Shown: positions 1 to 64,000 of the stretch, one piece after another
How positions within the stretch are numbered: position 1 is the first letter of the stretch
Layout of the letters: every line of letters starts with the position of its first letter
The notes under the pieces: model-generated
Told to the model about the DNA's origin: nothing
What the model saw: the letters and a program-made list of their open reading frames with translations, nothing else
Databases searched by the model: none
From: Candidatus Velesiimonas alkalicola
Lineage (GTDB): Bacteria; Omnitrophota; Gorgyraeia; Velesiimonadales; Velesiimonadaceae
Direction: 5' to 3'
Length of the DNA: 64,000 nt
Assembly (NCBI GenBank): GCA_013626165.1
Contig: NDHX01000005.1
Span: 26,875 to 90,874 of the forward strand
Translations under genes and position numbers: made by a program

Positions 1-330
1 AGATGTTCCTATTGACTATATGCCGTATATTCTACATCAAGCTGTTCAAGAGATAATAATATTTCAATTATAGATTTCTTATATTATATTCACCTTCCAG
101 TTATATATTTGGATTATAGAACAAGCCCTTAACCTGCCACTGTTCTGCCTTAAAAAACTTCAACGGTATTATTATACAGGGTGCACAACATATATGTAAT
201 AAAAGAGATTTGTCCAATCTTTTTCCTGTACCTTAAAAACAAAAAGGCATATTATGTTCTGATCTGTGTCTTGCTTTATCCGCTTTACTTCCTGTTTTTC
301 CCTTCATAAGGGTTCTAATCCTTTAATTTA

Positions 331-405
331 TGGAGCTGGTGGAGGGATTTGAACCCCCGACCAGAGGTTTACAAAACCCCTGCTCTGCCCCTGAGCTACA
401 CCAGC
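331..405 (-). tRNA. tRNA-Thr (anticodon UGU)
   Basis: The reverse complement folds as a cloverleaf: acceptor GCTGGTG/CACCAGC, anticodon loop TTTGTAA (TGT), T-arm GGGGG-TTCAAAT-CCCTC, discriminator T and an encoded CCA. Confidence 0.8.
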
Positions 406-515
406 ATAAATAAGATTCAAAATCTATCCACTATGTTATTTTATATTTATTTATAACTTTTGCAACAAAATTTAGTAATAATTTTAAGAATGGGAGAAGA
501 CAGAATATACCCATA

Positions 516-863
516 TTAGGAAGTAAGGATGAGAGGTAAGTGAGACAGGGGAAAGATGGTATTTCCGCCAATTCTACAATATCCATAGATGCCGCTTTCT
601 AAAATGTAGGGAAGGAAAAAAAATGCACCGGCAATCTGACACTTAGCCCGAAATAGCTCTGGTCTGGCTGTATCTATATTTTGAGAACGTGCCGGAATAA
701 TACTTCTCTTTCTGCTGATACCTATCTTCTGATAACTACGACGGTGTAATTTGGGAAATCCTGCGCTGGTTAAGAACCTTTCTATGGTCCGAACACTGAT
801 CGCAATGTTGTTGGTCTTTAGTTGTTGTTTTTCCAAAACTTTATATTCTGTCATACCGAGCAT
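516..863 (-). pseudogene. Transposase N-terminal fragment (HTH-like), family unassigned. It looks like a remnant sitting next to tRNA-Gln.
   Basis: 115-aa ORF with an HTH-like segment (LKTNNIAISVRTIERFL...KLHRRSYQKI) resembling N-termini of rve/IS481-like transposases. There is no catalytic domain, and it lies immediately 3' of a tRNA gene. Confidence 0.3.
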
Positions 864-957
864 ATTCCCTCTTTTAAATTAACTAATGAAGGGCGGAGTG
901 AAAATACTGGATTCCCGCCACACACATTAGTGGGCCTACCTTCTTCAAACCAGAAAT

Positions 958-1031
958 TGGCTGCCCGGCGAGGACTCGGACCTCGAGTAACGGCTCCAAA
1001 GGCCGCTGTGTTACCATTACACTACCGGGCA
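958..1031 (-). tRNA. tRNA-Gln (anticodon UUG)
   Basis: The reverse complement reads TGCCCGG TA GTGT AATGGTA ACAC A GCGGC CTTTGGA GCCGT TACT CGAGG TCCGAGT CCTCG CCGGGCA G CCA. U1:A72 plus discriminator G73 are the Gln identity set, and the anticodon is TTG. Confidence 0.75.
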
Positions 1032-1136
1032 AGAAAATTTTGGCTGTTTTTTCTTAGGAGAGCCTCTTGCATGACCGCCCCACCTAACCCCATTAGACCT
1101 ACCTGTCGCGGGCAGGCTCGTGAAACTTAAAAAGCA

Positions 1137-1262
1137 ACTGATGCACTACTGGTGCTCTGATGCTCTGGTGTTCTAATGCTCTGGTGTTCTGGTGTTCTGC
1201 CTGTCTGCGTGCTGTAGCACAGCACAGGCAGGGTGCACTGGTGCTCTGGTGTTCTGGTGCAT
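1137..1262. repeat. Tandem heptamer array, unit CTGGTG(C/T)T on this strand (complement of GCACCAG). It has an internal palindrome GTGCTGT-AGC-ACAGCAC and ends with the 35-bp block CTGGTGCATTTGAAATTAGTGGGATTGGGGTTGTGCA.
   Basis: Repeated ctggtgctctg / ctggtgttctg units are seen directly. The same terminal 35-mer recurs at 35244-35281. Confidence 0.8.
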
Positions 1263-1386
1263 TTGAAATTAGTGGGATTGGGGTTGTGCAATGGGCTCTG
1301 TTACACAAACTTACTACAGGATTGTCAAAATCAGCACCACTTATCAAACCACCCTTTTAAATTTCTTTTATTTCCCTGCATTCTTT

Positions 1387-3243
1387 TCAACAGGCAGAAA
1401 ACAACATTGCATCTGCAAACTTGTCTTGAAAATCCCTTGAAACAGAAAGCTCTATATACTCTGTCTCTGTTGATATATCCTCAACAACACCGTGAAGCTT
1501 TCTTGAAAGAAGGAGCAACCTTGCCCCCGATAGTGCGGCATTGCCTACAAACCTTATCCTCTCAGAAGCAATATCAGGGATAAGACCAATCCTTTTTGCG
1601 TTGCTTCTTCTTATAAAATTTCCGAACCCGCCTGCAAGAAATACCTCCGATATGTCTTCATCTGTTATACCATATTGTTTTTCAAGTATCTTTATACCTG
1701 CAAATATTGCAGCTTTCCCAAGCTGTAATTCTCTTATATCTTTCTGTGTTATATACACAGGATGCCCTGCTCTTGTGTTTTCTGCATTAACAAGTCTGAA
1801 ATCAAACCCCTTTTTTGAAGAAATTATCCTTTCAGCAATTTTTTCAGGAATCTTTCCTTTCAGAACATCCGGCGACTGTATTCTCCCTGTTTTATCTATA
1901 ACACCTGTTCGGACCATCTCTGCAACCGCATCTATAAGCCCTGAGCCACATATACCACAAGGGGGCTGGTTTGCTATTGTATTAACAAGGACATCTTCTG
2001 CAAAAATAACCTTTTCTATTGCACCAGCAGATGCTCTCATCCCCTGTGATATCCGTGCCCCTTCAAATGCAGGGCCTGCTGCTGTTGAGGCAGAGATAAG
2101 TCTTTTTCTGTTGCCAAGAACTATTTCTCCGTTTGTTCCTATATCAACCGAGAGCCTTATTTTTTCTGACTCATGCTGTCTTGTGGAAAGTATCACAGAG
2201 ACTGTGTCTCCTCCTACAAATCCCCCTATATTAGGAAATACACATACTGTTCCATTGGGACTTATCTGGAGTCCTAACTTTTTTGCTTTTACATCTGTGC
2301 CTTCACGAAACACAAGAGAAAATGGAACAAAACCAAGTCCTTCGGGGGATATTTTTAATACTATGTGTTGCATTGTTGAATTACCGCACAGAACTATTTT
2401 GTATATCTGTTCAACTGATATACCCGCAGAAGAAGCCATTTCCTGTATCATCTCATTCATTGTCCCTATAATTGAAAGGTGAAGTCTTTCAAGACCGTCT
2501 TTATTATTGATTATAAACTGGATTCTTGATACAACATCATCCCCGTATATTGCTTGCGGATTCATTCTTGCAGTAAGTGCAATCTCTTTTCCTGTATTAG
2601 CATCAAGAAGTGCAGAAACAACTGTTGATGTCCCTATGTCAAATGCAACGCCGTAGTTAATCCCCGTTGTATCGCCCGGTTCAAGGTTTATAAGTTCTCC
2701 GTCTGAAAACACACAGGTGCATTTGTAATCCTGTTTTTTTAAAAAATTGCGAATCTTTCTTAATATGTAAATATCTACACAGAATTTTTCACCCACATTT
2801 TTCCTGATAAGGTCAAGGTCGGATATCTGGTTATCAAGTGTGGCGGGGGGAAGTTCTGTGTACTTTTTCCATACGCTTGGATGTATCTGTTTTTCGCCCT
2901 CTATACCCAGGGTAAGTATCTTCTGTGCCGACAACCTTGTTTGTGCCGGGATTAGTATTTTACAATCCGAATTTATTTTAGACTGGCAGGACATCCTGAA
3001 ACCGGAAGATACAGCTTCCTTTCCCAATACCTTTTCCTCTGTTGGGCTTGCAGACATCTGCCCTTCAATAATCTTTATCTTGCATTTTCCACACAGTCCC
3101 TTACCGCCGCAGGGGGCTTCCATTACTATATTTGCCGATGCCGCCGCCTCAAGAATACTTGTCCCTGGGATTACAAATATTTCCTTTTCCTCTGGAAGTA
3201 CTGTTACCCTCACAGTTGGGTTCATCTGTTCTCCTGCAAACAC
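1387..3243 (-). CDS. ASKHA-domain protein with an N-terminal 2Fe-2S ferredoxin domain (DUF4445 / RACo-like corrinoid activation protein family)
   Basis: 618 aa. N-terminal plant-type ferredoxin Cys motif CGGKGLCGKCK, then a long ASKHA/DUF4445 region with Gly-rich motifs (DIGTSTV, DIGTNGEIVLG). Confidence 0.8.
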   Translation of the reverse strand: MFAGEQMNPTVRVTVLPEEKEIFVIPGTSILEAAASANIVMEAPCGGKGLCGKCKIKIIEGQMSASPTEEKVLGKEAVSSGFRMSCQSKINSDCKILIPAQTRLSAQKILTLGIEGEKQIHPSVWKKYTELPPATLDNQISDLDLIRKNVGEKFCVDIYILRKIRNFLKKQDYKCTCVFSDGELINLEPGDTTGINYGVAFDIGTSTVVSALLDANTGKEIALTARMNPQAIYGDDVVSRIQFIINNKDGLERLHLSIIGTMNEMIQEMASSAGISVEQIYKIVLCGNSTMQHIVLKISPEGLGFVPFSLVFREGTDVKAKKLGLQISPNGTVCVFPNIGGFVGGDTVSVILSTRQHESEKIRLSVDIGTNGEIVLGNRKRLISASTAAGPAFEGARISQGMRASAGAIEKVIFAEDVLVNTIANQPPCGICGSGLIDAVAEMVRTGVIDKTGRIQSPDVLKGKIPEKIAERIISSKKGFDFRLVNAENTRAGHPVYITQKDIRELQLGKAAIFAGIKILEKQYGITDEDISEVFLAGGFGNFIRRSNAKRIGLIPDIASERIRFVGNAALSGARLLLLSRKLHGVVEDISTETEYIELSVSRDFQDKFADAMLFSAC

Positions 3244-3551
3244 TTGTGGCTATACAACACTCTTAATTTGAAATTTAGAGGATATCACGCCATCAATCTT
3301 GTGTGGGTCAAATGAGATATTCTCTATGTAGTTTCTTAAATATATGACAATATCCTGGATAGAATTTTATGTTCAGAGACTCAATAATGGCAAGATTTTT
3401 AATAAGAAGCCTCTGGAGCATATTCAAATTATAACACATTACAAAAAATATATGATAAATATTTAATTTCTCCTTTTTTAACACAGGAGGCTTTTTTATT
3501 GAAATTCTGTTATAATATTTTTAAGCGTAGGACTTGATGGTATGTCTGTGA

Positions 3552-3707
3552 AGCATTATTGAGCAAGGTCTGGGACTTTGCCTCTACAAAGACACAGGAA
3601 CAGTTGATGCCCCTGTAAGAAGGATAAGAAGTAAAATAGAAACCACAGGTAAAACATACATAGAAACAACTCACAATGTGGGCTATAGACTTTGCAAGGA
3701 CATATGA
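3552..3707 (+). pseudogene. Remnant C-terminal winged-helix of an OmpR/PhoB-family response regulator (truncated, no receiver domain)
   Basis: The open frame after an in-frame TGA encodes ...TGTVDAPVRRIRSKIETTGKTYIETTHNVGYRLCKDI*. This matches the OmpR-family C-terminal consensus (TVDVHIRRLRKKIE...IETVRGVGYRL). No upstream receiver coding sequence is present. Confidence 0.4.
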
Positions 3708-4804
3708 GCATTATGAAAAGTATTGTTTCTATACACAGGTGTCCAACATATCACATAGACGATGTGCAACAGGCAGTTGAAAGGTGTTTAACTGATATCG
3801 GGGGTATAGAAAGTATTGTTAAAAAACACAACAGGGTCCTTATTAAACCAAACCTGCTTTCCGCATCAGAGCCATTTTTAGCCATTACAACACATCCGGA
3901 ATTTATAAGAGCGGTTGTAAGAATAGTCCACCGTGTGGGTGCAAAAGCAATTATTGGAGATTCATGCTATGGAAGTGTAAGGATGGAAGAGGTGTATGAA
4001 AAAACGGGGGTAAAAAGGATATGTGAGCAGGAAAATGCAGAATGTATATTTTTCAATAAGGTGACAGACTGGAAAATACCCCTGGCAAGTATTGCTCTTG
4101 AATCAGATGTTATTATAAATCTTCCTAAATTCAAGACACATAATCTTACAATACTTACAGGTGGAATAAAAAATATGTTTGGTATCGTACCCGGTACGCA
4201 GAAAATAAATTACCACAGCGACTATCCTTCAATACAAGAATTTTCAAAACTTTTAATAGATATACTTGAAAAAGTAAAGCCACACCTTACAATTATGGAT
4301 GGTATAATAGGGCTTGAAGGCGACGGACCCGGTTCAGCCGGCAAAGCACGGAACATAGGATTAATATTGTGTTCAAGAGATGTTGTGGCATTAGATACCG
4401 TTATGGCTGTTATGATGGGACTTGACCCCTTGCATATCCCGATGTTAAGAATTGCAGATGTAAGAGGCATCGGAAACTGTAAAATGGAAGATATAGAAAT
4501 AGATGGCGAAAGCACTTTTGCAAAACCTATCCCTGGTTTTATTTTACCAAAATCAGGTATAATATTGAAAATACCTTCGGCAACATTAAAGTTAGTTGGC
4601 AGGTTTATAAGTATTATGCCCGTTTTTAAAAAACAGGTTTGTTCTAAGTGCGGTCTTTGTGTAAAGAGTTGTCCGAAAGGTGCAATTGTTTTTAAGAAAA
4701 ACTTTCTATCTCTTGATGTCCACAGGTGTATATCCTGTCTTTGTTGTCAAGAGATTTGTCCCAGGGGGGCGGTAAAGGCAAAAATTTGTTTTAGATTTAA
4801 GTAG
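3692..4804 (+). CDS. DUF362 domain protein with C-terminal 4Fe-4S ferredoxin-type Cys clusters
   Basis: 370 aa (tracked ORF begins with TTG; the ATG at 3704 is a more likely start). The DUF362-like core is followed by two CxxCxxCxxxCP motifs (CSKCGLCVKSCP, CISCLCCQEICP). Confidence 0.8.
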   Translation: MQGHMSIMKSIVSIHRCPTYHIDDVQQAVERCLTDIGGIESIVKKHNRVLIKPNLLSASEPFLAITTHPEFIRAVVRIVHRVGAKAIIGDSCYGSVRMEEVYEKTGVKRICEQENAECIFFNKVTDWKIPLASIALESDVIINLPKFKTHNLTILTGGIKNMFGIVPGTQKINYHSDYPSIQEFSKLLIDILEKVKPHLTIMDGIIGLEGDGPGSAGKARNIGLILCSRDVVALDTVMAVMMGLDPLHIPMLRIADVRGIGNCKMEDIEIDGESTFAKPIPGFILPKSGIILKIPSATLKLVGRFISIMPVFKKQVCSKCGLCVKSCPKGAIVFKKNFLSLDVHRCISCLCCQEICPRGAVKAKICFRFK

Positions 4805-4811
4805 GGGGCAT

Positions 4812-5471
4812 ATGTCAAAGATAAAACCTTCGTCAGATTTTAGGGCAGAAGATACATGGAGAGTATTCAGGATAATGAGTGAATTTATAGATGGTTTTGA
4901 AACCCTTGCAGTGCTTCCTCCTGCAGTATCTATATTTGGTTCAACAAAGGCAGTGCCATCTGATGCTGATTACCAGACTGCACAAAAAATAGCCGCAATT
5001 GCCGTAAAAAAAGGACTTGCTGTTATAACAGGAGCAGGTCCAGGGATTATGGAAGCGGCAAACAAGGGCGCATTTAATGCAGGCGGTGAATCAATAGGGC
5101 TGAACATAGAACTTCCAACACAGCAAAAACCCAACCCTTATGTAAAACATCTTTTGCGGTTCAGATATTTTTTTGTAAGAAAGGTTATGTTTGTAAAATA
5201 TGCGGTGGCATTTGTATTTTTACCCGGCGGATATGGAACATTAGACGAATTTTTTGAAATACTCACACTGTTTCAGACAAAAAGACTTTCCCCTGTAACA
5301 ATTGTATTGGTGAACAAAAAGTATTGGAATGGGCTTATACAATGGCTCACAGATACAACCCTAAAACAGGGAAAGATAAGTAAAGACGATTTAAGACTGT
5401 TTCATATCGTTGATACTCCTGAACAGGCAATAAGAATTATATGCAAGAATTTGAAATGCTCTCAAAAATAA
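4812..5471 (+). CDS. LOG family protein (TIGR00730 Rossmann-fold, cytokinin riboside 5'-monophosphate phosphoribohydrolase-like)
   Basis: 219 aa with motifs GAGPGIMEAANKGA and PGGYGTLDE, which are typical of LOG / lysine-decarboxylase-like proteins. Confidence 0.8.
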   Translation: MSKIKPSSDFRAEDTWRVFRIMSEFIDGFETLAVLPPAVSIFGSTKAVPSDADYQTAQKIAAIAVKKGLAVITGAGPGIMEAANKGAFNAGGESIGLNIELPTQQKPNPYVKHLLRFRYFFVRKVMFVKYAVAFVFLPGGYGTLDEFFEILTLFQTKRLSPVTIVLVNKKYWNGLIQWLTDTTLKQGKISKDDLRLFHIVDTPEQAIRIICKNLKCSQK

Positions 5472-6349
5472 GAAACATATTTAAGACAAAGGATAGAAAT
5501 ATCCTTGTGGGTATAGGAGACGATGCGGCTGTTATAGGTCTGGATGCAAGCGAACATCTTGTTTTTGCCACAGATATGATTGTAGAGGGTATTGATTTTA
5601 AGATAAGGAATAAAAACGACGCATTTCTTGCCGGGAGAAAATCACTGGCAATAAATTTAAGTGATATTGCCGCAATGTCCGGGATTCCGCTGTATTGCGT
5701 TGTCGGTGTTGTTCTTCCAGATAAATATGGGTGGCAGATTTTAAAAAAGATTGCAAAAGGAATAAAACATATTGCCGATCAATTTGATGTCCAAGTAGTC
5801 GGCGGGGACCTATCCTCAGGCAAATATTTGCAGATAACAATTGCAATAATCGGGAAAACAAAAAATAAAAAATTTATCACAAGAAAAGGCGCAAAAATTG
5901 CAGACAGAATCCTCGTAACAGGTTCCCTGGGTGGTTCAATAAAAGGGCGTCATCTTAAATTTATCCCCCGCTTGAAAGAGGCCCAGAGCCTTGTTAAGAA
6001 TTTTAAAATAAATTCTATGATAGACATCTCAGACGGACTTGGTTCTGATATTAAAAGGATATGCGAAGAAAGCAAAACCGGTTGCAGGATATACGCAAAA
6101 AGTATTCCTCTGTCAAAGGATGCAAAAGATGTTCACTCGGCATTGAACGATGGAGAAGATTTTGAACTTCTGTTCACAGCAGATCAGGAACAGGCAAAAA
6201 ACATTATTAAACAGGCAAAAGATAAAATTGAAGTTAAAATTACAGATATAGGCGAAATCCTGCCTAAAAGCAAGGGGATGTATTTAGAATTTGAAAAAGG
6301 GGAAAGTATTAAGATACAGGCAATGGGTTATGAGCATTTTAAAAATTGA
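5441..6349 (+). CDS. thiL: Thiamine-monophosphate kinase
   Basis: 302 aa with GDDAAV...ATDMIVEGIDF and a PurM-like fold signature. Overlaps the stop of the upstream LOG gene. Confidence 0.85.
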   Translation: MQEFEMLSKIRNIFKTKDRNILVGIGDDAAVIGLDASEHLVFATDMIVEGIDFKIRNKNDAFLAGRKSLAINLSDIAAMSGIPLYCVVGVVLPDKYGWQILKKIAKGIKHIADQFDVQVVGGDLSSGKYLQITIAIIGKTKNKKFITRKGAKIADRILVTGSLGGSIKGRHLKFIPRLKEAQSLVKNFKINSMIDISDGLGSDIKRICEESKTGCRIYAKSIPLSKDAKDVHSALNDGEDFELLFTADQEQAKNIIKQAKDKIEVKITDIGEILPKSKGMYLEFEKGESIKIQAMGYEHFKN

Positions 6350-6557
6350 TAACCTTGGGCCTTCCCTAAAAAATATTTTTCAAGGGGGCTGGACTGACTT
6401 CTTAAAAAAAGGACTGGGTGAAAAACTACCTAAACCAATGGCTGAAAAATGAAGTGGCCCAATTAAAAAATTAGAATCTCATCAAAAGTGGGAAATACCT
6501 CAATAATACAGGCACAAAGACCTGAGCACTACCTGTAAATTTATCAGTTTAACAAGT

Positions 6558-6585
6558 TTGACAGGATAACAATTATTGATATAAT
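6558..6585 (+). promoter_or_regulatory. Sigma70-like promoter, TTGACA-N16-TATAAT
   Basis: Perfect -35 TTGACA (6558-6563) and perfect -10 TATAAT (6580-6585) with a 16-bp spacer, upstream of a mini-ORF and purB. Confidence 0.6.
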
Positions 6586-6606
6586 ATTTGTTGGAAAGGA
6601 GGGTGT

Positions 6607-6648
6607 ATGGACGGAGGATGTTCAAAGAAAAAACCCAAAAAAAAGTAG
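6607..6648 (+). CDS. Lys-rich 13-codon mini-ORF (MDGGCSKKKPKKK), possibly a leader peptide
   Basis: ATG 21 nt downstream of the promoter -10, preceded by GGAAAGGAGGG (SD-like). It ends in TAG and is followed by a hairpin. Confidence 0.3.
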   Translation: MDGGCSKKKPKKK

Positions 6649-6671
6649 GACAAGAGTCCTGCGGGAACAAT

Positions 6672-6713
6672 AAAAGCCCATCAGCTGAGGTGAGGTTGAC
6701 GGGCTTTTATTGT
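6672..6713. terminator. Hairpin AAAAGCCC...GGGCTTTT (bidirectional terminator-like or attenuator) between the mini-ORF and purB
   Basis: 8-bp stem AAAAGCCC/GGGCTTTT with U-rich tails on both strands and a large (~24-nt) loop. Confidence 0.4.
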
Positions 6714-6730
6714 GTTAAAGGGGGGAGGAA

Positions 6731-8035
6731 ATGATATCAAGATATACACTGCCACAGATGGGAAATATATGGTCTGAACAGAATAAATTCAAAACCTGGC
6801 TTGATGTAGAAATTGCAGCACTTGAGGCACAGTGCGAGATTGGAAGTATTCCTAAAAATGTTGTAGAAAGGATAAAGAAAAATGTCAAATTTGATGTCAA
6901 AAAAATAGAAGAGATTGAGTTCGGCAAAGGAGGAACAGGTCACGACTTACTTGCATTTCTTAAAAACCTTTCTGAATATGTAAAAGAAGACTTAAGGTAC
7001 ATTCACGTCGGTTTAACCTCCTATGATATAGAAGATACTGCTCTTGCAATCAGGCTTAAAGCATCTTCCGATCTAATTCTGAAAAATTTAAACAAACTAT
7101 CTTCTTTGTTAAAAACACTTTCAAAAAAATATACCATCACCCCAATGATTGGAAGAACACATGGTGTTCATGCAGAACCCATAACATTTGGTTTTAAGAT
7201 GGCAGTATGGTATCAGGAAATAAAAAGACACATAGAAAGGTTGTATCTTGCAAAAAAAACAATATCTGTGGGCAAAATTTCAGGCGCAGTTGGCACATTC
7301 TCTAATATAGACACAAGAATAGAAAAGATTGTATGCAAAAAACTAGGACTTGATGCTGATTTAATCTCAACACAGATTATACAAAGAGACAGGCATGCAT
7401 ATTTTGTTACAACACTTGCATTAATAGGAGCATCATTGGAAAAATTTGCAACAGAAATAAGAAACCTGCAAAGAACAGAAATACTTGAAGTAGAGGAGTT
7501 TTTCGGTAAAACACAGAAAGGCTCAAGTGCAATGCCCCATAAAAGAAATCCGATTATATCTGAAAGAATAACAGGGCTTGCAAGAGTGCTCAGGGGGTAT
7601 GCTTTAACCTCTATGGAAACAGTCTCACTATGGCATGAAAGAGATCTTACAAACTCATCTGCTGAAAGAATCATACTGCCTGATGCCTGTATTGCACTTG
7701 ACTATATAATTGTTAAATTAAGGGAGGTTCTTGAAAATCTAAATATATACCCTGAAAATATGTTAAAAAACATAAGTCACACAAGGGGGCTTATATTTTC
7801 ACAAAGGGTGATGCTAAAACTTTCTGAAAAAGGACTTTCAAGAGAAAAAGCATATGAGGTTGTTCAAAAAAATGCAATGAAATCACGAGAACAAGGTCTT
7901 GATTTTAAAAACCTGCTTATGCAAGATCAAGAAGTAAAAACCCTTCTTACAGAAAATGAACTAAACAATTGTTTTGATATAAAATACTACTTAAGAAATA
8001 TTCAGAAGGTCATAAAAAGAGCAATACAAAGATAG
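6731..8035 (+). CDS. purB: Adenylosuccinate lyase
   Basis: 434 aa. N-terminus MISRYTLPQMGNIWSEQNKF... and the fumarate-lyase signature GSSAMPHKRNP. Confidence 0.9.
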   Translation: MISRYTLPQMGNIWSEQNKFKTWLDVEIAALEAQCEIGSIPKNVVERIKKNVKFDVKKIEEIEFGKGGTGHDLLAFLKNLSEYVKEDLRYIHVGLTSYDIEDTALAIRLKASSDLILKNLNKLSSLLKTLSKKYTITPMIGRTHGVHAEPITFGFKMAVWYQEIKRHIERLYLAKKTISVGKISGAVGTFSNIDTRIEKIVCKKLGLDADLISTQIIQRDRHAYFVTTLALIGASLEKFATEIRNLQRTEILEVEEFFGKTQKGSSAMPHKRNPIISERITGLARVLRGYALTSMETVSLWHERDLTNSSAERIILPDACIALDYIIVKLREVLENLNIYPENMLKNISHTRGLIFSQRVMLKLSEKGLSREKAYEVVQKNAMKSREQGLDFKNLLMQDQEVKTLLTENELNNCFDIKYYLRNIQKVIKRAIQR

Positions 8036-8218
8036 TGGTGCCCTGTCCCTAAAATTCTGGCAGGGGAATGAAATGCCTGTTTAATCCTTATAATCATTGT
8101 GTTGGAATTTCAGGAAAAGACAGAAGGGCTTGGGTTTATTGTATAGAGTATTTTTAAACTTAGATTAGGAGATGAAAGCAAGATAAAGATAAAAAAGACA
8201 AAGACAATCAGTGTTTGT

Positions 8219-9307
8219 GTGTCTTTACGAAATATACAAGGAAGAACAGTGACACATCTTGAATTATTTAAATCTACAGTTGAACACAGGGGGAACAAAG
8301 AATTTTTATTTTATGCAGAGTTTACGCCTGAGGTTGATAAAAAAATCAGAGAGAAGTATAAACTTGATAAAAATGTCGACCTACGGGATTTTTTTGGTAT
8401 ATATCATCGTAACAATATATTCCCAGAGGCGATTCAAAAACAGAAGCCGGATTTCGATGTATATTTTGAGGATGTAGAAAAACCAGAAGGTTCATTTATA
8501 AATGAGTTAGGTGTGCTTGAAATTCCTGCAAAATTCTATCATTTTACTGGATATATAAGTCCTTTAAGAAACGCAAAAAGCTTTTCTGATATACAAAGAT
8601 TCCCATACCCTTCAAAAGAATTTGAGAAAGTTAGAATAAAAGAAAAAATAGATAATGTTCATAAAGAAGGAAGGGTTGCTTCCTGCTTTGTGGGGCATAT
8701 GTACGAAGACAGTTGGCAGGTCAGAGGATATGAAGAATTTTTGATAGATTTATTTGAACAGCCACAGTGGTGTGAATACATATTGGATAAATTTGCAGAA
8801 AAGAATCTTGAACTTGCGACATTTTTGGCAGAGGCAGGAGCAGATGTTATTGCAACAGGCGATGATGTTGCGAGCCAGAAAGCAATGATGTTTTCGCCAT
8901 CTGTATGGAGAAATTTTCTTAAACCAAGATGGGCAAAGATTTATAGTGCGGCAAGGAAGATAAAACCTGATATCCAGATATGGTATCACAGTGACGGCAA
9001 TATCACAGAAATTATACCTGACTTAATAGAAATTGGAATAACCATACTTAATCCTGTCCAACCTGAATGTATGTCCCCCATAGAGGTAAAAAAGAGATTT
9101 GGGAAGCAACTTGTATTAGATGGAACAATAGGGACCCAAACCACAATGCCATTTGGAACGCCTGAAGATATCAGAAAGGTTGTAGACGAAATGAAAAAAA
9201 CAGTTGGATATGATGGGGCATTAATACTTGCGCCTACACATATACTTGAACCTGATGTTTCAGTAGAAAATATAGTGGCATTTGTAAAAGCATGTAAGGA
9301 AGAATAA
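8219..9307 (+). CDS. Uroporphyrinogen decarboxylase (URO-D) family protein (MtaA/CmuA-like methyltransferase-type)
   Basis: 362 aa with URO-D-like TIM-barrel features; the C-terminal half resembles methylcobamide:CoM methyltransferase-like URO-D family members. Confidence 0.7.
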   Translation: MSLRNIQGRTVTHLELFKSTVEHRGNKEFLFYAEFTPEVDKKIREKYKLDKNVDLRDFFGIYHRNNIFPEAIQKQKPDFDVYFEDVEKPEGSFINELGVLEIPAKFYHFTGYISPLRNAKSFSDIQRFPYPSKEFEKVRIKEKIDNVHKEGRVASCFVGHMYEDSWQVRGYEEFLIDLFEQPQWCEYILDKFAEKNLELATFLAEAGADVIATGDDVASQKAMMFSPSVWRNFLKPRWAKIYSAARKIKPDIQIWYHSDGNITEIIPDLIEIGITILNPVQPECMSPIEVKKRFGKQLVLDGTIGTQTTMPFGTPEDIRKVVDEMKKTVGYDGALILAPTHILEPDVSVENIVAFVKACKEE

Positions 9308-10281
9308 ATAAGTGTAAAATTAAGCCTCTGGAACAATATTAGAAAATGACACAACCCTTACTTAAAAACATTACAGCAACAAGGAAGTAAAAAAGATGTT
9401 ATCAGAAGCAGAAGCCACAGACTTATCCTTGCGCTCGACGGGGACAAGTATGCGCAGCGTATAATCTATTAAAACTATGAAGGGAAAAAGTGGTCGGAAG
9501 TGCAATTTTAAACTAAAAAGTAGAAACAGGTACCCACTTGGGGGTGTGGTGTTTGTGCTTGTCCGTCTGCGGCGTTGAAAATCTCGCCCTCGCCTCCTTC
9601 TTGCCTATGGTGCTTAAAACCTTGCCCATTTTTTGGGTGGGGAGCTTTGCCGATATTTGAAATTTTTTACAACAGCAAGTATTAATTTACTTATAATGCC
9701 AAGGTTTCATTTTTCAGTTGCTGGTGAGTTTGACAGACTTACCCCTGTTAAAGAACTTAAGATAATAAACAGATGTAGAACTTAAAAATGTGTATAAAAA
9801 ATACAGCAGTCTTGAAAACTGGAAATTGTTAGGATTAAAAACAAAGCATAAAAAATATTTTAGACAAGACAGATTATTATTAAATCTTTTTAGAAAATTT
9901 ATAAAAAATCTTTATCTGGCACATTTTATTGTGTAGAAATTTTAATAAATCCCGATGTAACAATTAAGGATTAAGCAGGATAATCTAATTCTCTTTGTAA
10001 ATGGTAGGAATTTTTTAGGTGAAAGTGGGAAAAAAGTTTCACCAGGGAGCATCAGGGTATCCAACAAAGCTGGGCCAGCTTATAGAGGGTATATGTCAAG
10101 CAGGCTTGTTTAGATGATAAAAAACAGCATTTTTTATGAAAGTAGAATGATAGAAAACCCTGTTTCTTTTAATTTATTCTCTAAGGGTTTATAGTGCTTT
10201 GCTTGTAAAAGATTTAATTTTTTTCAATAAAGACTTTATTTTTGATTTTGTTTCTTTTTATGGCAACCGTAGTTTTTGGCT

Positions 10282-10662
10282 CTAGTCCTGATAGTTCTTC
10301 CATACTCTTAAATGTTTTTCCTGCCCCCCCCTACCACCAAGCGTACAAAAGAAGGCAGTGTTTTTGAGTTTTTTCTTATTAAACATAAGAAAACTTCTTA
10401 CCGCAGGTGTCATTGTAAATGCCCATACAGGTGTTCCTACAATGACAGTATCAAACGATGAAATATCAGCCTGTTCTGATAGTTTAATCTGGGAATATTT
10501 TTTAAACATAGCATCCTTCCCACCAGACAAAAATTCCTTTATTCCTTTTCTATTTTCTTTTTCTAATATTTCTATAGATTTGCAATTTAGGCGTTCTGCA
10601 ATTAAATCTGCAACCATTTTTGTTGCGCCAGTTAACGAATAATATATAACCAATGTTTTCAT
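10282..10662 (-). CDS. Flavodoxin-family protein
   Basis: 126 aa with MKTLVIYYSLTGATK... and TPVWAF (FMN-binding flavodoxin-like motifs). Confidence 0.7.
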   Translation of the reverse strand: MKTLVIYYSLTGATKMVADLIAERLNCKSIEILEKENRKGIKEFLSGGKDAMFKKYSQIKLSEQADISSFDTVIVGTPVWAFTMTPAVRSFLMFNKKKLKNTAFFCTLGGRGGQEKHLRVWKNYQD

Positions 10663-10862
10663 TTCACCTCTTTCATCTTATCTTAGATTTTATCTTTTTT
10701 GCTAATGAATTTTTAACAGAACAAATAATTCCTCCACAGGTCTATTTTCTACCCTCTTTTTGTGTTTCTTTCTGTCAGTTATTAGCTTGTCTTTCCTGCG
10801 CATAATTATAACCGGCAATGGTTTAATGTCAACAAAAAATTCACATCTTCTTATTTTTGTTT

Positions 10863-10890
10863 TTGACATTTAGATAGTAAATGATAATAT
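10863..10890 (+). promoter_or_regulatory. Sigma70-like promoter, TTGACA-N16-TAATAT, upstream of leuA
   Basis: -35 TTGACA at 10863-10868 and -10 TAATAT at 10885-10890. The leuA ATG sits at 10898. Confidence 0.5.
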
Positions 10891-10897
10891 ATTAACT

Positions 10898-12424
10898 ATG
10901 GCTGAAAAGATTATTATATTTGATACCACACTGAGAGATGGAGAGCAGGCTCTTCCGGCAAGCCTTTCTGTTAAAGAAAAGATTGTTATTGCAAAGCAGC
11001 TTGAAAGACTTGGGGTAGATGTTATAGAGGCAGGGTTCCCTGTTTCTTCAATGGGCGATTTTGAGTCTGTATCAACGATGGCAAGACAGATTAGAAAACC
11101 CATTATATGCGGTCTTGCAAGATGTGTTAAAAAAGATATAGAGACTTGCAAAGATGCTCTTCAATATGCAAGATGTCCGCGTATCCATATATTCGTAGGA
11201 ACCTCCCGCATACACAGGGAGAAGAAATTAAGAAAAACAGACGAAGAAATTCTTCAAATGGCAAAAGATTCTGTAAGGCTGGCAAGAAGATTTTGTAGTG
11301 ATGTTGAATTCTCATCAGAAGATACAGGAAGAACAGAAAGAGATTTTCTTTACAGAATAGTAGAATGTGCAATAAAAGAGGGGGCAACAACTATAAATCT
11401 TCCAGATACTGTGGGTTATACATATCCTGAAGAGTTTGGTAGCATTGTATCAGGTGTTATAAATAATGTTCCCAATATTAATAAGGCAATTGTATCTGTT
11501 CACTGTCATAATGACCTTGGCATGGCATCTGCAAATTCTATCACCGCTGTTAAATATGGGGCGCGTCAGGTTGAATGTACAATAAATGGTCTTGGTGAAA
11601 GAGCCGGAAATGCTGCACTTGAAGAAATAGTAATGATATTAAATACAAGGAAAGATATATTCCCCGATATTTTCAGCAGTATCAAAACGGAACAAATTTA
11701 TACAACAAGTAAACTTGTAAGCCAGATATGTAATGTCCCGGTGCAGCCCAATAAGGCAGTTGTGGGGGCGAATGCTTTTGCACACTCTTCTGGCATACAT
11801 CAGGATGGGGTGCTGAAAGAGAGAAGAACCTACGAGATAATGACGCCTCAGTCAGTAGGACTTAAAGGAAGCCAGATGAGACTTACAGGAAGGTCTGGTA
11901 GCCATATGGTGAGGACTCGTCTTATGGAACTAGGATACAGTGAAAAAGATTTTGATATAAATAAACTTTATGAAAGGTTTAAGGCACTGGCTGATAAAAA
12001 AGGAACGGTATATGATGATGATCTTATTGCACTTGTGGAACTTCGTCAGATAGACATAAAAAATAAATACGACCTTTTATATCTAAATGCAGTATCAGGT
12101 AAAAACATAATTCCTACTGCAACAGTAAGACTTTCTATAATGGAAGGGAAAAAGACAAGGGTTGTTCAAGAAGCTGCAACAGGAGATGGTCCTGTGAGTG
12201 CAACAATCTATGCCATAGAAAGAATCACAGGTTTTAACATTAAGTTAGAGGATTATAAACTTTCTGCAATGCCAGGAGGAGCAGAGGCTGTAGGACAGGT
12301 TTCTGCAATAGGTGTGTATAAAGATAAAAAGTATCATGGCAGAGGTTCAAGCACAGATATTGTTGAAGCCTCCGCTTTGGCATATCTTGACATAGTCAAC
12401 AAAATTTCAAGACTTGAAAAGTAG
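10898..12424 (+). CDS. leuA: 2-isopropylmalate synthase
   Basis: 508 aa. N-terminus IIFDTTLRDGEQ, HxH metal-site motifs (HCHNDLGMA) and a C-terminal LeuA dimerisation domain. Confidence 0.9.
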   Translation: MAEKIIIFDTTLRDGEQALPASLSVKEKIVIAKQLERLGVDVIEAGFPVSSMGDFESVSTMARQIRKPIICGLARCVKKDIETCKDALQYARCPRIHIFVGTSRIHREKKLRKTDEEILQMAKDSVRLARRFCSDVEFSSEDTGRTERDFLYRIVECAIKEGATTINLPDTVGYTYPEEFGSIVSGVINNVPNINKAIVSVHCHNDLGMASANSITAVKYGARQVECTINGLGERAGNAALEEIVMILNTRKDIFPDIFSSIKTEQIYTTSKLVSQICNVPVQPNKAVVGANAFAHSSGIHQDGVLKERRTYEIMTPQSVGLKGSQMRLTGRSGSHMVRTRLMELGYSEKDFDINKLYERFKALADKKGTVYDDDLIALVELRQIDIKNKYDLLYLNAVSGKNIIPTATVRLSIMEGKKTRVVQEAATGDGPVSATIYAIERITGFNIKLEDYKLSAMPGGAEAVGQVSAIGVYKDKKYHGRGSSTDIVEASALAYLDIVNKISRLEK

Positions 12425-12551
12425 AGTTTTTAAGATTCCCTTTATAAAAAAGGCGAGAGCCTGTAAGTTTTTGTCAGCTACTTATATACTTGACAGGCTT
12501 CCACTTAATACCACAGAGAAAATTATTTTCGTTATAACAAAAAAATGTTGA

Positions 12552-13520
12552 ATGAAAAGGATACTTCTAACAGGTTGTTGTGGATTTATAGGATGGAAAA
12601 CAGCACAGATGCTTCTTGAAAAAGGGTTCTTCGTATTTGGAATAGACAATATAAACAACTACTATGATATAAGGCTAAAAAATTATAGGCTAAACGATAT
12701 TGAAAAACACAAAAACCTCCGATTTGAAAAAACAGACATAGAAGACAGTGTCTGCCTTAACAGGATACTTAAAAAATATAGATTTGATGCAGTTATAAAC
12801 CTTGCAGCAAGAGCAGGTGTCCGATACAGTTTAAAAAATCCTTATGTATATTTTACAACCAATTCAATCGGTTGCCTTAATCTTCTTGAATGTATGAGAA
12901 AATTTGGTATAAAAAAGTTTGTTCTTGCTTCTACATCCTCATTGTATGCCGGACTTCCAGTCCCTTTTAAGGAGTGTATGGAAGTGAACAAACCCATCTC
13001 TCCTTATGCCGCATCTAAGAGGTCTGCAGAAACCATATCATATACATACCATTATCTTTATAACATTGATGTAACAATATTAAGATACTTTACCGTATAT
13101 GGTCCTGCTGGTCGTCCAGATATGAGTATTTTCAGGTTTATAAAATTGATAGATGAAGATAAAAAAATTTCAGTTTATGGAGATGGAACACAGAGAAGAG
13201 ATTGGACATACATTGATGACATAGCAGAAGGTACAATAAATGGTTTAAAAAACTTAAGGTACCAGATTATAAATTTAGGCAATAACAATCCTGTATCATT
13301 AAAATATATAATAAAAAATATTGAAAAATATTTATGTAAAAAAGCAAAAATAGACTACAAAAATTTTCATAAAGCAGATATGAAAATAACCTGCGCCTGT
13401 ATAAAAAAAGCCAAGAAACTTCTTTGCTGGACGCCAAGGGTAGATATAGAAAGCGGATTAAAAAAAACGGTGGACTGGTATTTGAAAAATAAAAGTTTTG
13501 TATCAAAAATAAAATTATAG
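12552..13520 (+). CDS. NAD-dependent epimerase/dehydratase family protein (UDP-sugar 4-epimerase-like)
   Basis: 322 aa with GxxGxxG (TGCCGFIGW) and YxxxK (YAASK) short-chain dehydrogenase/epimerase motifs. Confidence 0.8.
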   Translation: MKRILLTGCCGFIGWKTAQMLLEKGFFVFGIDNINNYYDIRLKNYRLNDIEKHKNLRFEKTDIEDSVCLNRILKKYRFDAVINLAARAGVRYSLKNPYVYFTTNSIGCLNLLECMRKFGIKKFVLASTSSLYAGLPVPFKECMEVNKPISPYAASKRSAETISYTYHYLYNIDVTILRYFTVYGPAGRPDMSIFRFIKLIDEDKKISVYGDGTQRRDWTYIDDIAEGTINGLKNLRYQIINLGNNNPVSLKYIIKNIEKYLCKKAKIDYKNFHKADMKITCACIKKAKKLLCWTPRVDIESGLKKTVDWYLKNKSFVSKIKL

Positions 13521-13573
13521 AAAATAAGCACAAAAAATAAATTCATAGATAAGAAAAATCAAAAGCAAAAAAC

Positions 13574-14098
13574 TTGATTAAAAAATTTCAAGACAGGATA
13601 CAATCATAGTCAGAGACAGCAAGGTTTTTTGTGGCTGATAAATTTTCAGATACTAACAAAAACAATTAAATAGCCGAAAAGTTGAATGGGTTAAGCTAAG
13701 AAGCGACGGCGGATTCAGGAGGCTTGAAACTGTTTTGAACCACTTGAAAATTCCACACGAAAAATTGCCACAGCAGAAACCCCAGCAGTAGAACACTTCG
13801 CGTTCATTAGGGGCAGGGGCGGCAGGACAAGACAGAGCATTCCTCAAATTTGTTTTGGTAAAGCTCAAGGGGTTAAACCCACTCGGCCAATCTTGCGATT
13901 TCACAGGGGTTTCACCCCTTTGAATTACCCCTTAAACAATGGGGAAAGCCTTCTTTCTTCTCAATCCTTTTCTGGTCAGGGGTGGTAACCTTTCTCAAGT
14001 CAGGGGGATACTCAATGCAATCTATTTTCTGCGTTTCACTCAATATCTTTTATCTTTTTTCCTACCTACTACCTACTATCTCCTATCTCCTATCTTTT
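13574..14098. ncRNA. Structured noncoding region adjacent to tRNA-Ala: a possible small RNA of unknown class. Strand is not resolved.
   Basis: ~520 bp with no credible ORF. A promoter-like TTGATT...TACAAT sits at 13574-13604. Multiple GC-rich hairpins are present (GGGGTGAAACCCCT, GGGGCAGGGGCGGCAGG). The segment is GC-richer than its AT-rich surroundings. Confidence 0.25.
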
Positions 14099-14174
14099 TG
14101 GTGGAGCTGAGGGGATTCGAACCCCTGGCCTTCTCGTTGCGAACAAGACGCGCTCCCAACTGCGCCACAGCCCC
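14099..14174 (-). tRNA. tRNA-Ala (anticodon CGC)
   Basis: The reverse complement reads GGGGCTG TG GCGC AGTTGGGA GCGC G TCTTG TTCGCAA CGAGA AGGCC AGGGG TTCGAAT CCCCT CAGCTCC A CCA. It carries the G3:U70 Ala identity pair, discriminator A73 and anticodon CGC. Confidence 0.85.
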
Positions 14175-14459
14175 ACTCTGGAGTTAGGACCATCCTTATC
14201 ATTATAAGAACCATATACAGAGGTGAGCCATAAAAACATGCGCCACCTCCGAGAATGTGCAGAATTTCATATTCCTGCATAACAATGCAGGCACTGTTCA
14301 GAACTTATATCTTCAATCTCACCCTGTTTTTTTGCATAGAATCTGCATAATAACTATGTAAACAACATGTGTTTTTACTTTTAATCTCGGGTTTTTGTCT
14401 TTTCTCCTGCTGGGCGAGCAGCCATCAGCGGGGCTTCTTATGCATAATCTCAGAAATAC

Positions 14460-14921
14460 TCACCTCCTGTTCTTATCAGCGGCTAATCTGAAAACAAGAT
14501 TGGTCCCTCCTATTTTTATCGTATCTCCAGATCTTAGTATTAGTTTTTCTATCTTCATATCATTAACAAATGTTCCGTGCTTACTTTCTAAATCCTCAAG
14601 AATATAGCCATCAACAGTAGGAATAATAACACAGTGTTTACGGGAAATAGTAAGTTCCGGTAAAACCAGATGATTTGCTTTCTCAGCCCTTCCTATAAAA
14701 AATGGTTCATTTCCCTGCACTTCACATTTTATTTCTTTTCCGTCGTCTGTTATTCCCCATATTTCTGCTTTTGAAAGGCTAACAAAAGAGTTTTGTATCT
14801 TTAGCCTTATCTGTGATAACTTCTCCTGCTTTTTTCTTTCCTCTGTTAAATCTTGAATCTGTGGTTTTTCCATTTTTTTTAAGGTTTTTAATGTAGCACG
14901 AAATTCAGAGTCTAAAAGCAT
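14460..14921 (-). CDS. FHA domain-containing protein
   Basis: 153 aa with the FHA signature GRAEKANHLVLPELTISRKHCVI...HGTFVN...GDTIKIGGTNLVF. Confidence 0.75.
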   Translation of the reverse strand: MLLDSEFRATLKTLKKMEKPQIQDLTEERKKQEKLSQIRLKIQNSFVSLSKAEIWGITDDGKEIKCEVQGNEPFFIGRAEKANHLVLPELTISRKHCVIIPTVDGYILEDLESKHGTFVNDMKIEKLILRSGDTIKIGGTNLVFRLAADKNRR

Positions 14922-15081
14922 TTTGAAAAAGAATCTTCCCCCCTATACAAATTCCTGCAATTAAAACACCCACCACAAAAAACGCAAGAAACACAACAAA
15001 AAAGGGTTGCGTCATTATAAAATACATCAACTCATTGAACAACCGCTCAATATCTATCTTTACTACTATAAAAAATACCAT

Positions 15082-15834
15082 CTATCTTCCATTGTAGATG
15101 AGAATCTCTTGTTCTGCTATTTTTATACGCTCATCTATATCAGGGTGTGTTCTTGCCCATACCGGAACCAAAACTTTTTTATTTTCAATTACCTTCAATC
15201 TTTTCAAAAAATCAACCATTGCAGAAGGATTATAGCCAGCCTTTCTGCTGTATTTAATCCCCAGTCTGTCTGCAAGCAATTCGTCTTCTCTACCGTAACC
15301 AAGAACTATCAGGCTAAAAACTGTATTTGTTATTTCTTGTATTGAAGAAAAATCTGATGAATCTCTGAATACAATTGCAGAAATAAGTGAATAGCCGTAT
15401 ACTGCTTCAAGTCTTTTTATGGGATGTCTTGCTGCAATATGTCCAATCTCATGCCCTATAACGCAGGCAAGCTCATCGTCTGTTTTTATAAAATTAAGAA
15501 GCCCTGTGTGAACATATACATAACCACCCGGCAATGCAAACGCATTTATATTTTTATCTTTTACAACAAAAAAATTATAGTTTATATCTTTTCTGTCAGA
15601 CACAGATGCTATTCTTTTTCCAATCTCTTGCACTCTTTTTTCATCATTGTTGTGTATTAAAACATATTTTCCTTGTATCTGGTATGATAATTTTTGACCT
15701 AATGCAACCTCTTGTTGTGTATCAATAAATACAAACTCTTGTCTTTCAGTGGCAGGATTATATATGGTTGCACAACCAGGCAAAAATAGCAATAAAACGG
15801 ATAAGAAGATGATAAGTGGACATCCTTTTGTCAT
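15082..15834 (-). CDS. M48 family metallopeptidase, lipoprotein (BepA/YcaL-like)
   Basis: 250 aa. Lipobox LPGC after a signal peptide, and HEXXH zinc motif GHEIGH. Confidence 0.8.
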   Translation of the reverse strand: MTKGCPLIIFLSVLLLFLPGCATIYNPATERQEFVFIDTQQEVALGQKLSYQIQGKYVLIHNNDEKRVQEIGKRIASVSDRKDINYNFFVVKDKNINAFALPGGYVYVHTGLLNFIKTDDELACVIGHEIGHIAARHPIKRLEAVYGYSLISAIVFRDSSDFSSIQEITNTVFSLIVLGYGREDELLADRLGIKYSRKAGYNPSAMVDFLKRLKVIENKKVLVPVWARTHPDIDERIKIAEQEILIYNGR

Positions 15835-16037
15835 AATTTGTTAGAGTTATTTTAAGCGATAACACATGGGATTTCAAGAGGATTGCCATTGCGAATTTGT
15901 AAGACTATAATATATACAGTATCTTTCAGTGATAAGGTGTATTATTTAGGTACGGCTCGGGATGTTCGCCAGGCGCGCTCACCCGCAGGCTCTTAAGTGC
16001 TCGAGACATACCCCCAAAAAGAAGAAGATAAAATAAA

Positions 16038-16826
16038 GTGGAAAAAATAATCGCCGCTTTTATAAATCTGTTTTATCCCCTTCATTGTTTGGTTTGCAGG
16101 CAAAGGATTGATGTTTTTTCAAGTGACCAGATGTGCAAGCAATGCCTTGATAAATTTTATTATCTAAAGGCTCCGTTTTGTACAAAATGCGGAAGACCTC
16201 TTCCTGCTGAAAGACAGGAACTGGCAAAAATATGCAGGGTATGTCAAAAATTTCCGCCGCAATTTGACAGGGGTTTTTCAGTGTGTTTATATGAAGGGGT
16301 ACTAAAAGAGTGCTTACATAAATTTAAGTATCAGGGGAAAACCGCTCTTAAGAAAACCTTTGGCAGGATGGTTTCAAGTTTTATAAATGAAAACATACTG
16401 AAAACTCTGCCGGATATTTCCGAAGAAGGTAAGAAAAATTTATTTGATTGTATTATCCCGGTTCCGCTTCATATTACAAGGATGCGTGAGAGAGGATTTA
16501 ACCAATCAGAGCTTCTTGCAATAGAGGTATGTAAAAGTCTTGATATATCATTAAAAACAAACATATTAAAAAGAAAACGGTTTACAAAGTCTCAAATCCT
16601 TTTAACTAAAAAACAAAGAAGAAAGAATGTCCGGGATGCATTTATAGCAAGAACAGATAAAACTATAAAAAGTGTGATACTCTTGGATGATATAATGACA
16701 ACAGGTTCAACATTGGACGAATGTTCAAGAACACTAAGACAGGCAGGAATAGAATTTATCTGTGCCGTTGTTGTGGCAAGGACACTGCATATTGCCACAG
16801 CAAAGCCAGACAGGAAATTCCGGTGA
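16038..16826 (+). CDS. comFC: ComF family protein (double zinc-ribbon + phosphoribosyltransferase domain)
   Basis: 262 aa. N-terminal CxxC...CxxC pairs and a C-terminal PRTase motif VILLDDIMTTGSTL. Confidence 0.8.
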   Translation: MEKIIAAFINLFYPLHCLVCRQRIDVFSSDQMCKQCLDKFYYLKAPFCTKCGRPLPAERQELAKICRVCQKFPPQFDRGFSVCLYEGVLKECLHKFKYQGKTALKKTFGRMVSSFINENILKTLPDISEEGKKNLFDCIIPVPLHITRMRERGFNQSELLAIEVCKSLDISLKTNILKRKRFTKSQILLTKKQRRKNVRDAFIARTDKTIKSVILLDDIMTTGSTLDECSRTLRQAGIEFICAVVVARTLHIATAKPDRKFR

Positions 16827-16928
16827 GGAGTTTTGCCCTTGAGCCGTGAAACCTTACCTGCCTTCGTGAAGATTAAAGAGCAACTGGTGCTCTGGGACAC
16901 CCTGACCATTGATACTTGAAAAAATAAT

Positions 16929-18020
16929 ATGAGAATTATAAGAAATTATATAATTTTTGAAATACTTGCAGCATTTTTTGTGTGTATATTTATATTTGTA
17001 TTTGTACTTATTGCCGGAAGATTTGTGGGTATGGCAGACCTTATAATAAACAAAGGGGTTTCTATATTTGACATATCAAGGGTTCTTCTGCTTCTTATTC
17101 CGTACATGCTTGCAATATCAATACCTATGGCGTTTCTTACAGGTTGTATTTTTATATTCGGAAGGATGTCTTCTGACAATGAGATAAGTGCATTGCTTTC
17201 TTCAGGTATATCATTTTCAAAAATTATTATCCCGGTGATATATCTATCTGTTTTAATAAGTTTTGTCTGCCTTTATATCCATGACAGGGTAGTACCGTCT
17301 ACACGCTTTAAGTCAAGACAGATTATAAAATCAATAGGCTTAAAAGAGCCGACTGCATTTTTAGAGCCCGGTATATTTATAAAACAGTTTGAACCATATG
17401 TAATATATATAGGTGAAATAAAAAAGGGCATAATGCACCGTGTTTGCATATACCAACCTGAACGGGGCAAGCCCACAAGAACAATATTTGCACGCAGAGC
17501 AGAAACCCTCCCCAGCGACGATGACCAGTCTGTAAGATTAAAACTATATAACGGTGCCACGGATGAGCCAGATCCCAATGACCCAAATTCATTCTTTAAG
17601 ATAATGTTTGATGAATATATAATAACACTTCATATTCCCGAAGATTCATATTCAGGGACGATTGAAAAAAAACCTCGTGAAATGACAATACAAGAGATAA
17701 AAAATCAGATAAAGGAATTAGAAGCAAAATCTATAAATACAGCTCCTCTTTCAACAGAAATACAATGGAAGATGAGTCTTTCGTTTGCCTGTATCCCTTT
17801 TGCGATAATAGCTCTGCCTATTGCAGTAAGGATAAGAAGAGCAGAAAAATCTGTTGCGTTCGGAATCTCTCTTCTGATAATTTTAATATATTACTTGATA
17901 TTTCTTTTAAGCCAGATGCTTGCGATAGAGGGGAAGATTGAACCGTATTTTCTATGGTTTGCAAATATTATGTTTACAGCAGCAGGGATCCTGTTTATAA
18001 ACTATGAAAATTATAGATAA
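16929..18020 (+). CDS. lptF: LPS export ABC transporter permease LptF (YjgP/YjgQ family)
   Basis: 363 aa polytopic membrane protein with the YjgP/YjgQ architecture, paired with an overlapping paralog downstream. Confidence 0.8.
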   Translation: MRIIRNYIIFEILAAFFVCIFIFVFVLIAGRFVGMADLIINKGVSIFDISRVLLLLIPYMLAISIPMAFLTGCIFIFGRMSSDNEISALLSSGISFSKIIIPVIYLSVLISFVCLYIHDRVVPSTRFKSRQIIKSIGLKEPTAFLEPGIFIKQFEPYVIYIGEIKKGIMHRVCIYQPERGKPTRTIFARRAETLPSDDDQSVRLKLYNGATDEPDPNDPNSFFKIMFDEYIITLHIPEDSYSGTIEKKPREMTIQEIKNQIKELEAKSINTAPLSTEIQWKMSLSFACIPFAIIALPIAVRIRRAEKSVAFGISLLIILIYYLIFLLSQMLAIEGKIEPYFLWFANIMFTAAGILFINYENYR

Positions 18021-19077
18021 ATATACAATTAGAAATATTTTGCCTTTAATATTTATTTCGTTTTTGCTTTTTCTGGTGCTTTTTATACTTATTGATATTT
18101 TCGGTCGTCTGGATGAGATAATAAGAGCAAAGGTGCCTGTGGAGATAGTTTTTAAATACTATATAAACCAGATACCATATGTGTTTGTCCGAATAATTCC
18201 TTTTTGCATCCTGATATCAACACTGTATGGTTTTAGTATTATGAACAAAGAAGGTGAAATAGGAGCTATGCTCGCCTGTGGAATAAGCAGGTTCAGGATT
18301 GCACTGCCTGTGGTTATAATTTCTATGGTTTTAAGTTTTGTTTCATTTTTTATAAGTGAATTTATTGCCCCTCAAACATATTCCAGGGCACTGGCAATTA
18401 AAAGAATTTATTTTGAAGAAAAACAACAGAAAAAGCCAACAACAATAAACAATTTAACAAAACATATCAGCAGGAAAAAAATGTTGTTTGCAGAAAGTTA
18501 TGATATTTATTCAGAGACACTTTATAATGTGATAATAACAGAATATACAGATGAAGACATACTTTCAAAAAAAACAGTTGTTCAATCTGCAAAATGGGAA
18601 AATAATATCTGGAAGGCAAAAGGTGTATCTATATTTCAATATCTGCCAACATATGAAGAACCCGTAGTGGCAGGTGAAATGGATCTGTCTCTTGAAATAA
18701 GCCCGGGCAAATTACTTGAACCTGAGTTCAACCCTGAGGTAGCCTCCATACCACAATTCAGGGAATATTTATACAGCATAAGCCGAAATCCACATAGGAC
18801 CCCAAGAAGGTTGGTTGTTGATTTTTATACAAAATATTCAATTCCGTTTGCAAACTTTATCCTAGTAGTCATGGCATGTTCGGTTGCTGTTGTAAGCAGA
18901 AAAATCGGTGCACTTCAGGGTATAGGCATAGGAATTGTTATTGGAATTCTTTTCTATATAATGTTTGCACTTAGCATTGCAATGGGAAAGGGTGGGTATA
19001 TAAATCCGATACTTTCAGCCTTTCTTGTCAATTTTCTGTTTCTTGTTATCGGTGCAGTTTTTTTTGTGCAAAAATAA
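18004..19077 (+). CDS. lptG: LPS export ABC transporter permease LptG (YjgP/YjgQ family)
   Basis: 357 aa paralog of the upstream gene, overlapping by 17 nt. This is the typical lptF-lptG arrangement. Confidence 0.8.
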   Translation: MKIIDKYTIRNILPLIFISFLLFLVLFILIDIFGRLDEIIRAKVPVEIVFKYYINQIPYVFVRIIPFCILISTLYGFSIMNKEGEIGAMLACGISRFRIALPVVIISMVLSFVSFFISEFIAPQTYSRALAIKRIYFEEKQQKKPTTINNLTKHISRKKMLFAESYDIYSETLYNVIITEYTDEDILSKKTVVQSAKWENNIWKAKGVSIFQYLPTYEEPVVAGEMDLSLEISPGKLLEPEFNPEVASIPQFREYLYSISRNPHRTPRRLVVDFYTKYSIPFANFILVVMACSVAVVSRKIGALQGIGIGIVIGILFYIMFALSIAMGKGGYINPILSAFLVNFLFLVIGAVFFVQK

Positions 19078-19167
19078 ATACAAGATTGTTAAATCTTCAA
19101 GAAAGGCCGGAAAATATACAGCAGGAAAAGATGTCAAAAAGGCATTCCTACAATTGGAAAAAATTAT

Positions 19168-19887
19168 ATGCAGATAATAAATATTTTTAAGAACAATGAC
19201 GAGAATATAATATTTAAGTGGACACTGCTTATTTCGGTAATTTTTCATATAGTGTTTATTTTAATGTCCGGTGTTTTTTTAAAAAGTAATAACAGGGATA
19301 CAGGAAAGCCAATGGAGGTGTCTTATGTAAAAATAAAAAGCCAGAGGGTGAACAGGATTTCTAAAAGTGAAGATATCTTTAAAAAAAATATCAATGAATT
19401 ACCGGCACACAAAGACATATTGCTTCTGTCGCCTAAAAATTATGTTTCTACTGAAAATTTCGTAAAAAAAGAAACAATTGAGAAGGTATCTTTAAAGTCT
19501 TCCACCGGTGCTGAGGTTCTTAAGTACGATTTTTCTTCTCTTATAACGTCTGCTGATGTTGCAGTCCCTATTGATATAGGTGTACCAATGGATAAAAAGG
19601 CGCTTGCAGGTTATTTTCAAATGTTGAGAAGAAAAATAAAAGAAGAATTAGATTCTTATCCCAAGCAGGATATAAAAAGCGAAGGAATAGTAAGGGTATC
19701 TTTTACTCTTTTAAAAGATGGCAGACTTATTGATGCAAATGTTTATTCATCCTCAGGGGTTCTTTTGCTTGATAATATTTCCGTAAGCGCCGTTAAACGT
19801 GCATCCCCGTTTTCACAGTTTCCAAAAGAACTTAACAAACCCTCTGCAACATTCTATGTGTCCATAAGTTTTGAAAAAAGGCAATGA
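19168..19887 (+). CDS. TonB-family protein (N-terminal membrane anchor + C-terminal TonB-like domain)
   Basis: 239 aa with a single N-terminal TM helix. The C-terminal VRVSFTLLKDGRLIDANVYSSSG resembles the TonB C-terminal fold. Confidence 0.6.
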   Translation: MQIINIFKNNDENIIFKWTLLISVIFHIVFILMSGVFLKSNNRDTGKPMEVSYVKIKSQRVNRISKSEDIFKKNINELPAHKDILLLSPKNYVSTENFVKKETIEKVSLKSSTGAEVLKYDFSSLITSADVAVPIDIGVPMDKKALAGYFQMLRRKIKEELDSYPKQDIKSEGIVRVSFTLLKDGRLIDANVYSSSGVLLLDNISVSAVKRASPFSQFPKELNKPSATFYVSISFEKRQ

Positions 19888-20609
19888 CAAAAGAGTATAA
19901 GGAAAGATTTTACAGGAAGTGGATGCATGCACAAGGGCTGGTTTGTTTTAATGTATGTGAAAAGGAAACCGATCTGTGGATAGCAGCAGATAAAAACTTA
20001 TCAGACAATTCGCTGCGCTGGGCAAAACATTACAGGAGGCAGGTTGAGGACTATATAAAAAAGGATAAGAGATTTCTTGAAAGCCTTGCTCCGGTTAAAG
20101 TAGATAAGAATGCTAATTTTATTATAAAACATATGGCAAGTGCCGCATCACTGGCTTGTGTAGGTCCTATGGCATCTGTTGCAGGAGCAATTGCACAGGC
20201 AGTAGGGAAAAGACTCTTAAAAAACACAAGACAGGTAATTATTGAAAATGGCGGTGATATATTTATTGTATCAAACACTGAAAGAAGATTTTCGGTATAT
20301 GCAGGGAACAGTCCTTTTGGGGGTAAGATTATTTTTAAGATAAAACCTGAACAAACACCCTGCGGGATATGTACATCAAGCGGGACTGTTGGACATTCGT
20401 TAAGTTTTGGCAAGGCAGATGCGGTTGTTGTAACTGCCGAGGATTGTGTTGTAGCAGATGCATTTGCAACATCACTGTGCAATAGGGTAAAACGGGAAAA
20501 GGATATAGAACAAGTTCTGGAAATTGCAAAAGGAGCAAAGGTTTTGACAGGTTGTATAGTGGTATTGGGTAAAAAAATCGGAATCTGGGGACACATGCAA
20601 ATATGTTAG
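19884..20609 (+). CDS. UPF0280 / ApbE-like family protein (tentative)
   Basis: 241 aa, Gly/Ala-rich with motifs GPMASVAGAIAQA and GGDIFIV. Overlaps the upstream stop. Confidence 0.4.
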   Translation: MTKEYKERFYRKWMHAQGLVCFNVCEKETDLWIAADKNLSDNSLRWAKHYRRQVEDYIKKDKRFLESLAPVKVDKNANFIIKHMASAASLACVGPMASVAGAIAQAVGKRLLKNTRQVIIENGGDIFIVSNTERRFSVYAGNSPFGGKIIFKIKPEQTPCGICTSSGTVGHSLSFGKADAVVVTAEDCVVADAFATSLCNRVKREKDIEQVLEIAKGAKVLTGCIVVLGKKIGIWGHMQIC

Positions 20610-20777
20610 AAATATCAATAATGAACATTCAAGTTTCAAGTGCCCAGGTTTGATCTGGGATGTTCCACACTCTAACCTTGCGATATCCAGAAAAAACCTT
20701 CCTGCCTCTAAGTCCGCAATTTCGTCGGGCACCCTCTCTGGGGGGGTGAGCCAGTAGAGCAACAGACCCTTATAAAA

Positions 20778-22853
20778 ATGAATATTCAGTCAAGCATTCA
20801 ATATGTTAAGGGTGTTGGCCCTCATAAAGTTGAATTATTCCAACAGGTAGGAATACAGACGGTAGAGGATATTTTTTATTATTTTCCTTTAAGATATGAG
20901 GACAGGAGTCATTTGAAAAAAATAAAGGATATTTGTCCTGATTCTTATGAAACCGTTCAGGGGGAGGTTTTTGAGTGCGGTTTTTTTGTAACTCCTCGCA
21001 GGCGGATGTCCGTATTCAAAGTGGTTCTTACAGACGGGACAGGTTTTATCACTGCTATCTGGTTTAATCAGCCATATGTAAGGCAGGTTTTTAAAAAAAG
21101 ACAAAATGTTATACTTTATGGCAGAGTAGAGTTCCCTATCACCCTCAGGCACGGTACACTACAGATGAATAACCCCGAGTATGAGTTTCTTACCAATACT
21201 TCTGAAGATACCATGCATATGGGACGGATAGTTCCGATATATTCAACAAAGAAATATCTTTCACAAAGACTGTTTCGTTCTGTTGTTAAAAAAGTATTGG
21301 ATGCCTCTTTAAAAGATATTGCTGATTTTCTTCCAAAGTCTATAATCTCATATAATCGCCTTGCAGAGATAAAATCAGCAATCCAAAATATACACTTTCC
21401 TGAAGATTTTAAGATGCTTGCTGATGCACGAAAGAGGCTTGTATTTGATGAGTTTTTTATTTTACAGATGGGATTGGGGATAAGAAAAAACAAATATAGT
21501 TCAATTGTAAAAGGTATCTTTCATAAAACCGATGGGGCAGTATTAAAAAAAGTTCTTTCAAGTTTGCCTTTTAATCTTACAGATGCGCAAGAAAAGGTTT
21601 TTAAGGAAATAAAGCAGGACCTGTCATCGCCAAAACCAATGCACAGGCTTTTGCAGGGTGATGTCGGAAGCGGAAAAACAGTAATAGCAATACTTGCTTT
21701 GTGTGCCGCAGCTGACGGAGGGTACCAGTCTGCGATTATGGTGCCTACCGAAATACTTGCACAACAACATTATAACAGACTAAAACCCATCTTTGAAGGT
21801 GCAGGTATCCATCCCGCTCTTTTGATAAGTGGAATGACTGAAAAAGCAAAACAGGCTATCAGGGATAAGATAAACAGCGGAGAGATAAACATTATTATCG
21901 GCACACATTCACTTATACAGGATAAAACAATATTTAAAAGACTCGGACTTGTTATAATTGATGAACAGCATAAGTTTGGGGTTGCACAGAGGAAGATTCT
22001 TGCAACAAAGGGAAATTTTCCGGACATTCTTATTATGACTGCAACACCGATACCACGAACACTTGCACTTACACTTTATGGAGATCTTGATATATCCATC
22101 CTAGATGAACTTCCGCCCGGAAGACATCCTGTAAAAACATACTGGACTGATGATAAAAAAAGGGATGCAATGTATGGGTTTTTAAAAGAGAAGATGTTAT
22201 CAGGAGAAAGGGTATATGTTGTATATCCGCTTATTGAAAAATCCGAAAAAATGTCTTTAAGGGCTGCTGAAAATATGTATAAAGAATTTTTAAGTATTTT
22301 TAAAGATTTTAAGGTCGGGCTTGTTCATGGGAAAATGTCTTCTATTGAAAAGGCATCTGTTATGAAAAAGTTTGAAGATGGGCATATTAAGATGCTTGTT
22401 TCTACAACTGTTCTTGAGGTGGGCATTGATGTGCCTCAAGCCTCTGTTATGATAGTAGAACATGCAGATAGATTCGGACTTTCACAACTTCATCAGTTAA
22501 GGGGGCGCGTGGGAAGGGGAAGCGTTGAATCTTACTGTATATTGCTTTCTGATGCGAAATCTGAAAATGCCCGAAAAAGGCTTCAGTCAATGGTAGAGAC
22601 AAACAATGGCTTTCAGATTGCAGAAAAAGACCTTTCAATAAGAGGTCCGGGTGAATTCTTTGGGAGCCGCCAGCATGGATTTTTTGAACTTAAGATAGGC
22701 AATCTTGTCAGTGACATAAAAATACTTGAACAGTCAAGAAATGCTGTATCATATGTTATTAAAAAAGATCCAAACCTTGTTTCAACAGAATTTTCAAAGA
22801 TAAAAGATGTAATGCTAAGAAAATTTTCCGGTGGGATGGATTTTATAGGATAA
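20778..22853 (+). CDS. recG: ATP-dependent DNA helicase RecG
   Basis: 691 aa with wedge domain, Walker A (GDVGSGKT), DEQH box and helicase C motifs (QLHQLRGRVGRG). Confidence 0.9.
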   Translation: MNIQSSIQYVKGVGPHKVELFQQVGIQTVEDIFYYFPLRYEDRSHLKKIKDICPDSYETVQGEVFECGFFVTPRRRMSVFKVVLTDGTGFITAIWFNQPYVRQVFKKRQNVILYGRVEFPITLRHGTLQMNNPEYEFLTNTSEDTMHMGRIVPIYSTKKYLSQRLFRSVVKKVLDASLKDIADFLPKSIISYNRLAEIKSAIQNIHFPEDFKMLADARKRLVFDEFFILQMGLGIRKNKYSSIVKGIFHKTDGAVLKKVLSSLPFNLTDAQEKVFKEIKQDLSSPKPMHRLLQGDVGSGKTVIAILALCAAADGGYQSAIMVPTEILAQQHYNRLKPIFEGAGIHPALLISGMTEKAKQAIRDKINSGEINIIIGTHSLIQDKTIFKRLGLVIIDEQHKFGVAQRKILATKGNFPDILIMTATPIPRTLALTLYGDLDISILDELPPGRHPVKTYWTDDKKRDAMYGFLKEKMLSGERVYVVYPLIEKSEKMSLRAAENMYKEFLSIFKDFKVGLVHGKMSSIEKASVMKKFEDGHIKMLVSTTVLEVGIDVPQASVMIVEHADRFGLSQLHQLRGRVGRGSVESYCILLSDAKSENARKRLQSMVETNNGFQIAEKDLSIRGPGEFFGSRQHGFFELKIGNLVSDIKILEQSRNAVSYVIKKDPNLVSTEFSKIKDVMLRKFSGGMDFIG

Positions 22854-23363
22854 ATGAAAAGAATTAAAAGAAAAGACATGGGACTGAGGCCCACATCTTC
22901 AATGGTAAAAATGGCGATATTTAACAGCATTGCAAATGTGCAGGGCAGGACGCTTCTTGACCTTTGTTGCGGAACAGGCGGTCTTGGGATAGAGGCACTT
23001 TTAAGAGGTGCAAGAAAGGTTGTGTTTGTAGATATAGAAAGAAACAGGATTTTAAGATTAAAAAAGCATCTTTCAGACATTGGTCTTATTGAATATTCGG
23101 TGCTGGTTAATAAAGATGTTGTGTCTTATATAAAGAAAAGTACCGAGTGTTTTGATTTTATTATTGCTGATCCTCCGTATCAGACAGATCTTGCAGTAAG
23201 AATACTAAAACAGGTATCAACAACAGATATATTAAAAACAAGCGGGACATTGATTATTGAACATTATAAAAGGTTAAAACTTCCTGAAAATGAAGGAAAA
23301 ATTTTCCTTATTAAATTAAAAACATATGGGGACACCTTGGTATCTTATTATGGGATAATATGA
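22854..23363 (+). CDS. rsmD: 16S rRNA (guanine966-N2)-methyltransferase RsmD
   Basis: 169 aa with LDLCCGTGGLGIEAL and the DPPY motif. Abuts the recG stop. Confidence 0.8.
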   Translation: MKRIKRKDMGLRPTSSMVKMAIFNSIANVQGRTLLDLCCGTGGLGIEALLRGARKVVFVDIERNRILRLKKHLSDIGLIEYSVLVNKDVVSYIKKSTECFDFIIADPPYQTDLAVRILKQVSTTDILKTSGTLIIEHYKRLKLPENEGKIFLIKLKTYGDTLVSYYGII

Positions 23364-23639
23364 TTTCTAAAACATTTCAATTAGAAATGTAAAAATTCCT
23401 GTCTGCTCCTAATACAAATCTGGGTAGTCGCCAGCGTGCGCAACGGGCAGAATGTTTTTTCTCATTCCTGATGAGGACTAAATTTTTAGGTTTTACTTTT
23501 AGAAAAAAATTATGCATACTATGTAGAAAGATACCATGCATTTTTAAAAGAACATGCTATACAGAGTGGCTGAAAATATAGGTGACCGGTAACATATTTA
23601 GTCCATAGTCAATAGTCCATAATCTACGGACAATGGACT

Positions 23640-25730
23640 GTGGACCCTGGAGACTGTTGGAGAAGAATGGATATTGAAAAAGAATTCGGTAAGGACTTAA
23701 AAGGAAAAGAAAAACAGGCACTTGCGGTAAATACCATAAGGTGTCTTGCTATGGATGCTGTTCAAAAAGCAGGGTCAGGGCATCCCGGTATGCCTATGGG
23801 AACTGCTGATTTTGCATATATACTATGGACAAGATTTTTAAGGCATAGCCCCTTAAATCCAAACTGGGAAGACAGAGACCGCTTTGTTCTATCTGCTGGT
23901 CATGGTTCTATGCTTCTTTATTCACTTCTTTATCTTTTCGGATATTCTCTTACAATTGAAGACCTGAAGAACTTCCGTCAATGGGAGAGTAAAACCCCCG
24001 GTCATCCTGAATATGGTCTTACGCAAGGCGTTGAAACCACGACAGGCCCTTTAGGACAGGGTTTTGCAAATGGTGTCGGAATGGCAATTGCTGAAAAAAT
24101 TCTTGCCTCAAAATTCAACACCCCTGATTTTAAAATAATTGACCACCACACATATGGCATCGTAAGCGACGGAGATTTAATGGAGGGTGTATCCTGCGAG
24201 GCGGCGTCTTTAGCAGGGCATCTTGGGCTTGGAAAAATTATATATTTTTATGATGACAACAAGATTACAATAGAAGGCTCAACCGAACTTGCCTTTACCG
24301 AAGATGTTGCAAAAAGATTTAAAAGTTATAACTGGAATGTGATTATTATAGACGGGCATAACCATAACCAGATAAGAAGGGCAATTAAAAAAGCGAGGTC
24401 TCGCACTCAAAGGGTACCCGAGAAGCCTACACTTATTATCGGAAGAACAATAATAGGAAAAGGAAGCCCTAAAAAACAAGGAACCTCCGCATCACACGGC
24501 GAACCATTAGGCACAGAAGAGGTCGCAGCAACAAAACAGTTTCTTGCCTGTCCCTCTGAACCGTTTATAGTGCCCAATATTGTCCAGAAAGTTTTTGCAA
24601 GATTTAAAAAAAAGGCACTGCAAGAAGAAAAACTCTGGAATGAGAAATTCCAAAAATATAGACACTCTTATCCTGACATTGCAAAAGAATGGGACATCTG
24701 GTTCGGTGGACAGATTCCCGATCTTTCATCCATCCTTCCAAGGTTTGATACATCAAAAGCCATTGCAACAAGAAATGCAAGCGGCGAGGTTTTATCAAAG
24801 GTTATGCCTTATATAAAAAATCTTGTAGGGGGCTCTGCTGACCTTGCGCCTTCTACAAAAACATATATAAAAGAGGTGGGTTGTTTCAAGAAGGATAATC
24901 CTTCGGGTAGAAATTTCCATTTTGGTGTCCGAGAACATGCAATGGGTTCAATACTTAATGGTATATCTGTTCACAGAGGGCTCATACCTTTTGGTTCTAC
25001 ATTTTTTGTATTCTCCGACTACATGAGGCCTCCTATTAGACTTGCAGCAATTATGGGTATCAAGATAATATATGTATTTACACATGACTCCATATTTGTA
25101 GGCGAAGATGGTCCTACACATCAACCGATAGAACAATATGCGGCACTGAGGACAATTCCCGGACTTACAGTAATAAGACCTGCTGATGCAAACGAGACTG
25201 CTGTTGCATGGGATGTGTCTTTAAGGAGAAAAGGTCCTGTTGCACTTCTTCTTACAAGACAAAACCTTCCGGTGTATGATAGAACAAAATATCCTTCTGC
25301 AGAAAACCTCAAGAAAGGCGCCTATATAATGGTTGACCCCGTCAGAAATAAAGAATTTCTAAGCGGGGTTGACTGTGAAGGCCCGAAAGTGATTATTATC
25401 GCAACAGGCTCTGAGGTTGAGATTGCATTAAAAGCAACAGAAACACTTAATGCACAGGGCAAAAGTGTAAGGCTTGTGAATATGCCCTGCTGGGAACTTT
25501 TTGAAGAGCAGAGCAAAGAATATAAAGAACAGGTTTTGCCTTCTTCTATTAAATCAAGGATTATAGTTGAAGCGGCAACACCATTCGGCTGGGAAAGATA
25601 TGCAGGAGAAAAAGGAAAGATAATAGGAATAAAAGGCTTCGGGAAAAGTGCGCCACACCAAATCCTGGCAGAAAAATTCGGGTTCACATCTTTAAATATT
25701 ATAAATCAGGCACTGGAGATGATAGAATGA
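23640..25730 (+). CDS. tkt: Transketolase (the likely true start is Met at 23667)
   Basis: 696 aa with TPP-binding GSGHPG and GEDGPTHQP motifs. Confidence 0.9.
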   Translation: MDPGDCWRRMDIEKEFGKDLKGKEKQALAVNTIRCLAMDAVQKAGSGHPGMPMGTADFAYILWTRFLRHSPLNPNWEDRDRFVLSAGHGSMLLYSLLYLFGYSLTIEDLKNFRQWESKTPGHPEYGLTQGVETTTGPLGQGFANGVGMAIAEKILASKFNTPDFKIIDHHTYGIVSDGDLMEGVSCEAASLAGHLGLGKIIYFYDDNKITIEGSTELAFTEDVAKRFKSYNWNVIIIDGHNHNQIRRAIKKARSRTQRVPEKPTLIIGRTIIGKGSPKKQGTSASHGEPLGTEEVAATKQFLACPSEPFIVPNIVQKVFARFKKKALQEEKLWNEKFQKYRHSYPDIAKEWDIWFGGQIPDLSSILPRFDTSKAIATRNASGEVLSKVMPYIKNLVGGSADLAPSTKTYIKEVGCFKKDNPSGRNFHFGVREHAMGSILNGISVHRGLIPFGSTFFVFSDYMRPPIRLAAIMGIKIIYVFTHDSIFVGEDGPTHQPIEQYAALRTIPGLTVIRPADANETAVAWDVSLRRKGPVALLLTRQNLPVYDRTKYPSAENLKKGAYIMVDPVRNKEFLSGVDCEGPKVIIIATGSEVEIALKATETLNAQGKSVRLVNMPCWELFEEQSKEYKEQVLPSSIKSRIIVEAATPFGWERYAGEKGKIIGIKGFGKSAPHQILAEKFGFTSLNIINQALEMIE

Positions 25731-26122
25731 TAAAAAGAAATTTTAACTCCAATGCACCAAAGCCCATAGGACCATACTCACAGGCAGTAGAGTCCGGGGG
25801 ATTTGTATTTGTTTCAGGGCAGATCCCAGTAGACCCAAAAACAGGAGATATTATTGGTAAGGATATAGAAGAACAGGCAGAACAGGTTTTTCAGAATATC
25901 CATTCAATACTAAAAGAAGTCGGTTTAGGTTTAGGAAATGTTGTTAAAACCACGATATACTTAAAAACCCTTTCCTTTTTTCCGACCGTAAATACTATCT
26001 ATCAAAAATATTTCAAGCCTCCTTATCCGGCAAGAAGTTGCATTGAAGTTTCAAACATACCTAGGGGTGCTCTTCTTGAAATTGATGTTATAGCATCGCA
26101 AGAGGGGGTTACGAAAGAATGA
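25727..26122 (+). CDS. ridA: RidA family protein (reactive enamine/imine deaminase)
   Basis: 131 aa with PKPIGPYSQAV...VFVSGQIP (YjgF/RidA signature). Confidence 0.85.
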   Translation: MIKRNFNSNAPKPIGPYSQAVESGGFVFVSGQIPVDPKTGDIIGKDIEEQAEQVFQNIHSILKEVGLGLGNVVKTTIYLKTLSFFPTVNTIYQKYFKPPYPARSCIEVSNIPRGALLEIDVIASQEGVTKE

Positions 26123-26171
26123 GCACCAGGGCACCAGTGCACCAGGGCACCAGGGCACCAGGGCACCAGTT
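26121..26171. repeat. Tandem heptamer/octamer array GCACCAG(G/T), about 6.5 copies, starting at the ridA stop codon
   Basis: gagcaccagggcaccagtgcaccagggcaccagggcaccagggcaccagt, read directly. Confidence 0.85.
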
Positions 26172-26209
26172 TATACCATGTCTTTTTCTATTTCTCCAAA
26201 AAAAGTACT

Positions 26210-27587
26210 GTTATAAAATAGTGATATGTCCTATTTCTTAACAAATGAAATGTCCGCTTTCAAAGCGGGGAATGATAATATGTTTGGCCTAATCAAGGAG
26301 GTTAGGTATGCAGACATATTATCCAAAACCCGCACTGGAGCGGGCAATGAAGGTTCAGGAGGTCATATTACGGGCTATAAGCGGACAGATTCACTGGATT
26401 CAAGCGGCAGAGATATTAGGCATATCAGACCGGCAGATGCGCCGGTGGAAATGGCGCTACGAAAAACACGGTTATGACGGCCTATATGACAGGCGCAGGA
26501 AGATACCAAGCCCCAAAAGAGTGCCTTTAGAGACCGTGGAAAAGGTCCTGCGTTTATACAGGGAAAAATACTTCGATTTTAATATGTCCCATTTTTACGA
26601 TAAGTTACGAAAAGAGCACAATATAAAATTAAGTTATAACTGGATAAGGCTTGCCTTACAAGGCGCCGGACTCGTTGAAAGACGCCAAAGACGCTCTCCC
26701 CACAGAAAACGCCGAGCAAGGAAGCCCCTAATAGGCATGATGCTCCACATGGACGGTTCTCCTCATGACTGGTTCGGTAACGGCTTAGAATATGATATCG
26801 TCACTATATCGGATGACGCAAATAATGAGCTCTACGGCATAGAACTGGCAGACGAGGAGGATTCTCTTACCTGCATGTCTCTTATCAGGAACCTCATCGA
26901 GAAGAAAGGCATATTCTGCTCGTTATACACAGACAGGGCAAGCCACTTCTTCCTTACTAAAAAGGCAGGAGAAGACGTCTCCAAAGACAACCTTACCCAA
27001 ATAGGAAGGGCCTTGCAGGAATTAGGCGCCCAGCATATCCCTTCTTATTCGCCGCAGGCAAGAGGCAGATCAGAAAGACTTAACGAGACCCTACAAGGCA
27101 GAATTCCTCAAGAACTAAGGCTAAGAGGCATAAAAACAAAGGAAGCCGCCAATAGATACCTAAAGACAGAATATCTCAAAGAACACAACAGAAGATTCGC
27201 AATAAAGCCAGAAGGCGAAGGCAGCGCCTTTATCCCGGTACCTAAGACAACGGATTTAGACAAGATTTTTTGCTTCAAACACGAAAGGACCGTCAACAAC
27301 GATAACACCATATCGTTTAACAACCGGATACTCCAAATAGGCCCATCAGAACTTAGGGTATCGTTCGCCAAATGCAGAGTTACTGTCTATGAACATATAG
27401 ATGGCTCTGTGACTATAGGATACGGCCCTCATACGCTTGGTTATTATCCGCCCAAAGGCTTATCCACATATCCATACAATTCACAAAAAGAAAAGGTAGC
27501 CAAAAGAAAAAGGACTACTACTAACATTAACCAAAAGCGGACACATCACTTGTTAGAAAAAGCGGACATCTTGACTATTTAATTACA
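26210..27587 (+). mobile_element. Intact insertion sequence (~1378 bp) with imperfect terminal inverted repeats, flanked by a 17-bp direct repeat TCTCCAAAAAAAGTACT (26193-26209 and 27588-27604)
   Basis: A perfect 17-bp direct repeat brackets the element. Termini are GTTATAAAATAGTGATATGTCC (left) vs the reverse complement of the right end, TGTAATTAAATAGTCAAGATGTCC. It holds a single long transposase ORF. Confidence 0.75.
26308..27582 (+). CDS. Transposase, rve (retroviral integrase-type DDE) catalytic core with N-terminal HTH. It is IS481-like or ISNCY (IS1202-group)-like.
   Basis: 424 aa. DDE candidates lie in HMDGS (D), LYTDRASHF (D, ~60 aa later) and SERLNETLQ (E, ~39 aa later). The N-terminal segment ILGISDRQMRRWKWRY looks HTH-like. 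Confidence 0.75.
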   Translation: MQTYYPKPALERAMKVQEVILRAISGQIHWIQAAEILGISDRQMRRWKWRYEKHGYDGLYDRRRKIPSPKRVPLETVEKVLRLYREKYFDFNMSHFYDKLRKEHNIKLSYNWIRLALQGAGLVERRQRRSPHRKRRARKPLIGMMLHMDGSPHDWFGNGLEYDIVTISDDANNELYGIELADEEDSLTCMSLIRNLIEKKGIFCSLYTDRASHFFLTKKAGEDVSKDNLTQIGRALQELGAQHIPSYSPQARGRSERLNETLQGRIPQELRLRGIKTKEAANRYLKTEYLKEHNRRFAIKPEGEGSAFIPVPKTTDLDKIFCFKHERTVNNDNTISFNNRILQIGPSELRVSFAKCRVTVYEHIDGSVTIGYGPHTLGYYPPKGLSTYPYNSQKEKVAKRKRTTTNINQKRTHHLLEKADILTI

Positions 27588-27951
27588 TCTCCAAAAAAAG
27601 TACTTGACAAGATTTAATTTATGTGGTACATTTGAAATTCAGAAGAGACACAATAGGTAGTAGTTATCATTTTAATAAACATAATGGGATGGAGGGAGAA
27701 ACCCAGAACAGTGGAACCAAACTGATTTTAAGATTTCCTCTTGGGATACAGTATTTGAAAATTAAAATGTAGAATCCATTATCAGATTTTGAAGGATGAA
27801 TAATGGAGGATGTTTTCCCGCTGCAAATGGGTTGTTCTTGCCTTCGCACTGTTTTAAGCTATTTAACTATATTCAGGGTTTTTGTATTCTAAGAGGAATG
27901 GAAAAGGGGCTTTTATAAGGTCCCTTTTTGTGTTTTTAAGGAGAAAGCAGT

Positions 27952-28947
27952 ATGTCTATAAGGATTGGTTTAACTTACGATTTAAGGTCAGACTATATCT
28001 TAAAAAAGGAAGATCCTGAAGATCTAAATGCAGAGTTTGATCATGGACAGACGATAAATGCATTAAGCAAGGTTTTTACATCCGCTGGTTATAAGGTTGT
28101 AAGAATTGGAAATGTGAAAAACCTTCTTTCATCCATTGATAACCTTGGGGTGGACATTGTGTTTAATATAGCAGAAGGCTTGTGTGGAAGAAACAGGGAA
28201 TCGCAGGTGCCCATCCTGCTTGAAATGAGGGGCATTCCTTTTGTTGGTTCTGATGCCCTTACTCTGGGACTTACACTTGATAAGATGTTTGCAAAGAAGA
28301 TATTTATTGCCAATGATATCCCAACGCCTAAGTTTATCTCTGTTAAAAATCCCTGTAAGTTGGACGGCATAGACTTGAAATTTCCTATTATTGTAAAACC
28401 GAGATTTGAGGGGTCAAGTAAAGGGATAAACGATAATTCCATCTTTATAGATAGACAGGGTTTGGTAAAGCAATGTCAGTGGCTTATAGATACATATAAA
28501 CAGCCTGCTCTTGCAGAGGAGTTTATTGAAGGAAAAGAATTCACTGTTGTAATAATAGGAAACGATGATGCATGGGCTCTACCTGTTGTTCAGATTAAAA
28601 TAGACGGAGAACTTGAACTTGGGAACAGGTGTTATACATTTTCAAGAATACACTCAACCACGCTTGATTATGTTTGTCCTGCTCAAATATCATCTGAGAT
28701 GGAAGAGGACATCAAGAAGGTTGCCCTTGCTGCTTATCATTCTGTAGAGTGCAGAGACTTTGGAAGGGTTGATATCAGGCTTGATAAGGATAACCGTTTG
28801 TATGTGCTTGAGATTAATCCTCTTCCGAGTTTGTCTTCGCAGGATGTTTTTCCTGTTGTTGCAAAAGCAGCAGGATGTAGTTACGAGGATTTGATTATGA
28901 AGATATTGGATGAGGCATTGGAAAGATACAATATAAGGAGAATATGA
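27952..28947 (+). CDS. ATP-grasp ligase, D-alanine--D-alanine ligase-like (paralog 1)
   Basis: 331 aa with Ddl-like N-terminal, central and C-terminal ATP-grasp regions (PFVGSDALT, EEFIEGKEFTV, LEINPLP). Confidence 0.75.
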   Translation: MSIRIGLTYDLRSDYILKKEDPEDLNAEFDHGQTINALSKVFTSAGYKVVRIGNVKNLLSSIDNLGVDIVFNIAEGLCGRNRESQVPILLEMRGIPFVGSDALTLGLTLDKMFAKKIFIANDIPTPKFISVKNPCKLDGIDLKFPIIVKPRFEGSSKGINDNSIFIDRQGLVKQCQWLIDTYKQPALAEEFIEGKEFTVVIIGNDDAWALPVVQIKIDGELELGNRCYTFSRIHSTTLDYVCPAQISSEMEEDIKKVALAAYHSVECRDFGRVDIRLDKDNRLYVLEINPLPSLSSQDVFPVVAKAAGCSYEDLIMKILDEALERYNIRRI

Positions 28948-29999
28948 AAAGAAAAGTTGCGCTAGTATGCAATATAAAACACTATGATTCTACAAAACCA
29001 AAGGATTATGAATCGGAATTTGATTCTATAAAAACGGTTAATTCAATAGCAGAGGCACTAAAAGACGGAGGGAACAGGGTTGATGTTATGGAGGCAAACG
29101 GTGTTCTTCTTCCCCATCTTTTAAAGAAAAAGCCGGACATAGTTTTTAATATTTCAGAGGGGGTTGGCGGCTCCAGCAGAGAGGCGCAGGTTCCCTCTAT
29201 ACTTGAATTTCTCGGTATTCCATATACCGGCTCAGGTGTCCTTGCACTTGCGCTTGCACTTGATAAGGCTAAGTCAAAGAAAATATTTATCACAGAGGGA
29301 ATTCCAACCCCAAAATTTCAGGTTTTTACTCTCGCGGATGAAGCCCTTGATACTGGACTAAAATTTCCTTTAATAGTAAAACCCAATTGTGAAGGTTCGG
29401 CAAAGGGTATATCTGCAAAAAGTGTTGTTTGTAATGAAAAAGAGTTGCCTAACCGGGTAAGAGAAGTAATAGAAACATATAAACAGCCTGCCCTTGTTGA
29501 AGAGTTCATAGAGGGGGAAGAATTTACTGTTGGAGTTCTTGGAAACGGCCAGCCTTATGTGTTTCCGCCTATGTTGATAGATTTTTCAAAATGCAAGGCC
29601 GGCGGAGAATCATTTTATTCATGGAGGGTAAAGGAATACCAGGGTGATGAAAAACAATACCTCGTTCCCGAATTTGAATGCCCTGCAAGTATAACAAAAC
29701 AAGAGGAAAGAAAATTAAAAGAAGTGGCGCTAAAATCTCACCAGGCAATAGGATGTGTGGATATATCAAGGACAGATATTCGTTTAAGCAAGAATGGTGT
29801 TCCATATGTTCTTGAAATAAATCCGTTACCGGGGCTTGACCCTGATGAAAGTAATTTTACAAAGATAACAAATTCCTGCGGCATAAAATATAAGGATCTG
29901 ATAAATACAATATTGGAGCTTGCTTGTAAAAGGTATAACCTGACGGGCTCTGATAAGAAGGAGGAGGAGAAAATTGTACACAGACTACAGGCGGTGTGA
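28944..29999 (+). CDS. ATP-grasp ligase, D-alanine--D-alanine ligase-like (paralog 2)
   Basis: 351 aa, clearly paralogous to the upstream gene (shared DIVFNI(S/A)EG...RE(A/S)QVP...GIP(Y/F)(T/V)GS...IPTPKF, EEFIEGEEFTV, LEINPLPGL). ATGA overlap with the upstream stop. Confidence 0.75.
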   Translation: MKRKVALVCNIKHYDSTKPKDYESEFDSIKTVNSIAEALKDGGNRVDVMEANGVLLPHLLKKKPDIVFNISEGVGGSSREAQVPSILEFLGIPYTGSGVLALALALDKAKSKKIFITEGIPTPKFQVFTLADEALDTGLKFPLIVKPNCEGSAKGISAKSVVCNEKELPNRVREVIETYKQPALVEEFIEGEEFTVGVLGNGQPYVFPPMLIDFSKCKAGGESFYSWRVKEYQGDEKQYLVPEFECPASITKQEERKLKEVALKSHQAIGCVDISRTDIRLSKNGVPYVLEINPLPGLDPDESNFTKITNSCGIKYKDLINTILELACKRYNLTGSDKKEEEKIVHRLQAV

Positions 30000-31149
30000 A
30001 CTCTGGAAAGATGTCCAAGAAGAACAGTGGGAGGATTGGGGTTGGCAGATAAGAAATAGAATTACAACGGTTGAACAATTAAAAAAGGTTATTGATGTAA
30101 CAGAAGAAGAAGAAAAGGGGATACTGCAGTCAAAGGGAAGACTTGCAATGGCAATTACTCCATACTGGGCAAGCCTTATGGACAAAGAAAAACCATACTG
30201 TCCGATAAGAAGGCAGGCGGTCCCTACCGTTCTTGAATCATATGTTACAGCACAGGAAACAACAGACCCTCTTTCTGAGGATGAGGATTCTCCGGTGCCG
30301 GGGCTTGTCCACAGATACCCTGACAGGGTCCTTCTTCTTGCAACGGACCAGTGTGCAATGTATTGCAGACACTGCACAAGAAGAAGGCTTGTAGGAGAAG
30401 GTGATTTTTCTATCTCGGAACACCTTGAAAAGGCTTTTGAATATATAAGAGCAAATAAAAAGATAAGAGATGTTCTTATATCAGGTGGAGACCCTCTTAT
30501 GCTGCCAGATGAGAGGATAGAAACAATACTGAAAGGTATCCGTTCAATATCAAGTGTTGAGATTGTAAGGATTGGAAGCCGTGTTCCTGTTACGCTTCCG
30601 ATGCGTATAACAGGAAATTTAATTTCAATACTTAAAAAATATAATCTGTTGTGGATGTCCATACATTTTAATCATCCGAAAGAGATTACAAAAAGATGTA
30701 AAAGAGCCTGTTCAGATGTTGTTGATGCGGGTATTCCTATGGGAAGCCAGACCGTCCTTCTTAAAGGTATTAATGAAAGGCTATACATAATGAAAAAACT
30801 TATGCATGATCTTTTAGCAATAAGGGTAAGACCTTACTATATGTATCAATGCGACCTGGCAAGAGGGACAAGTCATTTTAGAGCTCCTGTTTCAGTGGGT
30901 ATTCAATTGATGGAAAAATTAAGAGGACATACCACAGGTTATGCGGTCCCTACATACGTTATTGATGCCCCCGGTGGAGGGGGGAAGATACCTATTGCTC
31001 CAAACTATATTGTATCTGAGTCTAATGGTGTGTATACATTAAGAAATTACGAGGGGAAGATTTTCCGCTACAGCGAAGAAACAGAATTTGTTTCTGCGGC
31101 ACAGGAAGAAAATACACCTGCACCATTAGTAGAACAAAAAATAGACTGA
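29974..31149 (+). CDS. KamA-family radical SAM aminomutase (lysine 2,3-aminomutase-like). Substrate is not resolved: lysine or glutamate.
   Basis: 391 aa with the CAMYCRHCTRRR radical-SAM CxxxCxxC signature identical in style to KamA. The N-terminus ELWKDV..W.DW.WQ matches KamA. Start overlaps the preceding ATP-grasp gene. Confidence 0.8.
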   Translation: MYTDYRRCELWKDVQEEQWEDWGWQIRNRITTVEQLKKVIDVTEEEEKGILQSKGRLAMAITPYWASLMDKEKPYCPIRRQAVPTVLESYVTAQETTDPLSEDEDSPVPGLVHRYPDRVLLLATDQCAMYCRHCTRRRLVGEGDFSISEHLEKAFEYIRANKKIRDVLISGGDPLMLPDERIETILKGIRSISSVEIVRIGSRVPVTLPMRITGNLISILKKYNLLWMSIHFNHPKEITKRCKRACSDVVDAGIPMGSQTVLLKGINERLYIMKKLMHDLLAIRVRPYYMYQCDLARGTSHFRAPVSVGIQLMEKLRGHTTGYAVPTYVIDAPGGGGKIPIAPNYIVSESNGVYTLRNYEGKIFRYSEETEFVSAAQEENTPAPLVEQKID

Positions 31150-31172
31150 CAGATAAGGTTTTAAGTATATAA

Positions 31173-32761
<1,589 letters not shown>

Positions 32762-33042
32762 GTGTGCCTTTTATAAATTTAGGCGATGTATTTTTGGTCT
32801 CCTGTGGGTACACTTCTACACTCAACAATAAGTTTATATCCAGAAGGGAAGGCATTTAGAGGCACAGTTTTTGCAGAGAAACTTTCCATTATCCTTCCAG
32901 AAATAAAAACTTAAGAGCACATTATACTCGCCCCAATAGTCCGTGGACCATATTCCGTATACCGCATTCTATAAAAGATACTTACGACGATATACGAACA
33001 AAGGTTTTCCCAGGCACATGTCCGCCTGTTCTATTCAGGGAC

Positions 33043-34920
33043 TTACTCACAAAGTTGTTTTTCCGCATCCACAACATCCCTGTTAAAATAGTGTATTGTA
33101 TCTTTCAATCTTTGTTTTAGTCCATCTGAAAGTATCGGAGAATTATGGATTTCTCTTAAAACTTGAATACTCATCCTGAAATATCTTATTACATCCCCTT
33201 CATCTGTATCTGTCCATTGAAAAAGATTTTGAAATCCTGCCCCTTGAAGCCACATATGTGTTGCCTCTGCAAGGTGAAAATGTGCTTGTTTGCTTTTCGG
33301 ATAGATCCTGTATTTTGATTCAAGATAGTTTATTTTTTTATAAAAATTATCGCACATCTGTTTTAGGGCGTTTATTTTTTTTGATAGAGGTTTTTCTTTT
33401 TGATGTTTTCTTGGTTCAAATACAATGGCATTGGCTAATATCCCGAGAGAGAGTTTATCTAATTTTTCAAGTGCACCTTTTTCATACAATTCAGAAAGTA
33501 AAATCTCATAACTCGGAACACTTTTGGCAAATATACCTTTATCGGTAAGAGTGCCGTTTTTTATATTCAGACTTTCTTTAAGGCAGTTTATTTTATCTTT
33601 CATAAGGCGGGTTGTCTCCTTGTGTTGGTATTTTTTGGTTTGAAAATAATGAAGCGAAGATGGATATATATTCAAAAAATTTTCTCCATATCTCTGATAA
33701 AGGTTAAGAAGTGTTGAATAGGATGCGTTAAACTGGCTTTTTACCTCTTCGGGATTTCCGTAAATTATCCGTTTTATATTGTCAGGGGTTGTATAGCGAG
33801 GATTTATTCTGCAGTACACAGACCCTTGTTTGTCCATGCCTCTTCTTCCTGCTCTTCCGGCCATCTGATAAAAGTCCCTTGTTTTCAGGTTCTCTATTCT
33901 GTTGCCGTAAAACTTTTTAAGCTCATCAAATATAACCGTTCTGCTGGGCATATTTATACCAAGTGCAAATGTTTCTGTTGTAAATATTATTTTAAGAAGC
34001 CTGCTTGTGAATAATCTTTCTATGGTTTCTTTAAGTGTCGGAAGCATCCCTGCATGATGGTATGCTATGCCTTTCTGAATAAGCGGATAAATCTGTTTTG
34101 CCGATGGTTCATCTTGTAGTGAAAATTTTTCACACAGTAAATTATACATTGAAGATATCTTCTGGCTTTCATCGGTTTTAAGAAAATTATGGTGAATAAG
34201 TTCAAGTGCAAGACTTTCAGCTCTGTTTCTTCCGAATACAAAATATATACAAGGAAATCCTTCAACCTTCTGTATATATTCAATCAGTGAGTTAAGCCTG
34301 TTTGGTGCTTCTCTGTTTGTACTTTTTTTTAAGACCTCAATGTTGTTATATATTTTATTGTGACAATAGAAATAAAAATGAAGAGGAACAGGCCTCTTAT
34401 GTTCTATTACAACTTTTACTTCTTTTTTATGAATAGTTTGTATCCACCTTGCAAGATGGTGGACATTGGGAATTGTTGCAGAAAGTGCAAGTATGTTCAT
34501 ATGTTCCGGAAGGAATATAAAAGATTCTTCCCACACAGTTCCTCTTTCAGGATTGTCTATGTAATGGACCTCATCAAATATTATCCAGGAATATTGTTTA
34601 AGCGCATGTGCTTCTTCAAGAACTTTGTTCCTGAATATCTCTGTTGTCATTATCATAACAAGCGATTGAGGGTTTATTGAAACATCCCCTGTAAGTATGC
34701 CTACGTGTCCTGGGAACTGGGATTTAAAATCCCTGAATTTCTGGTTTGAAAGAGCCTTCAATGGGGCTGTATATATTATACCTGTTCTATCCTGAAGACA
34801 TTTTGAGATAAGATGTTCTGCAATAGCAGTCTTACCGGCCCCTGTTGGTGCAGAAACTATAACAGATAAACCGCTATTGAGATGTTCAATTGCCTTTTTT
34901 TGAAATTCGTCATAAATCAT
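33043..34920 (-). CDS. Ski2-like DEAD/DEAH-box superfamily II helicase
   Basis: 625 aa with Walker A (APTGAGKT), DEVH box and helicase C motifs (QMAGRAGRRG). Confidence 0.8.
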   Translation of the reverse strand: MIYDEFQKKAIEHLNSGLSVIVSAPTGAGKTAIAEHLISKCLQDRTGIIYTAPLKALSNQKFRDFKSQFPGHVGILTGDVSINPQSLVMIMTTEIFRNKVLEEAHALKQYSWIIFDEVHYIDNPERGTVWEESFIFLPEHMNILALSATIPNVHHLARWIQTIHKKEVKVVIEHKRPVPLHFYFYCHNKIYNNIEVLKKSTNREAPNRLNSLIEYIQKVEGFPCIYFVFGRNRAESLALELIHHNFLKTDESQKISSMYNLLCEKFSLQDEPSAKQIYPLIQKGIAYHHAGMLPTLKETIERLFTSRLLKIIFTTETFALGINMPSRTVIFDELKKFYGNRIENLKTRDFYQMAGRAGRRGMDKQGSVYCRINPRYTTPDNIKRIIYGNPEEVKSQFNASYSTLLNLYQRYGENFLNIYPSSLHYFQTKKYQHKETTRLMKDKINCLKESLNIKNGTLTDKGIFAKSVPSYEILLSELYEKGALEKLDKLSLGILANAIVFEPRKHQKEKPLSKKINALKQMCDNFYKKINYLESKYRIYPKSKQAHFHLAEATHMWLQGAGFQNLFQWTDTDEGDVIRYFRMSIQVLREIHNSPILSDGLKQRLKDTIHYFNRDVVDAEKQLCE

Positions 34921-35050
34921 GTATAATATTATAGTTTAAAAGATTGATTTATGGCAAGAAATTTGTAAAATATAAATGTAAAAGGGCAAGAAATGAAGAT
35001 TGTGTGTATGTAAAGGTAAAAACAAATTCAAAAAATGAAGGTCGGGTAGG

Positions 35051-35290
35051 ACAGAGCACCAGAGCACCAGTCACCAGAGCACCAGTTGCTCCTTAAGTTT
35101 CTAATGGGGCCTGCCCCGACTTGTCGGGGAGGGATGTCTTTTTCCATCCCCCAAAAAAAATTAAAAAAAAGTATACGAAAGATTAGAAAAGATTAGAAAA
35201 GGCTACAAAGGTCAGGTGCCCTGGTGCTCTGGTGCGCTGGTGCACTGGTGCATTTGAAATTAGTGGGATTGGGGTTGTGCAGCTGTCTTA
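35051..35290. repeat. Composite repeat. A GCACCAG array (35051-35088) is paired with an inverted CTGGTGC array (35213-35250) around a ~125-bp core. The core holds hairpins (CCCCGAC-TTG-TCGGGG) and a GATTAGAAAA x2 tandem. It is followed by the 35-bp block shared with 1226-1262.
   Basis: All seen directly. The terminal ctggtgcatttgaaattagtgggattggggttgtgca is identical to the copy near 1226. Confidence 0.8.
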
Positions 35291-35310
35291 AACTATTAAA
35301 AAGGAGGGAC

Positions 35311-35754
35311 ATGGGAAGGGTTCTTATAATAGATGACGAAGAATCTACAAGAGAGATTATAAGTATCATTCTTAAAAAAGAAGGGCACGAGATATCTACC
35401 GCCGTTGATGGAAAACAGGGACTTATGCTTGCACAGAATGAAAAACCGGATATTATACTTCTTGATATAAGAATGCCCGTTATGGATGGAATTGAAGTCT
35501 TGAAAGCATTAAAAGGAAGCGATGCAACCTCTCCTATACCTGTTGTAATGATTACGGCCCTTCCGCAAGAAAGAGAAAGGGCAATAGAAAACGGTTGTGA
35601 TGAATTTCTTACCAAACCCATAGACAGACTTGAACTTATTGCAAGGGTAAGGTCATTGACACGTTTAAGTAAATTATTTAGAGACCTTGATTTATCTATA
35701 GAGTATCTTTTAAGGCTTAAAAAGGGTGTAAAAAATGATACTTCTTTCAAATAA
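35311..35754 (+). CDS. Response regulator, receiver domain only (CheY-like)
   Basis: 147 aa: RVLIIDDEES...DIILLDIRMPVMDG...VVMITA. It has the phospho-acceptor Asp context and no output domain. The tracked ORF start at 35224 lies inside the repeat, so Met 35311 is the likely start. Confidence 0.8.
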   Translation: MGRVLIIDDEESTREIISIILKKEGHEISTAVDGKQGLMLAQNEKPDIILLDIRMPVMDGIEVLKALKGSDATSPIPVVMITALPQERERAIENGCDEFLTKPIDRLELIARVRSLTRLSKLFRDLDLSIEYLLRLKKGVKNDTSFK

Positions 35755-37183
35755 AATATGAGGTTGTAAAAACCGGTATTTTTACTATGGGACGGTAAGA
35801 AGTTTTTACTTTTTTTAAATTTTCCAGGCCGCTGTCTCCCATCAAACTTATATATCTATAAGAAATATGTTCTTTGCAAAATTCCCTGAACATCCATTGT
35901 GCAAGTCCTTTTATTTCCGGTTCTGCAATTTCAAAAAGAATACAGAATGTATCCTGTCTTAAAGGAAAACCAAATGTATACCCTTCTATTTTATTGTTGA
36001 TATATATAACCCTTCCTTCAAGCCCTAACCTTTCTGCATATAGCATTCCTGTTTGGTGTGCCAGAGCAGAATCCGATATAAGCATGTTATAGTATTCATC
36101 CTCATTGTATTTGTCCTGCGACTGATTGTTTCTTATTCTTTTTTTTGCCCATCTTAAGTACAGAGCAATGGCTTCTTGTGTTTGATGCCTTGAAAAATTT
36201 CTATATGTATATTTATACCTGTTATTAAAATAATTACAGTTAGCTCTTTTTGATTTATATCTATCTCCTTTTAATTCTACAAGTTCTTTTGTAAGGCAGA
36301 TATATTCTAAATCAGATTTTTTAAAATCCAAATAAGGTTCCTCGCAATCCTGCAGAGCAAGGTTTTCTATTCTTGAAACGGCTGAATCTTTGCCGTTTAA
36401 CTGCTTAAGAATGTCCATCCCTGTGCTTAATTGATGGCCGTTGCCTATCGGCGGCAAAAGCAAAAACCAGCCTCCTGTTTTTGCAAATATAAAAAGGTGG
36501 TCCTCAATAATTTTCCATGCAATATGCAAAATATCTTTCCATATAAATATGGACAGAAAAGAATATGAACTTAAAAAGGAGTTATATTTATTAAAAAAGT
36601 TCTGTATAATATCTTTGTCTCTGATGCAAATTTTTTTTAACCCTATGGGTAAAAATCTCTCTGTTGAGCGTTTAACAGAAAAAAGTTTCTGCACAGACGC
36701 CTGATATTCCATAATGAAACAATGATTTTTTTCAAGGTATTCCGTAAGATTTTTATTAAAATATTCTTCAAGGTATTCTACATATTTCTTAAAGCTTTCC
36801 TTTCCCCACATACTTCTTATGATTGGACAGGAAAAATCTGCGCCGACCACAATGGCATTGCGATGTTTATTTTCCATAACAACAAAAGGGTACAACTGGC
36901 AATCAAAAGGTCTTCTCTTATAGACATTACAGGAACTTTTATCAGTGTCAAAAAACGGGCATACACACACATCTTTTTTTTGAACCAATCCGATTCTTGT
37001 TCCCCTTCTATTGTCAATATGCGGAAGATATATATCCTGTATGTACGGGGAAAGATTAAGGACCTCTTCTGCATCAAGATATGGTCTTATCGGTGTATCA
37101 GGGCTTGAAAATCTACAACATACCCTGCATTTAAGGCATAGTTTTTGTGTAATAAAATTCGGTTGAGTAAACACATCTTTCAC
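35747..37183 (-). CDS. Fusion protein: N-terminal YkgJ-type Cys cluster (CxxCxxCC) plus C-terminal DUF2156-like (LPG-synthase-C / aminoacyl-tRNA-dependent transferase-like) domain. Tentative.
   Basis: 478 aa with N-terminal CLKCRVCCRF. The C-terminal ~170 aa resemble the MprF C-terminal DUF2156 pattern (GRVIYINNKIEGYTFGFP...EPEIKGLAQWMFREF...LMGDSGLENL). Confidence 0.4.
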   Translation of the reverse strand: MKDVFTQPNFITQKLCLKCRVCCRFSSPDTPIRPYLDAEEVLNLSPYIQDIYLPHIDNRRGTRIGLVQKKDVCVCPFFDTDKSSCNVYKRRPFDCQLYPFVVMENKHRNAIVVGADFSCPIIRSMWGKESFKKYVEYLEEYFNKNLTEYLEKNHCFIMEYQASVQKLFSVKRSTERFLPIGLKKICIRDKDIIQNFFNKYNSFLSSYSFLSIFIWKDILHIAWKIIEDHLFIFAKTGGWFLLLPPIGNGHQLSTGMDILKQLNGKDSAVSRIENLALQDCEEPYLDFKKSDLEYICLTKELVELKGDRYKSKRANCNYFNNRYKYTYRNFSRHQTQEAIALYLRWAKKRIRNNQSQDKYNEDEYYNMLISDSALAHQTGMLYAERLGLEGRVIYINNKIEGYTFGFPLRQDTFCILFEIAEPEIKGLAQWMFREFCKEHISYRYISLMGDSGLENLKKVKTSYRPIVKIPVFTTSYFI

Positions 37184-37566
37184 AATATTTATTATATTTT
37201 ATGGAAGAAATATTACAATAAATTTTCAACAACAGGGTAGAAAATTCAAAAATCCCTGTCTACAAGACAGGTTAAGGGCAGGTACCGCAGGCAGGGATGT
37301 TTTTCCCATTCTCAAACAAAGATAAAAAAGTATTGACAAAATTTAAGTTATATGATAAACTTATAACAAGTGGGGATTTGTATGATATATGATATGTGCA
37401 GTGTAATAAATAATTGTTTAAGTTGCTATTCAGGTTATTTAGGCTGTGGGCTATAGGCTGTTAGTATTTTTTGTTTATACTTACAGTCTAAATAACCTAT
37501 GGTCTATTTACCTAAGTGTTTAATGCGTTTTTTATATAACATATCACATACTTCCATTGGAGTAAA

Positions 37567-38655
37567 ATGGCAAAAGTAATTTTGAAGAAAGTAGGTAAAA
37601 CTTACGGCAGTAAAGTAATCGCGGTCAAGGATTTTAACCTGGAGGTCAAAGATAAAGAGTTTGTGGTCCTGGTAGGTCCTTCTGGCTGCGGGAAGTCTAC
37701 CACTTTAAGGATGATTGCGGGTCTGGAGGACATTACCGAAGGAGAAATTCACATTGATAATCTTCTGGTTAATGACCTGCCAGCCAAAGACAGGGACATC
37801 GCAATGGTTTTCCAAAATTACGCCCTCTACCCCCATATGTCTATCTATGATAACCTCTCTTTTGGCTTAAGGTTAAGAAAATTGCCGGCCCCTGAGATTA
37901 AACAGCGCGTTAAGGATGCAGCACAGATGTTAGGTATTTATGACCTGCTCCACCGCATTCCCAAAGAATTGTCCGGAGGACAACAACAAAGAGCGGCGGT
38001 AGGCAGAGCCATTGTCCGCAAACCCAAGGTATTTCTCTTTGACGAACCCTTGAGCAACCTTGATGCCAAGATGCGGGTACAGATGAGGCTGGAAATTATC
38101 AAACTTCATCAGCGGCTTCAGGCAACTATGATTTACGTCACTCATGACCAGGTAGAAGCAATGACCATGGGTGAGCGGATTGTGGTTATGAAAGACGGCC
38201 TGGTTCATCAGATTGCCGCACCCCTGGACCTGTATGAATTCCCGGTCAACAAATTTGTGGCCGGTTTTATCGGTTCACCCCCAATGAACTTCTTTGAGGG
38301 TAAGATTGTCAAAGAAGAAGTCCGCTTCTTTTTTAAAACAGAGGTGTTTAAGATTTTGCTTGCACCTGAAATTACAGAAAAGGTAAGTCCTTACCGGGAG
38401 AAAAAGATCTATTTAGGAATCAGACCTGAACACATTTCCATTGGTGAAAATGGCCAGATTTCGGTTCAGGTTGAAGTGGTGGAGCCTCTGGGCAACGAAA
38501 CCCTGCTGCACCTGCGTTGCGGAGAAAATTTGCTCTTGTGCCGCCGGTTTGTAAGCGGAGAGATAAGAAAAATACAGGAGGAAATTAAGATTTCCTTTGA
38601 CCCCAAACAGATACAACTCTTTGATTTAGATACCGAAAACTCAATTCTTCATTAA
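37567..38655 (+). CDS. Sugar ABC transporter ATP-binding protein (MalK/UgpC family)
   Basis: 362 aa with Walker A GPSGCGKST, LSGGQQQR, Walker B LFDEPLSNLD and a C-terminal TOBE-like regulatory domain. The segment is noticeably GC-richer than its neighbours. Confidence 0.85.
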   Translation: MAKVILKKVGKTYGSKVIAVKDFNLEVKDKEFVVLVGPSGCGKSTTLRMIAGLEDITEGEIHIDNLLVNDLPAKDRDIAMVFQNYALYPHMSIYDNLSFGLRLRKLPAPEIKQRVKDAAQMLGIYDLLHRIPKELSGGQQQRAAVGRAIVRKPKVFLFDEPLSNLDAKMRVQMRLEIIKLHQRLQATMIYVTHDQVEAMTMGERIVVMKDGLVHQIAAPLDLYEFPVNKFVAGFIGSPPMNFFEGKIVKEEVRFFFKTEVFKILLAPEITEKVSPYREKKIYLGIRPEHISIGENGQISVQVEVVEPLGNETLLHLRCGENLLLCRRFVSGEIRKIQEEIKISFDPKQIQLFDLDTENSILH

Positions 38656-38657
38656 GG

Positions 38658-39539
38658 TTAATATTTGGTTCCCGTCAGTTTTATCCCTTCCACAAAGAAC
38701 CGCTGGTTAAATATAAAGACAATCAGTGTGGGCAGCATCACAATTATGGAGGCAGCCATCAGGAGAGTCCAGTCGGTCGTATGAAGCCCCTGGAAAGAAG
38801 CCACTCCTATCGGCAAAGTCCTCATCTCCATACTGTTGGTAACGATTAAGGGCCACATAAAATTATTCCAGGAACCAATAAAGGTTACCGTGCCGAGTGT
38901 GGCTAGTGCGGGTTTAGAAAGAGGAATAACCACATGGCGGTAAATGCCCAATTTATTGCATCCGTCAATTCGCGCTGCGTCCTCTAAATTGCTGGAAATT
39001 GACATAAAAAACTGCCTTAAAAGAAACGTTCCGAAAGCAGTAAACAATCCCGGGATAATTAAAGCCTTATAGGTGTCAATCCAGCCGAAAAGTCTCATAA
39101 GAATAAAGGTGGGAATCATTGTAACCGCGCCCGGCAGCATCATTGTAGCCAAATAAAGGAAGAAAAGTTTATCCCGGCCTGGGAATTTTAGGCGCGCAAA
39201 AGCAAAGGCAGCTAAAGAACTGGTGAGAAGAACACCCACGGTCTGACAGAGAGCAATAAAGATGGAGTTAAGATAAAACCGGCCAAAAGGCACTGCGCGC
39301 CAGGCATCAATGTAATTTCTCCAGACAATGGGACTGGGAATCCACTGAGGCGGGAAGGTAAAGACCGCACCTGCTTCCTTTAAGGACGTGGAAAGCATCC
39401 ACAGAAAAGGCACTAACATTGTTATCGCACCTAAACTTAAGATGAAAATCCACAGGGCTTTCCAGGTTATATCCCTCTTTTTCTTCCGACGCTTGGATTC
39501 TGCCCGACTTAGATGTTTTTCATTCTGCCCCTTAAACAT
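38658..39539 (-). CDS. Carbohydrate ABC transporter permease (MalG/UgpE-like)
   Basis: 293 aa with the EAA loop motif (EDAARIDGCN...PLSKPAL) and 6 TM segments. Confidence 0.85.
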   Translation of the reverse strand: MFKGQNEKHLSRAESKRRKKKRDITWKALWIFILSLGAITMLVPFLWMLSTSLKEAGAVFTFPPQWIPSPIVWRNYIDAWRAVPFGRFYLNSIFIALCQTVGVLLTSSLAAFAFARLKFPGRDKLFFLYLATMMLPGAVTMIPTFILMRLFGWIDTYKALIIPGLFTAFGTFLLRQFFMSISSNLEDAARIDGCNKLGIYRHVVIPLSKPALATLGTVTFIGSWNNFMWPLIVTNSMEMRTLPIGVASFQGLHTTDWTLLMAASIIVMLPTLIVFIFNQRFFVEGIKLTGTKY

Positions 39540-40452
39540 ACTTTACCCCTTTTCCTCCGTACTTCCAGTTCAGTAGTGTGGCGATGAAAACAAGGGCAAA
39601 GAGTACCCATGCGATAGAAGAAGCATAGCCCATCTTAAACCACTGGTATGCATTAATATAAATATAGTAATCGATGGTGGTGGTGGCGCCGGCTGGTCCA
39701 CCACCGGTCATCATATAGGCGGACATAAACCCGCCCTGGAATCCGCCAATGACGCTCATCACAAAGATAAAAAATGTAGTGGGAGTAATGCAGGGCAGAG
39801 TGATGTATAGAAACTTTTGCCAGAAGTTGGCACCGTCCACGTCCGCTGCCTCGTAGAGATGCCGCGGCACCCCCTGTAAAGCGGCAAGATAAAGGATGGT
39901 GTTAAATCCACCAAGGCCTGCCCACAACCCCATAAAAGCAATAGCCGGTTTTGCCCATTCGATACTGGATAACCATCCCGGTCCCTGGATGCCGACCCGG
40001 GCTAAAAAGGTGTTGATCAAACCAAAGTCGGGGTTATAGAGCCATCGCCATAGAATAGCAAGTGCCACCCCGGAACATACCGTGGGCAGAAAATAGATGG
40101 TGCGGTAGATGGTAATCCCCTTTATTTTCTGATTCAAAAGAAGCGCCATTATCAGAGATAGAGCCATGCCCACCGGAATAAAGAGCATGTAGAAAATGGT
40201 ATTCCAGAGGTAATACCAGAAGTGAGGATCATTGGCGACCAGGCCGGTGGGAGTACTATGAAACCCTAACAGTTCGACAAAATTGGAAAAACCGACAAAC
40301 CTCAATGGAGTAAGAATATCCCATTCGGTAAAAGCAAGGAACAAGGACCAGAGGGCGGGCCCTATCGTAAAAACAAGAAACCCTAAAAGGTTAGGCAGAA
40401 GAAAGAGATAGGCTCCACCGTATAACACCAGGAAATTTCTTTTTTTTCTCAT
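39532..40452 (-). CDS. Carbohydrate ABC transporter permease (MalF/UgpA-like)
   Basis: 306 aa with EAA-type motif (YEAADVDGAN...ITLP). Overlaps the downstream permease gene. No substrate-binding protein gene is adjacent. Confidence 0.85.
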   Translation of the reverse strand: MRKKRNFLVLYGGAYLFLLPNLLGFLVFTIGPALWSLFLAFTEWDILTPLRFVGFSNFVELLGFHSTPTGLVANDPHFWYYLWNTIFYMLFIPVGMALSLIMALLLNQKIKGITIYRTIYFLPTVCSGVALAILWRWLYNPDFGLINTFLARVGIQGPGWLSSIEWAKPAIAFMGLWAGLGGFNTILYLAALQGVPRHLYEAADVDGANFWQKFLYITLPCITPTTFFIFVMSVIGGFQGGFMSAYMMTGGGPAGATTTIDYYIYINAYQWFKMGYASSIAWVLFALVFIATLLNWKYGGKGVKYV

Positions 40453-40794
40453 AAAATTATCCTAAATTGTCCCCGAAAGCCTTAAAAACAGTCAGTTCCC
40501 AGGAGGCTAATTATTATAAGTGAACCCTCTGTCGGGGACGCAACAAAATCTTGTCACACACGACCATCTCCAATAAAAATTTTATCATAAACTTCTAATG
40601 GTGTCAAGAAAAAAATTTTTCCTTATTATAATTAAAAGATACAGAGGCAGAGACTACGAGCATACTGGTATGATATAATAAGGCAGTAAAAAAATAAACC
40701 CCTTTAGATAAGACTTTCTATCTAATTAAAATTTGAGAACTTTTTGCTTTATATAACAGGCAGGGAAAATAAAACAGGTTAAGACGGGAAAAAT

Positions 40795-42810
40795 ATGGAA
40801 ATAAAACCATATGCAATAGTTGCAATCCCTCTACCATTGCGAGGATTGTATCATTATAAAATCAAAGATGAGGACATGGGCAGAGACCTTACAGGTTACA
40901 GGGTTAAGGTCACATTCGGACATAAAAAAAAGATTGGTTTTGTTGTTGGGATGGATATATCCTGTAATATTCCGGAACAAAAGGTTCTTCAGATTGAAAA
41001 GGTTCTGGATAACAAAAAGGTGCTAGATGATAATGTCCTGCAACTTGCAGAATGGATTTCCCAAAACTATTTCTGTTCTATCGGCGAAGCACTTTTATCC
41101 TGTGTTCCTTCCTGGACTATACTTCCTGAAAGAAAAGTAAAAACTCGCAAGACTAAAAAAGAAGAATGGAACCCCATAGCAACATCTGTTCAGTTAAATG
41201 AAGAGCAGTATGCTGCTTTTAAATCTATAACAGACAGCATAGGAAAATCATATACCGAGTTTTTACTTTATGGTGTAACAGGAAGCGGTAAGACAGAAGT
41301 GGCAATGCGTTCTGTCGGATTTGCTCTTGAAAATGGATTTTCAAGTATAATCCTTGTTCCCGAAATTTCACTTACCCCTCAGATGGTCGGATGGTTCAGG
41401 TCAAGGTTTGAAAGAAATGTTGCAGTCTTGCACAGTCATCTTACCTGTGCAGAAAGAAGATTAGAATGGGAAAGGATAGTCAAAGGAGATGCAAAAATAG
41501 TTGTAGGGGCCCGTTCTGCAATATTTGCTCCTGTCCAAAATCTTAAGGTTATTATAGTTGATGAAGAACAGGAAAATTCTTATAAACAGGATGATATACC
41601 GAGGTATAATGCCAGAGATGTTGCAAGACGCAGAGCAATACAGCACGGTGCTGTTCTTATTCTATGTAGTGCCACCCCTTCACTTGAAACATTTTATAGG
41701 GCATCCCAGGGTCAAATCCATCATCTGACACTTTCACACAGGGTTGAATCAAGACCGCTACCTGCAATTGATATTGTTGATATGAAGAAAGAGATTGTAA
41801 AAGGAAACAGAAGCCCTGTACTGTCAGATTATTTAATATTAAGAATGGAAGAAACTCTTGACAAACGCCAGCAGGTAGTTCTTTTTTTAAACAGAAGAGG
41901 CCATTCAACATATCTTTTTTGCAGGAAGTGCGGATGTGTAATAAAATGCAAAAGATGTAATGTATCTTTGATTTTTCATAGCACAGAAAAAAAACTTATA
42001 TGCCATTATTGTAATTTTAATATGAAAGCGCCAAGAATTTGTCCTGAGTGCAAAATGGATTATCTACAATTTCAGGGGGTCGGCACGCAAAGAGTTGAAA
42101 AAGAGGTTGCCAGGGTTTTTCAAGATATAAGAGTTGAAAGGATGGACACTGATATAACAAAGACAAAAGGAATACATTCAAGGATATTGGGTGAATTTGC
42201 AAAATGTAATATTGATGTTTTGATAGGAACACAGATGATAGCAAAAGGACTTGATTTTCCGAATGTAACTCTTGTCGGTATAATATCTGCTGACACGGCA
42301 CTAAACTTTGCAGACTTTCGGTCATCTGAAAAAACATTTCATCTTCTTACACAGGTCTCAGGCCGTGCCGGAAGGGGTATTATACCCGGAAGGGTTGTTA
42401 TACAGACATATCATCCACAGCACTATGTAATACGCGATATAAAAATACATTCTTATAAAGATTTTTATAGCAGGGAAATAGAAAGCAGAAAAGAACTTTT
42501 CCTGCCTCCTTTTTCAAAACTTCTTCAGATTATATCAAAAGCGAATAAAGAGCAGAAAGCAAAAGATGCGGCTGATACAGTCTGTTATGAACTCCAGACA
42601 TTTTTAAGAAAGACAGGTGCATCCGTTGTAGGACCTGCTCCTATGCCTTTATCTTTTTTGAAAAGCAAATACAGATGGACTGTTACAGTAAGGATTCCAG
42701 AAGAATTGTGGGAAAGTGCAAAAACCGGTATATGGGAATGTATAAAAAGATGTGAACATTCAACAAAGATGCGCTTTTTTATAGATGTAGATCCTGTAAG
42801 TGTATTGTGA
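40795..42810 (+). CDS. priA: Primosomal protein N' (replication restart helicase PriA)
   Basis: 671 aa with Walker A GVTGSGKT, DEEQ, Cys4-Cys4 zinc-binding insert (CRKCGC...CKRC...CHYC...CPEC) and helicase C. Confidence 0.9.
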   Translation: MEIKPYAIVAIPLPLRGLYHYKIKDEDMGRDLTGYRVKVTFGHKKKIGFVVGMDISCNIPEQKVLQIEKVLDNKKVLDDNVLQLAEWISQNYFCSIGEALLSCVPSWTILPERKVKTRKTKKEEWNPIATSVQLNEEQYAAFKSITDSIGKSYTEFLLYGVTGSGKTEVAMRSVGFALENGFSSIILVPEISLTPQMVGWFRSRFERNVAVLHSHLTCAERRLEWERIVKGDAKIVVGARSAIFAPVQNLKVIIVDEEQENSYKQDDIPRYNARDVARRRAIQHGAVLILCSATPSLETFYRASQGQIHHLTLSHRVESRPLPAIDIVDMKKEIVKGNRSPVLSDYLILRMEETLDKRQQVVLFLNRRGHSTYLFCRKCGCVIKCKRCNVSLIFHSTEKKLICHYCNFNMKAPRICPECKMDYLQFQGVGTQRVEKEVARVFQDIRVERMDTDITKTKGIHSRILGEFAKCNIDVLIGTQMIAKGLDFPNVTLVGIISADTALNFADFRSSEKTFHLLTQVSGRAGRGIIPGRVVIQTYHPQHYVIRDIKIHSYKDFYSREIESRKELFLPPFSKLLQIISKANKEQKAKDAADTVCYELQTFLRKTGASVVGPAPMPLSFLKSKYRWTVTVRIPEELWESAKTGIWECIKRCEHSTKMRFFIDVDPVSVL

Positions 42811-42971
42811 GCCTGTTGCACAGCTCCATTTCTACTCTGGCAAATTACGAAATGCGGTCAACCAATTTATATTGAAAGATTAAGTGAATCTGCTACAATA
42901 ATGCTTATGGCAGTACAGAAAACTATAAAAAACGAATTCGTATATTAATTGTTAGACACACGAGAAAGATT

Positions 42972-43226
42972 ATGAATAAAAGTAAACTGCTACAAAAGCT
43001 ACTTTCCGGTTCAAAAAATATCAGATTTTCAGAGGCAGTAGCGGGTGCTAAGATGTTTGGATTTCGGTTGGACCGTATCAACAGCAGCCATCATATTTTT
43101 GTACATCCCGACGTGCCAGAATTGGTAAATCTCCAAGATGTTAAAGGAAAAGCAAAGTCATACCAGGTGAAACAATTATTGCAGATTGTTGAACGATATA
43201 ATCTTCAAATGGAGGATGAAGCATGA
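42972..43226 (+). CDS. hicA: HicA-family toxin (YcfA-like mRNA interferase)
   Basis: 84 aa with GFRLDRINSSHHIFVHPD (GSHH-type HicA motif). Overlaps the downstream HicB-like gene. Confidence 0.6.
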   Translation: MNKSKLLQKLLSGSKNIRFSEAVAGAKMFGFRLDRINSSHHIFVHPDVPELVNLQDVKGKAKSYQVKQLLQIVERYNLQMEDEA

Positions 43227-43441
43227 AAGATTACCATGTCAATGTATTTTACAGTGACGAAGACGAGGGGTACATTGCAGATATACCCGACTTAAAACAT
43301 TGCTCCGCTTTTGGCAAAACGCCAGAAGAGGCACTGGAAGAGGTATTGAAAGCAAAAGAAGCATGGCTTGAGGCAGCACGTACTAATGGAAAACCGATAC
43401 CAATCCCTCATTTTCGACCATTGATCTATCAAGTTGTGTGA
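43223..43441 (+). CDS. hicB: HicB-family antitoxin (UPF0150-like)
   Basis: 72 aa: YHVNVFYSDEDEGYIADIPDLKHCSAFGKTPEEALEEVLKAKEAWLE, the typical HicB N-terminal fold pattern. Confidence 0.6.
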   Translation: MKDYHVNVFYSDEDEGYIADIPDLKHCSAFGKTPEEALEEVLKAKEAWLEAARTNGKPIPIPHFRPLIYQVV

Positions 43442-43537
43442 ACAAATGTGTCTAACAAGGCGCTGCACCTGACCCTCAAACGCAGTAGCGTTTTCGGGCA
43501 GGTGAGATCTATCATTAGAACCGCAAGAAGGACAAAA

Positions 43538-43723
43538 ATGAAGATGATATATTGGAAAGGGAAAAAGTTTTGGGTTGGCAAACTTCTCGAACATCCGGAG
43601 ATAATGACTCAGGGCAAGACTCTTAAGGAATTGGAAGAAAACTTAAGGGACGCCTATCTGCTTATGGCAATGGACGAAGTCCCTAAAGAACACCAAATCA
43701 AAGAACTTGCCCTTACCGTATGA
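43538..43723 (+). CDS. hicB: HicB-family antitoxin (second copy; the tracked ORF starts earlier at 43448)
   Basis: MKMIYWKGKKFWVGKLLEHPEIMTQGKTLKELEENLRDAYLLMAMDE is the HicB pattern. Its stop overlaps the start of the next gene. Confidence 0.55.
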   Translation: MKMIYWKGKKFWVGKLLEHPEIMTQGKTLKELEENLRDAYLLMAMDEVPKEHQIKELALTV

Positions 43724-43893
43724 GACTGAAAGAACTCATCAAAAAGATAGGTGAAGCAGGATGCGTTTTTGTCAGACACGGAAGAAATCATGATCTTTAC
43801 GTGAATCCCAAAACCGGCAAAAGACAACCTGTACCAAGACACAATGAAATTGACGACTATCTTGCCAAGCATATAATCAAACTGTTGACATAA
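43720..43893 (+). CDS. hicA: HicA-family toxin (second copy, 57 aa; below the ORF-track size cutoff)
   Basis: ATG at 43720 overlapping the HicB TGA. It encodes MRLKELIKKIGEAGCVFVRHGRNHDLYVNPKTGKRQPVPRHNEIDDYLAKHIIKLLT. Confidence 0.55.
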   Translation: MRLKELIKKIGEAGCVFVRHGRNHDLYVNPKTGKRQPVPRHNEIDDYLAKHIIKLLT

Positions 43894-44026
43894 CTTATAC
43901 ACTTCATTGACTATTTTTAGTAGGCGTGCTATCTTGAGATATAATAACGTTTAAGTTCGGCCGTTGAGAAGAAAGATTTAATATGAAAAAACGTATACAG
44001 TTTCAGGGCACACTTATATTCTTATG

Positions 44027-44077
44027 TGTTGACTAACGATACATTAAGTTGTATACTTAATGTATCGTTAGTCAACA
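44027..44077. repeat. Perfect 23-bp inverted repeat (TGTTGACTAACGATACATTAAGT / ACTTAATGTATCGTTAGTCAACA) with a 5-nt loop
   Basis: Seen directly. It overlaps the 3' end of the truncated transposase fragment. Confidence 0.9.
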
Positions 44078-44292
44078 TTTATGAAGTTTAGAATCTGCTC
44101 TTCTATTTCTTCTGGCACTCTATTGGGCATCCTGGGAGCTCTTCTTGTCCTTGATCTTAAACCTTCATCTCCTTCTTTATCTCTTCTCTTCTTCCACTTA
44201 TAGAACCACTTTCTGCTCACTCCATATCTTTTGCAGAGGGAGGTTATTGGTTCCCGGTTTTTATCTGCCTCTTCGAATATCCTCATTCTCAT
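44068..44292 (-). pseudogene. Truncated transposase (N-terminal HTH portion only, IS481/IS3-like)
   Basis: 74 aa: ITSLCKRYGVSRKWFYKWKKRRDKEGDEGLRSRTRRAPRMPNRVPEEIEEQIL matches the N-terminal HTH of rve-type transposases. No catalytic domain follows. Confidence 0.5.
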
Positions 44293-44489
44293 TCTATAAA
44301 GACACTCTCTTTCTCCTATACCCGAACCTCCTTTTTGTTGGTATTCTACTGGAGGTTCTGGTAGGCGTCAAAGAAATCTTTTTCATTGTTTTCCTGCCCA
44401 AAATTTTGCTTATTTAAGAGCAAATTTTGGGCAGGTAAAACAAAGATTTGTTACCACCACTTGAAGATAGTACAATTAAAATACAATAA

Positions 44490-45152
44490 CGATACCATAA
44501 CAAGCGGAAATACCGTCCGGGCACTTATAAACCTTTCTATACCCATGCTTATAAACGCCGTATTGCAGAATATACAAACCCTCATAGACCTTTTTTGGGT
44601 AGGGAAATTAGGAAGTATTGCAATTGCATCCGTTGCGACAAGCGGAACAATCCTTATGATTTTATTTCCCATTGTTGTGGGAATATCATCGGGGACAATT
44701 GCCATTGTTTCAAGATACATCGGTTCAAAAAATTATGATTTTGCAAACCATGTTGTGGGTCAATCGTTATTCCTTTTATCATAGCCGTATTTAACAAAGA
44801 AACAGATGTTATACAAATAGGTTCCGATTATTTAAGGATAGTCCCCCTATCCTATGTGTTCACGGCGCTTGGCGTTGTTCTTGGAAGGGCTTTACAGGGT
44901 GCGGGCGATACACTTGCAACAATGGTTATTACGGTTTTTTCACTCTGGGGGCTACAGATACCCCTTGCATTCTTTTTTTCCAAAATATGGGGGACAAACG
45001 GAATATGGTGGTCAATTGTCCTTACAACAGTCGTGAACGGAATTATTACGGTAATATGGTTTGAAAGGGGAGAATGGAAGAAGAAAAAAGGTTATTTCCT
45101 GTCAAAAAATGGATTTTTACCGCTTACACTTAAAGGAATTCCAAGCGCCTGA
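44490..45152 (+). pseudogene. MATE-family efflux transporter, disrupted (N-terminal and C-terminal pieces in different frames; the middle is missing)
   Basis: Frame 1 holds the MATE N-terminal TM region (NTVRALINLSIPMLINAVLQNIQTLIDLFWVGKLG...). A second frame (44856-45152) holds C-terminal MATE helices (LGRALQGAGDTLATMVITVFSLWGLQIPLAFFF). The combined length is far below the ~450 aa of an intact MATE. Confidence 0.6.
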
Positions 45153-45643
45153 ACAACCTTACCTGATGGTGAAGTCTCTGAGGTTTTTTCAAAAAGTCCC
45201 AGGTCAAGTGCGGCTCTTCCTATTGAAAACATAATTCTGTTGTCTACATTGAACTTGTTTGCAATTATTGCAGAAGAAGAAGTCGCCAGCCCAAGGTCAA
45301 TTGAATTATATGCACAGACACCCTTTGTCTTTTTTAGTTCCTCACAGGTCGGATATCCGCAGTATCCACAGTTTAGTCCCGCAGGATTTGCTTTCACACC
45401 TATTACAACAATAGCAGGAACAGACTGAATAGAATTAGCGTCTCTTTCAAAAGAAGGTCTGTGTTCACTCTTTGAGATCTGTCTCATTTTTTCTACAATC
45501 TTACTTCTTGTCTGTTCATCGTCTATGAGTATGGTTTCTATATTGTCCAACCCCTTTGTTTTTGGTGCCGTCCTTGCGGAGCATAAAATAAATCCTGCGA
45601 TATCTAATACAGAATCTTTCTCAACCTGTTTTCCTGTTTTCAT
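45092..45643 (-). CDS. Conserved hypothetical Cys-containing protein (DUF2148-like, tentative)
   Basis: 183 aa with CGYCGYPTCEEL and VCAYNSIDLGLA motifs. Overlaps the MATE remnant by ~60 bp. Confidence 0.45.
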   Translation of the reverse strand: MKTGKQVEKDSVLDIAGFILCSARTAPKTKGLDNIETILIDDEQTRSKIVEKMRQISKSEHRPSFERDANSIQSVPAIVVIGVKANPAGLNCGYCGYPTCEELKKTKGVCAYNSIDLGLATSSSAIIANKFNVDNRIMFSIGRAALDLGLFEKTSETSPSGKVVQALGIPLSVSGKNPFFDRK

Positions 45644-45660
45644 TTTTTTCTTTATTATCT

Positions 45661-46407
45661 TTAAGGACAGATATGGAAAAAAAATCTTAAAAGAAACATC
45701 ACCAAAATGCCGAGCACAAAAAACAGCATGGCTGTGTTAGTTCTTTTTGTATCTTTTTGTTTATAAATTTCTGGTATAAGGTCGCAGATTGCAATATATA
45801 AAAATCCTCCACCTGCAAATGGCAGGAGAAAGAATGAAAATGCTTGGATGTGAGATGATAGATAAAATCCTAATATTGTGCCAAGCACTGAGGTTAGTGC
45901 CGAAAGAAAATTATAGAAAAGAGCCTTAAATTTACCGAATCCACCATATACAAGAACTCCAAAGTCTCCTATTTCCTGCGGAATTTCATGCATAATGATA
46001 GAAACAGTTGCTGGAATGCCTATATAAGGCCCTATTCTAAAACCTGTTCCTATTATAACACCGTCTATAAAATTGTGCACAGCATCACCGAGCAGGTTAA
46101 GGTATCTAAATATATGAACATCACACTGCCCGCGGTGGCAGTGTCTCCAGAAAAGATATTTTTCAATGACAAAGAAAAGAAGAAAACCGAAAAGTGTAAT
46201 AACAAAAACCTTAAATAAATTCAGATTTTTAATTGCTTCTGGAAGCAGATGAAAGAAAGCCCCACCTATAAGTCCTCCTGCTGAAAGGCCAACCAGAGAT
46301 ATAAGAATTCTTTCTAAGAGTTCTTTTTTAAAAATCAAAGTACAGATCCCAACCAGTGAGATTATACTTACCAACAGACTTGCAAGTATTGCGTAAATAA
46401 AATCCAT
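45661..46407 (-). CDS. ZIP-family metal transporter (ZupT-like)
   Basis: 248 aa and 8 TM segments. Has HNFIDGV and HEIPQEIGDFGVL, the ZIP signature. Confidence 0.85.
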   Translation of the reverse strand: MDFIYAILASLLVSIISLVGICTLIFKKELLERILISLVGLSAGGLIGGAFFHLLPEAIKNLNLFKVFVITLFGFLLFFVIEKYLFWRHCHRGQCDVHIFRYLNLLGDAVHNFIDGVIIGTGFRIGPYIGIPATVSIIMHEIPQEIGDFGVLVYGGFGKFKALFYNFLSALTSVLGTILGFYLSSHIQAFSFFLLPFAGGGFLYIAICDLIPEIYKQKDTKRTNTAMLFFVLGILVMFLLRFFFHICP

Positions 46408-46545
46408 AGGTTTTATTCTAAATAAAAAAATAAATTTATCAAGAAGTTTTTAATGCAGGCGTAATTTGACAAAAAACTATGATTTGATAACATATTTAAT
46501 AGTTCACCTGTCGAGCTTGGCAGGTAAGCAGGTAGGAAGGAGGCT

Positions 46546-47703
46546 ATGAAAAGAATTGTATATCTTGATAATAATGCAACAACACCTGTAGATCCACTGG
46601 TGCTTGAGGCAATGCTTCCCTATTATAAACAGGAATACGGCAACGCATCAGGTATATACTCAAAAGGACAATCTGCAAAAATTGCAATTGAAAAGGCAAG
46701 AACCGTTATAGGTGAAGCACTTGGAACAGAACCGGTTGATATAATATTTGTTTCAGGGGGTACAGAGGCTGATAATTTTGCAATAAAAGGTGTTGCATAC
46801 TCATACCAGAATAAGGGCAGACATATCATTACAACAAAGGTTGAACATTCTGCAGTATTGAAAACCTGTCAGTATCTTGAAAAGAACGGTTTTTCCGTAA
46901 CATATTTAGATGTTGATAAAACCGGGTTGGTCAGTCCTGAAGATGTAAAAAATGCAATAACCGACAGGACAATACTTGCAACAGTTATGCATTCTAATAA
47001 TGAGGTAGGGACAGTCCAGCCAATACAGGCAATAGCAGATATCTGCAAAGAAAAAGGTGTCCTATTCCATACAGATGCTGTTCAGAGTTTCGGTAAAATC
47101 CCCCTAGATGTTGAAAAAATGGGCGTGGACTTGCTTTCTCTTTCTGCCCATAAGATTTATGGGCCCAAAGGAATAGGTATCCTGTATGTAAGAAAAAAAG
47201 TAGACCTTATACCGATGATGCATGGGGGCCCACATGAAAGAAAATTAAGGGCTGGAACAGAAAATGTGCCCTTAATAGTTGGTTTTGGTAAAGCAGTTGA
47301 GATTGCAGTGAAGAATATGAGCGAAGAACCCGACAGGATAAGAAATTTAAGGGATATGCTACATCAGGGACTTTTGTCCAGTCTTACACATCTTCACTTG
47401 AATGGACATCCCACGCAAAGACTCCCGGGTGTTTTAAATATTGGATTTGAATATGTGGAAGGCGAATCTATAATACTTAATTTTGATATGAAAGGGATTT
47501 GTGCATCAACAGGGAGTGCCTGCACATCAGGTTCACTGGAGCCTTCCCATGTGTTAACGGCAATGGGCGTTGACCCTGTTATATCCCAGGGTTCTGTAAG
47601 ATTTTCTGTCGGCAGAATGAACACAGAAAAAGATATCAAATACTGTATTAAGGTAATCCCGCCGATAATAAAAAGATTAAGAGAAATGTCTCCTCTTTCA
47701 TAA
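46546..47703 (+). CDS. Cysteine desulfurase (NifS/IscS family, class V aminotransferase)
   Basis: 385 aa with PLP-Lys motif SLSAHKIYGPKGIG and active-site Cys loop ASTGSACTSG. Confidence 0.9.
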   Translation: MKRIVYLDNNATTPVDPLVLEAMLPYYKQEYGNASGIYSKGQSAKIAIEKARTVIGEALGTEPVDIIFVSGGTEADNFAIKGVAYSYQNKGRHIITTKVEHSAVLKTCQYLEKNGFSVTYLDVDKTGLVSPEDVKNAITDRTILATVMHSNNEVGTVQPIQAIADICKEKGVLFHTDAVQSFGKIPLDVEKMGVDLLSLSAHKIYGPKGIGILYVRKKVDLIPMMHGGPHERKLRAGTENVPLIVGFGKAVEIAVKNMSEEPDRIRNLRDMLHQGLLSSLTHLHLNGHPTQRLPGVLNIGFEYVEGESIILNFDMKGICASTGSACTSGSLEPSHVLTAMGVDPVISQGSVRFSVGRMNTEKDIKYCIKVIPPIIKRLREMSPLS

Positions 47704-47726
47704 AAAATAGGTGACAGGTAAAAGCC

Positions 47727-47800
47727 GTCGCCCGTATTTCGTATTTCGTCGTCCATATTCCGTATATCGTATTCCATAAAAAACAGACGACGGGATACGA
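47727..47800. terminator. Extended hairpin (CGCCCGTATTTCGTATTTCGTCGTC ... GACGACGGGATACGAAATAC) with internal CGTATTTCG / TATTCCG repeats, then a partial CCAGTGCTCTGGTG motif
   Basis: Inverted repeat seen directly between the cysteine desulfurase gene and the TatD-like gene. Confidence 0.4.
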
Positions 47801-47828
47801 AATACCAGTGCTCTGGTGATATGGTAAT

Positions 47829-49211
47829 ATGTGGATAGATACTCACTGTCATTTGGATTTTAAAAATTTCAACAAGGACAGGGATGGTGTTCTTGAAAAA
47901 GCTTTTTCTTGTGGTGTAAAGAAAGTTATAAATCCGGCAGCATCAATCCAATCCAGCAGGAATGCTATTGATATATCTGCAAGATATAAAAATGTGTTTG
48001 CAGCCATAGGCATCCATCCAATAGATGCAGATGAATGGACGCCCCTGAATTTTAAGATTATTAAAGATCTTGCAAAATCTGAAAAAGTTATTGCAATAGG
48101 TGAAACAGGTCTTGATTATTACAGAACCGAGACAAAAAAGGGGAAACAAATAAAAAGTTTTAACGCACACATTGAGATTGCTGGACACCTTGACCTTCCG
48201 TTAATAATCCACATAAGAGATGCATTTGAGGATGCAATATCTATACTATCCCGCAGGGCAGAATCTGGCGCAAAAAATAAAGTAAAAGGGGTTGTCCATT
48301 GTTTTTCAGGAAATATAAAACAGGCAGAATCTATTCTTGATTTAGGACTTTATATATCGTTTACCGGAAATATAACATATCCCAAAGCAAAACATTTAAG
48401 AGAGGTTGTTTCTTATGTTCCAATAGAAAAAATGATGGTAGAAACCGATGCCCCTTTTCTTGCTCCGCAAGGTATCCGAGGAAAAAGAAATGAACCCTGC
48501 TATGTTATAGAGGTTGGAAAGGTTCTTACAGAGATCAAGAAATTATCCCTGCAGGATGTTGAAAGAATCACAAGTTTGAATGCAATACAGTTGTTCAGTA
48601 TAGGAGAAGAAAAATCAAAACAAAACATTGCATATCCAATAAGAGATTCATTGTATCTTAATATAACAAACAGATGCACAAATGTTTGTTCATTTTGTAT
48701 AAGGGCAAAAACCGATTTTATAAAAGGACATTTTTTAAGACTTGAAACTGAACCCGCAATAGAACAGATTATAGATGCTATAGCGGATGCAAAATCATAT
48801 AAAGAGGTTGTATTCTGTGGATATGGGGAACCAACGCTAAGACTTGATATTGTTGTAAGGGTTGCAGAAAGATTAAAAAAGATGGGTGTTCCTGTCCGAC
48901 TGAATACCAATGGGCATGGCAGCCTTATTGCCGGGAAGGATATAGTGCCTGAGATTGCAGGCAGGGTTGACAAGGTAAGCATAAGCCTTGATGCTCACGA
49001 TTCTATCACATACAATAAAATATGCAAACCTGTCTGGGGCGAAAAAACATTTGATGCAATACTTGAGTTTGCAAAAAGGTGCCTTGAACTTAATATAGAT
49101 GTAGAACTAACAGTCGTTAGAATTCCAACAGTGGATGTTGAAAAATGCAAAGAAATTGCTCACCAATTAGGGACAGTTTTCAGAGTAAGAGAATACGATG
49201 AAGTGGGATAG
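47829..49211 (+). CDS. Fusion: TatD-family metallo-hydrolase (N-terminal) plus TatD-associated radical SAM domain (C-terminal)
   Basis: 460 aa. N-terminal WIDTHCHLD..., GLDYY and HCFSG are TatD motifs. C-terminal LNITNRCTNVCSFC (CX3CX2C) and GEPTL are radical SAM motifs. Confidence 0.75.
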   Translation: MWIDTHCHLDFKNFNKDRDGVLEKAFSCGVKKVINPAASIQSSRNAIDISARYKNVFAAIGIHPIDADEWTPLNFKIIKDLAKSEKVIAIGETGLDYYRTETKKGKQIKSFNAHIEIAGHLDLPLIIHIRDAFEDAISILSRRAESGAKNKVKGVVHCFSGNIKQAESILDLGLYISFTGNITYPKAKHLREVVSYVPIEKMMVETDAPFLAPQGIRGKRNEPCYVIEVGKVLTEIKKLSLQDVERITSLNAIQLFSIGEEKSKQNIAYPIRDSLYLNITNRCTNVCSFCIRAKTDFIKGHFLRLETEPAIEQIIDAIADAKSYKEVVFCGYGEPTLRLDIVVRVAERLKKMGVPVRLNTNGHGSLIAGKDIVPEIAGRVDKVSISLDAHDSITYNKICKPVWGEKTFDAILEFAKRCLELNIDVELTVVRIPTVDVEKCKEIAHQLGTVFRVREYDEVG

Positions 49212-50199
49212 AATAAAAAATTTTATTCAAAAACAAAGATTCTGGCTTGTTATTGTTCTGATAGCGGCATCTGTTTTAATCCTGCCTTATGTAGATACAA
49301 ATGTAAATGGTTTTTTTGAAAAAGATAGTTTTGTATTAAATTGGAAAAATTTGACATCCTCACAACTTTTAAGGATTTCAATAGTTTTGGCAGGTGTGTT
49401 TTTAGGAATAATAACAGGCATTATACTGCTTGCAACATATATCGGGGGTTTTCTTATAAAAAAAGATGTGCCTTTAAAATTTCCTGCCTTAAATCTTGAT
49501 ATAAAGTGGAAGGTTTTTGATTCATTTAAGATAATGTCTATCAGTATAATAGGAACGGCGGTTTTAACGGCCCTTTTAAGTAAATCTTCAATTCTAAAAT
49601 CAACCAATACAGAATGGTTTAAGATTGGTCAGTCTTCTATCCTTGCTTGTGTTTTGCTGGTGCTTGTTATTTACTATGTTGTTTTCATATACAGAGAACA
49701 TTATAAGACACTGGGTTTTATAAAACAGGGATTGGCAAAAAAAATCGTTTTTACCGTTCTGGCTTATATTGCGGCTTTGCCCTTGTTTATTGCAGCAGCT
49801 ATCGTTGGTGCAATTATTACAACCTTATTAGGATTTTATGTAGAACCCCATCCTATCAGCATATTTCTTGTTAAAGAAAAAAATTTTTTTGTTATTATAT
49901 ATATATGGATAATTGCAGGAATTATAGCGCCTGTTTCTGAGGAATTGTTTTTTAGAGGATTTTTATATCCTGCTTTAAAAGTAAGAAACGGAAAAGTTTT
50001 AGGTATTTTGTTAAGCGCCTGTTTTTTTTCTATCCTTCACCTGAACATCTCTTCAATATTGCCGATATTTGTTTTAGGAATATTATTTGCCTGGCTTTAT
50101 GAAAACACCGGTTCTATATTTCCCTCAATATTTGCACATTCTCTTCATAACACTGTTACATTGTCTGGAATGCTCCTTATAAAAGATATGGTAATTTAA
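49198..50199 (+). CDS. CPBP-family intramembrane glutamic endopeptidase (CAAX protease-like)
   Basis: 333 aa, polytopic, with SEELFFRGF and FAHSLHN motifs. Overlaps the upstream gene's stop. Confidence 0.8.
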   Translation: MKWDRIKNFIQKQRFWLVIVLIAASVLILPYVDTNVNGFFEKDSFVLNWKNLTSSQLLRISIVLAGVFLGIITGIILLATYIGGFLIKKDVPLKFPALNLDIKWKVFDSFKIMSISIIGTAVLTALLSKSSILKSTNTEWFKIGQSSILACVLLVLVIYYVVFIYREHYKTLGFIKQGLAKKIVFTVLAYIAALPLFIAAAIVGAIITTLLGFYVEPHPISIFLVKEKNFFVIIYIWIIAGIIAPVSEELFFRGFLYPALKVRNGKVLGILLSACFFSILHLNISSILPIFVLGILFAWLYENTGSIFPSIFAHSLHNTVTLSGMLLIKDMVI

Positions 50200-50386
50200 G
50201 AATAGAAATGTCAAATATCAAATATCAAATATTAAATATCATTACACATAAGGTTCTGTGATGTGGAGGTGTCCTGTGTATTATATAGGAGACCTTTTTA
50301 TTAAATCTTTATAATTTAAAATTTATTCAAAATTGGAAATTAAAAATTCCTCACCTCTACTACCTACTATATTTTCGGAGGGGTGG

Positions 50387-50468
50387 CAGAGTGGACGAAT
50401 GCGGCGGTCTCGAAAACCGTTATCCGTCTTAAAACGGATCGGGGGTTCAAATCCCTTCCCCTCCGCCA
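50387..50468 (+). tRNA. tRNA-Ser (anticodon CGA). It marks the boundary of the downstream R-M island.
   Basis: GGAGGGG TG GCA GAGTGGACGAA TGC ... anticodon loop CTCGAAA, a long variable arm, T-arm GGGGGTTCAAATCCCTTC and 3' CCGCCA. Confidence 0.8.
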
Positions 50469-50655
50469 AAGAACCCCGAAGGAGAAACTTCGTTTCCCTA
50501 CGGGGCAGGCCTGAAAAAATGCTTGCCCCGTTAAATTTGCGAAGTAAATTTGTTCGGGGTCGGCTCGAACTTTATTTTGGCCAGAAGCGAGCTTTTCTTT
50601 ATTTTCATTCTAATATCTCTATGCTAACTATAGTATGTAGAACTAAAAATAGCAA

Positions 50656-50892
50656 GTGTATATAATAGAAGTATCTAATGTGAAACGAGAAATACTATTA
50701 AAGTTTGGTAATAAAGTCCGTGGACGACGGCTTAAATTAGGTTTATCTCAGGAAGAGTTATCTTCTCGTGCCGGCGTTCATAGAACATACATCGGAATGA
50801 TTGAAAGGGCAGAAAAAAATATAACACTCGAGAATATTGAAAAAATCGCTAAGGCACTAGAAATCTCGTTAGACAACCTTATGAAATTTTAA
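50656..50892 (+). CDS. Controller (C) protein, XRE-family HTH, of R-M system A (possible alternative GTG start at 50680)
   Basis: 78 aa with LKLGLSQEELSSRAGVHRTYIGMIERAEKNITLENIEKIAKALEISLDNL matching the C-protein family. The ACTATAGT palindrome just upstream (50627-50634) is C-box-like. Confidence 0.7.
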   Translation: MYIIEVSNVKREILLKFGNKVRGRRLKLGLSQEELSSRAGVHRTYIGMIERAEKNITLENIEKIAKALEISLDNLMKF

Positions 50893-50902
50893 AAATGCTT
50901 TT

Positions 50903-51748
50903 ATGGAAAAGAGACATCGACAACATCTAAAAACACGAAAAAGTCCGCCCTTTAACCTTTTATCCAAGGGACAAGAGGATACGGCAAAAGTGGCTTCGAA
51001 TATTGTGTGGGAAACAATACTTAAAAAATACCCACACTTAGATTTTAATAATCTTGAGACACTGGGTCTTAAAGACTTGAAAGCTGGATATGCTATTGCG
51101 TATATAAACCGAGGCACAAAATTAGTCGGTTTGCCAGAAAGAAAACCCAAAGAATTACAAGCCTTCGACTCCGCAGACGGAATTAAACCTGATGGCGGTA
51201 TATTTTTTGTTCAATCAAAAAAAGATAATTTTAACCATATTATTGGCGCGCTTGAAGTAAAACATCAAGGAGAATATGACGGATATACGCCAATTAGTGA
51301 CGCCGATTGGAAGAAGAAAGGCGGCGACCCTTCAATTCCAAGAGAGAAAAGACCGCCTCAAGCACAAGGTAATGCGATAGAGAGATTTGCTAAAAACGCC
51401 AATGCCATAAAAACACTAACCAGTTTTTATGGCTACAATCCTTATATTGTTTTTACTGAAGGGTTTGACTTTTTCCTTAAAGATGATTTCAAGATTTTTG
51501 AAAAACAACCGCATTCTTCCCGTTTCAAAAACAGAGATTCTTCGATTCTTATGAGGTTGATAGCTGGAAATGATTGGCTTCCGCTCAATAGGGTATATGT
51601 TGATTGCTTGCAGCACGGTAATACCCAAATCTGCCCAGCGACAATTTTTGCTCGAATGTCAAAATGGAGCGCAGAGGAAATCGCGAAAATTATGTTAGTA
51701 GTTATCGATAAATCTCTTGCGCGTCTACGCAAACTTGATGAGATTTAA
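50903..51748 (+). CDS. EcoRI-family type II restriction endonuclease
   Basis: 281 aa with DGIKPDGGIFFV, EVKHQGE and AQGNAIERFAKN, which correspond to EcoRI motifs (SIKPDGGI, EAKHQG, AAGNAIER). Confidence 0.75.
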   Translation: MEKRHRQHLKTRKSPPFNLLSKGQEDTAKVASNIVWETILKKYPHLDFNNLETLGLKDLKAGYAIAYINRGTKLVGLPERKPKELQAFDSADGIKPDGGIFFVQSKKDNFNHIIGALEVKHQGEYDGYTPISDADWKKKGGDPSIPREKRPPQAQGNAIERFAKNANAIKTLTSFYGYNPYIVFTEGFDFFLKDDFKIFEKQPHSSRFKNRDSSILMRLIAGNDWLPLNRVYVDCLQHGNTQICPATIFARMSKWSAEEIAKIMLVVIDKSLARLRKLDEI

Positions 51749-52944
51749 GCAGTTTTCTTTTCAAGAATCCAAAGCAATTCTTTGACTTTTATATCCCTAT
51801 CGCGCAGATTTCTTGAGCCGCGATAAGTGTTATAATCTTGCTCCATTAGTTCCCATTTCCCGTATTGCGAGAGAATTTTTTTGAAGACATCAATTGGAAT
51901 TATTCCCTCGTCGTTATAGGAAATCGCAATAAATTTTGCCCGAGTACCGGCCAAGAGTTGATCCATCGCATCTTCGGCAATCTTTCTTTTGTTATACGCC
52001 GATCTGTTCCATTCTTTTGCTATACCGCTTACACCATCTTGTATTCCCACTGGCTTACCGCCATTGATAATATTAAGCATAAAGTAATTCGAGCCATAAG
52101 GATGTTGATTATAGGGTGGGTCATAATAGACTAAATCAAAGAATGGAATATTTTTGTCTTTCACCAGTTCATTTACATCTCGTTTGCAAACAAACACAGG
52201 ACACTCAAAATCAGAAAATTCAGGCACATCAAGCGAAATTTCTTTTTTAATACGAGAAAGAGCGTTTTCCCCCCGTCCGCCAAAATGTCCATTGCCGTTG
52301 TGCTTATGAAATCCCTTAAACACGCCTGATGTGTTTGTGTGGATAGACGCTTTTACCAAAAGCGAGGCGAGACAAAAATGTTTATATTTTCTTGGCACTT
52401 CATCAATCAGTTCCCGTAAGTTATCTATAATTTTTGCGTTTTTGTTTGTGTAAAATACTCTTTCTCCTTGTTGGACATTATTATCATTTTTTGGAGCATA
52501 ATTTTTTTCTATAAATCCAATATCATTAGCTTTAAGTTTTAATTTATTTTCGTTGAGCCAATTTATATATTTTTCTAATTCTTTTATATCTATTTCTGAT
52601 TTATTAGCAAGATAAGCATGATTTAATGTTTCGGCGTAATCTTCCAAATCGTTTACATGAAGTTCGCTCGCAAATGCTTTTAACAAGCGAGCCGCCGCAC
52701 CACTTCCGACGAAGCCATCTAGTATAACCATTTTTTGCTTCCCTAACTTTTCCCTGATTTTCAGAAATCCTTTATACAGAAAAGGCAGTAGCCGTCGTTT
52801 ATTGCCAATATAGGTAATAAGATGGGAAGTAAAAAATGGGCTCTGTAAGTCTAAATTTTTTACAGGGTCTGAAGGAAACAAATTCAATTTCGATTGTGGA
52901 TAATGTTTCGATGGCATATTTTTTCTGATAACTTTAGTATACAC
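51745..52944 (-). CDS. Dam-like (D12-class, alpha) N6-adenine DNA methyltransferase of R-M system A
   Basis: 399 aa: YIGNKRRLLPFL...ILDGFVGSGAAARLL...NDLED...DPPY. The order matches Dam/EcoRV-type MTases. Convergent with, and 4 bp overlapping, the REase gene. Confidence 0.75.
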   Translation of the reverse strand: MYTKVIRKNMPSKHYPQSKLNLFPSDPVKNLDLQSPFFTSHLITYIGNKRRLLPFLYKGFLKIREKLGKQKMVILDGFVGSGAAARLLKAFASELHVNDLEDYAETLNHAYLANKSEIDIKELEKYINWLNENKLKLKANDIGFIEKNYAPKNDNNVQQGERVFYTNKNAKIIDNLRELIDEVPRKYKHFCLASLLVKASIHTNTSGVFKGFHKHNGNGHFGGRGENALSRIKKEISLDVPEFSDFECPVFVCKRDVNELVKDKNIPFFDLVYYDPPYNQHPYGSNYFMLNIINGGKPVGIQDGVSGIAKEWNRSAYNKRKIAEDAMDQLLAGTRAKFIAISYNDEGIIPIDVFKKILSQYGKWELMEQDYNTYRGSRNLRDRDIKVKELLWILEKKTA

Positions 52945-52989
52945 AATTGAAAAAATAATAGCAAGAGGGTATTATTAAATATAGAAGAA

Positions 52990-53250
52990 AATTTGCCGCC
53001 AAAGAAAAACTTGTCATGCCTGAGGCAGATCCGCCTCTGGCGGAAAATCGTCCTTCTCGCCTCCGCTTCCCACCTACGCACTGCTTCGGTCGGGCAGGCA
53101 AGGCGAGGCAGGCAGAAAAGGGTTTGGTCTTTGCTTTTCTGCCCGGCGGAGCCAATCTGTCACAAAATCAGTTCGGATATTTTCAAACAGGCACCGCCAG
53201 TTGGTAAAAGCGAAGTTTGGCTCGCCACCCGTCCCGCCCTCTAAGCCCAT
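52990..53250. repeat. GC-rich structured repeat block (copy 1 of a family also at 59000-59340, with a degenerate copy near 9560-9620)
   Basis: Shares a ~60-bp core CCGCTTCCC(A/G)CCT...CTTCGGTCGGGCAGGCAAGGCGAGGC and an AAAAGGCACCGCCA motif with 59115-59290. Contains a TCCGCC-TCT-GGCGGA hairpin. Confidence 0.8.
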
Positions 53251-53462
53251 CACAAAAATTGGTTGCTTTATTGTTTTTAATATTTCTGAAATAAATTCTA
53301 TAAAACTTTATCATGAGCATAGAGGGCGGGATGAATTTTTTGTCTTTGTCCCGCAAAGCAGAACGTCAGAAGCGGGCTTTTCTTTTTCTTGATTGTTTTG
53401 TTTTTATTTGTTATCATATACTTGTATAGAATTATAGCAGAACAATTTAATGTTATCAAATT

Positions 53463-53675
53463 ATGGAAAATAATCAAGAAAATAAACTGGGAAAAAAGAT
53501 AAAATCATTTCGGCTTAAACTTGAACTTTCACAGGACGAATTTGCCAGAAAAGCTGATATTCCTTACACCACGCTAACTAAAATTGAAACCGGCGTTATT
53601 AAGAAGCCATCGGTTTTTGTTATGGCAAAAATCGCCAAAGCACTGGGTGTTTCGATTGAGGATTTAATAAAATAA
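53463..53675 (+). CDS. Controller-type HTH protein (XRE family) of R-M system B
   Basis: 70 aa with LSQDEFARKADIPYTTLTKIETGVIKKPSVFVMAKIAKALGVSIEDLIK. The last ~50 nt are identical to gene 56183-56389. Confidence 0.7.
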   Translation: MENNQENKLGKKIKSFRLKLELSQDEFARKADIPYTTLTKIETGVIKKPSVFVMAKIAKALGVSIEDLIK

Positions 53676-53679
53676 AACT

Positions 53680-54348
53680 ATGAAAAATTCATTTTTAAGA
53701 GCAATCTCAAAAACATTTCGAGCTTACAATACTTTCGGTGCTAGAAGTAATAAAAAATTAATTCCTGTACATAAATGGTTTGCCGAGGTCATAGAAAATA
53801 AATTAGGGAAAGGATATTCGGTTAAAAGTTTAGGGAAAGACGGAGAATTTAAAATAGATGGAAAATACTATCCAAAAACACTAGACATTTCTATTTTTAA
53901 AAATCAAAGAATAATTACGACAATTAGTTTTAAGTTTGTTACCTCAAATTATAAACAGAACTCAAATAATTATTTCGAAAACTTACTTGGAGAAACCGCA
54001 AATATAAGACGAGTAAATGTTGGCTTCGCCCATTTTCTAGTTTTGCGAGCTCGCACCCCCTATTATGATAAAAATAAAGGCAGCCTGAGAGGAAAAGAAA
54101 AGAAGATAGAAATTTTAAACGAAAATGATTTAGTAAAATATGTTAAACTTTTTAATGATTTGGATTTCCCGCACAAACCAGAAGTGTTAGGTATGGCTAT
54201 AATAGATTTTGATAAACGAGGATGTGCTTATTTTGAAAACTTAAAAAATTTAGGGCTGACAGAAGAAACAAAAAATATTTTAGAAAGTCAATTATCAGTA
54301 GAAAATTTCATTGGGAAAGTAATAGCGTTGTGTAAATTAAAATCCTAG
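53680..54348 (+). CDS. Putative type II restriction endonuclease of system B (family not recognised by eye)
   Basis: 222 aa ORF. It starts 5 nt after the C gene stop and ends 4 nt before the MTase start. No similarity to housekeeping families is recognised. Confidence 0.45.
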   Translation: MKNSFLRAISKTFRAYNTFGARSNKKLIPVHKWFAEVIENKLGKGYSVKSLGKDGEFKIDGKYYPKTLDISIFKNQRIITTISFKFVTSNYKQNSNNYFENLLGETANIRRVNVGFAHFLVLRARTPYYDKNKGSLRGKEKKIEILNENDLVKYVKLFNDLDFPHKPEVLGMAIIDFDKRGCAYFENLKNLGLTEETKNILESQLSVENFIGKVIALCKLKS

Positions 54349-54351
54349 ACT

Positions 54352-55905
54352 ATGAAAATTAGCGAAAAAAAATTAAATGGCATTGTTTATACTCCTCAAT
54401 GGATTGTTGAGTTAATTTTGGACAATCTCGATTATAAAAATAATATTTACCAAAAAAAGATTATTGATCCGGCTTGCGGAGATGGGGCATTTTTAAGCGA
54501 AGTGCTTGTTAGATTTCTTAAAGATGCTAAAAAAGCAAAAATAGAAAATAAGATTATAAAAGAAAAAATAGAAAACAATATATTCGGCTTTGATATCGAC
54601 GAAAATGCTATAAAAAAATGTATTTTAATACTGGAAGGTATTGCCAAAAAATATGACTTAAAAAATATTAAATGGAATATCTTAAAGACGGATAGTTTAG
54701 ATAAATTTTTCGTTAGTAGATTTTTTGGTTCATTCGATTTCGTTGTTGGCAATCCACCATATATTAGGATTCAACATCTTGGTCTAAAAAGAAGGGAAAA
54801 AATTCAGAATGAATGGCAATTATGTAAAAAGGGGTCAACGGACATTTTTATTACCTTTTTTGAGCTCGGTTATTATTTGTTAAAAAAAACCGGGAAATTG
54901 GGTTATATTGCGCCAAACACTTATCTTAAAACAAAAGCAGGCGAAGGTTTAAGAAACTTTATAAAATTCCACCAAATATTAAAAACACTGATTGATTTTG
55001 AGCATAATCAATTATTTGATAACGCTACGACTTATTCTTTGATAACTATTTTAGATAAAAACCACAAGAAAAACACCTTTTTTTTATTTAAGGGCAATAA
55101 AGAAAATATAAATTATATTGATGAGATAAATATTGAAAATTTAAACAAAGATAATTGGATTTTAACTTCAAACGATATTCTTGAAAAATTAAATAAAATT
55201 GAAAAAAGAGGATTGCATCTGAATGAAATTGCAAAAATTCACGTCGGGATAACCACGCTTGCAGATGATTATTATATTTTTAAGGACCCTGTAATCGATG
55301 GCGATTTCGCAGAAATTAAATTAAAAGATGGAAGAGTATTCCAAGTCGAACGGGAAATTTTAAAACCGATAATAAAAGCCTCTGTGCTTAAAAATCCTAA
55401 TGAGAACCAAAATCGTTTTATAATTTTCCCTTATAAAAAAGTGAACAGCAGGCATTCTATTATTCCAGAAAAGGATCTGAAAGAAAAATATCCTTTTACA
55501 TATAAATATTTTGAGGCAATAAAAGAAGTTCTTGATAATCGCGATAAAGGAAAACCGAATCCTGTTGATTGGTATGCATTTGGAAGGTCACAGGGTCTTG
55601 ATACTTCATTTGGTAAAAAAATATTAACATCGCCAATAAATCTAAAACCAAATTTTATTGTTTGGGAAAAAGAAGAATATACTTTTTATGCCGGATATTG
55701 CATTAAATTCGATGGAGATCTAAAACTTTTAGCTAAACATCTAAACTCAAAAGATATGGAGTTTTACATTAACCATATTAGTAGAAACTATCAAAATAAT
55801 TATAAATCTTTCGCTAAAAGTTTTATCGAGAGATTTGGTATTGATGATTTAAATTTGGTAAATGGGCAGAAACAAAGACAACGATTATTGATATTTCAAC
55901 ACTAA
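54352..55905 (+). CDS. Gamma-class N6-adenine DNA methyltransferase (Eco57I/TaqI-like, NPPY) with C-terminal target-recognition domain
   Basis: 517 aa with motif X GIVYTP, motif I IIDPACGDGAFL and motif IV GNPPYIRIQ. Confidence 0.8.
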   Translation: MKISEKKLNGIVYTPQWIVELILDNLDYKNNIYQKKIIDPACGDGAFLSEVLVRFLKDAKKAKIENKIIKEKIENNIFGFDIDENAIKKCILILEGIAKKYDLKNIKWNILKTDSLDKFFVSRFFGSFDFVVGNPPYIRIQHLGLKRREKIQNEWQLCKKGSTDIFITFFELGYYLLKKTGKLGYIAPNTYLKTKAGEGLRNFIKFHQILKTLIDFEHNQLFDNATTYSLITILDKNHKKNTFFLFKGNKENINYIDEINIENLNKDNWILTSNDILEKLNKIEKRGLHLNEIAKIHVGITTLADDYYIFKDPVIDGDFAEIKLKDGRVFQVEREILKPIIKASVLKNPNENQNRFIIFPYKKVNSRHSIIPEKDLKEKYPFTYKYFEAIKEVLDNRDKGKPNPVDWYAFGRSQGLDTSFGKKILTSPINLKPNFIVWEKEEYTFYAGYCIKFDGDLKLLAKHLNSKDMEFYINHISRNYQNNYKSFAKSFIERFGIDDLNLVNGQKQRQRLLIFQH

Positions 55906-56182
55906 AAATTGTGTAAAGTTTTAAAAATATTTTTTAAATAAATATGACACCAGAATCGGCAGGGCCGAACAATCCGCCAAAGGCGGATTAGAAAAACTTG
56001 AAATCGTCGCCTCGCTGTGCGAGGCGCAAACCGCCGAAAAACCTGAAAAAATGTCGGCTCAAACTTTATTTTGGCCAGAAGCAGGCTTTTTCTCATTTTT
56101 TGTTTGATTGTTTTTATAATATTTGTTATCATTATATTGAAAAGATAATATATCACTTACATACTATCAAATTATTGAAAAT

Positions 56183-56389
56183 ATGGCAACAGAAATCAAC
56201 ATAGGCGAAAATATAAAGAAATACCGAAATAAACAAGGATTATCTCAAGAGGATTTTGCTAAGAAATCAGGCGTAAAATATACTACCCTGACTAAAATTG
56301 AGAGCAATGTAATAAAAAAGCCGTCCGTGCTTGTTATGGCGAAAATCGCCAAAGCACTGGGTGTTTCGATTGAGGATTTAATAAAATAA
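56183..56389 (+). CDS. Controller-type HTH protein (XRE family) of R-M system C
   Basis: 68 aa with LSQEDFAKKSGVKYTTLTKIESNVIKKPSVLVMAKIAKALGVSIEDLIK. Its C-terminal DNA is identical to gene 53463-53675. Confidence 0.7.
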   Translation: MATEINIGENIKKYRNKQGLSQEDFAKKSGVKYTTLTKIESNVIKKPSVLVMAKIAKALGVSIEDLIK

Positions 56390-56394
56390 AAAAT

Positions 56395-57027
56395 ATGTCA
56401 AGTAAAATAATAGAAATTTTTAACGATGAAAAGTTGATAGATAAAATTAAGAATCGCCTGCCACATTTATTTCAGTTAGCGGAATTAGAAAGCTCAAGAG
56501 CTGGGAAAATTGGAATGGAGGTCGGTTCTTTGCGCGAAAAGATTATTACTGCACTGCTTATTTATAAATTTGGGAAAGAAAATGTTGAGACAGAAATCCC
56601 CATAACCGAATCAGAAATTGATGCTAACCTTTTTGGAGCCCCCATCTCTATTAAAACAATAACCGGTACTAGATTCGGAGGAGTTAAACTAGTTTGGACG
56701 GTTGATGCCAAAAAAGCAGACGAATTTCGTAAAAATTATGAGCCCAGTTACGATATATTGTTTATACAAATTAATTGGGGAAGCGTAGGGGGATTTTACT
56801 ATATTCCATTGGAATCTCAGCGAAGGTTGTTCGATCGAATAGGGAGAGAAAATTATATTCAACTTCCAAAACCGGGAACAAACCCGAGAGGAGCGGAGAT
56901 TACTAAAGAAGCGCTATCAAGTTTAGTTAGAGACAAAGATGCCAAGACCATAGAAATACTATGGAAAAAGACAACAATAGAGTTTAACCCATATAAAAGA
57001 TGGGTAGATTACTGGAAAGAAGATTAG
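56395..57027 (+). CDS. Putative type II restriction endonuclease of system C
   Basis: 210 aa ORF between the C gene and the MTase gene in the same tight operon layout (5-nt and 1-nt spacers). Confidence 0.45.
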   Translation: MSSKIIEIFNDEKLIDKIKNRLPHLFQLAELESSRAGKIGMEVGSLREKIITALLIYKFGKENVETEIPITESEIDANLFGAPISIKTITGTRFGGVKLVWTVDAKKADEFRKNYEPSYDILFIQINWGSVGGFYYIPLESQRRLFDRIGRENYIQLPKPGTNPRGAEITKEALSSLVRDKDAKTIEILWKKTTIEFNPYKRWVDYWKED

Positions 57028-57028
57028 T

Positions 57029-57949
57029 ATGATATACCATAATTATAAAAGAAAAAATGGAACGCAAACCAGCGCCTTTGGTGCACCAGGTCGAATTAAC
57101 CATGACTCGTCAAAATTTTATAACAGCAAGCTTTATGAGGGGTTAAATAATGGAAAAGATGTTGAGTATGTTGAAAATCCAATTGAACCGCAAAATATAA
57201 ACAAAGTTTTTTGCAAGAGCAGTGAGGCAATGATAGAACTTCCAGATAACAGTGTTCATTTGATGGTCACTTCACCACCTTATAATGTTGGTAAAATGTA
57301 TGATGAAAATTTATCCCTCAAAGAATATAGAGAGTTGCTAAAACGAGTATTCAAAGAAACATACAGGGTTTTGGTCCCCGGCGGTAGAGCTTGTATAAAT
57401 ATAGCAAATTTAGGCAGAAAACCATATTTGCCACTTCACAGTTATATCATAGAAGATATGCACGCTCTTGGTTTTTTGATGAGGGGCGAGTTGCTTTGGG
57501 ACAAAGGAAGTAGCGCAAGTTCTTCAACAGCTTGGGGAACTTATCTAAAAGCAAACAATCCGGTATTGCGGGATGTCCATGAATATATTCTTGTTTTTTG
57601 TAAAGATACATTCACTCGTTTAAATCCGCATAAAAGAAAAAGTACCATTTCAAAAGAAGAATTTTTAGAATTTACAAAGAGTGTTTGGAAATTTTCCGCA
57701 GAGCGAGCTTCAAAAGTAGGCCACCCCGCTCCTTTTCCAGTTGAACTACCTTATCGCTTAATCCAACTTTATACTTTTGAAGGCGATGTTGTCCTTGACC
57801 CATTTGTTGGCGCCGGAACTACTTGCATTGCGGCACTAAAAACCAATAGAAAATATGTGGGTTATGATATTGATAAACAATATTGTGATTTGGCGGAACG
57901 AAGAATAAAACAATTTTTACAAGAACAAACGACATTATTTTCGAAATAA
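57029..57949 (+). CDS. Beta-class DNA methyltransferase (N4-cytosine/N6-adenine, SPPY motif; MethyltransfD12/N6_N4_Mtase family)
   Basis: 306 aa with motif IV VTSPPYNVGK upstream of motif I VVLDPFVGAGTT, the beta-class order (IV before I). Confidence 0.8.
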   Translation: MIYHNYKRKNGTQTSAFGAPGRINHDSSKFYNSKLYEGLNNGKDVEYVENPIEPQNINKVFCKSSEAMIELPDNSVHLMVTSPPYNVGKMYDENLSLKEYRELLKRVFKETYRVLVPGGRACINIANLGRKPYLPLHSYIIEDMHALGFLMRGELLWDKGSSASSSTAWGTYLKANNPVLRDVHEYILVFCKDTFTRLNPHKRKSTISKEEFLEFTKSVWKFSAERASKVGHPAPFPVELPYRLIQLYTFEGDVVLDPFVGAGTTCIAALKTNRKYVGYDIDKQYCDLAERRIKQFLQEQTTLFSK

Positions 57950-57965
57950 ACCAAACGTTCAAACT

Positions 57966-58019
57966 ATGGCGAAAATTGCCAAAGCGTTGGGTGTTTCGAT
58001 TGAGGAGTTATTAAAATGA
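57966..58019 (+). pseudogene. Remnant of a fourth controller gene: only the last 17 codons (MAKIAKALGVSIEELLK*) survive, overlapping the start of the downstream ORF
   Basis: DNA atggcgaaaattgccaaagcgttgggtgtttcgattgaggagttattaaaatga is near-identical to the 3' ends of the C genes at 53463-53675 and 56183-56389. Its TGA overlaps the ATG at 58016. Confidence 0.7.
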
Positions 58020-58915
58020 AAACTATAAAAAGCAAAACACTCGCAATATTTGGAGTAGTAACTTGGATACTTTCGGTTGCGTCTTTGGCTAAAGATCTCG
58101 CTGGAAATTATACGGCTCCAACAGCTTTAATTGTGGTGTCGGCATTGGCAACGCTGGTATTCACGATTATGGCAGTAGTCCGATTATGGAAACCACAAAA
58201 AGTTACTGCCGTTTTGTTTCTTGTATTGTCTTTAGTTTCTCTTGTATACGTTTCGGCTCCAATCAAAATAGTTACCTTCGTTTTGTTTATTTGGGTAATA
58301 TCGCTTCTTTGGGTAATGGGGAAACACGAGGGTCTCGCCAAGAAACTTCAAAAAGATTCTGGACTTACTGATGAAGAATTTTCTGCAATGCTAAAAGAAA
58401 AACAGAAAGGCAATGATAAAGCGGTAGAGAAAATACTTGCTTCAGCGCAAGAACGCGCTAAGGCAAAATATAAAGAAGTTACAGGCGTTAATCCAAAAAG
58501 CATTGTCCCAGAAATCGGCAAGGAGATTTCATGGGCAGATATTGTAAATCATACATTCCGCGTTTTGGATTTTGACAGAAACGAAACAACTATTGATGAA
58601 AATAATCAGGTAAAAGCCAAGAGCCGGCTCCAACCGTACGGGTATTTGCTCGCAGAATCGCCAATTTTGAATAATCGTGTAAAATTGCCTATTATTCATC
58701 GTGATGATTTTCTCCTTGCCGCAAGCGTATTTGATGAACCAAAATTGGCGGCTATGGTTAAAGACGAAGAATTGCTTGTAGTTTACTCGCCAAAACATTT
58801 AGGGCCAAAAGGGTTATCCGGTAGTCCCCACCACGTTTTACATTACGCGATTACGCCTCACGGGACATTAGACGCTTACTACTCGAAAAACAATGATATA
58901 TATGGCGAGACCTGA
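58016..58915 (+). CDS. Membrane protein of unknown function (3-4 N-terminal TM helices plus a soluble C-terminal domain), occupying the R/M position of a fourth cassette
   Basis: 299 aa with a hydrophobic N-terminus (IFGVVTWILSVASLA..., ALIVVSALATLVFTIMAVV, VLFLVLSLVSLVYV, VTFVLFIWVISLLWV) and a charged middle region. No recognised family. Confidence 0.55.
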   Translation: MKTIKSKTLAIFGVVTWILSVASLAKDLAGNYTAPTALIVVSALATLVFTIMAVVRLWKPQKVTAVLFLVLSLVSLVYVSAPIKIVTFVLFIWVISLLWVMGKHEGLAKKLQKDSGLTDEEFSAMLKEKQKGNDKAVEKILASAQERAKAKYKEVTGVNPKSIVPEIGKEISWADIVNHTFRVLDFDRNETTIDENNQVKAKSRLQPYGYLLAESPILNNRVKLPIIHRDDFLLAASVFDEPKLAAMVKDEELLVVYSPKHLGPKGLSGSPHHVLHYAITPHGTLDAYYSKNNDIYGET

Positions 58916-58999
58916 ACCACAGAAGTTAGTTGGACAATTTGTATATCAAGGTGAGATAAAAGTGCAGATAAATCCTGAACAGGAATTTTAAGGATTTGC

Positions 59000-59340
59000 C
59001 GCCAAAGAGGAAAATCATTTATGATTTTCCTTGCGGGCTACCGCCCGCGAAAAACTTGAAATCGTCCCCCGAAGTAGTCCGCCTTGGGCGGACACTACGG
59101 GGCAGGCTTTTCGCTTCCGCTTCCCGCCTTCACTTTTCAGCTTCGGTCGGGCAGGCAAGGCGAGGCGGGTGGAAAGGGGGTTCGGGGGGAAGGAATTTTT
59201 GCCCGCCCGAGCGGAAAAGTTTTTTAGAAATCAATTTCCGGATTTTCGTTAAAATAGGTTCGAATTTTAACCAAAAGGCACCGCCAATTTTCAGAATTCG
59301 GATTTTGGGCAATAAGTTACCTCGCCCCACCAGAGAAACT
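59000..59340. repeat. GC-rich structured repeat block (copy 2) closing the island
   Basis: Shares a conserved core with 53067-53130, a GAAAAACTTGAAATCGTC motif with 55985-56010, and the hairpin TCCGCC-TTG-GGCGGA. The ORF-track genes starting MPPK(R)K inside both copies are artefacts of the repeat. Confidence 0.8.
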
Positions 59341-59686
59341 GTGTTGCAATGCAGAAGACTTGATTATTAAGCCCAATCAGAAATTCCGAAATAAGGATTA
59401 AACAAGTATTTGATAAATTTAGCCCTGTAAGATATAATACGCTTATCACCCGCCCACCTGTTGCGTTGAAAAGAAAGAGGCGGATGCGGTAACCTGCCGC
59501 CTGTCTCTGCCCTAAGACTTAAGATGTGGGGACAGATGATCAGTTGGGTAGCCGATTCATCCTCTACAACAGACAGTGGCGGATAAACAGTGAACCTTAT
59601 CACCTGAGAGCTCTACAAAGGACCGGGTGAATTGACGGATAATCAGGGATCTGTGCTCACAGACTCTCAAAAAGGAGAATTAAGTT

Positions 59687-62479
59687 ATGGGTTATACTGA
59701 TGAAAATTGGTATCATCTGCCAAGTGAACAGGTTTTTGAAATCCTAAGATCTGGCCAAACAGGGCTTACCCCAATGGATGCAAAAGCAAGGCTGGAAAAA
59801 TATGGGTATAACGAGCTGGAGGTCAAAAAGCAGAGTCCTCTTATTAGATTCTTGCTACAGTTCCATAATCCTTTGCTTTATATCTTGATACTTGCTGCCA
59901 TTGTTTCTATCTTTTTAGGTAAATTTATGGATATGGGAGTTATTATGGGCGTAGTTCTTGGCACAGTGATAATAGGTTTTATTCAAGAGGGAAAGGCCGA
60001 AGCCTCTTTAGAGTCCTTAAAAAAAATGATGGTACCGCAATGCACTGTGCGGAGGAATGGTGAAAAAGAGGTCATTCTTGCGAGGGAATTAGTTCCCGGT
60101 GATGTGGTTCTACTTGAAAGCGGCAATAGAGTGCCTGCTGACTTGCGTCTATTTTTAGCAAAGAACCTGAGTGCGGATGAATCAATGCTTACGGGAGAAT
60201 CGGTGCCGGTAAATAAAAATGTTGACCCTACCCCAAAACCAAATTTGGGCCCTGAGAGACAACACTGTATGTCCTTCAGTGGTACTTTCATTAAACGAGG
60301 TCGTGGAGAAGGAGTTGTAGTGGGAACTGGAGAGCAGACAGAGATAGGTAAAATCGCAGGAATGATGCGAGAAACTGAAAGAATTACACCACCAATAATG
60401 AAGAAAATAAATAGTTTCACCAGGTTCTTAATCATTATCATCCTCTCGCTTGGTGTGGTTAATTTTATAATAGGATTAATATTTGGCTATGAAGTTGGGT
60501 ATATGCTCCTTGTCGCGGTCGGGCTGATTGTTGCTGGAATACCGGAAGGGTTGCCCGCAATAGTAATCTCCACTTTTGCCTTTGGTGCTATGGCTATGGC
60601 ACGCCGACACGCGCTTATACGCAGGCTCCCAGCAGCAGAGACATTAGGGTGCACCACAGTTATATGCTCAGATAAGACTGGCACTCTTACCAGAAACGAG
60701 ATGACAGTGACTAAGATATATTGCGGGGGGAAGAACTATCAGATAAGCGGGGTTGGTTATGAGCCCAAAGGGGAGTTTATTCTAACTAATAATAGACTTA
60801 ATGCTTTACCGGCAAAAGAAAAGTCCCATGAAATACAAAAAGTTATCTCACAAGACAAGGAGTTGATTGAAACCCTACGAGCAGGCTACCTGTGCAGCAA
60901 CTCTGCTCTGGTGGAAGATGAGCAAAAGTTATATAGCATTAAAGGAGATCCTACAGAAGGAGCCTTGATTGTCTCGGCAACTAAGGCAAATGTTACCGAA
61001 AAATTTCCTAAATTAGATGAGATACCTTTTGAACCAGACCAACAATATATGGCTACTTTGCACAAGAGTAAAGGGGAAAATATTATCTATGTGAAGGGCT
61101 CGCCAGAGAAAGTTTTAGAAATGTGCCGGCATCAGTTAGTGGATGGAAATATTGAAGGGCTAAGAACTGGGGAAATATTAGACAGCTCGGATAAGATGGC
61201 CAAAGACGCCTTGCGTGTGCTTGGTATGGCGTATAAGGTTGTGGATGAAAAGAAAAACTCTTTTACCGAAAAAGAATTGGATGGGCTAATTTTCCTTGGG
61301 CTCCAGGGAATGATAGACCCACCGAGAGAGGAAGCAATAGCAGCAGTTAAGCAATGTAAGGCAGCCGGGATAAGAGTGGCGATGATAACCGGCGATCATC
61401 TACAGACAGCAAAGGCTATTGCCAGACAATTAGAAATAGGCAGTGGCAAGGATAAGGCATTAACAGGGGAAGATGTCCAGAGAATGGACGACAGGGAATT
61501 ATCTGAAGTGGTGAATGAAGTATCGGTGTATGCCAGAGTTGCCCCGGAACATAAGTTCAGGATAGTAGAGCAATTGCATAAAAAAGGCGAGGTTGTTGCT
61601 GTTACTGGAGATGGGGTGAACGATGCTCCGGCATTAAAAAGAGCTGACATAGGAATATCTATGGGGATAGCCGGCACCGAGGTAAGCAAGGAGGCTTCTG
61701 ATATGGTCCTGACTGATGATAACTTCGCCAGCATCGTTGCCGCAGTGGAGGAAGGCAGACATATCTTCAACAATATCTGGAAGGCTATCTTGTATCTGCT
61801 TCCTACAAATGGCGGTCAGATGATGGTAATGGTAGGAGCAGTGCTACTTTCGCCATTTATACCTATTTTTGTCGAGCGTCTTCCCTTGGAACCGATACAA
61901 ATCTTGTGGGTAAATCTAATTATAGCCATAGCCTGTGCTATACCTTTGATTGCAGAGGCCAAGGAAAAGGGTCTGCTTGATAGACCCCCGCGTGATATCA
62001 ACGAACCGTTGGCTAATACATTTCTCCTCCAGAGGGTTGGATTGGTGTCTCTTGTAACGGTAACCACAGTATTTACCATATTTGGTCTTGTTTATTTAGC
62101 GCTGCGTGATTCTGGTTCGGGAAACTACCTGGCACAGGCAGGAACAGCTGCATTCACCACGCTAATCTTTGTACAGGTCTGCTATCTGTTTACTGCTAGA
62201 TCAATAAAGGAGTCGGCATTTACATTTAGTCCGTTCTCAAATAAATGGGCACTCGCAGGCGCTGTCACAACCTTGGGATTGCAAATTATAATGGTTTATT
62301 CGTTGCCCTTGTTTGGAATCAGCCCATTTAAAACAGTACCTTTTCCTGCACAGTGGTGGTTGGTCATACTTTTGGTTGCACCAGCTGGTTTTTTTGCTGT
62401 TGAGATTGAGAAACTCATAAGAAGGAGATTATGTGATCCCAATATAACAATGTCCTGTAAAAAAAAGAGGACATTTTAA
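59687..62479 (+). CDS. Cation-transporting P-type ATPase (P2-type, Ca2+/Mg2+-ATPase-like)
   Basis: 930 aa with phosphorylation motif CSDKTGTLT, TGES and the GDGVNDAPAL hinge. It has 10 TM segments and is GC-richer than the upstream island. Confidence 0.9.
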   Translation: MGYTDENWYHLPSEQVFEILRSGQTGLTPMDAKARLEKYGYNELEVKKQSPLIRFLLQFHNPLLYILILAAIVSIFLGKFMDMGVIMGVVLGTVIIGFIQEGKAEASLESLKKMMVPQCTVRRNGEKEVILARELVPGDVVLLESGNRVPADLRLFLAKNLSADESMLTGESVPVNKNVDPTPKPNLGPERQHCMSFSGTFIKRGRGEGVVVGTGEQTEIGKIAGMMRETERITPPIMKKINSFTRFLIIIILSLGVVNFIIGLIFGYEVGYMLLVAVGLIVAGIPEGLPAIVISTFAFGAMAMARRHALIRRLPAAETLGCTTVICSDKTGTLTRNEMTVTKIYCGGKNYQISGVGYEPKGEFILTNNRLNALPAKEKSHEIQKVISQDKELIETLRAGYLCSNSALVEDEQKLYSIKGDPTEGALIVSATKANVTEKFPKLDEIPFEPDQQYMATLHKSKGENIIYVKGSPEKVLEMCRHQLVDGNIEGLRTGEILDSSDKMAKDALRVLGMAYKVVDEKKNSFTEKELDGLIFLGLQGMIDPPREEAIAAVKQCKAAGIRVAMITGDHLQTAKAIARQLEIGSGKDKALTGEDVQRMDDRELSEVVNEVSVYARVAPEHKFRIVEQLHKKGEVVAVTGDGVNDAPALKRADIGISMGIAGTEVSKEASDMVLTDDNFASIVAAVEEGRHIFNNIWKAILYLLPTNGGQMMVMVGAVLLSPFIPIFVERLPLEPIQILWVNLIIAIACAIPLIAEAKEKGLLDRPPRDINEPLANTFLLQRVGLVSLVTVTTVFTIFGLVYLALRDSGSGNYLAQAGTAAFTTLIFVQVCYLFTARSIKESAFTFSPFSNKWALAGAVTTLGLQIIMVYSLPLFGISPFKTVPFPAQWWLVILLVAPAGFFAVEIEKLIRRRLCDPNITMSCKKKRTF

Positions 62480-62551
62480 CTTTATTTATGATGATATCTT
62501 CATAAGCCCCAGCAATATTTTAACTTTTTTTCCGATCGTTTTCTCCTTTTT

Positions 62552-63697
62552 TTAAGAAGAACTCTTGAGAGCTATTCCTGCTTTCCGAATGGCATCCGAG
62601 ACAGACTTTGCCAACACGGTAATGTGTCCCATCTTCCTTCCTGGACGAATCTCATTTTTGCCATAGAGATGCAGGTTTACTCCTGCAATTTTCAAAACTC
62701 CATCTATCAGTGAGAATATATCCTTTTTGCACATTAGGCCGTCTCCCAAAATGTTAACCATTACTGCTGGCGATAGTAGATCGGTTGAGCCCAAGGGCAA
62801 GCCACAAATTGCCCTTATGTGCTGTTCAAATTGAGAAGTATAACAGGCTTCAATGGTGTAGTGTCCAGAATTATGCACCCGCGGGGCAATTTCATTAACT
62901 AAAATTGTTCTGTCTTTAAGTAAAAACATCTCCACTCCTATAACCCCTATTACCCCTAACCTTTCCGCAACCCTTTTAGCAATATTAGCTGCTTTTTTTT
63001 CTACCTCAGCAGGTATCCTGGCAGGAACAATAGACATATGAAGGATATTGTTGCAATGGGTATTTTCAGGTACAGGAAAAGTCTTTATCTGTCCATTCTT
63101 TCCTCGGGCGCAGATAACGGAAATCTCTTTAACAAAGGGAATAAACTTCTCCCATATCAAAGGACCAAAAGAAGACCTGGAAAAAACGTTTTCTAGCTCC
63201 TTCCTGTTTTTTAAGACTACCTGTCCTTTCCCGTCATAGCCACCGGTAGAGGTTTTAAGCACAGCCGGCAGCCCAAGTTCTAAAAAAGCCTTTTCCAAAT
63301 CAGAAGTCCTTTCTACAGCATAAAAATCAGCGGTCAGAATGCCTTGACTTCTTAAGAATTCCTTCTCCTTTATTCTATTTTGTGTAAGTTTTAAGGCCTT
63401 TGAGCAAGGAAAAACAGAAAACCCATGCTTCTCTAAATACTCAACTGTTTCTGCGGGGATATTCTCAAACTCATATGTCAAAACATCTACTTTTTTAGCT
63501 AATTTCAGGGCTTGAGTTTTGTTGCTAAATTCAGCCACAATCTGCTCATCGCACACCTGAGCGCAGGGACACCCTAAGGTAGGATCCAAGGTTATTACTC
63601 TATAGCCCATCTTCTTGGCCTCCTGAGCAAGCATCCTTCCCAATTGCCCTCCCCCAAGGATGCCTATAGTTGAAGGAGGATATATTTTTTTATACAT
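62552..63697 (-). CDS. purK: N5-carboxyaminoimidazole ribonucleotide synthase
   Basis: 381 aa with an ATP-grasp fold: [12 protein letters not shown] at the N-terminus and PurK-type motifs. Confidence 0.85.
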
Positions 63698-64000
63698 TTT
63701 CCATTAATCCTTTTGCCTTTTCCTCAACTTCTTTAGATAAGCCCTCTTTATAATTTTGGACTTTTGTTCTTATTTCTGGATATTTCACACCCAAAACTTG
63801 AGCAGCTAAAATACCGGCGTTTCTCGCCCCATCTTTACCAATAGCCATTGTAGCGACAGGAACCCCCTTGGGCATTTGCACAATAGATAAAAGCGCATCC
63901 ACTCCTTTAAGCACCCCGGATTCAATAGGGACTCCGATGACTGCAAGAGTGGTACTTGCAGCAGTCATTCCAGGAAGATGTGCCGCTCCTCCGGCCCCGG
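63690..64000 (-). CDS. purE: N5-CAIR mutase PurE, C-terminal part (the gene continues past the window end)
   Basis: The partial ORF encodes ...[50 protein letters not shown], the PurE C-terminal signature. It lies upstream of purK on the same strand. Confidence 0.8.

Follow-up and report, generated by a model that had tools for sequence, protein, structure and literature searches.

Structured boundary modules of probable serine-recombinase cargo elements behind a tRNA-Ser gene

The tRNA-Ser island and its two GC-rich blocks

The window (the whole 64-kb stretch of DNA that was analysed) carries, behind one tRNA-Ser gene, two tandem recombinase-less elements with four cassettes, three of which are restriction-modification (R-M) systems. 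At the head of the cassettes stand a promoter-like TTGATT-17-TATCAT of their own and an XRE gene. Two homologous GC-rich blocks, A (52990-53199) and B (58994-59286), lie at cassette boundaries, as the initial annotation had stated and in agreement with the ORF and Pfam positions. Each of them includes S, 27-36 nt that repeat codons ~29-40 from the gene of a large serine recombinase (LSR). Host DNA is found from 59287 on, with a P-type ATPase at 59687. The features of the island are listed below.

50377-50468, + strand: tRNA-Ser(cga), the integration target (ARAGORN, Rfam), contributing its 3' end ...CCTCCGCCA as chromosomal arm to the proposed attachment site
50469-50600, + strand: degenerate left end of element 1 (AAGAAC..CTGAAAAAATG..TCGGCTCGAACTTTAT..CCAGAAGCGAGCTTTTC)
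50656-52944, mixed strands: cargo 1 (ORFs, Pfam)
50656-50892, + strand: XRE regulator of cargo 1
50903-51748, + strand: EcoRI-like endonuclease of cargo 1
51745-52944, - strand: D12-class N6-adenine methyltransferase of cargo 1
52990-53052, + strand: S of block A, GCCGCCAAAGAAAAACTTG ... AAATCGTC, copy of recombinase codons ~29-40 (KEFAAKEKLEIV)
53053-53170, + strand: body of block A (E), nested GC-rich palindromes (alignments A1/A2, fold)
53171-53199, + strand: tail of block A, GTTCGGATATTTTCAAACAGGCACCGCCA, mimic of the tRNA-Ser T-loop-to-CCA end with 5 nt added
53200-53390, + strand: left end of element 2 (homology to the Td-P regions of L004, L081 and L119)
53463-55905, + strand: cargo 2 (ORFs, Pfam)
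53463-53675, + strand: XRE gene of cargo 2
53680-54348, + strand: 222-aa protein of cargo 2, presumed endonuclease
54352-55905, + strand: Eco57I/N6-type methyltransferase of cargo 2
55958-56099, + strand: cassette junction J (S, hp, S', recombinase-3' fragment and P)
55974-56008, + strand: S of J with inserted hairpin TCCGCCAAAGGCGGA
56009-56025, + strand: 17-nt hairpin hp of J, GCCTCGCTGTGCGAGGC
56026-56045, + strand: S' of J
56046-56099, + strand: recombinase-3' fragment plus P of J
56183-57949, + strand: cargo 3 (Pfam)
56183-56389, + strand: XRE gene of cargo 3
56395-57027, + strand: ThaI endonuclease of cargo 3
57029-57949, + strand: N4/N6 methyltransferase of cargo 3
57944-58915, + strand: cargo 4
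57944-58010, + strand: 3' remnant of a fourth XRE gene (repeat family D1, tblastn XRE fragment)
58016-58915, + strand: 299-aa membrane protein of cargo 4 (ORF)
58994-59066, + strand: S of block B, TTTGCCGCCAAAGAG ... GAAAAACTTGAAATCGTC, split by two inserted hairpins (59009-59049)
59067-59107, + strand: optional hairpin H1, CCCCGAAGTAGTCCGCCTTGGGCGGACACTACGGGGCAGGC
59108-59257, + strand: body of block B (E), with the core at 59140-59166 and the stem GGCGGG/CCCGCC
59258-59286, + strand: tail of block B, GTTCGAATTTTAACCAAAAGGCACCGCCA, the outer island boundary (profile match ends at 59285)

The 222-aa protein of cargo 2 has neither a Pfam nor an NCBIfam match. The left end of element 1 consists of S', recombinase-3' and P modules, is interrupted by two inserted hairpins and is fused directly to the tRNA CCA. 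Positions 50559-50600 give a BLAST match to the Sp consensus, and this left end also forms a direct repeat (D12) with 56053-56099. The tRNA junction of the window (tRNA followed by AAGAAC...) is of the S' type, not of the Td type. The left end of element 2 starts with a Td-type arm (GTTGGTAAAAGCGAAGTTTGGCTCGCC...), followed by an AT-rich insert in a hairpin loop and then by the P module CAGAAGCGGGCTTTTC; its E-Td junction marks a tandem insertion. Junction J, whose module also occurs in L026, L010/L054, L158 and L169, reads from its letters as a recombinase gene with an internal deletion.

The conserved core first noticed in the two blocks holds up well on alignment: positions 52990-53250 and 58990-59340 show 73% column identity, with indels, and a 27-nt core GCTTCGGTCGGGCAGGCAAGGCGAGGC is identical at 53083-53109 (block A) and 59140-59166 (block B). 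A 21-mer of this core has two matches in the window and the shared tail ...AGGCACCGCCA lies at 53172-53199 and 59259-59286, with 0 expected from shuffles in both cases. The hairpin TCCGCC-N3-GGCGGA does occur exactly three times (53030, 55973 and 59078; 0 expected), and the motif GAAAA(ACTTGAA)ATCGTC is present at all three sites (53041-53052, 55991-56008 and 59049-59066). The three hairpins are not copies of one element, as had been supposed, and are instead optional small hairpins at three different module positions: within S in block A, within S at the 55974 junction, and in H1 in block B. The blocks were correctly described as richer in GC than their surroundings (0.556 for A and 0.507 for B, against 0.355 for the island). 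The degenerate relative placed at 9575-9615 has to be abandoned: a profile HMM of 43 family members finds only blocks A and B and the 55974 junction at E<=10, the best local score of that segment against block A (26) is equalled by unrelated window segments, and its local alignment score against block B is the shuffle mean.

Both blocks have the same anatomy, in which S is followed by optional GC-rich palindromic hairpins and then by a 29-nt tail; modules are 170-330 nt long and bounded by CCGCCA. S of block A is split by two small inserted hairpins (53014-53044), TCCGCCTCTGGCGGA among them, and a two-hairpin insert with other stem sequences is also found in S of L032, L031, L043, L074 and L127. 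The body of block A holds the 27-nt core and the stem GCAGAAAAG/CTTTTCTGC. H1 is found in L002, L008, L020, L033 and L060, with compensatory changes in its inner stem, and is missing from most copies. The 27-nt core is itself part of an optional hairpin, one that short family members lack. The hairpins (H1, the two S-insert hairpins, the core-containing loop and CCTGCCCGCC...GGCGGGG) are either present or absent at fixed positions in copies that are otherwise near-identical. The tail resembles the T-loop-to-CCA end of tRNA-Ser with five added bases, and conservation of E stops directly after CACCG(C), where unrelated host DNA begins. A protein-coding reading of the blocks was rejected: the core falls in one frame in block A but in another in the family consensus, and the indels are not multiples of three.

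A widespread module family linked to a large serine recombinase

The search for further copies elsewhere was clearly rewarded, with hundreds in other genomes. Exact matches to the 21-nt core came from 44 genome loci, and at least 120 metagenome loci match the S anchor; the conservation of core and S is partly by construction, because loci were retrieved through exact matches to one or the other. According to the taxonomic labels of the MAG bins, the carriers are mostly bacteria of the candidate phyla radiation (CPR), and the family is spread across phyla. The common anatomy of the modules and their membership in one family are established by these comparisons at the sequence level.

In L044, translation of AAAGAATTTGCCGCCAAAGAAAAACTTGAAATCGTC gives KEFAAKEKLEIV, which belongs to a 490-aa protein carrying Resolvase, Recombinase and Zn_ribbon_recom domains; S is, by its coding match, a piece of the recombinase gene. 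The size of the family is also seen in 7952 recombinase clusters with E<=1e-20. In 32 loci an intact LSR gene abuts a tRNA gene or converges on an E tail, its ORF mostly running across the junction. No family recombinase gene was found in the window, the sole weak match being PriA with its zinc ribbon; copies in the window would thus be non-autonomous. All complete module copies examined adjoin S on their left or, in the inverted form, S', both derived from the recombinase. S always stands ahead of E, the left borders of cassettes carry S' and a recombinase-3' fragment, and the recombinase, together with the first cassette, is enclosed by inverted pairs of E and Td. The idea that the inverted E arms evolve in concert found no support, their identity (77-100%) being similar to that between loci. 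The hairpin hp has a 7-bp stem kept by compensatory changes at three pairs among 25 distinct recombinase sequences.

In most fetched loci a tRNA gene lies nearby, and the module always stands at the far end of XRE-led cargo cassettes. Their cargo, 1-3 kb in size, consists of miscellaneous accessory genes, among them transporters, methyltransferases and a nucleoside phosphorylase, and no replication genes are found in the elements. Window positions 56026-57946 share 91% nucleotide identity with L119 (4410-6330), and positions 56074-58019 share 92% with L081 (7880-9831). L119 and L081 are unrelated metagenome contigs, the left flank differs in all three places, and homology of the three cassettes starts exactly at S' or at the P module; judged by this identity, one cassette is shared horizontally. 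A phage or plasmid origin was rejected on the absence of matches to the elements in IMG/VR, a phage collection and PLSDB. A literature search found no description of the module family, and the integrative elements appear to form a very widespread family that is apparently undescribed in the literature searched.

Attachment-site logic and competing readings

Occupied tRNA genes in related loci follow the same junction logic as tRNA-Ser of the window. In 32 of them, representing 8 specificities, the CCA is followed by a NNNAGGAAA-type left end, and the same type of left end follows the E tails at tandem junctions. In the Ser family, both tRNA...CCA and E...CCA are seen directly ahead of GTTRGGAAATG, and the Ala/Val and Leu/Arg families have equivalent junctions, each with its own sequences. 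Junctions of E with host DNA diverge past CCG(C). These are the attL and attR junctions that recombination of attB with attP would leave. The tail also tracks the neighbouring tRNA gene, reading ..ACACCGCCA with tRNA-Ser, ..AGACCACCA with tRNA-Ala/Val and ..GCACCA with tRNA-Leu/Arg.

The distance from the T-loop motif GTTCGRAY to the 3' end is 16 nt in tRNAs and 21 nt in the E tails examined, which are those that matched a fixed-spacing search pattern. In serine integrases, the motif of the zinc-ribbon domain is shifted by 5 bp between attB and attP (PMC3783163), and here the motif on the element side stands 5 bp further out from the crossover than its chromosomal counterpart. The zinc-ribbon domain would bind the T-loop motif. 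The junction logic, the 5-bp offset and the links of the family to tRNA genes and to the LSR are all read directly from the loci compared. L097 has a near-symmetric site of ~51 bp, GTTCGAGC-N17-G-N17-GCTCGAAC, with CCGCC at its centre; L097 excepted, the E tail and the common Td arm together show little dyad symmetry. The chromosome-side right arm (B') is unconserved; the enzyme would have to accept any sequence there.

No excised circle or empty site was found. No circular forms were present among the contigs, L001 merely having inverted ends of 120 nt. At the window locus, other assemblies of the same organism have the same arrangement or are broken inside the blocks, and tRNA-Ser is missing where the upstream gene has its nearest homologue (46% identity). 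A split integrase of the SSV1 type was also considered and rejected, because the integrated recombinase genes are intact: 32 loci have a full-length recombinase ORF in the integrated state, with only its last codons crossing the junction.

Blocks A and B are probably the right-end modules of two tandem recombinase-less cargo elements that were inserted by an LSR at tRNA 3' ends. Of the functions initially suggested for the blocks, that of recombination sites at cassette boundaries is the one retained, as the tRNA-like tails act like an element-side attachment arm and a bounded cassette recurs at 91-92%. S would be a relic of the recombinase gene of the family, from its 5' part. The variable GC-rich DNA palindromes may serve as accessory or insulating structure and would not be the crossover site. 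The functional part would be the tail, an element-side half-site bound by the recombinase, and the tail of block A is proposed to be such a recombination arm (P). Crossover would take place within CC[G/C]CCA, common to tail and tRNA. The LSR is the likely enzyme acting on these sites, and recombinase activity at the window elements is putative; these elements may be mobilised in trans or be fixed by now, the array presumably having grown through successive insertions behind tRNA-Ser. The attachment-site model has no role for S ahead of E, the left borders with S' and recombinase-3', the inverted E/Td pairs, or the palindromes in the body.

Several of these features are central to a reading in which S, hp, S' and the blocks are integron-like cassette-exchange sites. 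In its exchange version, S'...cargo...S would excise as a circle carrying S-hp-S' and re-insert at the head of E, with the ORF hairpin as crossover. Three of the four arm combinations are seen (S-hp-S', S joined to E(+) and E(-) joined to S'), S-hp-S' stands between adjacent cassettes in the window (55974-56045) and in L026, L010, L158 and L169, and L032 has a tRNA gene, a recombinase N-terminus, S and E without cargo, which resembles an 'empty' state. The covariation of the hp stem at three pairs across 25 recombinase sequences and the start of the L119 homology exactly at S' point the same way. However, the E(-)-E(+) empty site is absent among 48 core-containing copies, S-hp-S' lacks dyad symmetry of the serine-recombinase kind, and no second enzyme is encoded. 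Deletions between direct repeats (S, S', P) in a flipped recombinase unit could produce all the degenerate layouts just as well, and cassette exchange is considered unlikely. Doubtful to the same degree is a related proposal in which the blocks serve as arms in a scaffold of nested palindromes (hairpin arm, E, Td) around the serine recombinase gene, and the conserved 7-bp ORF hairpin with S/S' is a second recombination system that captures, inverts and exchanges XRE-led cassettes. If true, it would constitute a serine-recombinase-based, integron-like platform, widespread in CPR and shared across phyla.

Small RNA genes and REP/MITE-like elements had also been suggested initially. As a structured non-coding RNA transcribed with the cassette (a small RNA, a 3'-UTR stabiliser or a tRNA-like processing signal), the blocks would be GC-rich in AT-rich DNA, with hairpins of different stem sequences at fixed positions and a tail that ends tRNA-like in ...GCCA, as is observed; constant U.G pairs are predicted in stem 1 on the + strand, and the + strand of block B folds with z = -3.4 against shuffles. 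Yet the - strand of block B gives z = -4.0 (block A: -1.9 on the + and -1.0 on the - strand), and 43 copies show no strand difference (energy of + minus - strand, mean -0.9 +/- 4.8 kcal/mol; 22/43; p = 0.26). Rfam passes only tRNAs, at gathering and at E<=5 alike, and nothing in the blocks. RNAalifold on 27 E1 copies finds double changes in 2/29 pairs and a covariation term of ~0, with power limited by the low diversity of E1. The blocks contain no promoter and no canonical (intrinsic) terminator, and the T-stem equivalent of the tail is unpaired. Upstream of tails, stems of at least 8 bp occur in 24/63 cases against 6/63 in shuffled sequence, a modest excess in a tally too noisy for E1. A small RNA gene, Rfam-negative and with little covariation in the E1 body, is not supported by these results, and an RNA function in general is very improbable. 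The idea of selfish REP/MITE-like palindromes gathering in intergenic DNA of the island independently of the recombinase agrees with the spread of the family across phyla and with individual hairpins that come and go at fixed positions in near-identical copies, as small mobile palindromes would. Against it, the 64 kb hold two full copies, both within the island and zero outside, every complete copy is joined to S or S', and most fetched loci have a tRNA gene nearby. Target-site duplications were not found, and the two ends do not match as terminal inverted repeats. The module is never free-standing in the loci fetched, whose retrieval relied on its own sequences, and is always tied to a tRNA-proximal cassette and S, and a REP/MITE nature is even more improbable. 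In their presence or absence, only the internal hairpins of the module behave in a REP-like manner.

Relation to known systems and significance

The elements share the combination of Resolvase, Recombinase and Zn-ribbon domains with large serine integrases of the phage A118/LI, SPbeta SprA and phiC31 type. They also share the attL/attR junction logic and the 5-bp offset between attP and attB (PMC3783163), with one ~51-bp near-symmetric site. The recombinases nevertheless form a distinct clade, the best NCBIfam matches (XisF, CcrB and CcrA) being far below the cut-off and PDB matches weak. They differ further in their target, which is the very end of many different tRNA genes beside an unconserved right chromosomal arm, in a recombinase ORF that crosses the attachment site, and in a right end with ~150 nt of palindromes and a recombinase gene fragment. 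The elements are tiny (1-3 kb of cargo) and are not phages.

SCC cassettes, moved by the large serine recombinases CcrAB or CcrC, insert at the 3' end of one conserved gene, rlmH, and form tandem composite arrays in which some cassettes without recombinase retain boundary repeats only. The likeness lies in serine-recombinase cassettes, tandem arrays and recombinase-less cassettes, and CcrB and CcrA are among the nearest named families. By contrast, the family described here targets tRNA 3' ends, has a far larger and structured boundary module, is hosted by CPR and other uncultured phyla, and has XRE at the head of every cassette. Tycheposons of Prochlorococcus are likewise small cargo elements with a site-specific integrase, tRNA integration, tandem arrays and island remodelling; a minority carry a large serine recombinase, while most have a lineage-specific inward tyrosine recombinase and often a replication module (bioRxiv 10.1101/2020.12.28.424599). 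The present elements differ in having an outward-facing LSR across the junction, an S-E module at the ends and no replication genes seen.

Integrons offer a parallel in their attC sites, imperfect palindromes 3' of each small cassette, and in arrays built by a fixed site with mixed cargo. Whereas attC sites are 57-141 bp long with RYYYAAC ... GTTRRRY cores and belong to promoterless cassettes, the modules are 170-330 nt long and the cassettes have their own promoter and XRE gene. The boundaries lack the R''/R' GTTRRRY core, and the blocks, with a tRNA mimic at their end, exceed attC 2-4 times in length. In the window and the loci examined, no IntI or other tyrosine recombinase was noticed beside the arrays; the associated enzyme is a serine recombinase. 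In Helicobacter, R-M units have reportedly been described by Kobayashi and co-workers as 'insertion with long target duplication', and R-M units between direct repeats of at least 100 nt in an island are the common point. The repeats described here, however, are a family-wide terminal module and not a duplicated target, occur with non-R-M cargo as well in hundreds of genomes, and are tied to a recombinase and to tRNA genes.

If the attachment-site reading holds, one recognisable DNA module flags thousands of small cargo elements, and would account for assembly breaks next to tRNA genes in such genomes. S/S' at cassette borders, the covarying ORF hairpin and the inverted E/Td pairs could point to an additional cassette-exchange mechanism. 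The family would provide a natural series of serine integrases retargeted to at least 8 tRNA types through a short tail with a fixed 5-bp offset, which, if true, bears on attP/attB discrimination and on the design of programmable integrases. Accessory genes would move between CPR and unrelated phyla (Zixibacteria, Thermodesulfobacteriota, the Omnitrophota-like 'bacterium Unc6' of the window and others). Because few mobile elements have been described for CPR bacteria, the elements would represent a concrete vehicle of horizontal transfer for these organisms.

The repeated modules and the layout of the island

The repeat shared by the two GC-rich blocks, A (52990-53199) and B (58994-59286), is a real, non-chance feature. 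The blocks are homologous, aligning over about 260-350 nt with 73% column identity and several indels, and, as the initial annotation had claimed, they share a conserved core: 27 nt are identical in both, and a 21-mer taken from this core is found at two sites in the window but in no shuffled sequence. They also have a common tail, ...AGGCACCGCCA. The three reported TCCGCC-N3-GGCGGA palindromes were recovered as exactly three (53030, 55973, and 59078) with none expected, and the described GC richness stands at 51-56% in the blocks vs 35.5% in the island. The degenerate copy proposed at 9575 was not borne out: a profile from 43 family members matches only block A (E-value 5e-16), block B (4e-9), and a junction at 55974 (4e-5), and unrelated window segments align locally to block A as well as 9500-9720 does at its best. 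The blocks do lie at cassette boundaries as proposed, A after the first and B after the fourth of the cassettes listed here, each led by an XRE regulator gene.

Features of the island, in order
50377-50468: tRNA-Ser(cga) gene, followed by the four cassettes
Cassette 1: XRE, EcoRI-like endonuclease, and D12 methyltransferase
52990-53199: block A
Cassette 2: XRE, a 222-aa protein of unassigned kind, and Eco57I-type methyltransferase
55958-56099: junction after cassette 2, shorter and without the GC-rich body
Cassette 3: XRE, ThaI endonuclease, and N4/N6 methyltransferase
Cassette 4: truncated XRE and a 299-aa membrane protein
58994-59286: block B, immediately ahead of the host P-type ATPase gene

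The sequence CCGCCAAAG, which reads as the tRNA 3' end plus AAG, opens block A, block B, and the 55958-56099 junction. Block B forms the attR-like end of the island, with host DNA from 59287. Directly after block A, 53200-53390 is homologous to the Td-P region of three other loci (L004, L081, and L119), Td being a conserved left-end arm and P the sequence upstream of a recombinase start; block A thus reads as the right end of a first element and 53200 as the left end of a second. Element 2 would comprise cassettes 2-4, with an S-hp-S' junction inside (a 17-nt hairpin, hp, between the recombinase-derived stretches S and S'), and element 1 meets the tRNA via a degenerate S'-type sequence bearing two inserted hairpins. 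No gene for the family recombinase is present in the 64-kb window, the one weak match being a PriA zinc ribbon. At 57944-58051, the ThaI-system methyltransferase gene is overlapped at its end by a third partial copy of the XRE gene 3' end, a remnant of the fourth cassette, which now holds only the 299-aa membrane protein. XRE2 and XRE3 are each preceded by a conserved extended -10 promoter-like site (TTGATT-17-TATCAT, with TG), at 53389-53417 and 56104-56132 respectively, and such sites are also kept ahead of the XRE genes of L119 and L081.

The window harbors other repeats. An 8-nt tandem repeat (GCACCAGG / CTGGTGCT) forms arrays in four locations (26123-26169, 35052-35086, 35215-35252, and 1149-1199), among them 37-nt inverted copies separated by 9 kb (26131-26167 vs 35215-35251, 95% complementary). 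A near-perfect 31-nt inverted repeat with a 5-nt spacer (44019-44085, 90% complementary) has HicA/HicB-type toxin-antitoxin genes nearby, according to the L045 annotation. Five tandem copies of the 7-nt repeat AAATATC (50206-50241) lie between the CPBP protease and tRNA-Ser genes, and two 79-nt stretches 983 nt apart (28486-28564 and 29469-29547, 80% identical) are probably two adjacent paralogous genes.

The recombinase and its putative attachment sites

A 490-aa ORF adjoining tRNA-Ser in locus L044 carries Resolvase, Recombinase, and zinc-ribbon domains, and is therefore a large serine recombinase. Its family is very large, with at least 7952 clusters at E<=1e-20 among 8000 scored. The recombinase belongs to a distinct clade of large serine recombinases. 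The nearest named families (XisF, CcrB, and CcrA) fall far under the cut-off, and PDB gives weak matches to the integrases of SPbeta and A118. S corresponds to codons ~29-40 of this gene (KEFAAKEKLEIV), the next 17 nt form hp, encoding ASLSEA, and the following 20 nt are S', encoding QTAKEPG. The region 55974-56099 carries, in order, S, hp, S', the final ~26 nt from the recombinase ORF region, and P, and thus reads as a recombinase gene with an internal deletion. In blocks A and B, the GC-rich body E follows S in place of hp. A coding reading of E was ruled out, as the frame of the identical core differs between block A and the consensus.

The hairpin lies at codons ~41-46 (ASLSEA/ASFQEA), exactly where S is joined to E or S' (L044 2290-2306, minus strand; window 56009-56025). 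Across 25 distinct sequences, its 7-bp stem is kept by double changes at three pairs (CG<->TA; GC<->CG<->TA), partly at synonymous positions, a pattern that clearly points to selection at the nucleic-acid level, and between recombinase genes sharing only 60-65% identity S-hp-S' ranks with the best-conserved nucleotide windows. Both the compensatory changes and this conservation would also suit an integron-like system in which S/hp/S' borders serve cassette exchange, but the empty site that it predicts, E(-)|E(+), was never seen among 48 core-containing copies, and we regard this system as unlikely. An integron identity for the module itself was rejected, as were REP/MITE and phage or plasmid sequence.

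The reading as elements inserted by a serine recombinase at tRNA genes draws on 32 full-length recombinase loci, in all of which the gene is convergent with a tRNA (Ser, Ala, Val, Leu, or Glu) or an E tail. In most of them the ORF crosses the junction into antisense tRNA (e.g. L044 946-975, L072 9521-9544, L126 4311-4313, and L139 99-123), so that the C-terminal tail of the protein would differ between the integrated and excised states. Upstream of the recombinase come P, inverted Td, and inverted E, then S', a recombinase-3' fragment, P, XRE, cargo, S, and E. All right ends bear a copy of recombinase codons 29-40, and cassette left borders bear S' and the recombinase-3' fragment. E and Td occur in inverted pairs; those of E have outward tails in 14 of 14 cases, with arms 77-100% identical. 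Wherever the recombinase unit points the same way as the cargo, the layout is degenerate, for example S-hp-S'-3' fragment in L026, Td-P-XRE in L017, and Td-P-N-terminus-S-E in L032. We infer that all of these could have arisen when direct repeats (S', P, or S) underwent deletion of the sequence between them, which would also explain the internal junction of the window.

Occupied tRNA genes number 32 and cover eight specificities. Conservation of E ends directly after CACCG(C), followed by either unrelated host DNA or Td (GTTRGGAAATGAAGTC...). Td also lies directly after the CCA of element-carrying tRNA-Ser genes, whereas tRNA-Ser genes without an element have neither an encoded CCA nor Td. In the Ala/Val sub-family, the tRNA reads ...CCACCA|GACAGGAAATTGCAAG and the tails ...AGACCACCA|GACAGGAAATTGCAAG; in the Leu/Arg sub-family, these are ...GCACCA|GTAAGGAA... 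and ...GCACCA|GTAAGGAAAAGTCAA. The distance of the T-loop-like motif GTTCGRAY from the 3' end is 16 nt in tRNAs vs 21 nt in the E tails examined, the latter matched by a fixed-spacing pattern; in serine integrases, the zinc-ribbon-domain motif is 5 bp nearer the centre in attB than in attP (Rutherford et al., PMC3783163). The L097 junction forms a near-symmetric site of ~51 bp, GTTCGAGC-N17-G-N17-GCTCGAAC, whose centre on CCGCC would place the crossover at CG or GC. Taken together, the junction patterns, this spacing, and the L097 site suggest an assignment in which the tail serves as the element-side arm (P), the tRNA 3' end as the chromosomal arm (B), and Td as the other element arm (P'). 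An E|host junction would then be attR and an E|Td junction the meeting point of two tandem elements, and the recombinase would bind the tail, tRNA, and Td sequences.

Palindromic body, distribution, and signs of mobility

No Rfam family matches the blocks, and no canonical terminators or promoters were found within them. Folding shows no strand bias (plus minus minus strand, mean -0.9 +/- 4.8 kcal/mol, p = 0.26, 43 distinct units), and the RNAalifold covariation term is ~0 over 27 copies of the E1 sub-family. At fixed positions, a given hairpin may be there or missing, and stem sequences vary yet stay complementary: those of H1, an optional hairpin present in block B, include TCCGCC/GGCGGA, AACGC/GCGTT, and TCCCGC/GCGGGA, and two S-insert hairpins vary likewise. 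We conclude that E consists of strand-symmetric DNA palindromes on which some structural constraint acts; candidate roles are an insulator, an accessory synapsis structure, or selfish insertions.

The core 21-mer has exact matches at 44 loci of a species-representative genome set, mostly, according to MAG bins, in Patescibacteria/CPR MAGs; among the other bin labels are Zixibacteria (a 2.1-Mb contig), Thermodesulfobacteriota (a 172-kb contig), and Saganbacteria. Exact matching to 19 nt of S gave at least 120 further loci from groundwater-type metagenomes, including ones with other versions of the GC-rich part joined to the same S. Every copy has flanks colinear with those of blocks A and B, the consensus being AGAATTTGCCGCCAAAGAAAAACTTGAAATCGTC (S), ~110 nt of GC-rich sequence, and GTTCGGATATTTTCAAACAGACACCGCCA (tail); the core and S anchor are invariant by construction of the search, and conservation of the surrounding sequence is independent of it. 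Cargo in 20 other loci is miscellaneous, with examples such as DpnII R-M, SAM methyltransferases, a Na/Ca exchanger, purine nucleoside phosphorylase, LD-carboxypeptidase, TfoX_N, DUF1905, glyoxalase, and multicopper oxidase. One entire Patescibacteria contig (L001 1-1764, 1764 nt) is a single XRE cassette encoding DUF1905, TfoX_N, and a third small protein between 120-nt perfectly inverted E ends.

The XRE-ThaI cassette was found elsewhere: 56026-57946 is 91% identical to L119 4410-6330, and 56074-58019 is 92% identical to L081 7880-9831. In L119, homology starts exactly at S', with an inverted E on the left that adjoins an intact recombinase gene; in L081, it starts at P, and to the left lies another E family followed by Td; in the window, S-hp stands on that side. 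The same R-M cargo thus occurs in three module contexts. Other assemblies of the window's organism have the same arrangement or break within the blocks, and no syntenic empty site was found, these assemblies included. They break, carry an N-gap, or change from block-A to block-B sequence within the repeat (L045 13990-14011; L049 1794-1931; L046/L047 contig ends); the module is a cause of assembly fragmentation beside the tRNA.

Relation to known systems

In SCC elements, serine-recombinase cassettes, some without a recombinase, pile up behind the 3' end of a single gene, and the functional likeness lies in this stacking, recombinase-less members included. Tycheposons, which the family also resembles, are tRNA-targeting cargo elements, but mostly use tyrosine recombinases (bioRxiv 10.1101/2020.12.28.424599) instead of the serine recombinase of the present family. 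Literature searches returned no description of the element family. The blocks are best accounted for as a terminal attachment module carried by recombinase-less members of a tRNA-targeting serine-recombinase cargo-element family that is, as far as these searches show, undescribed, and that is widespread.
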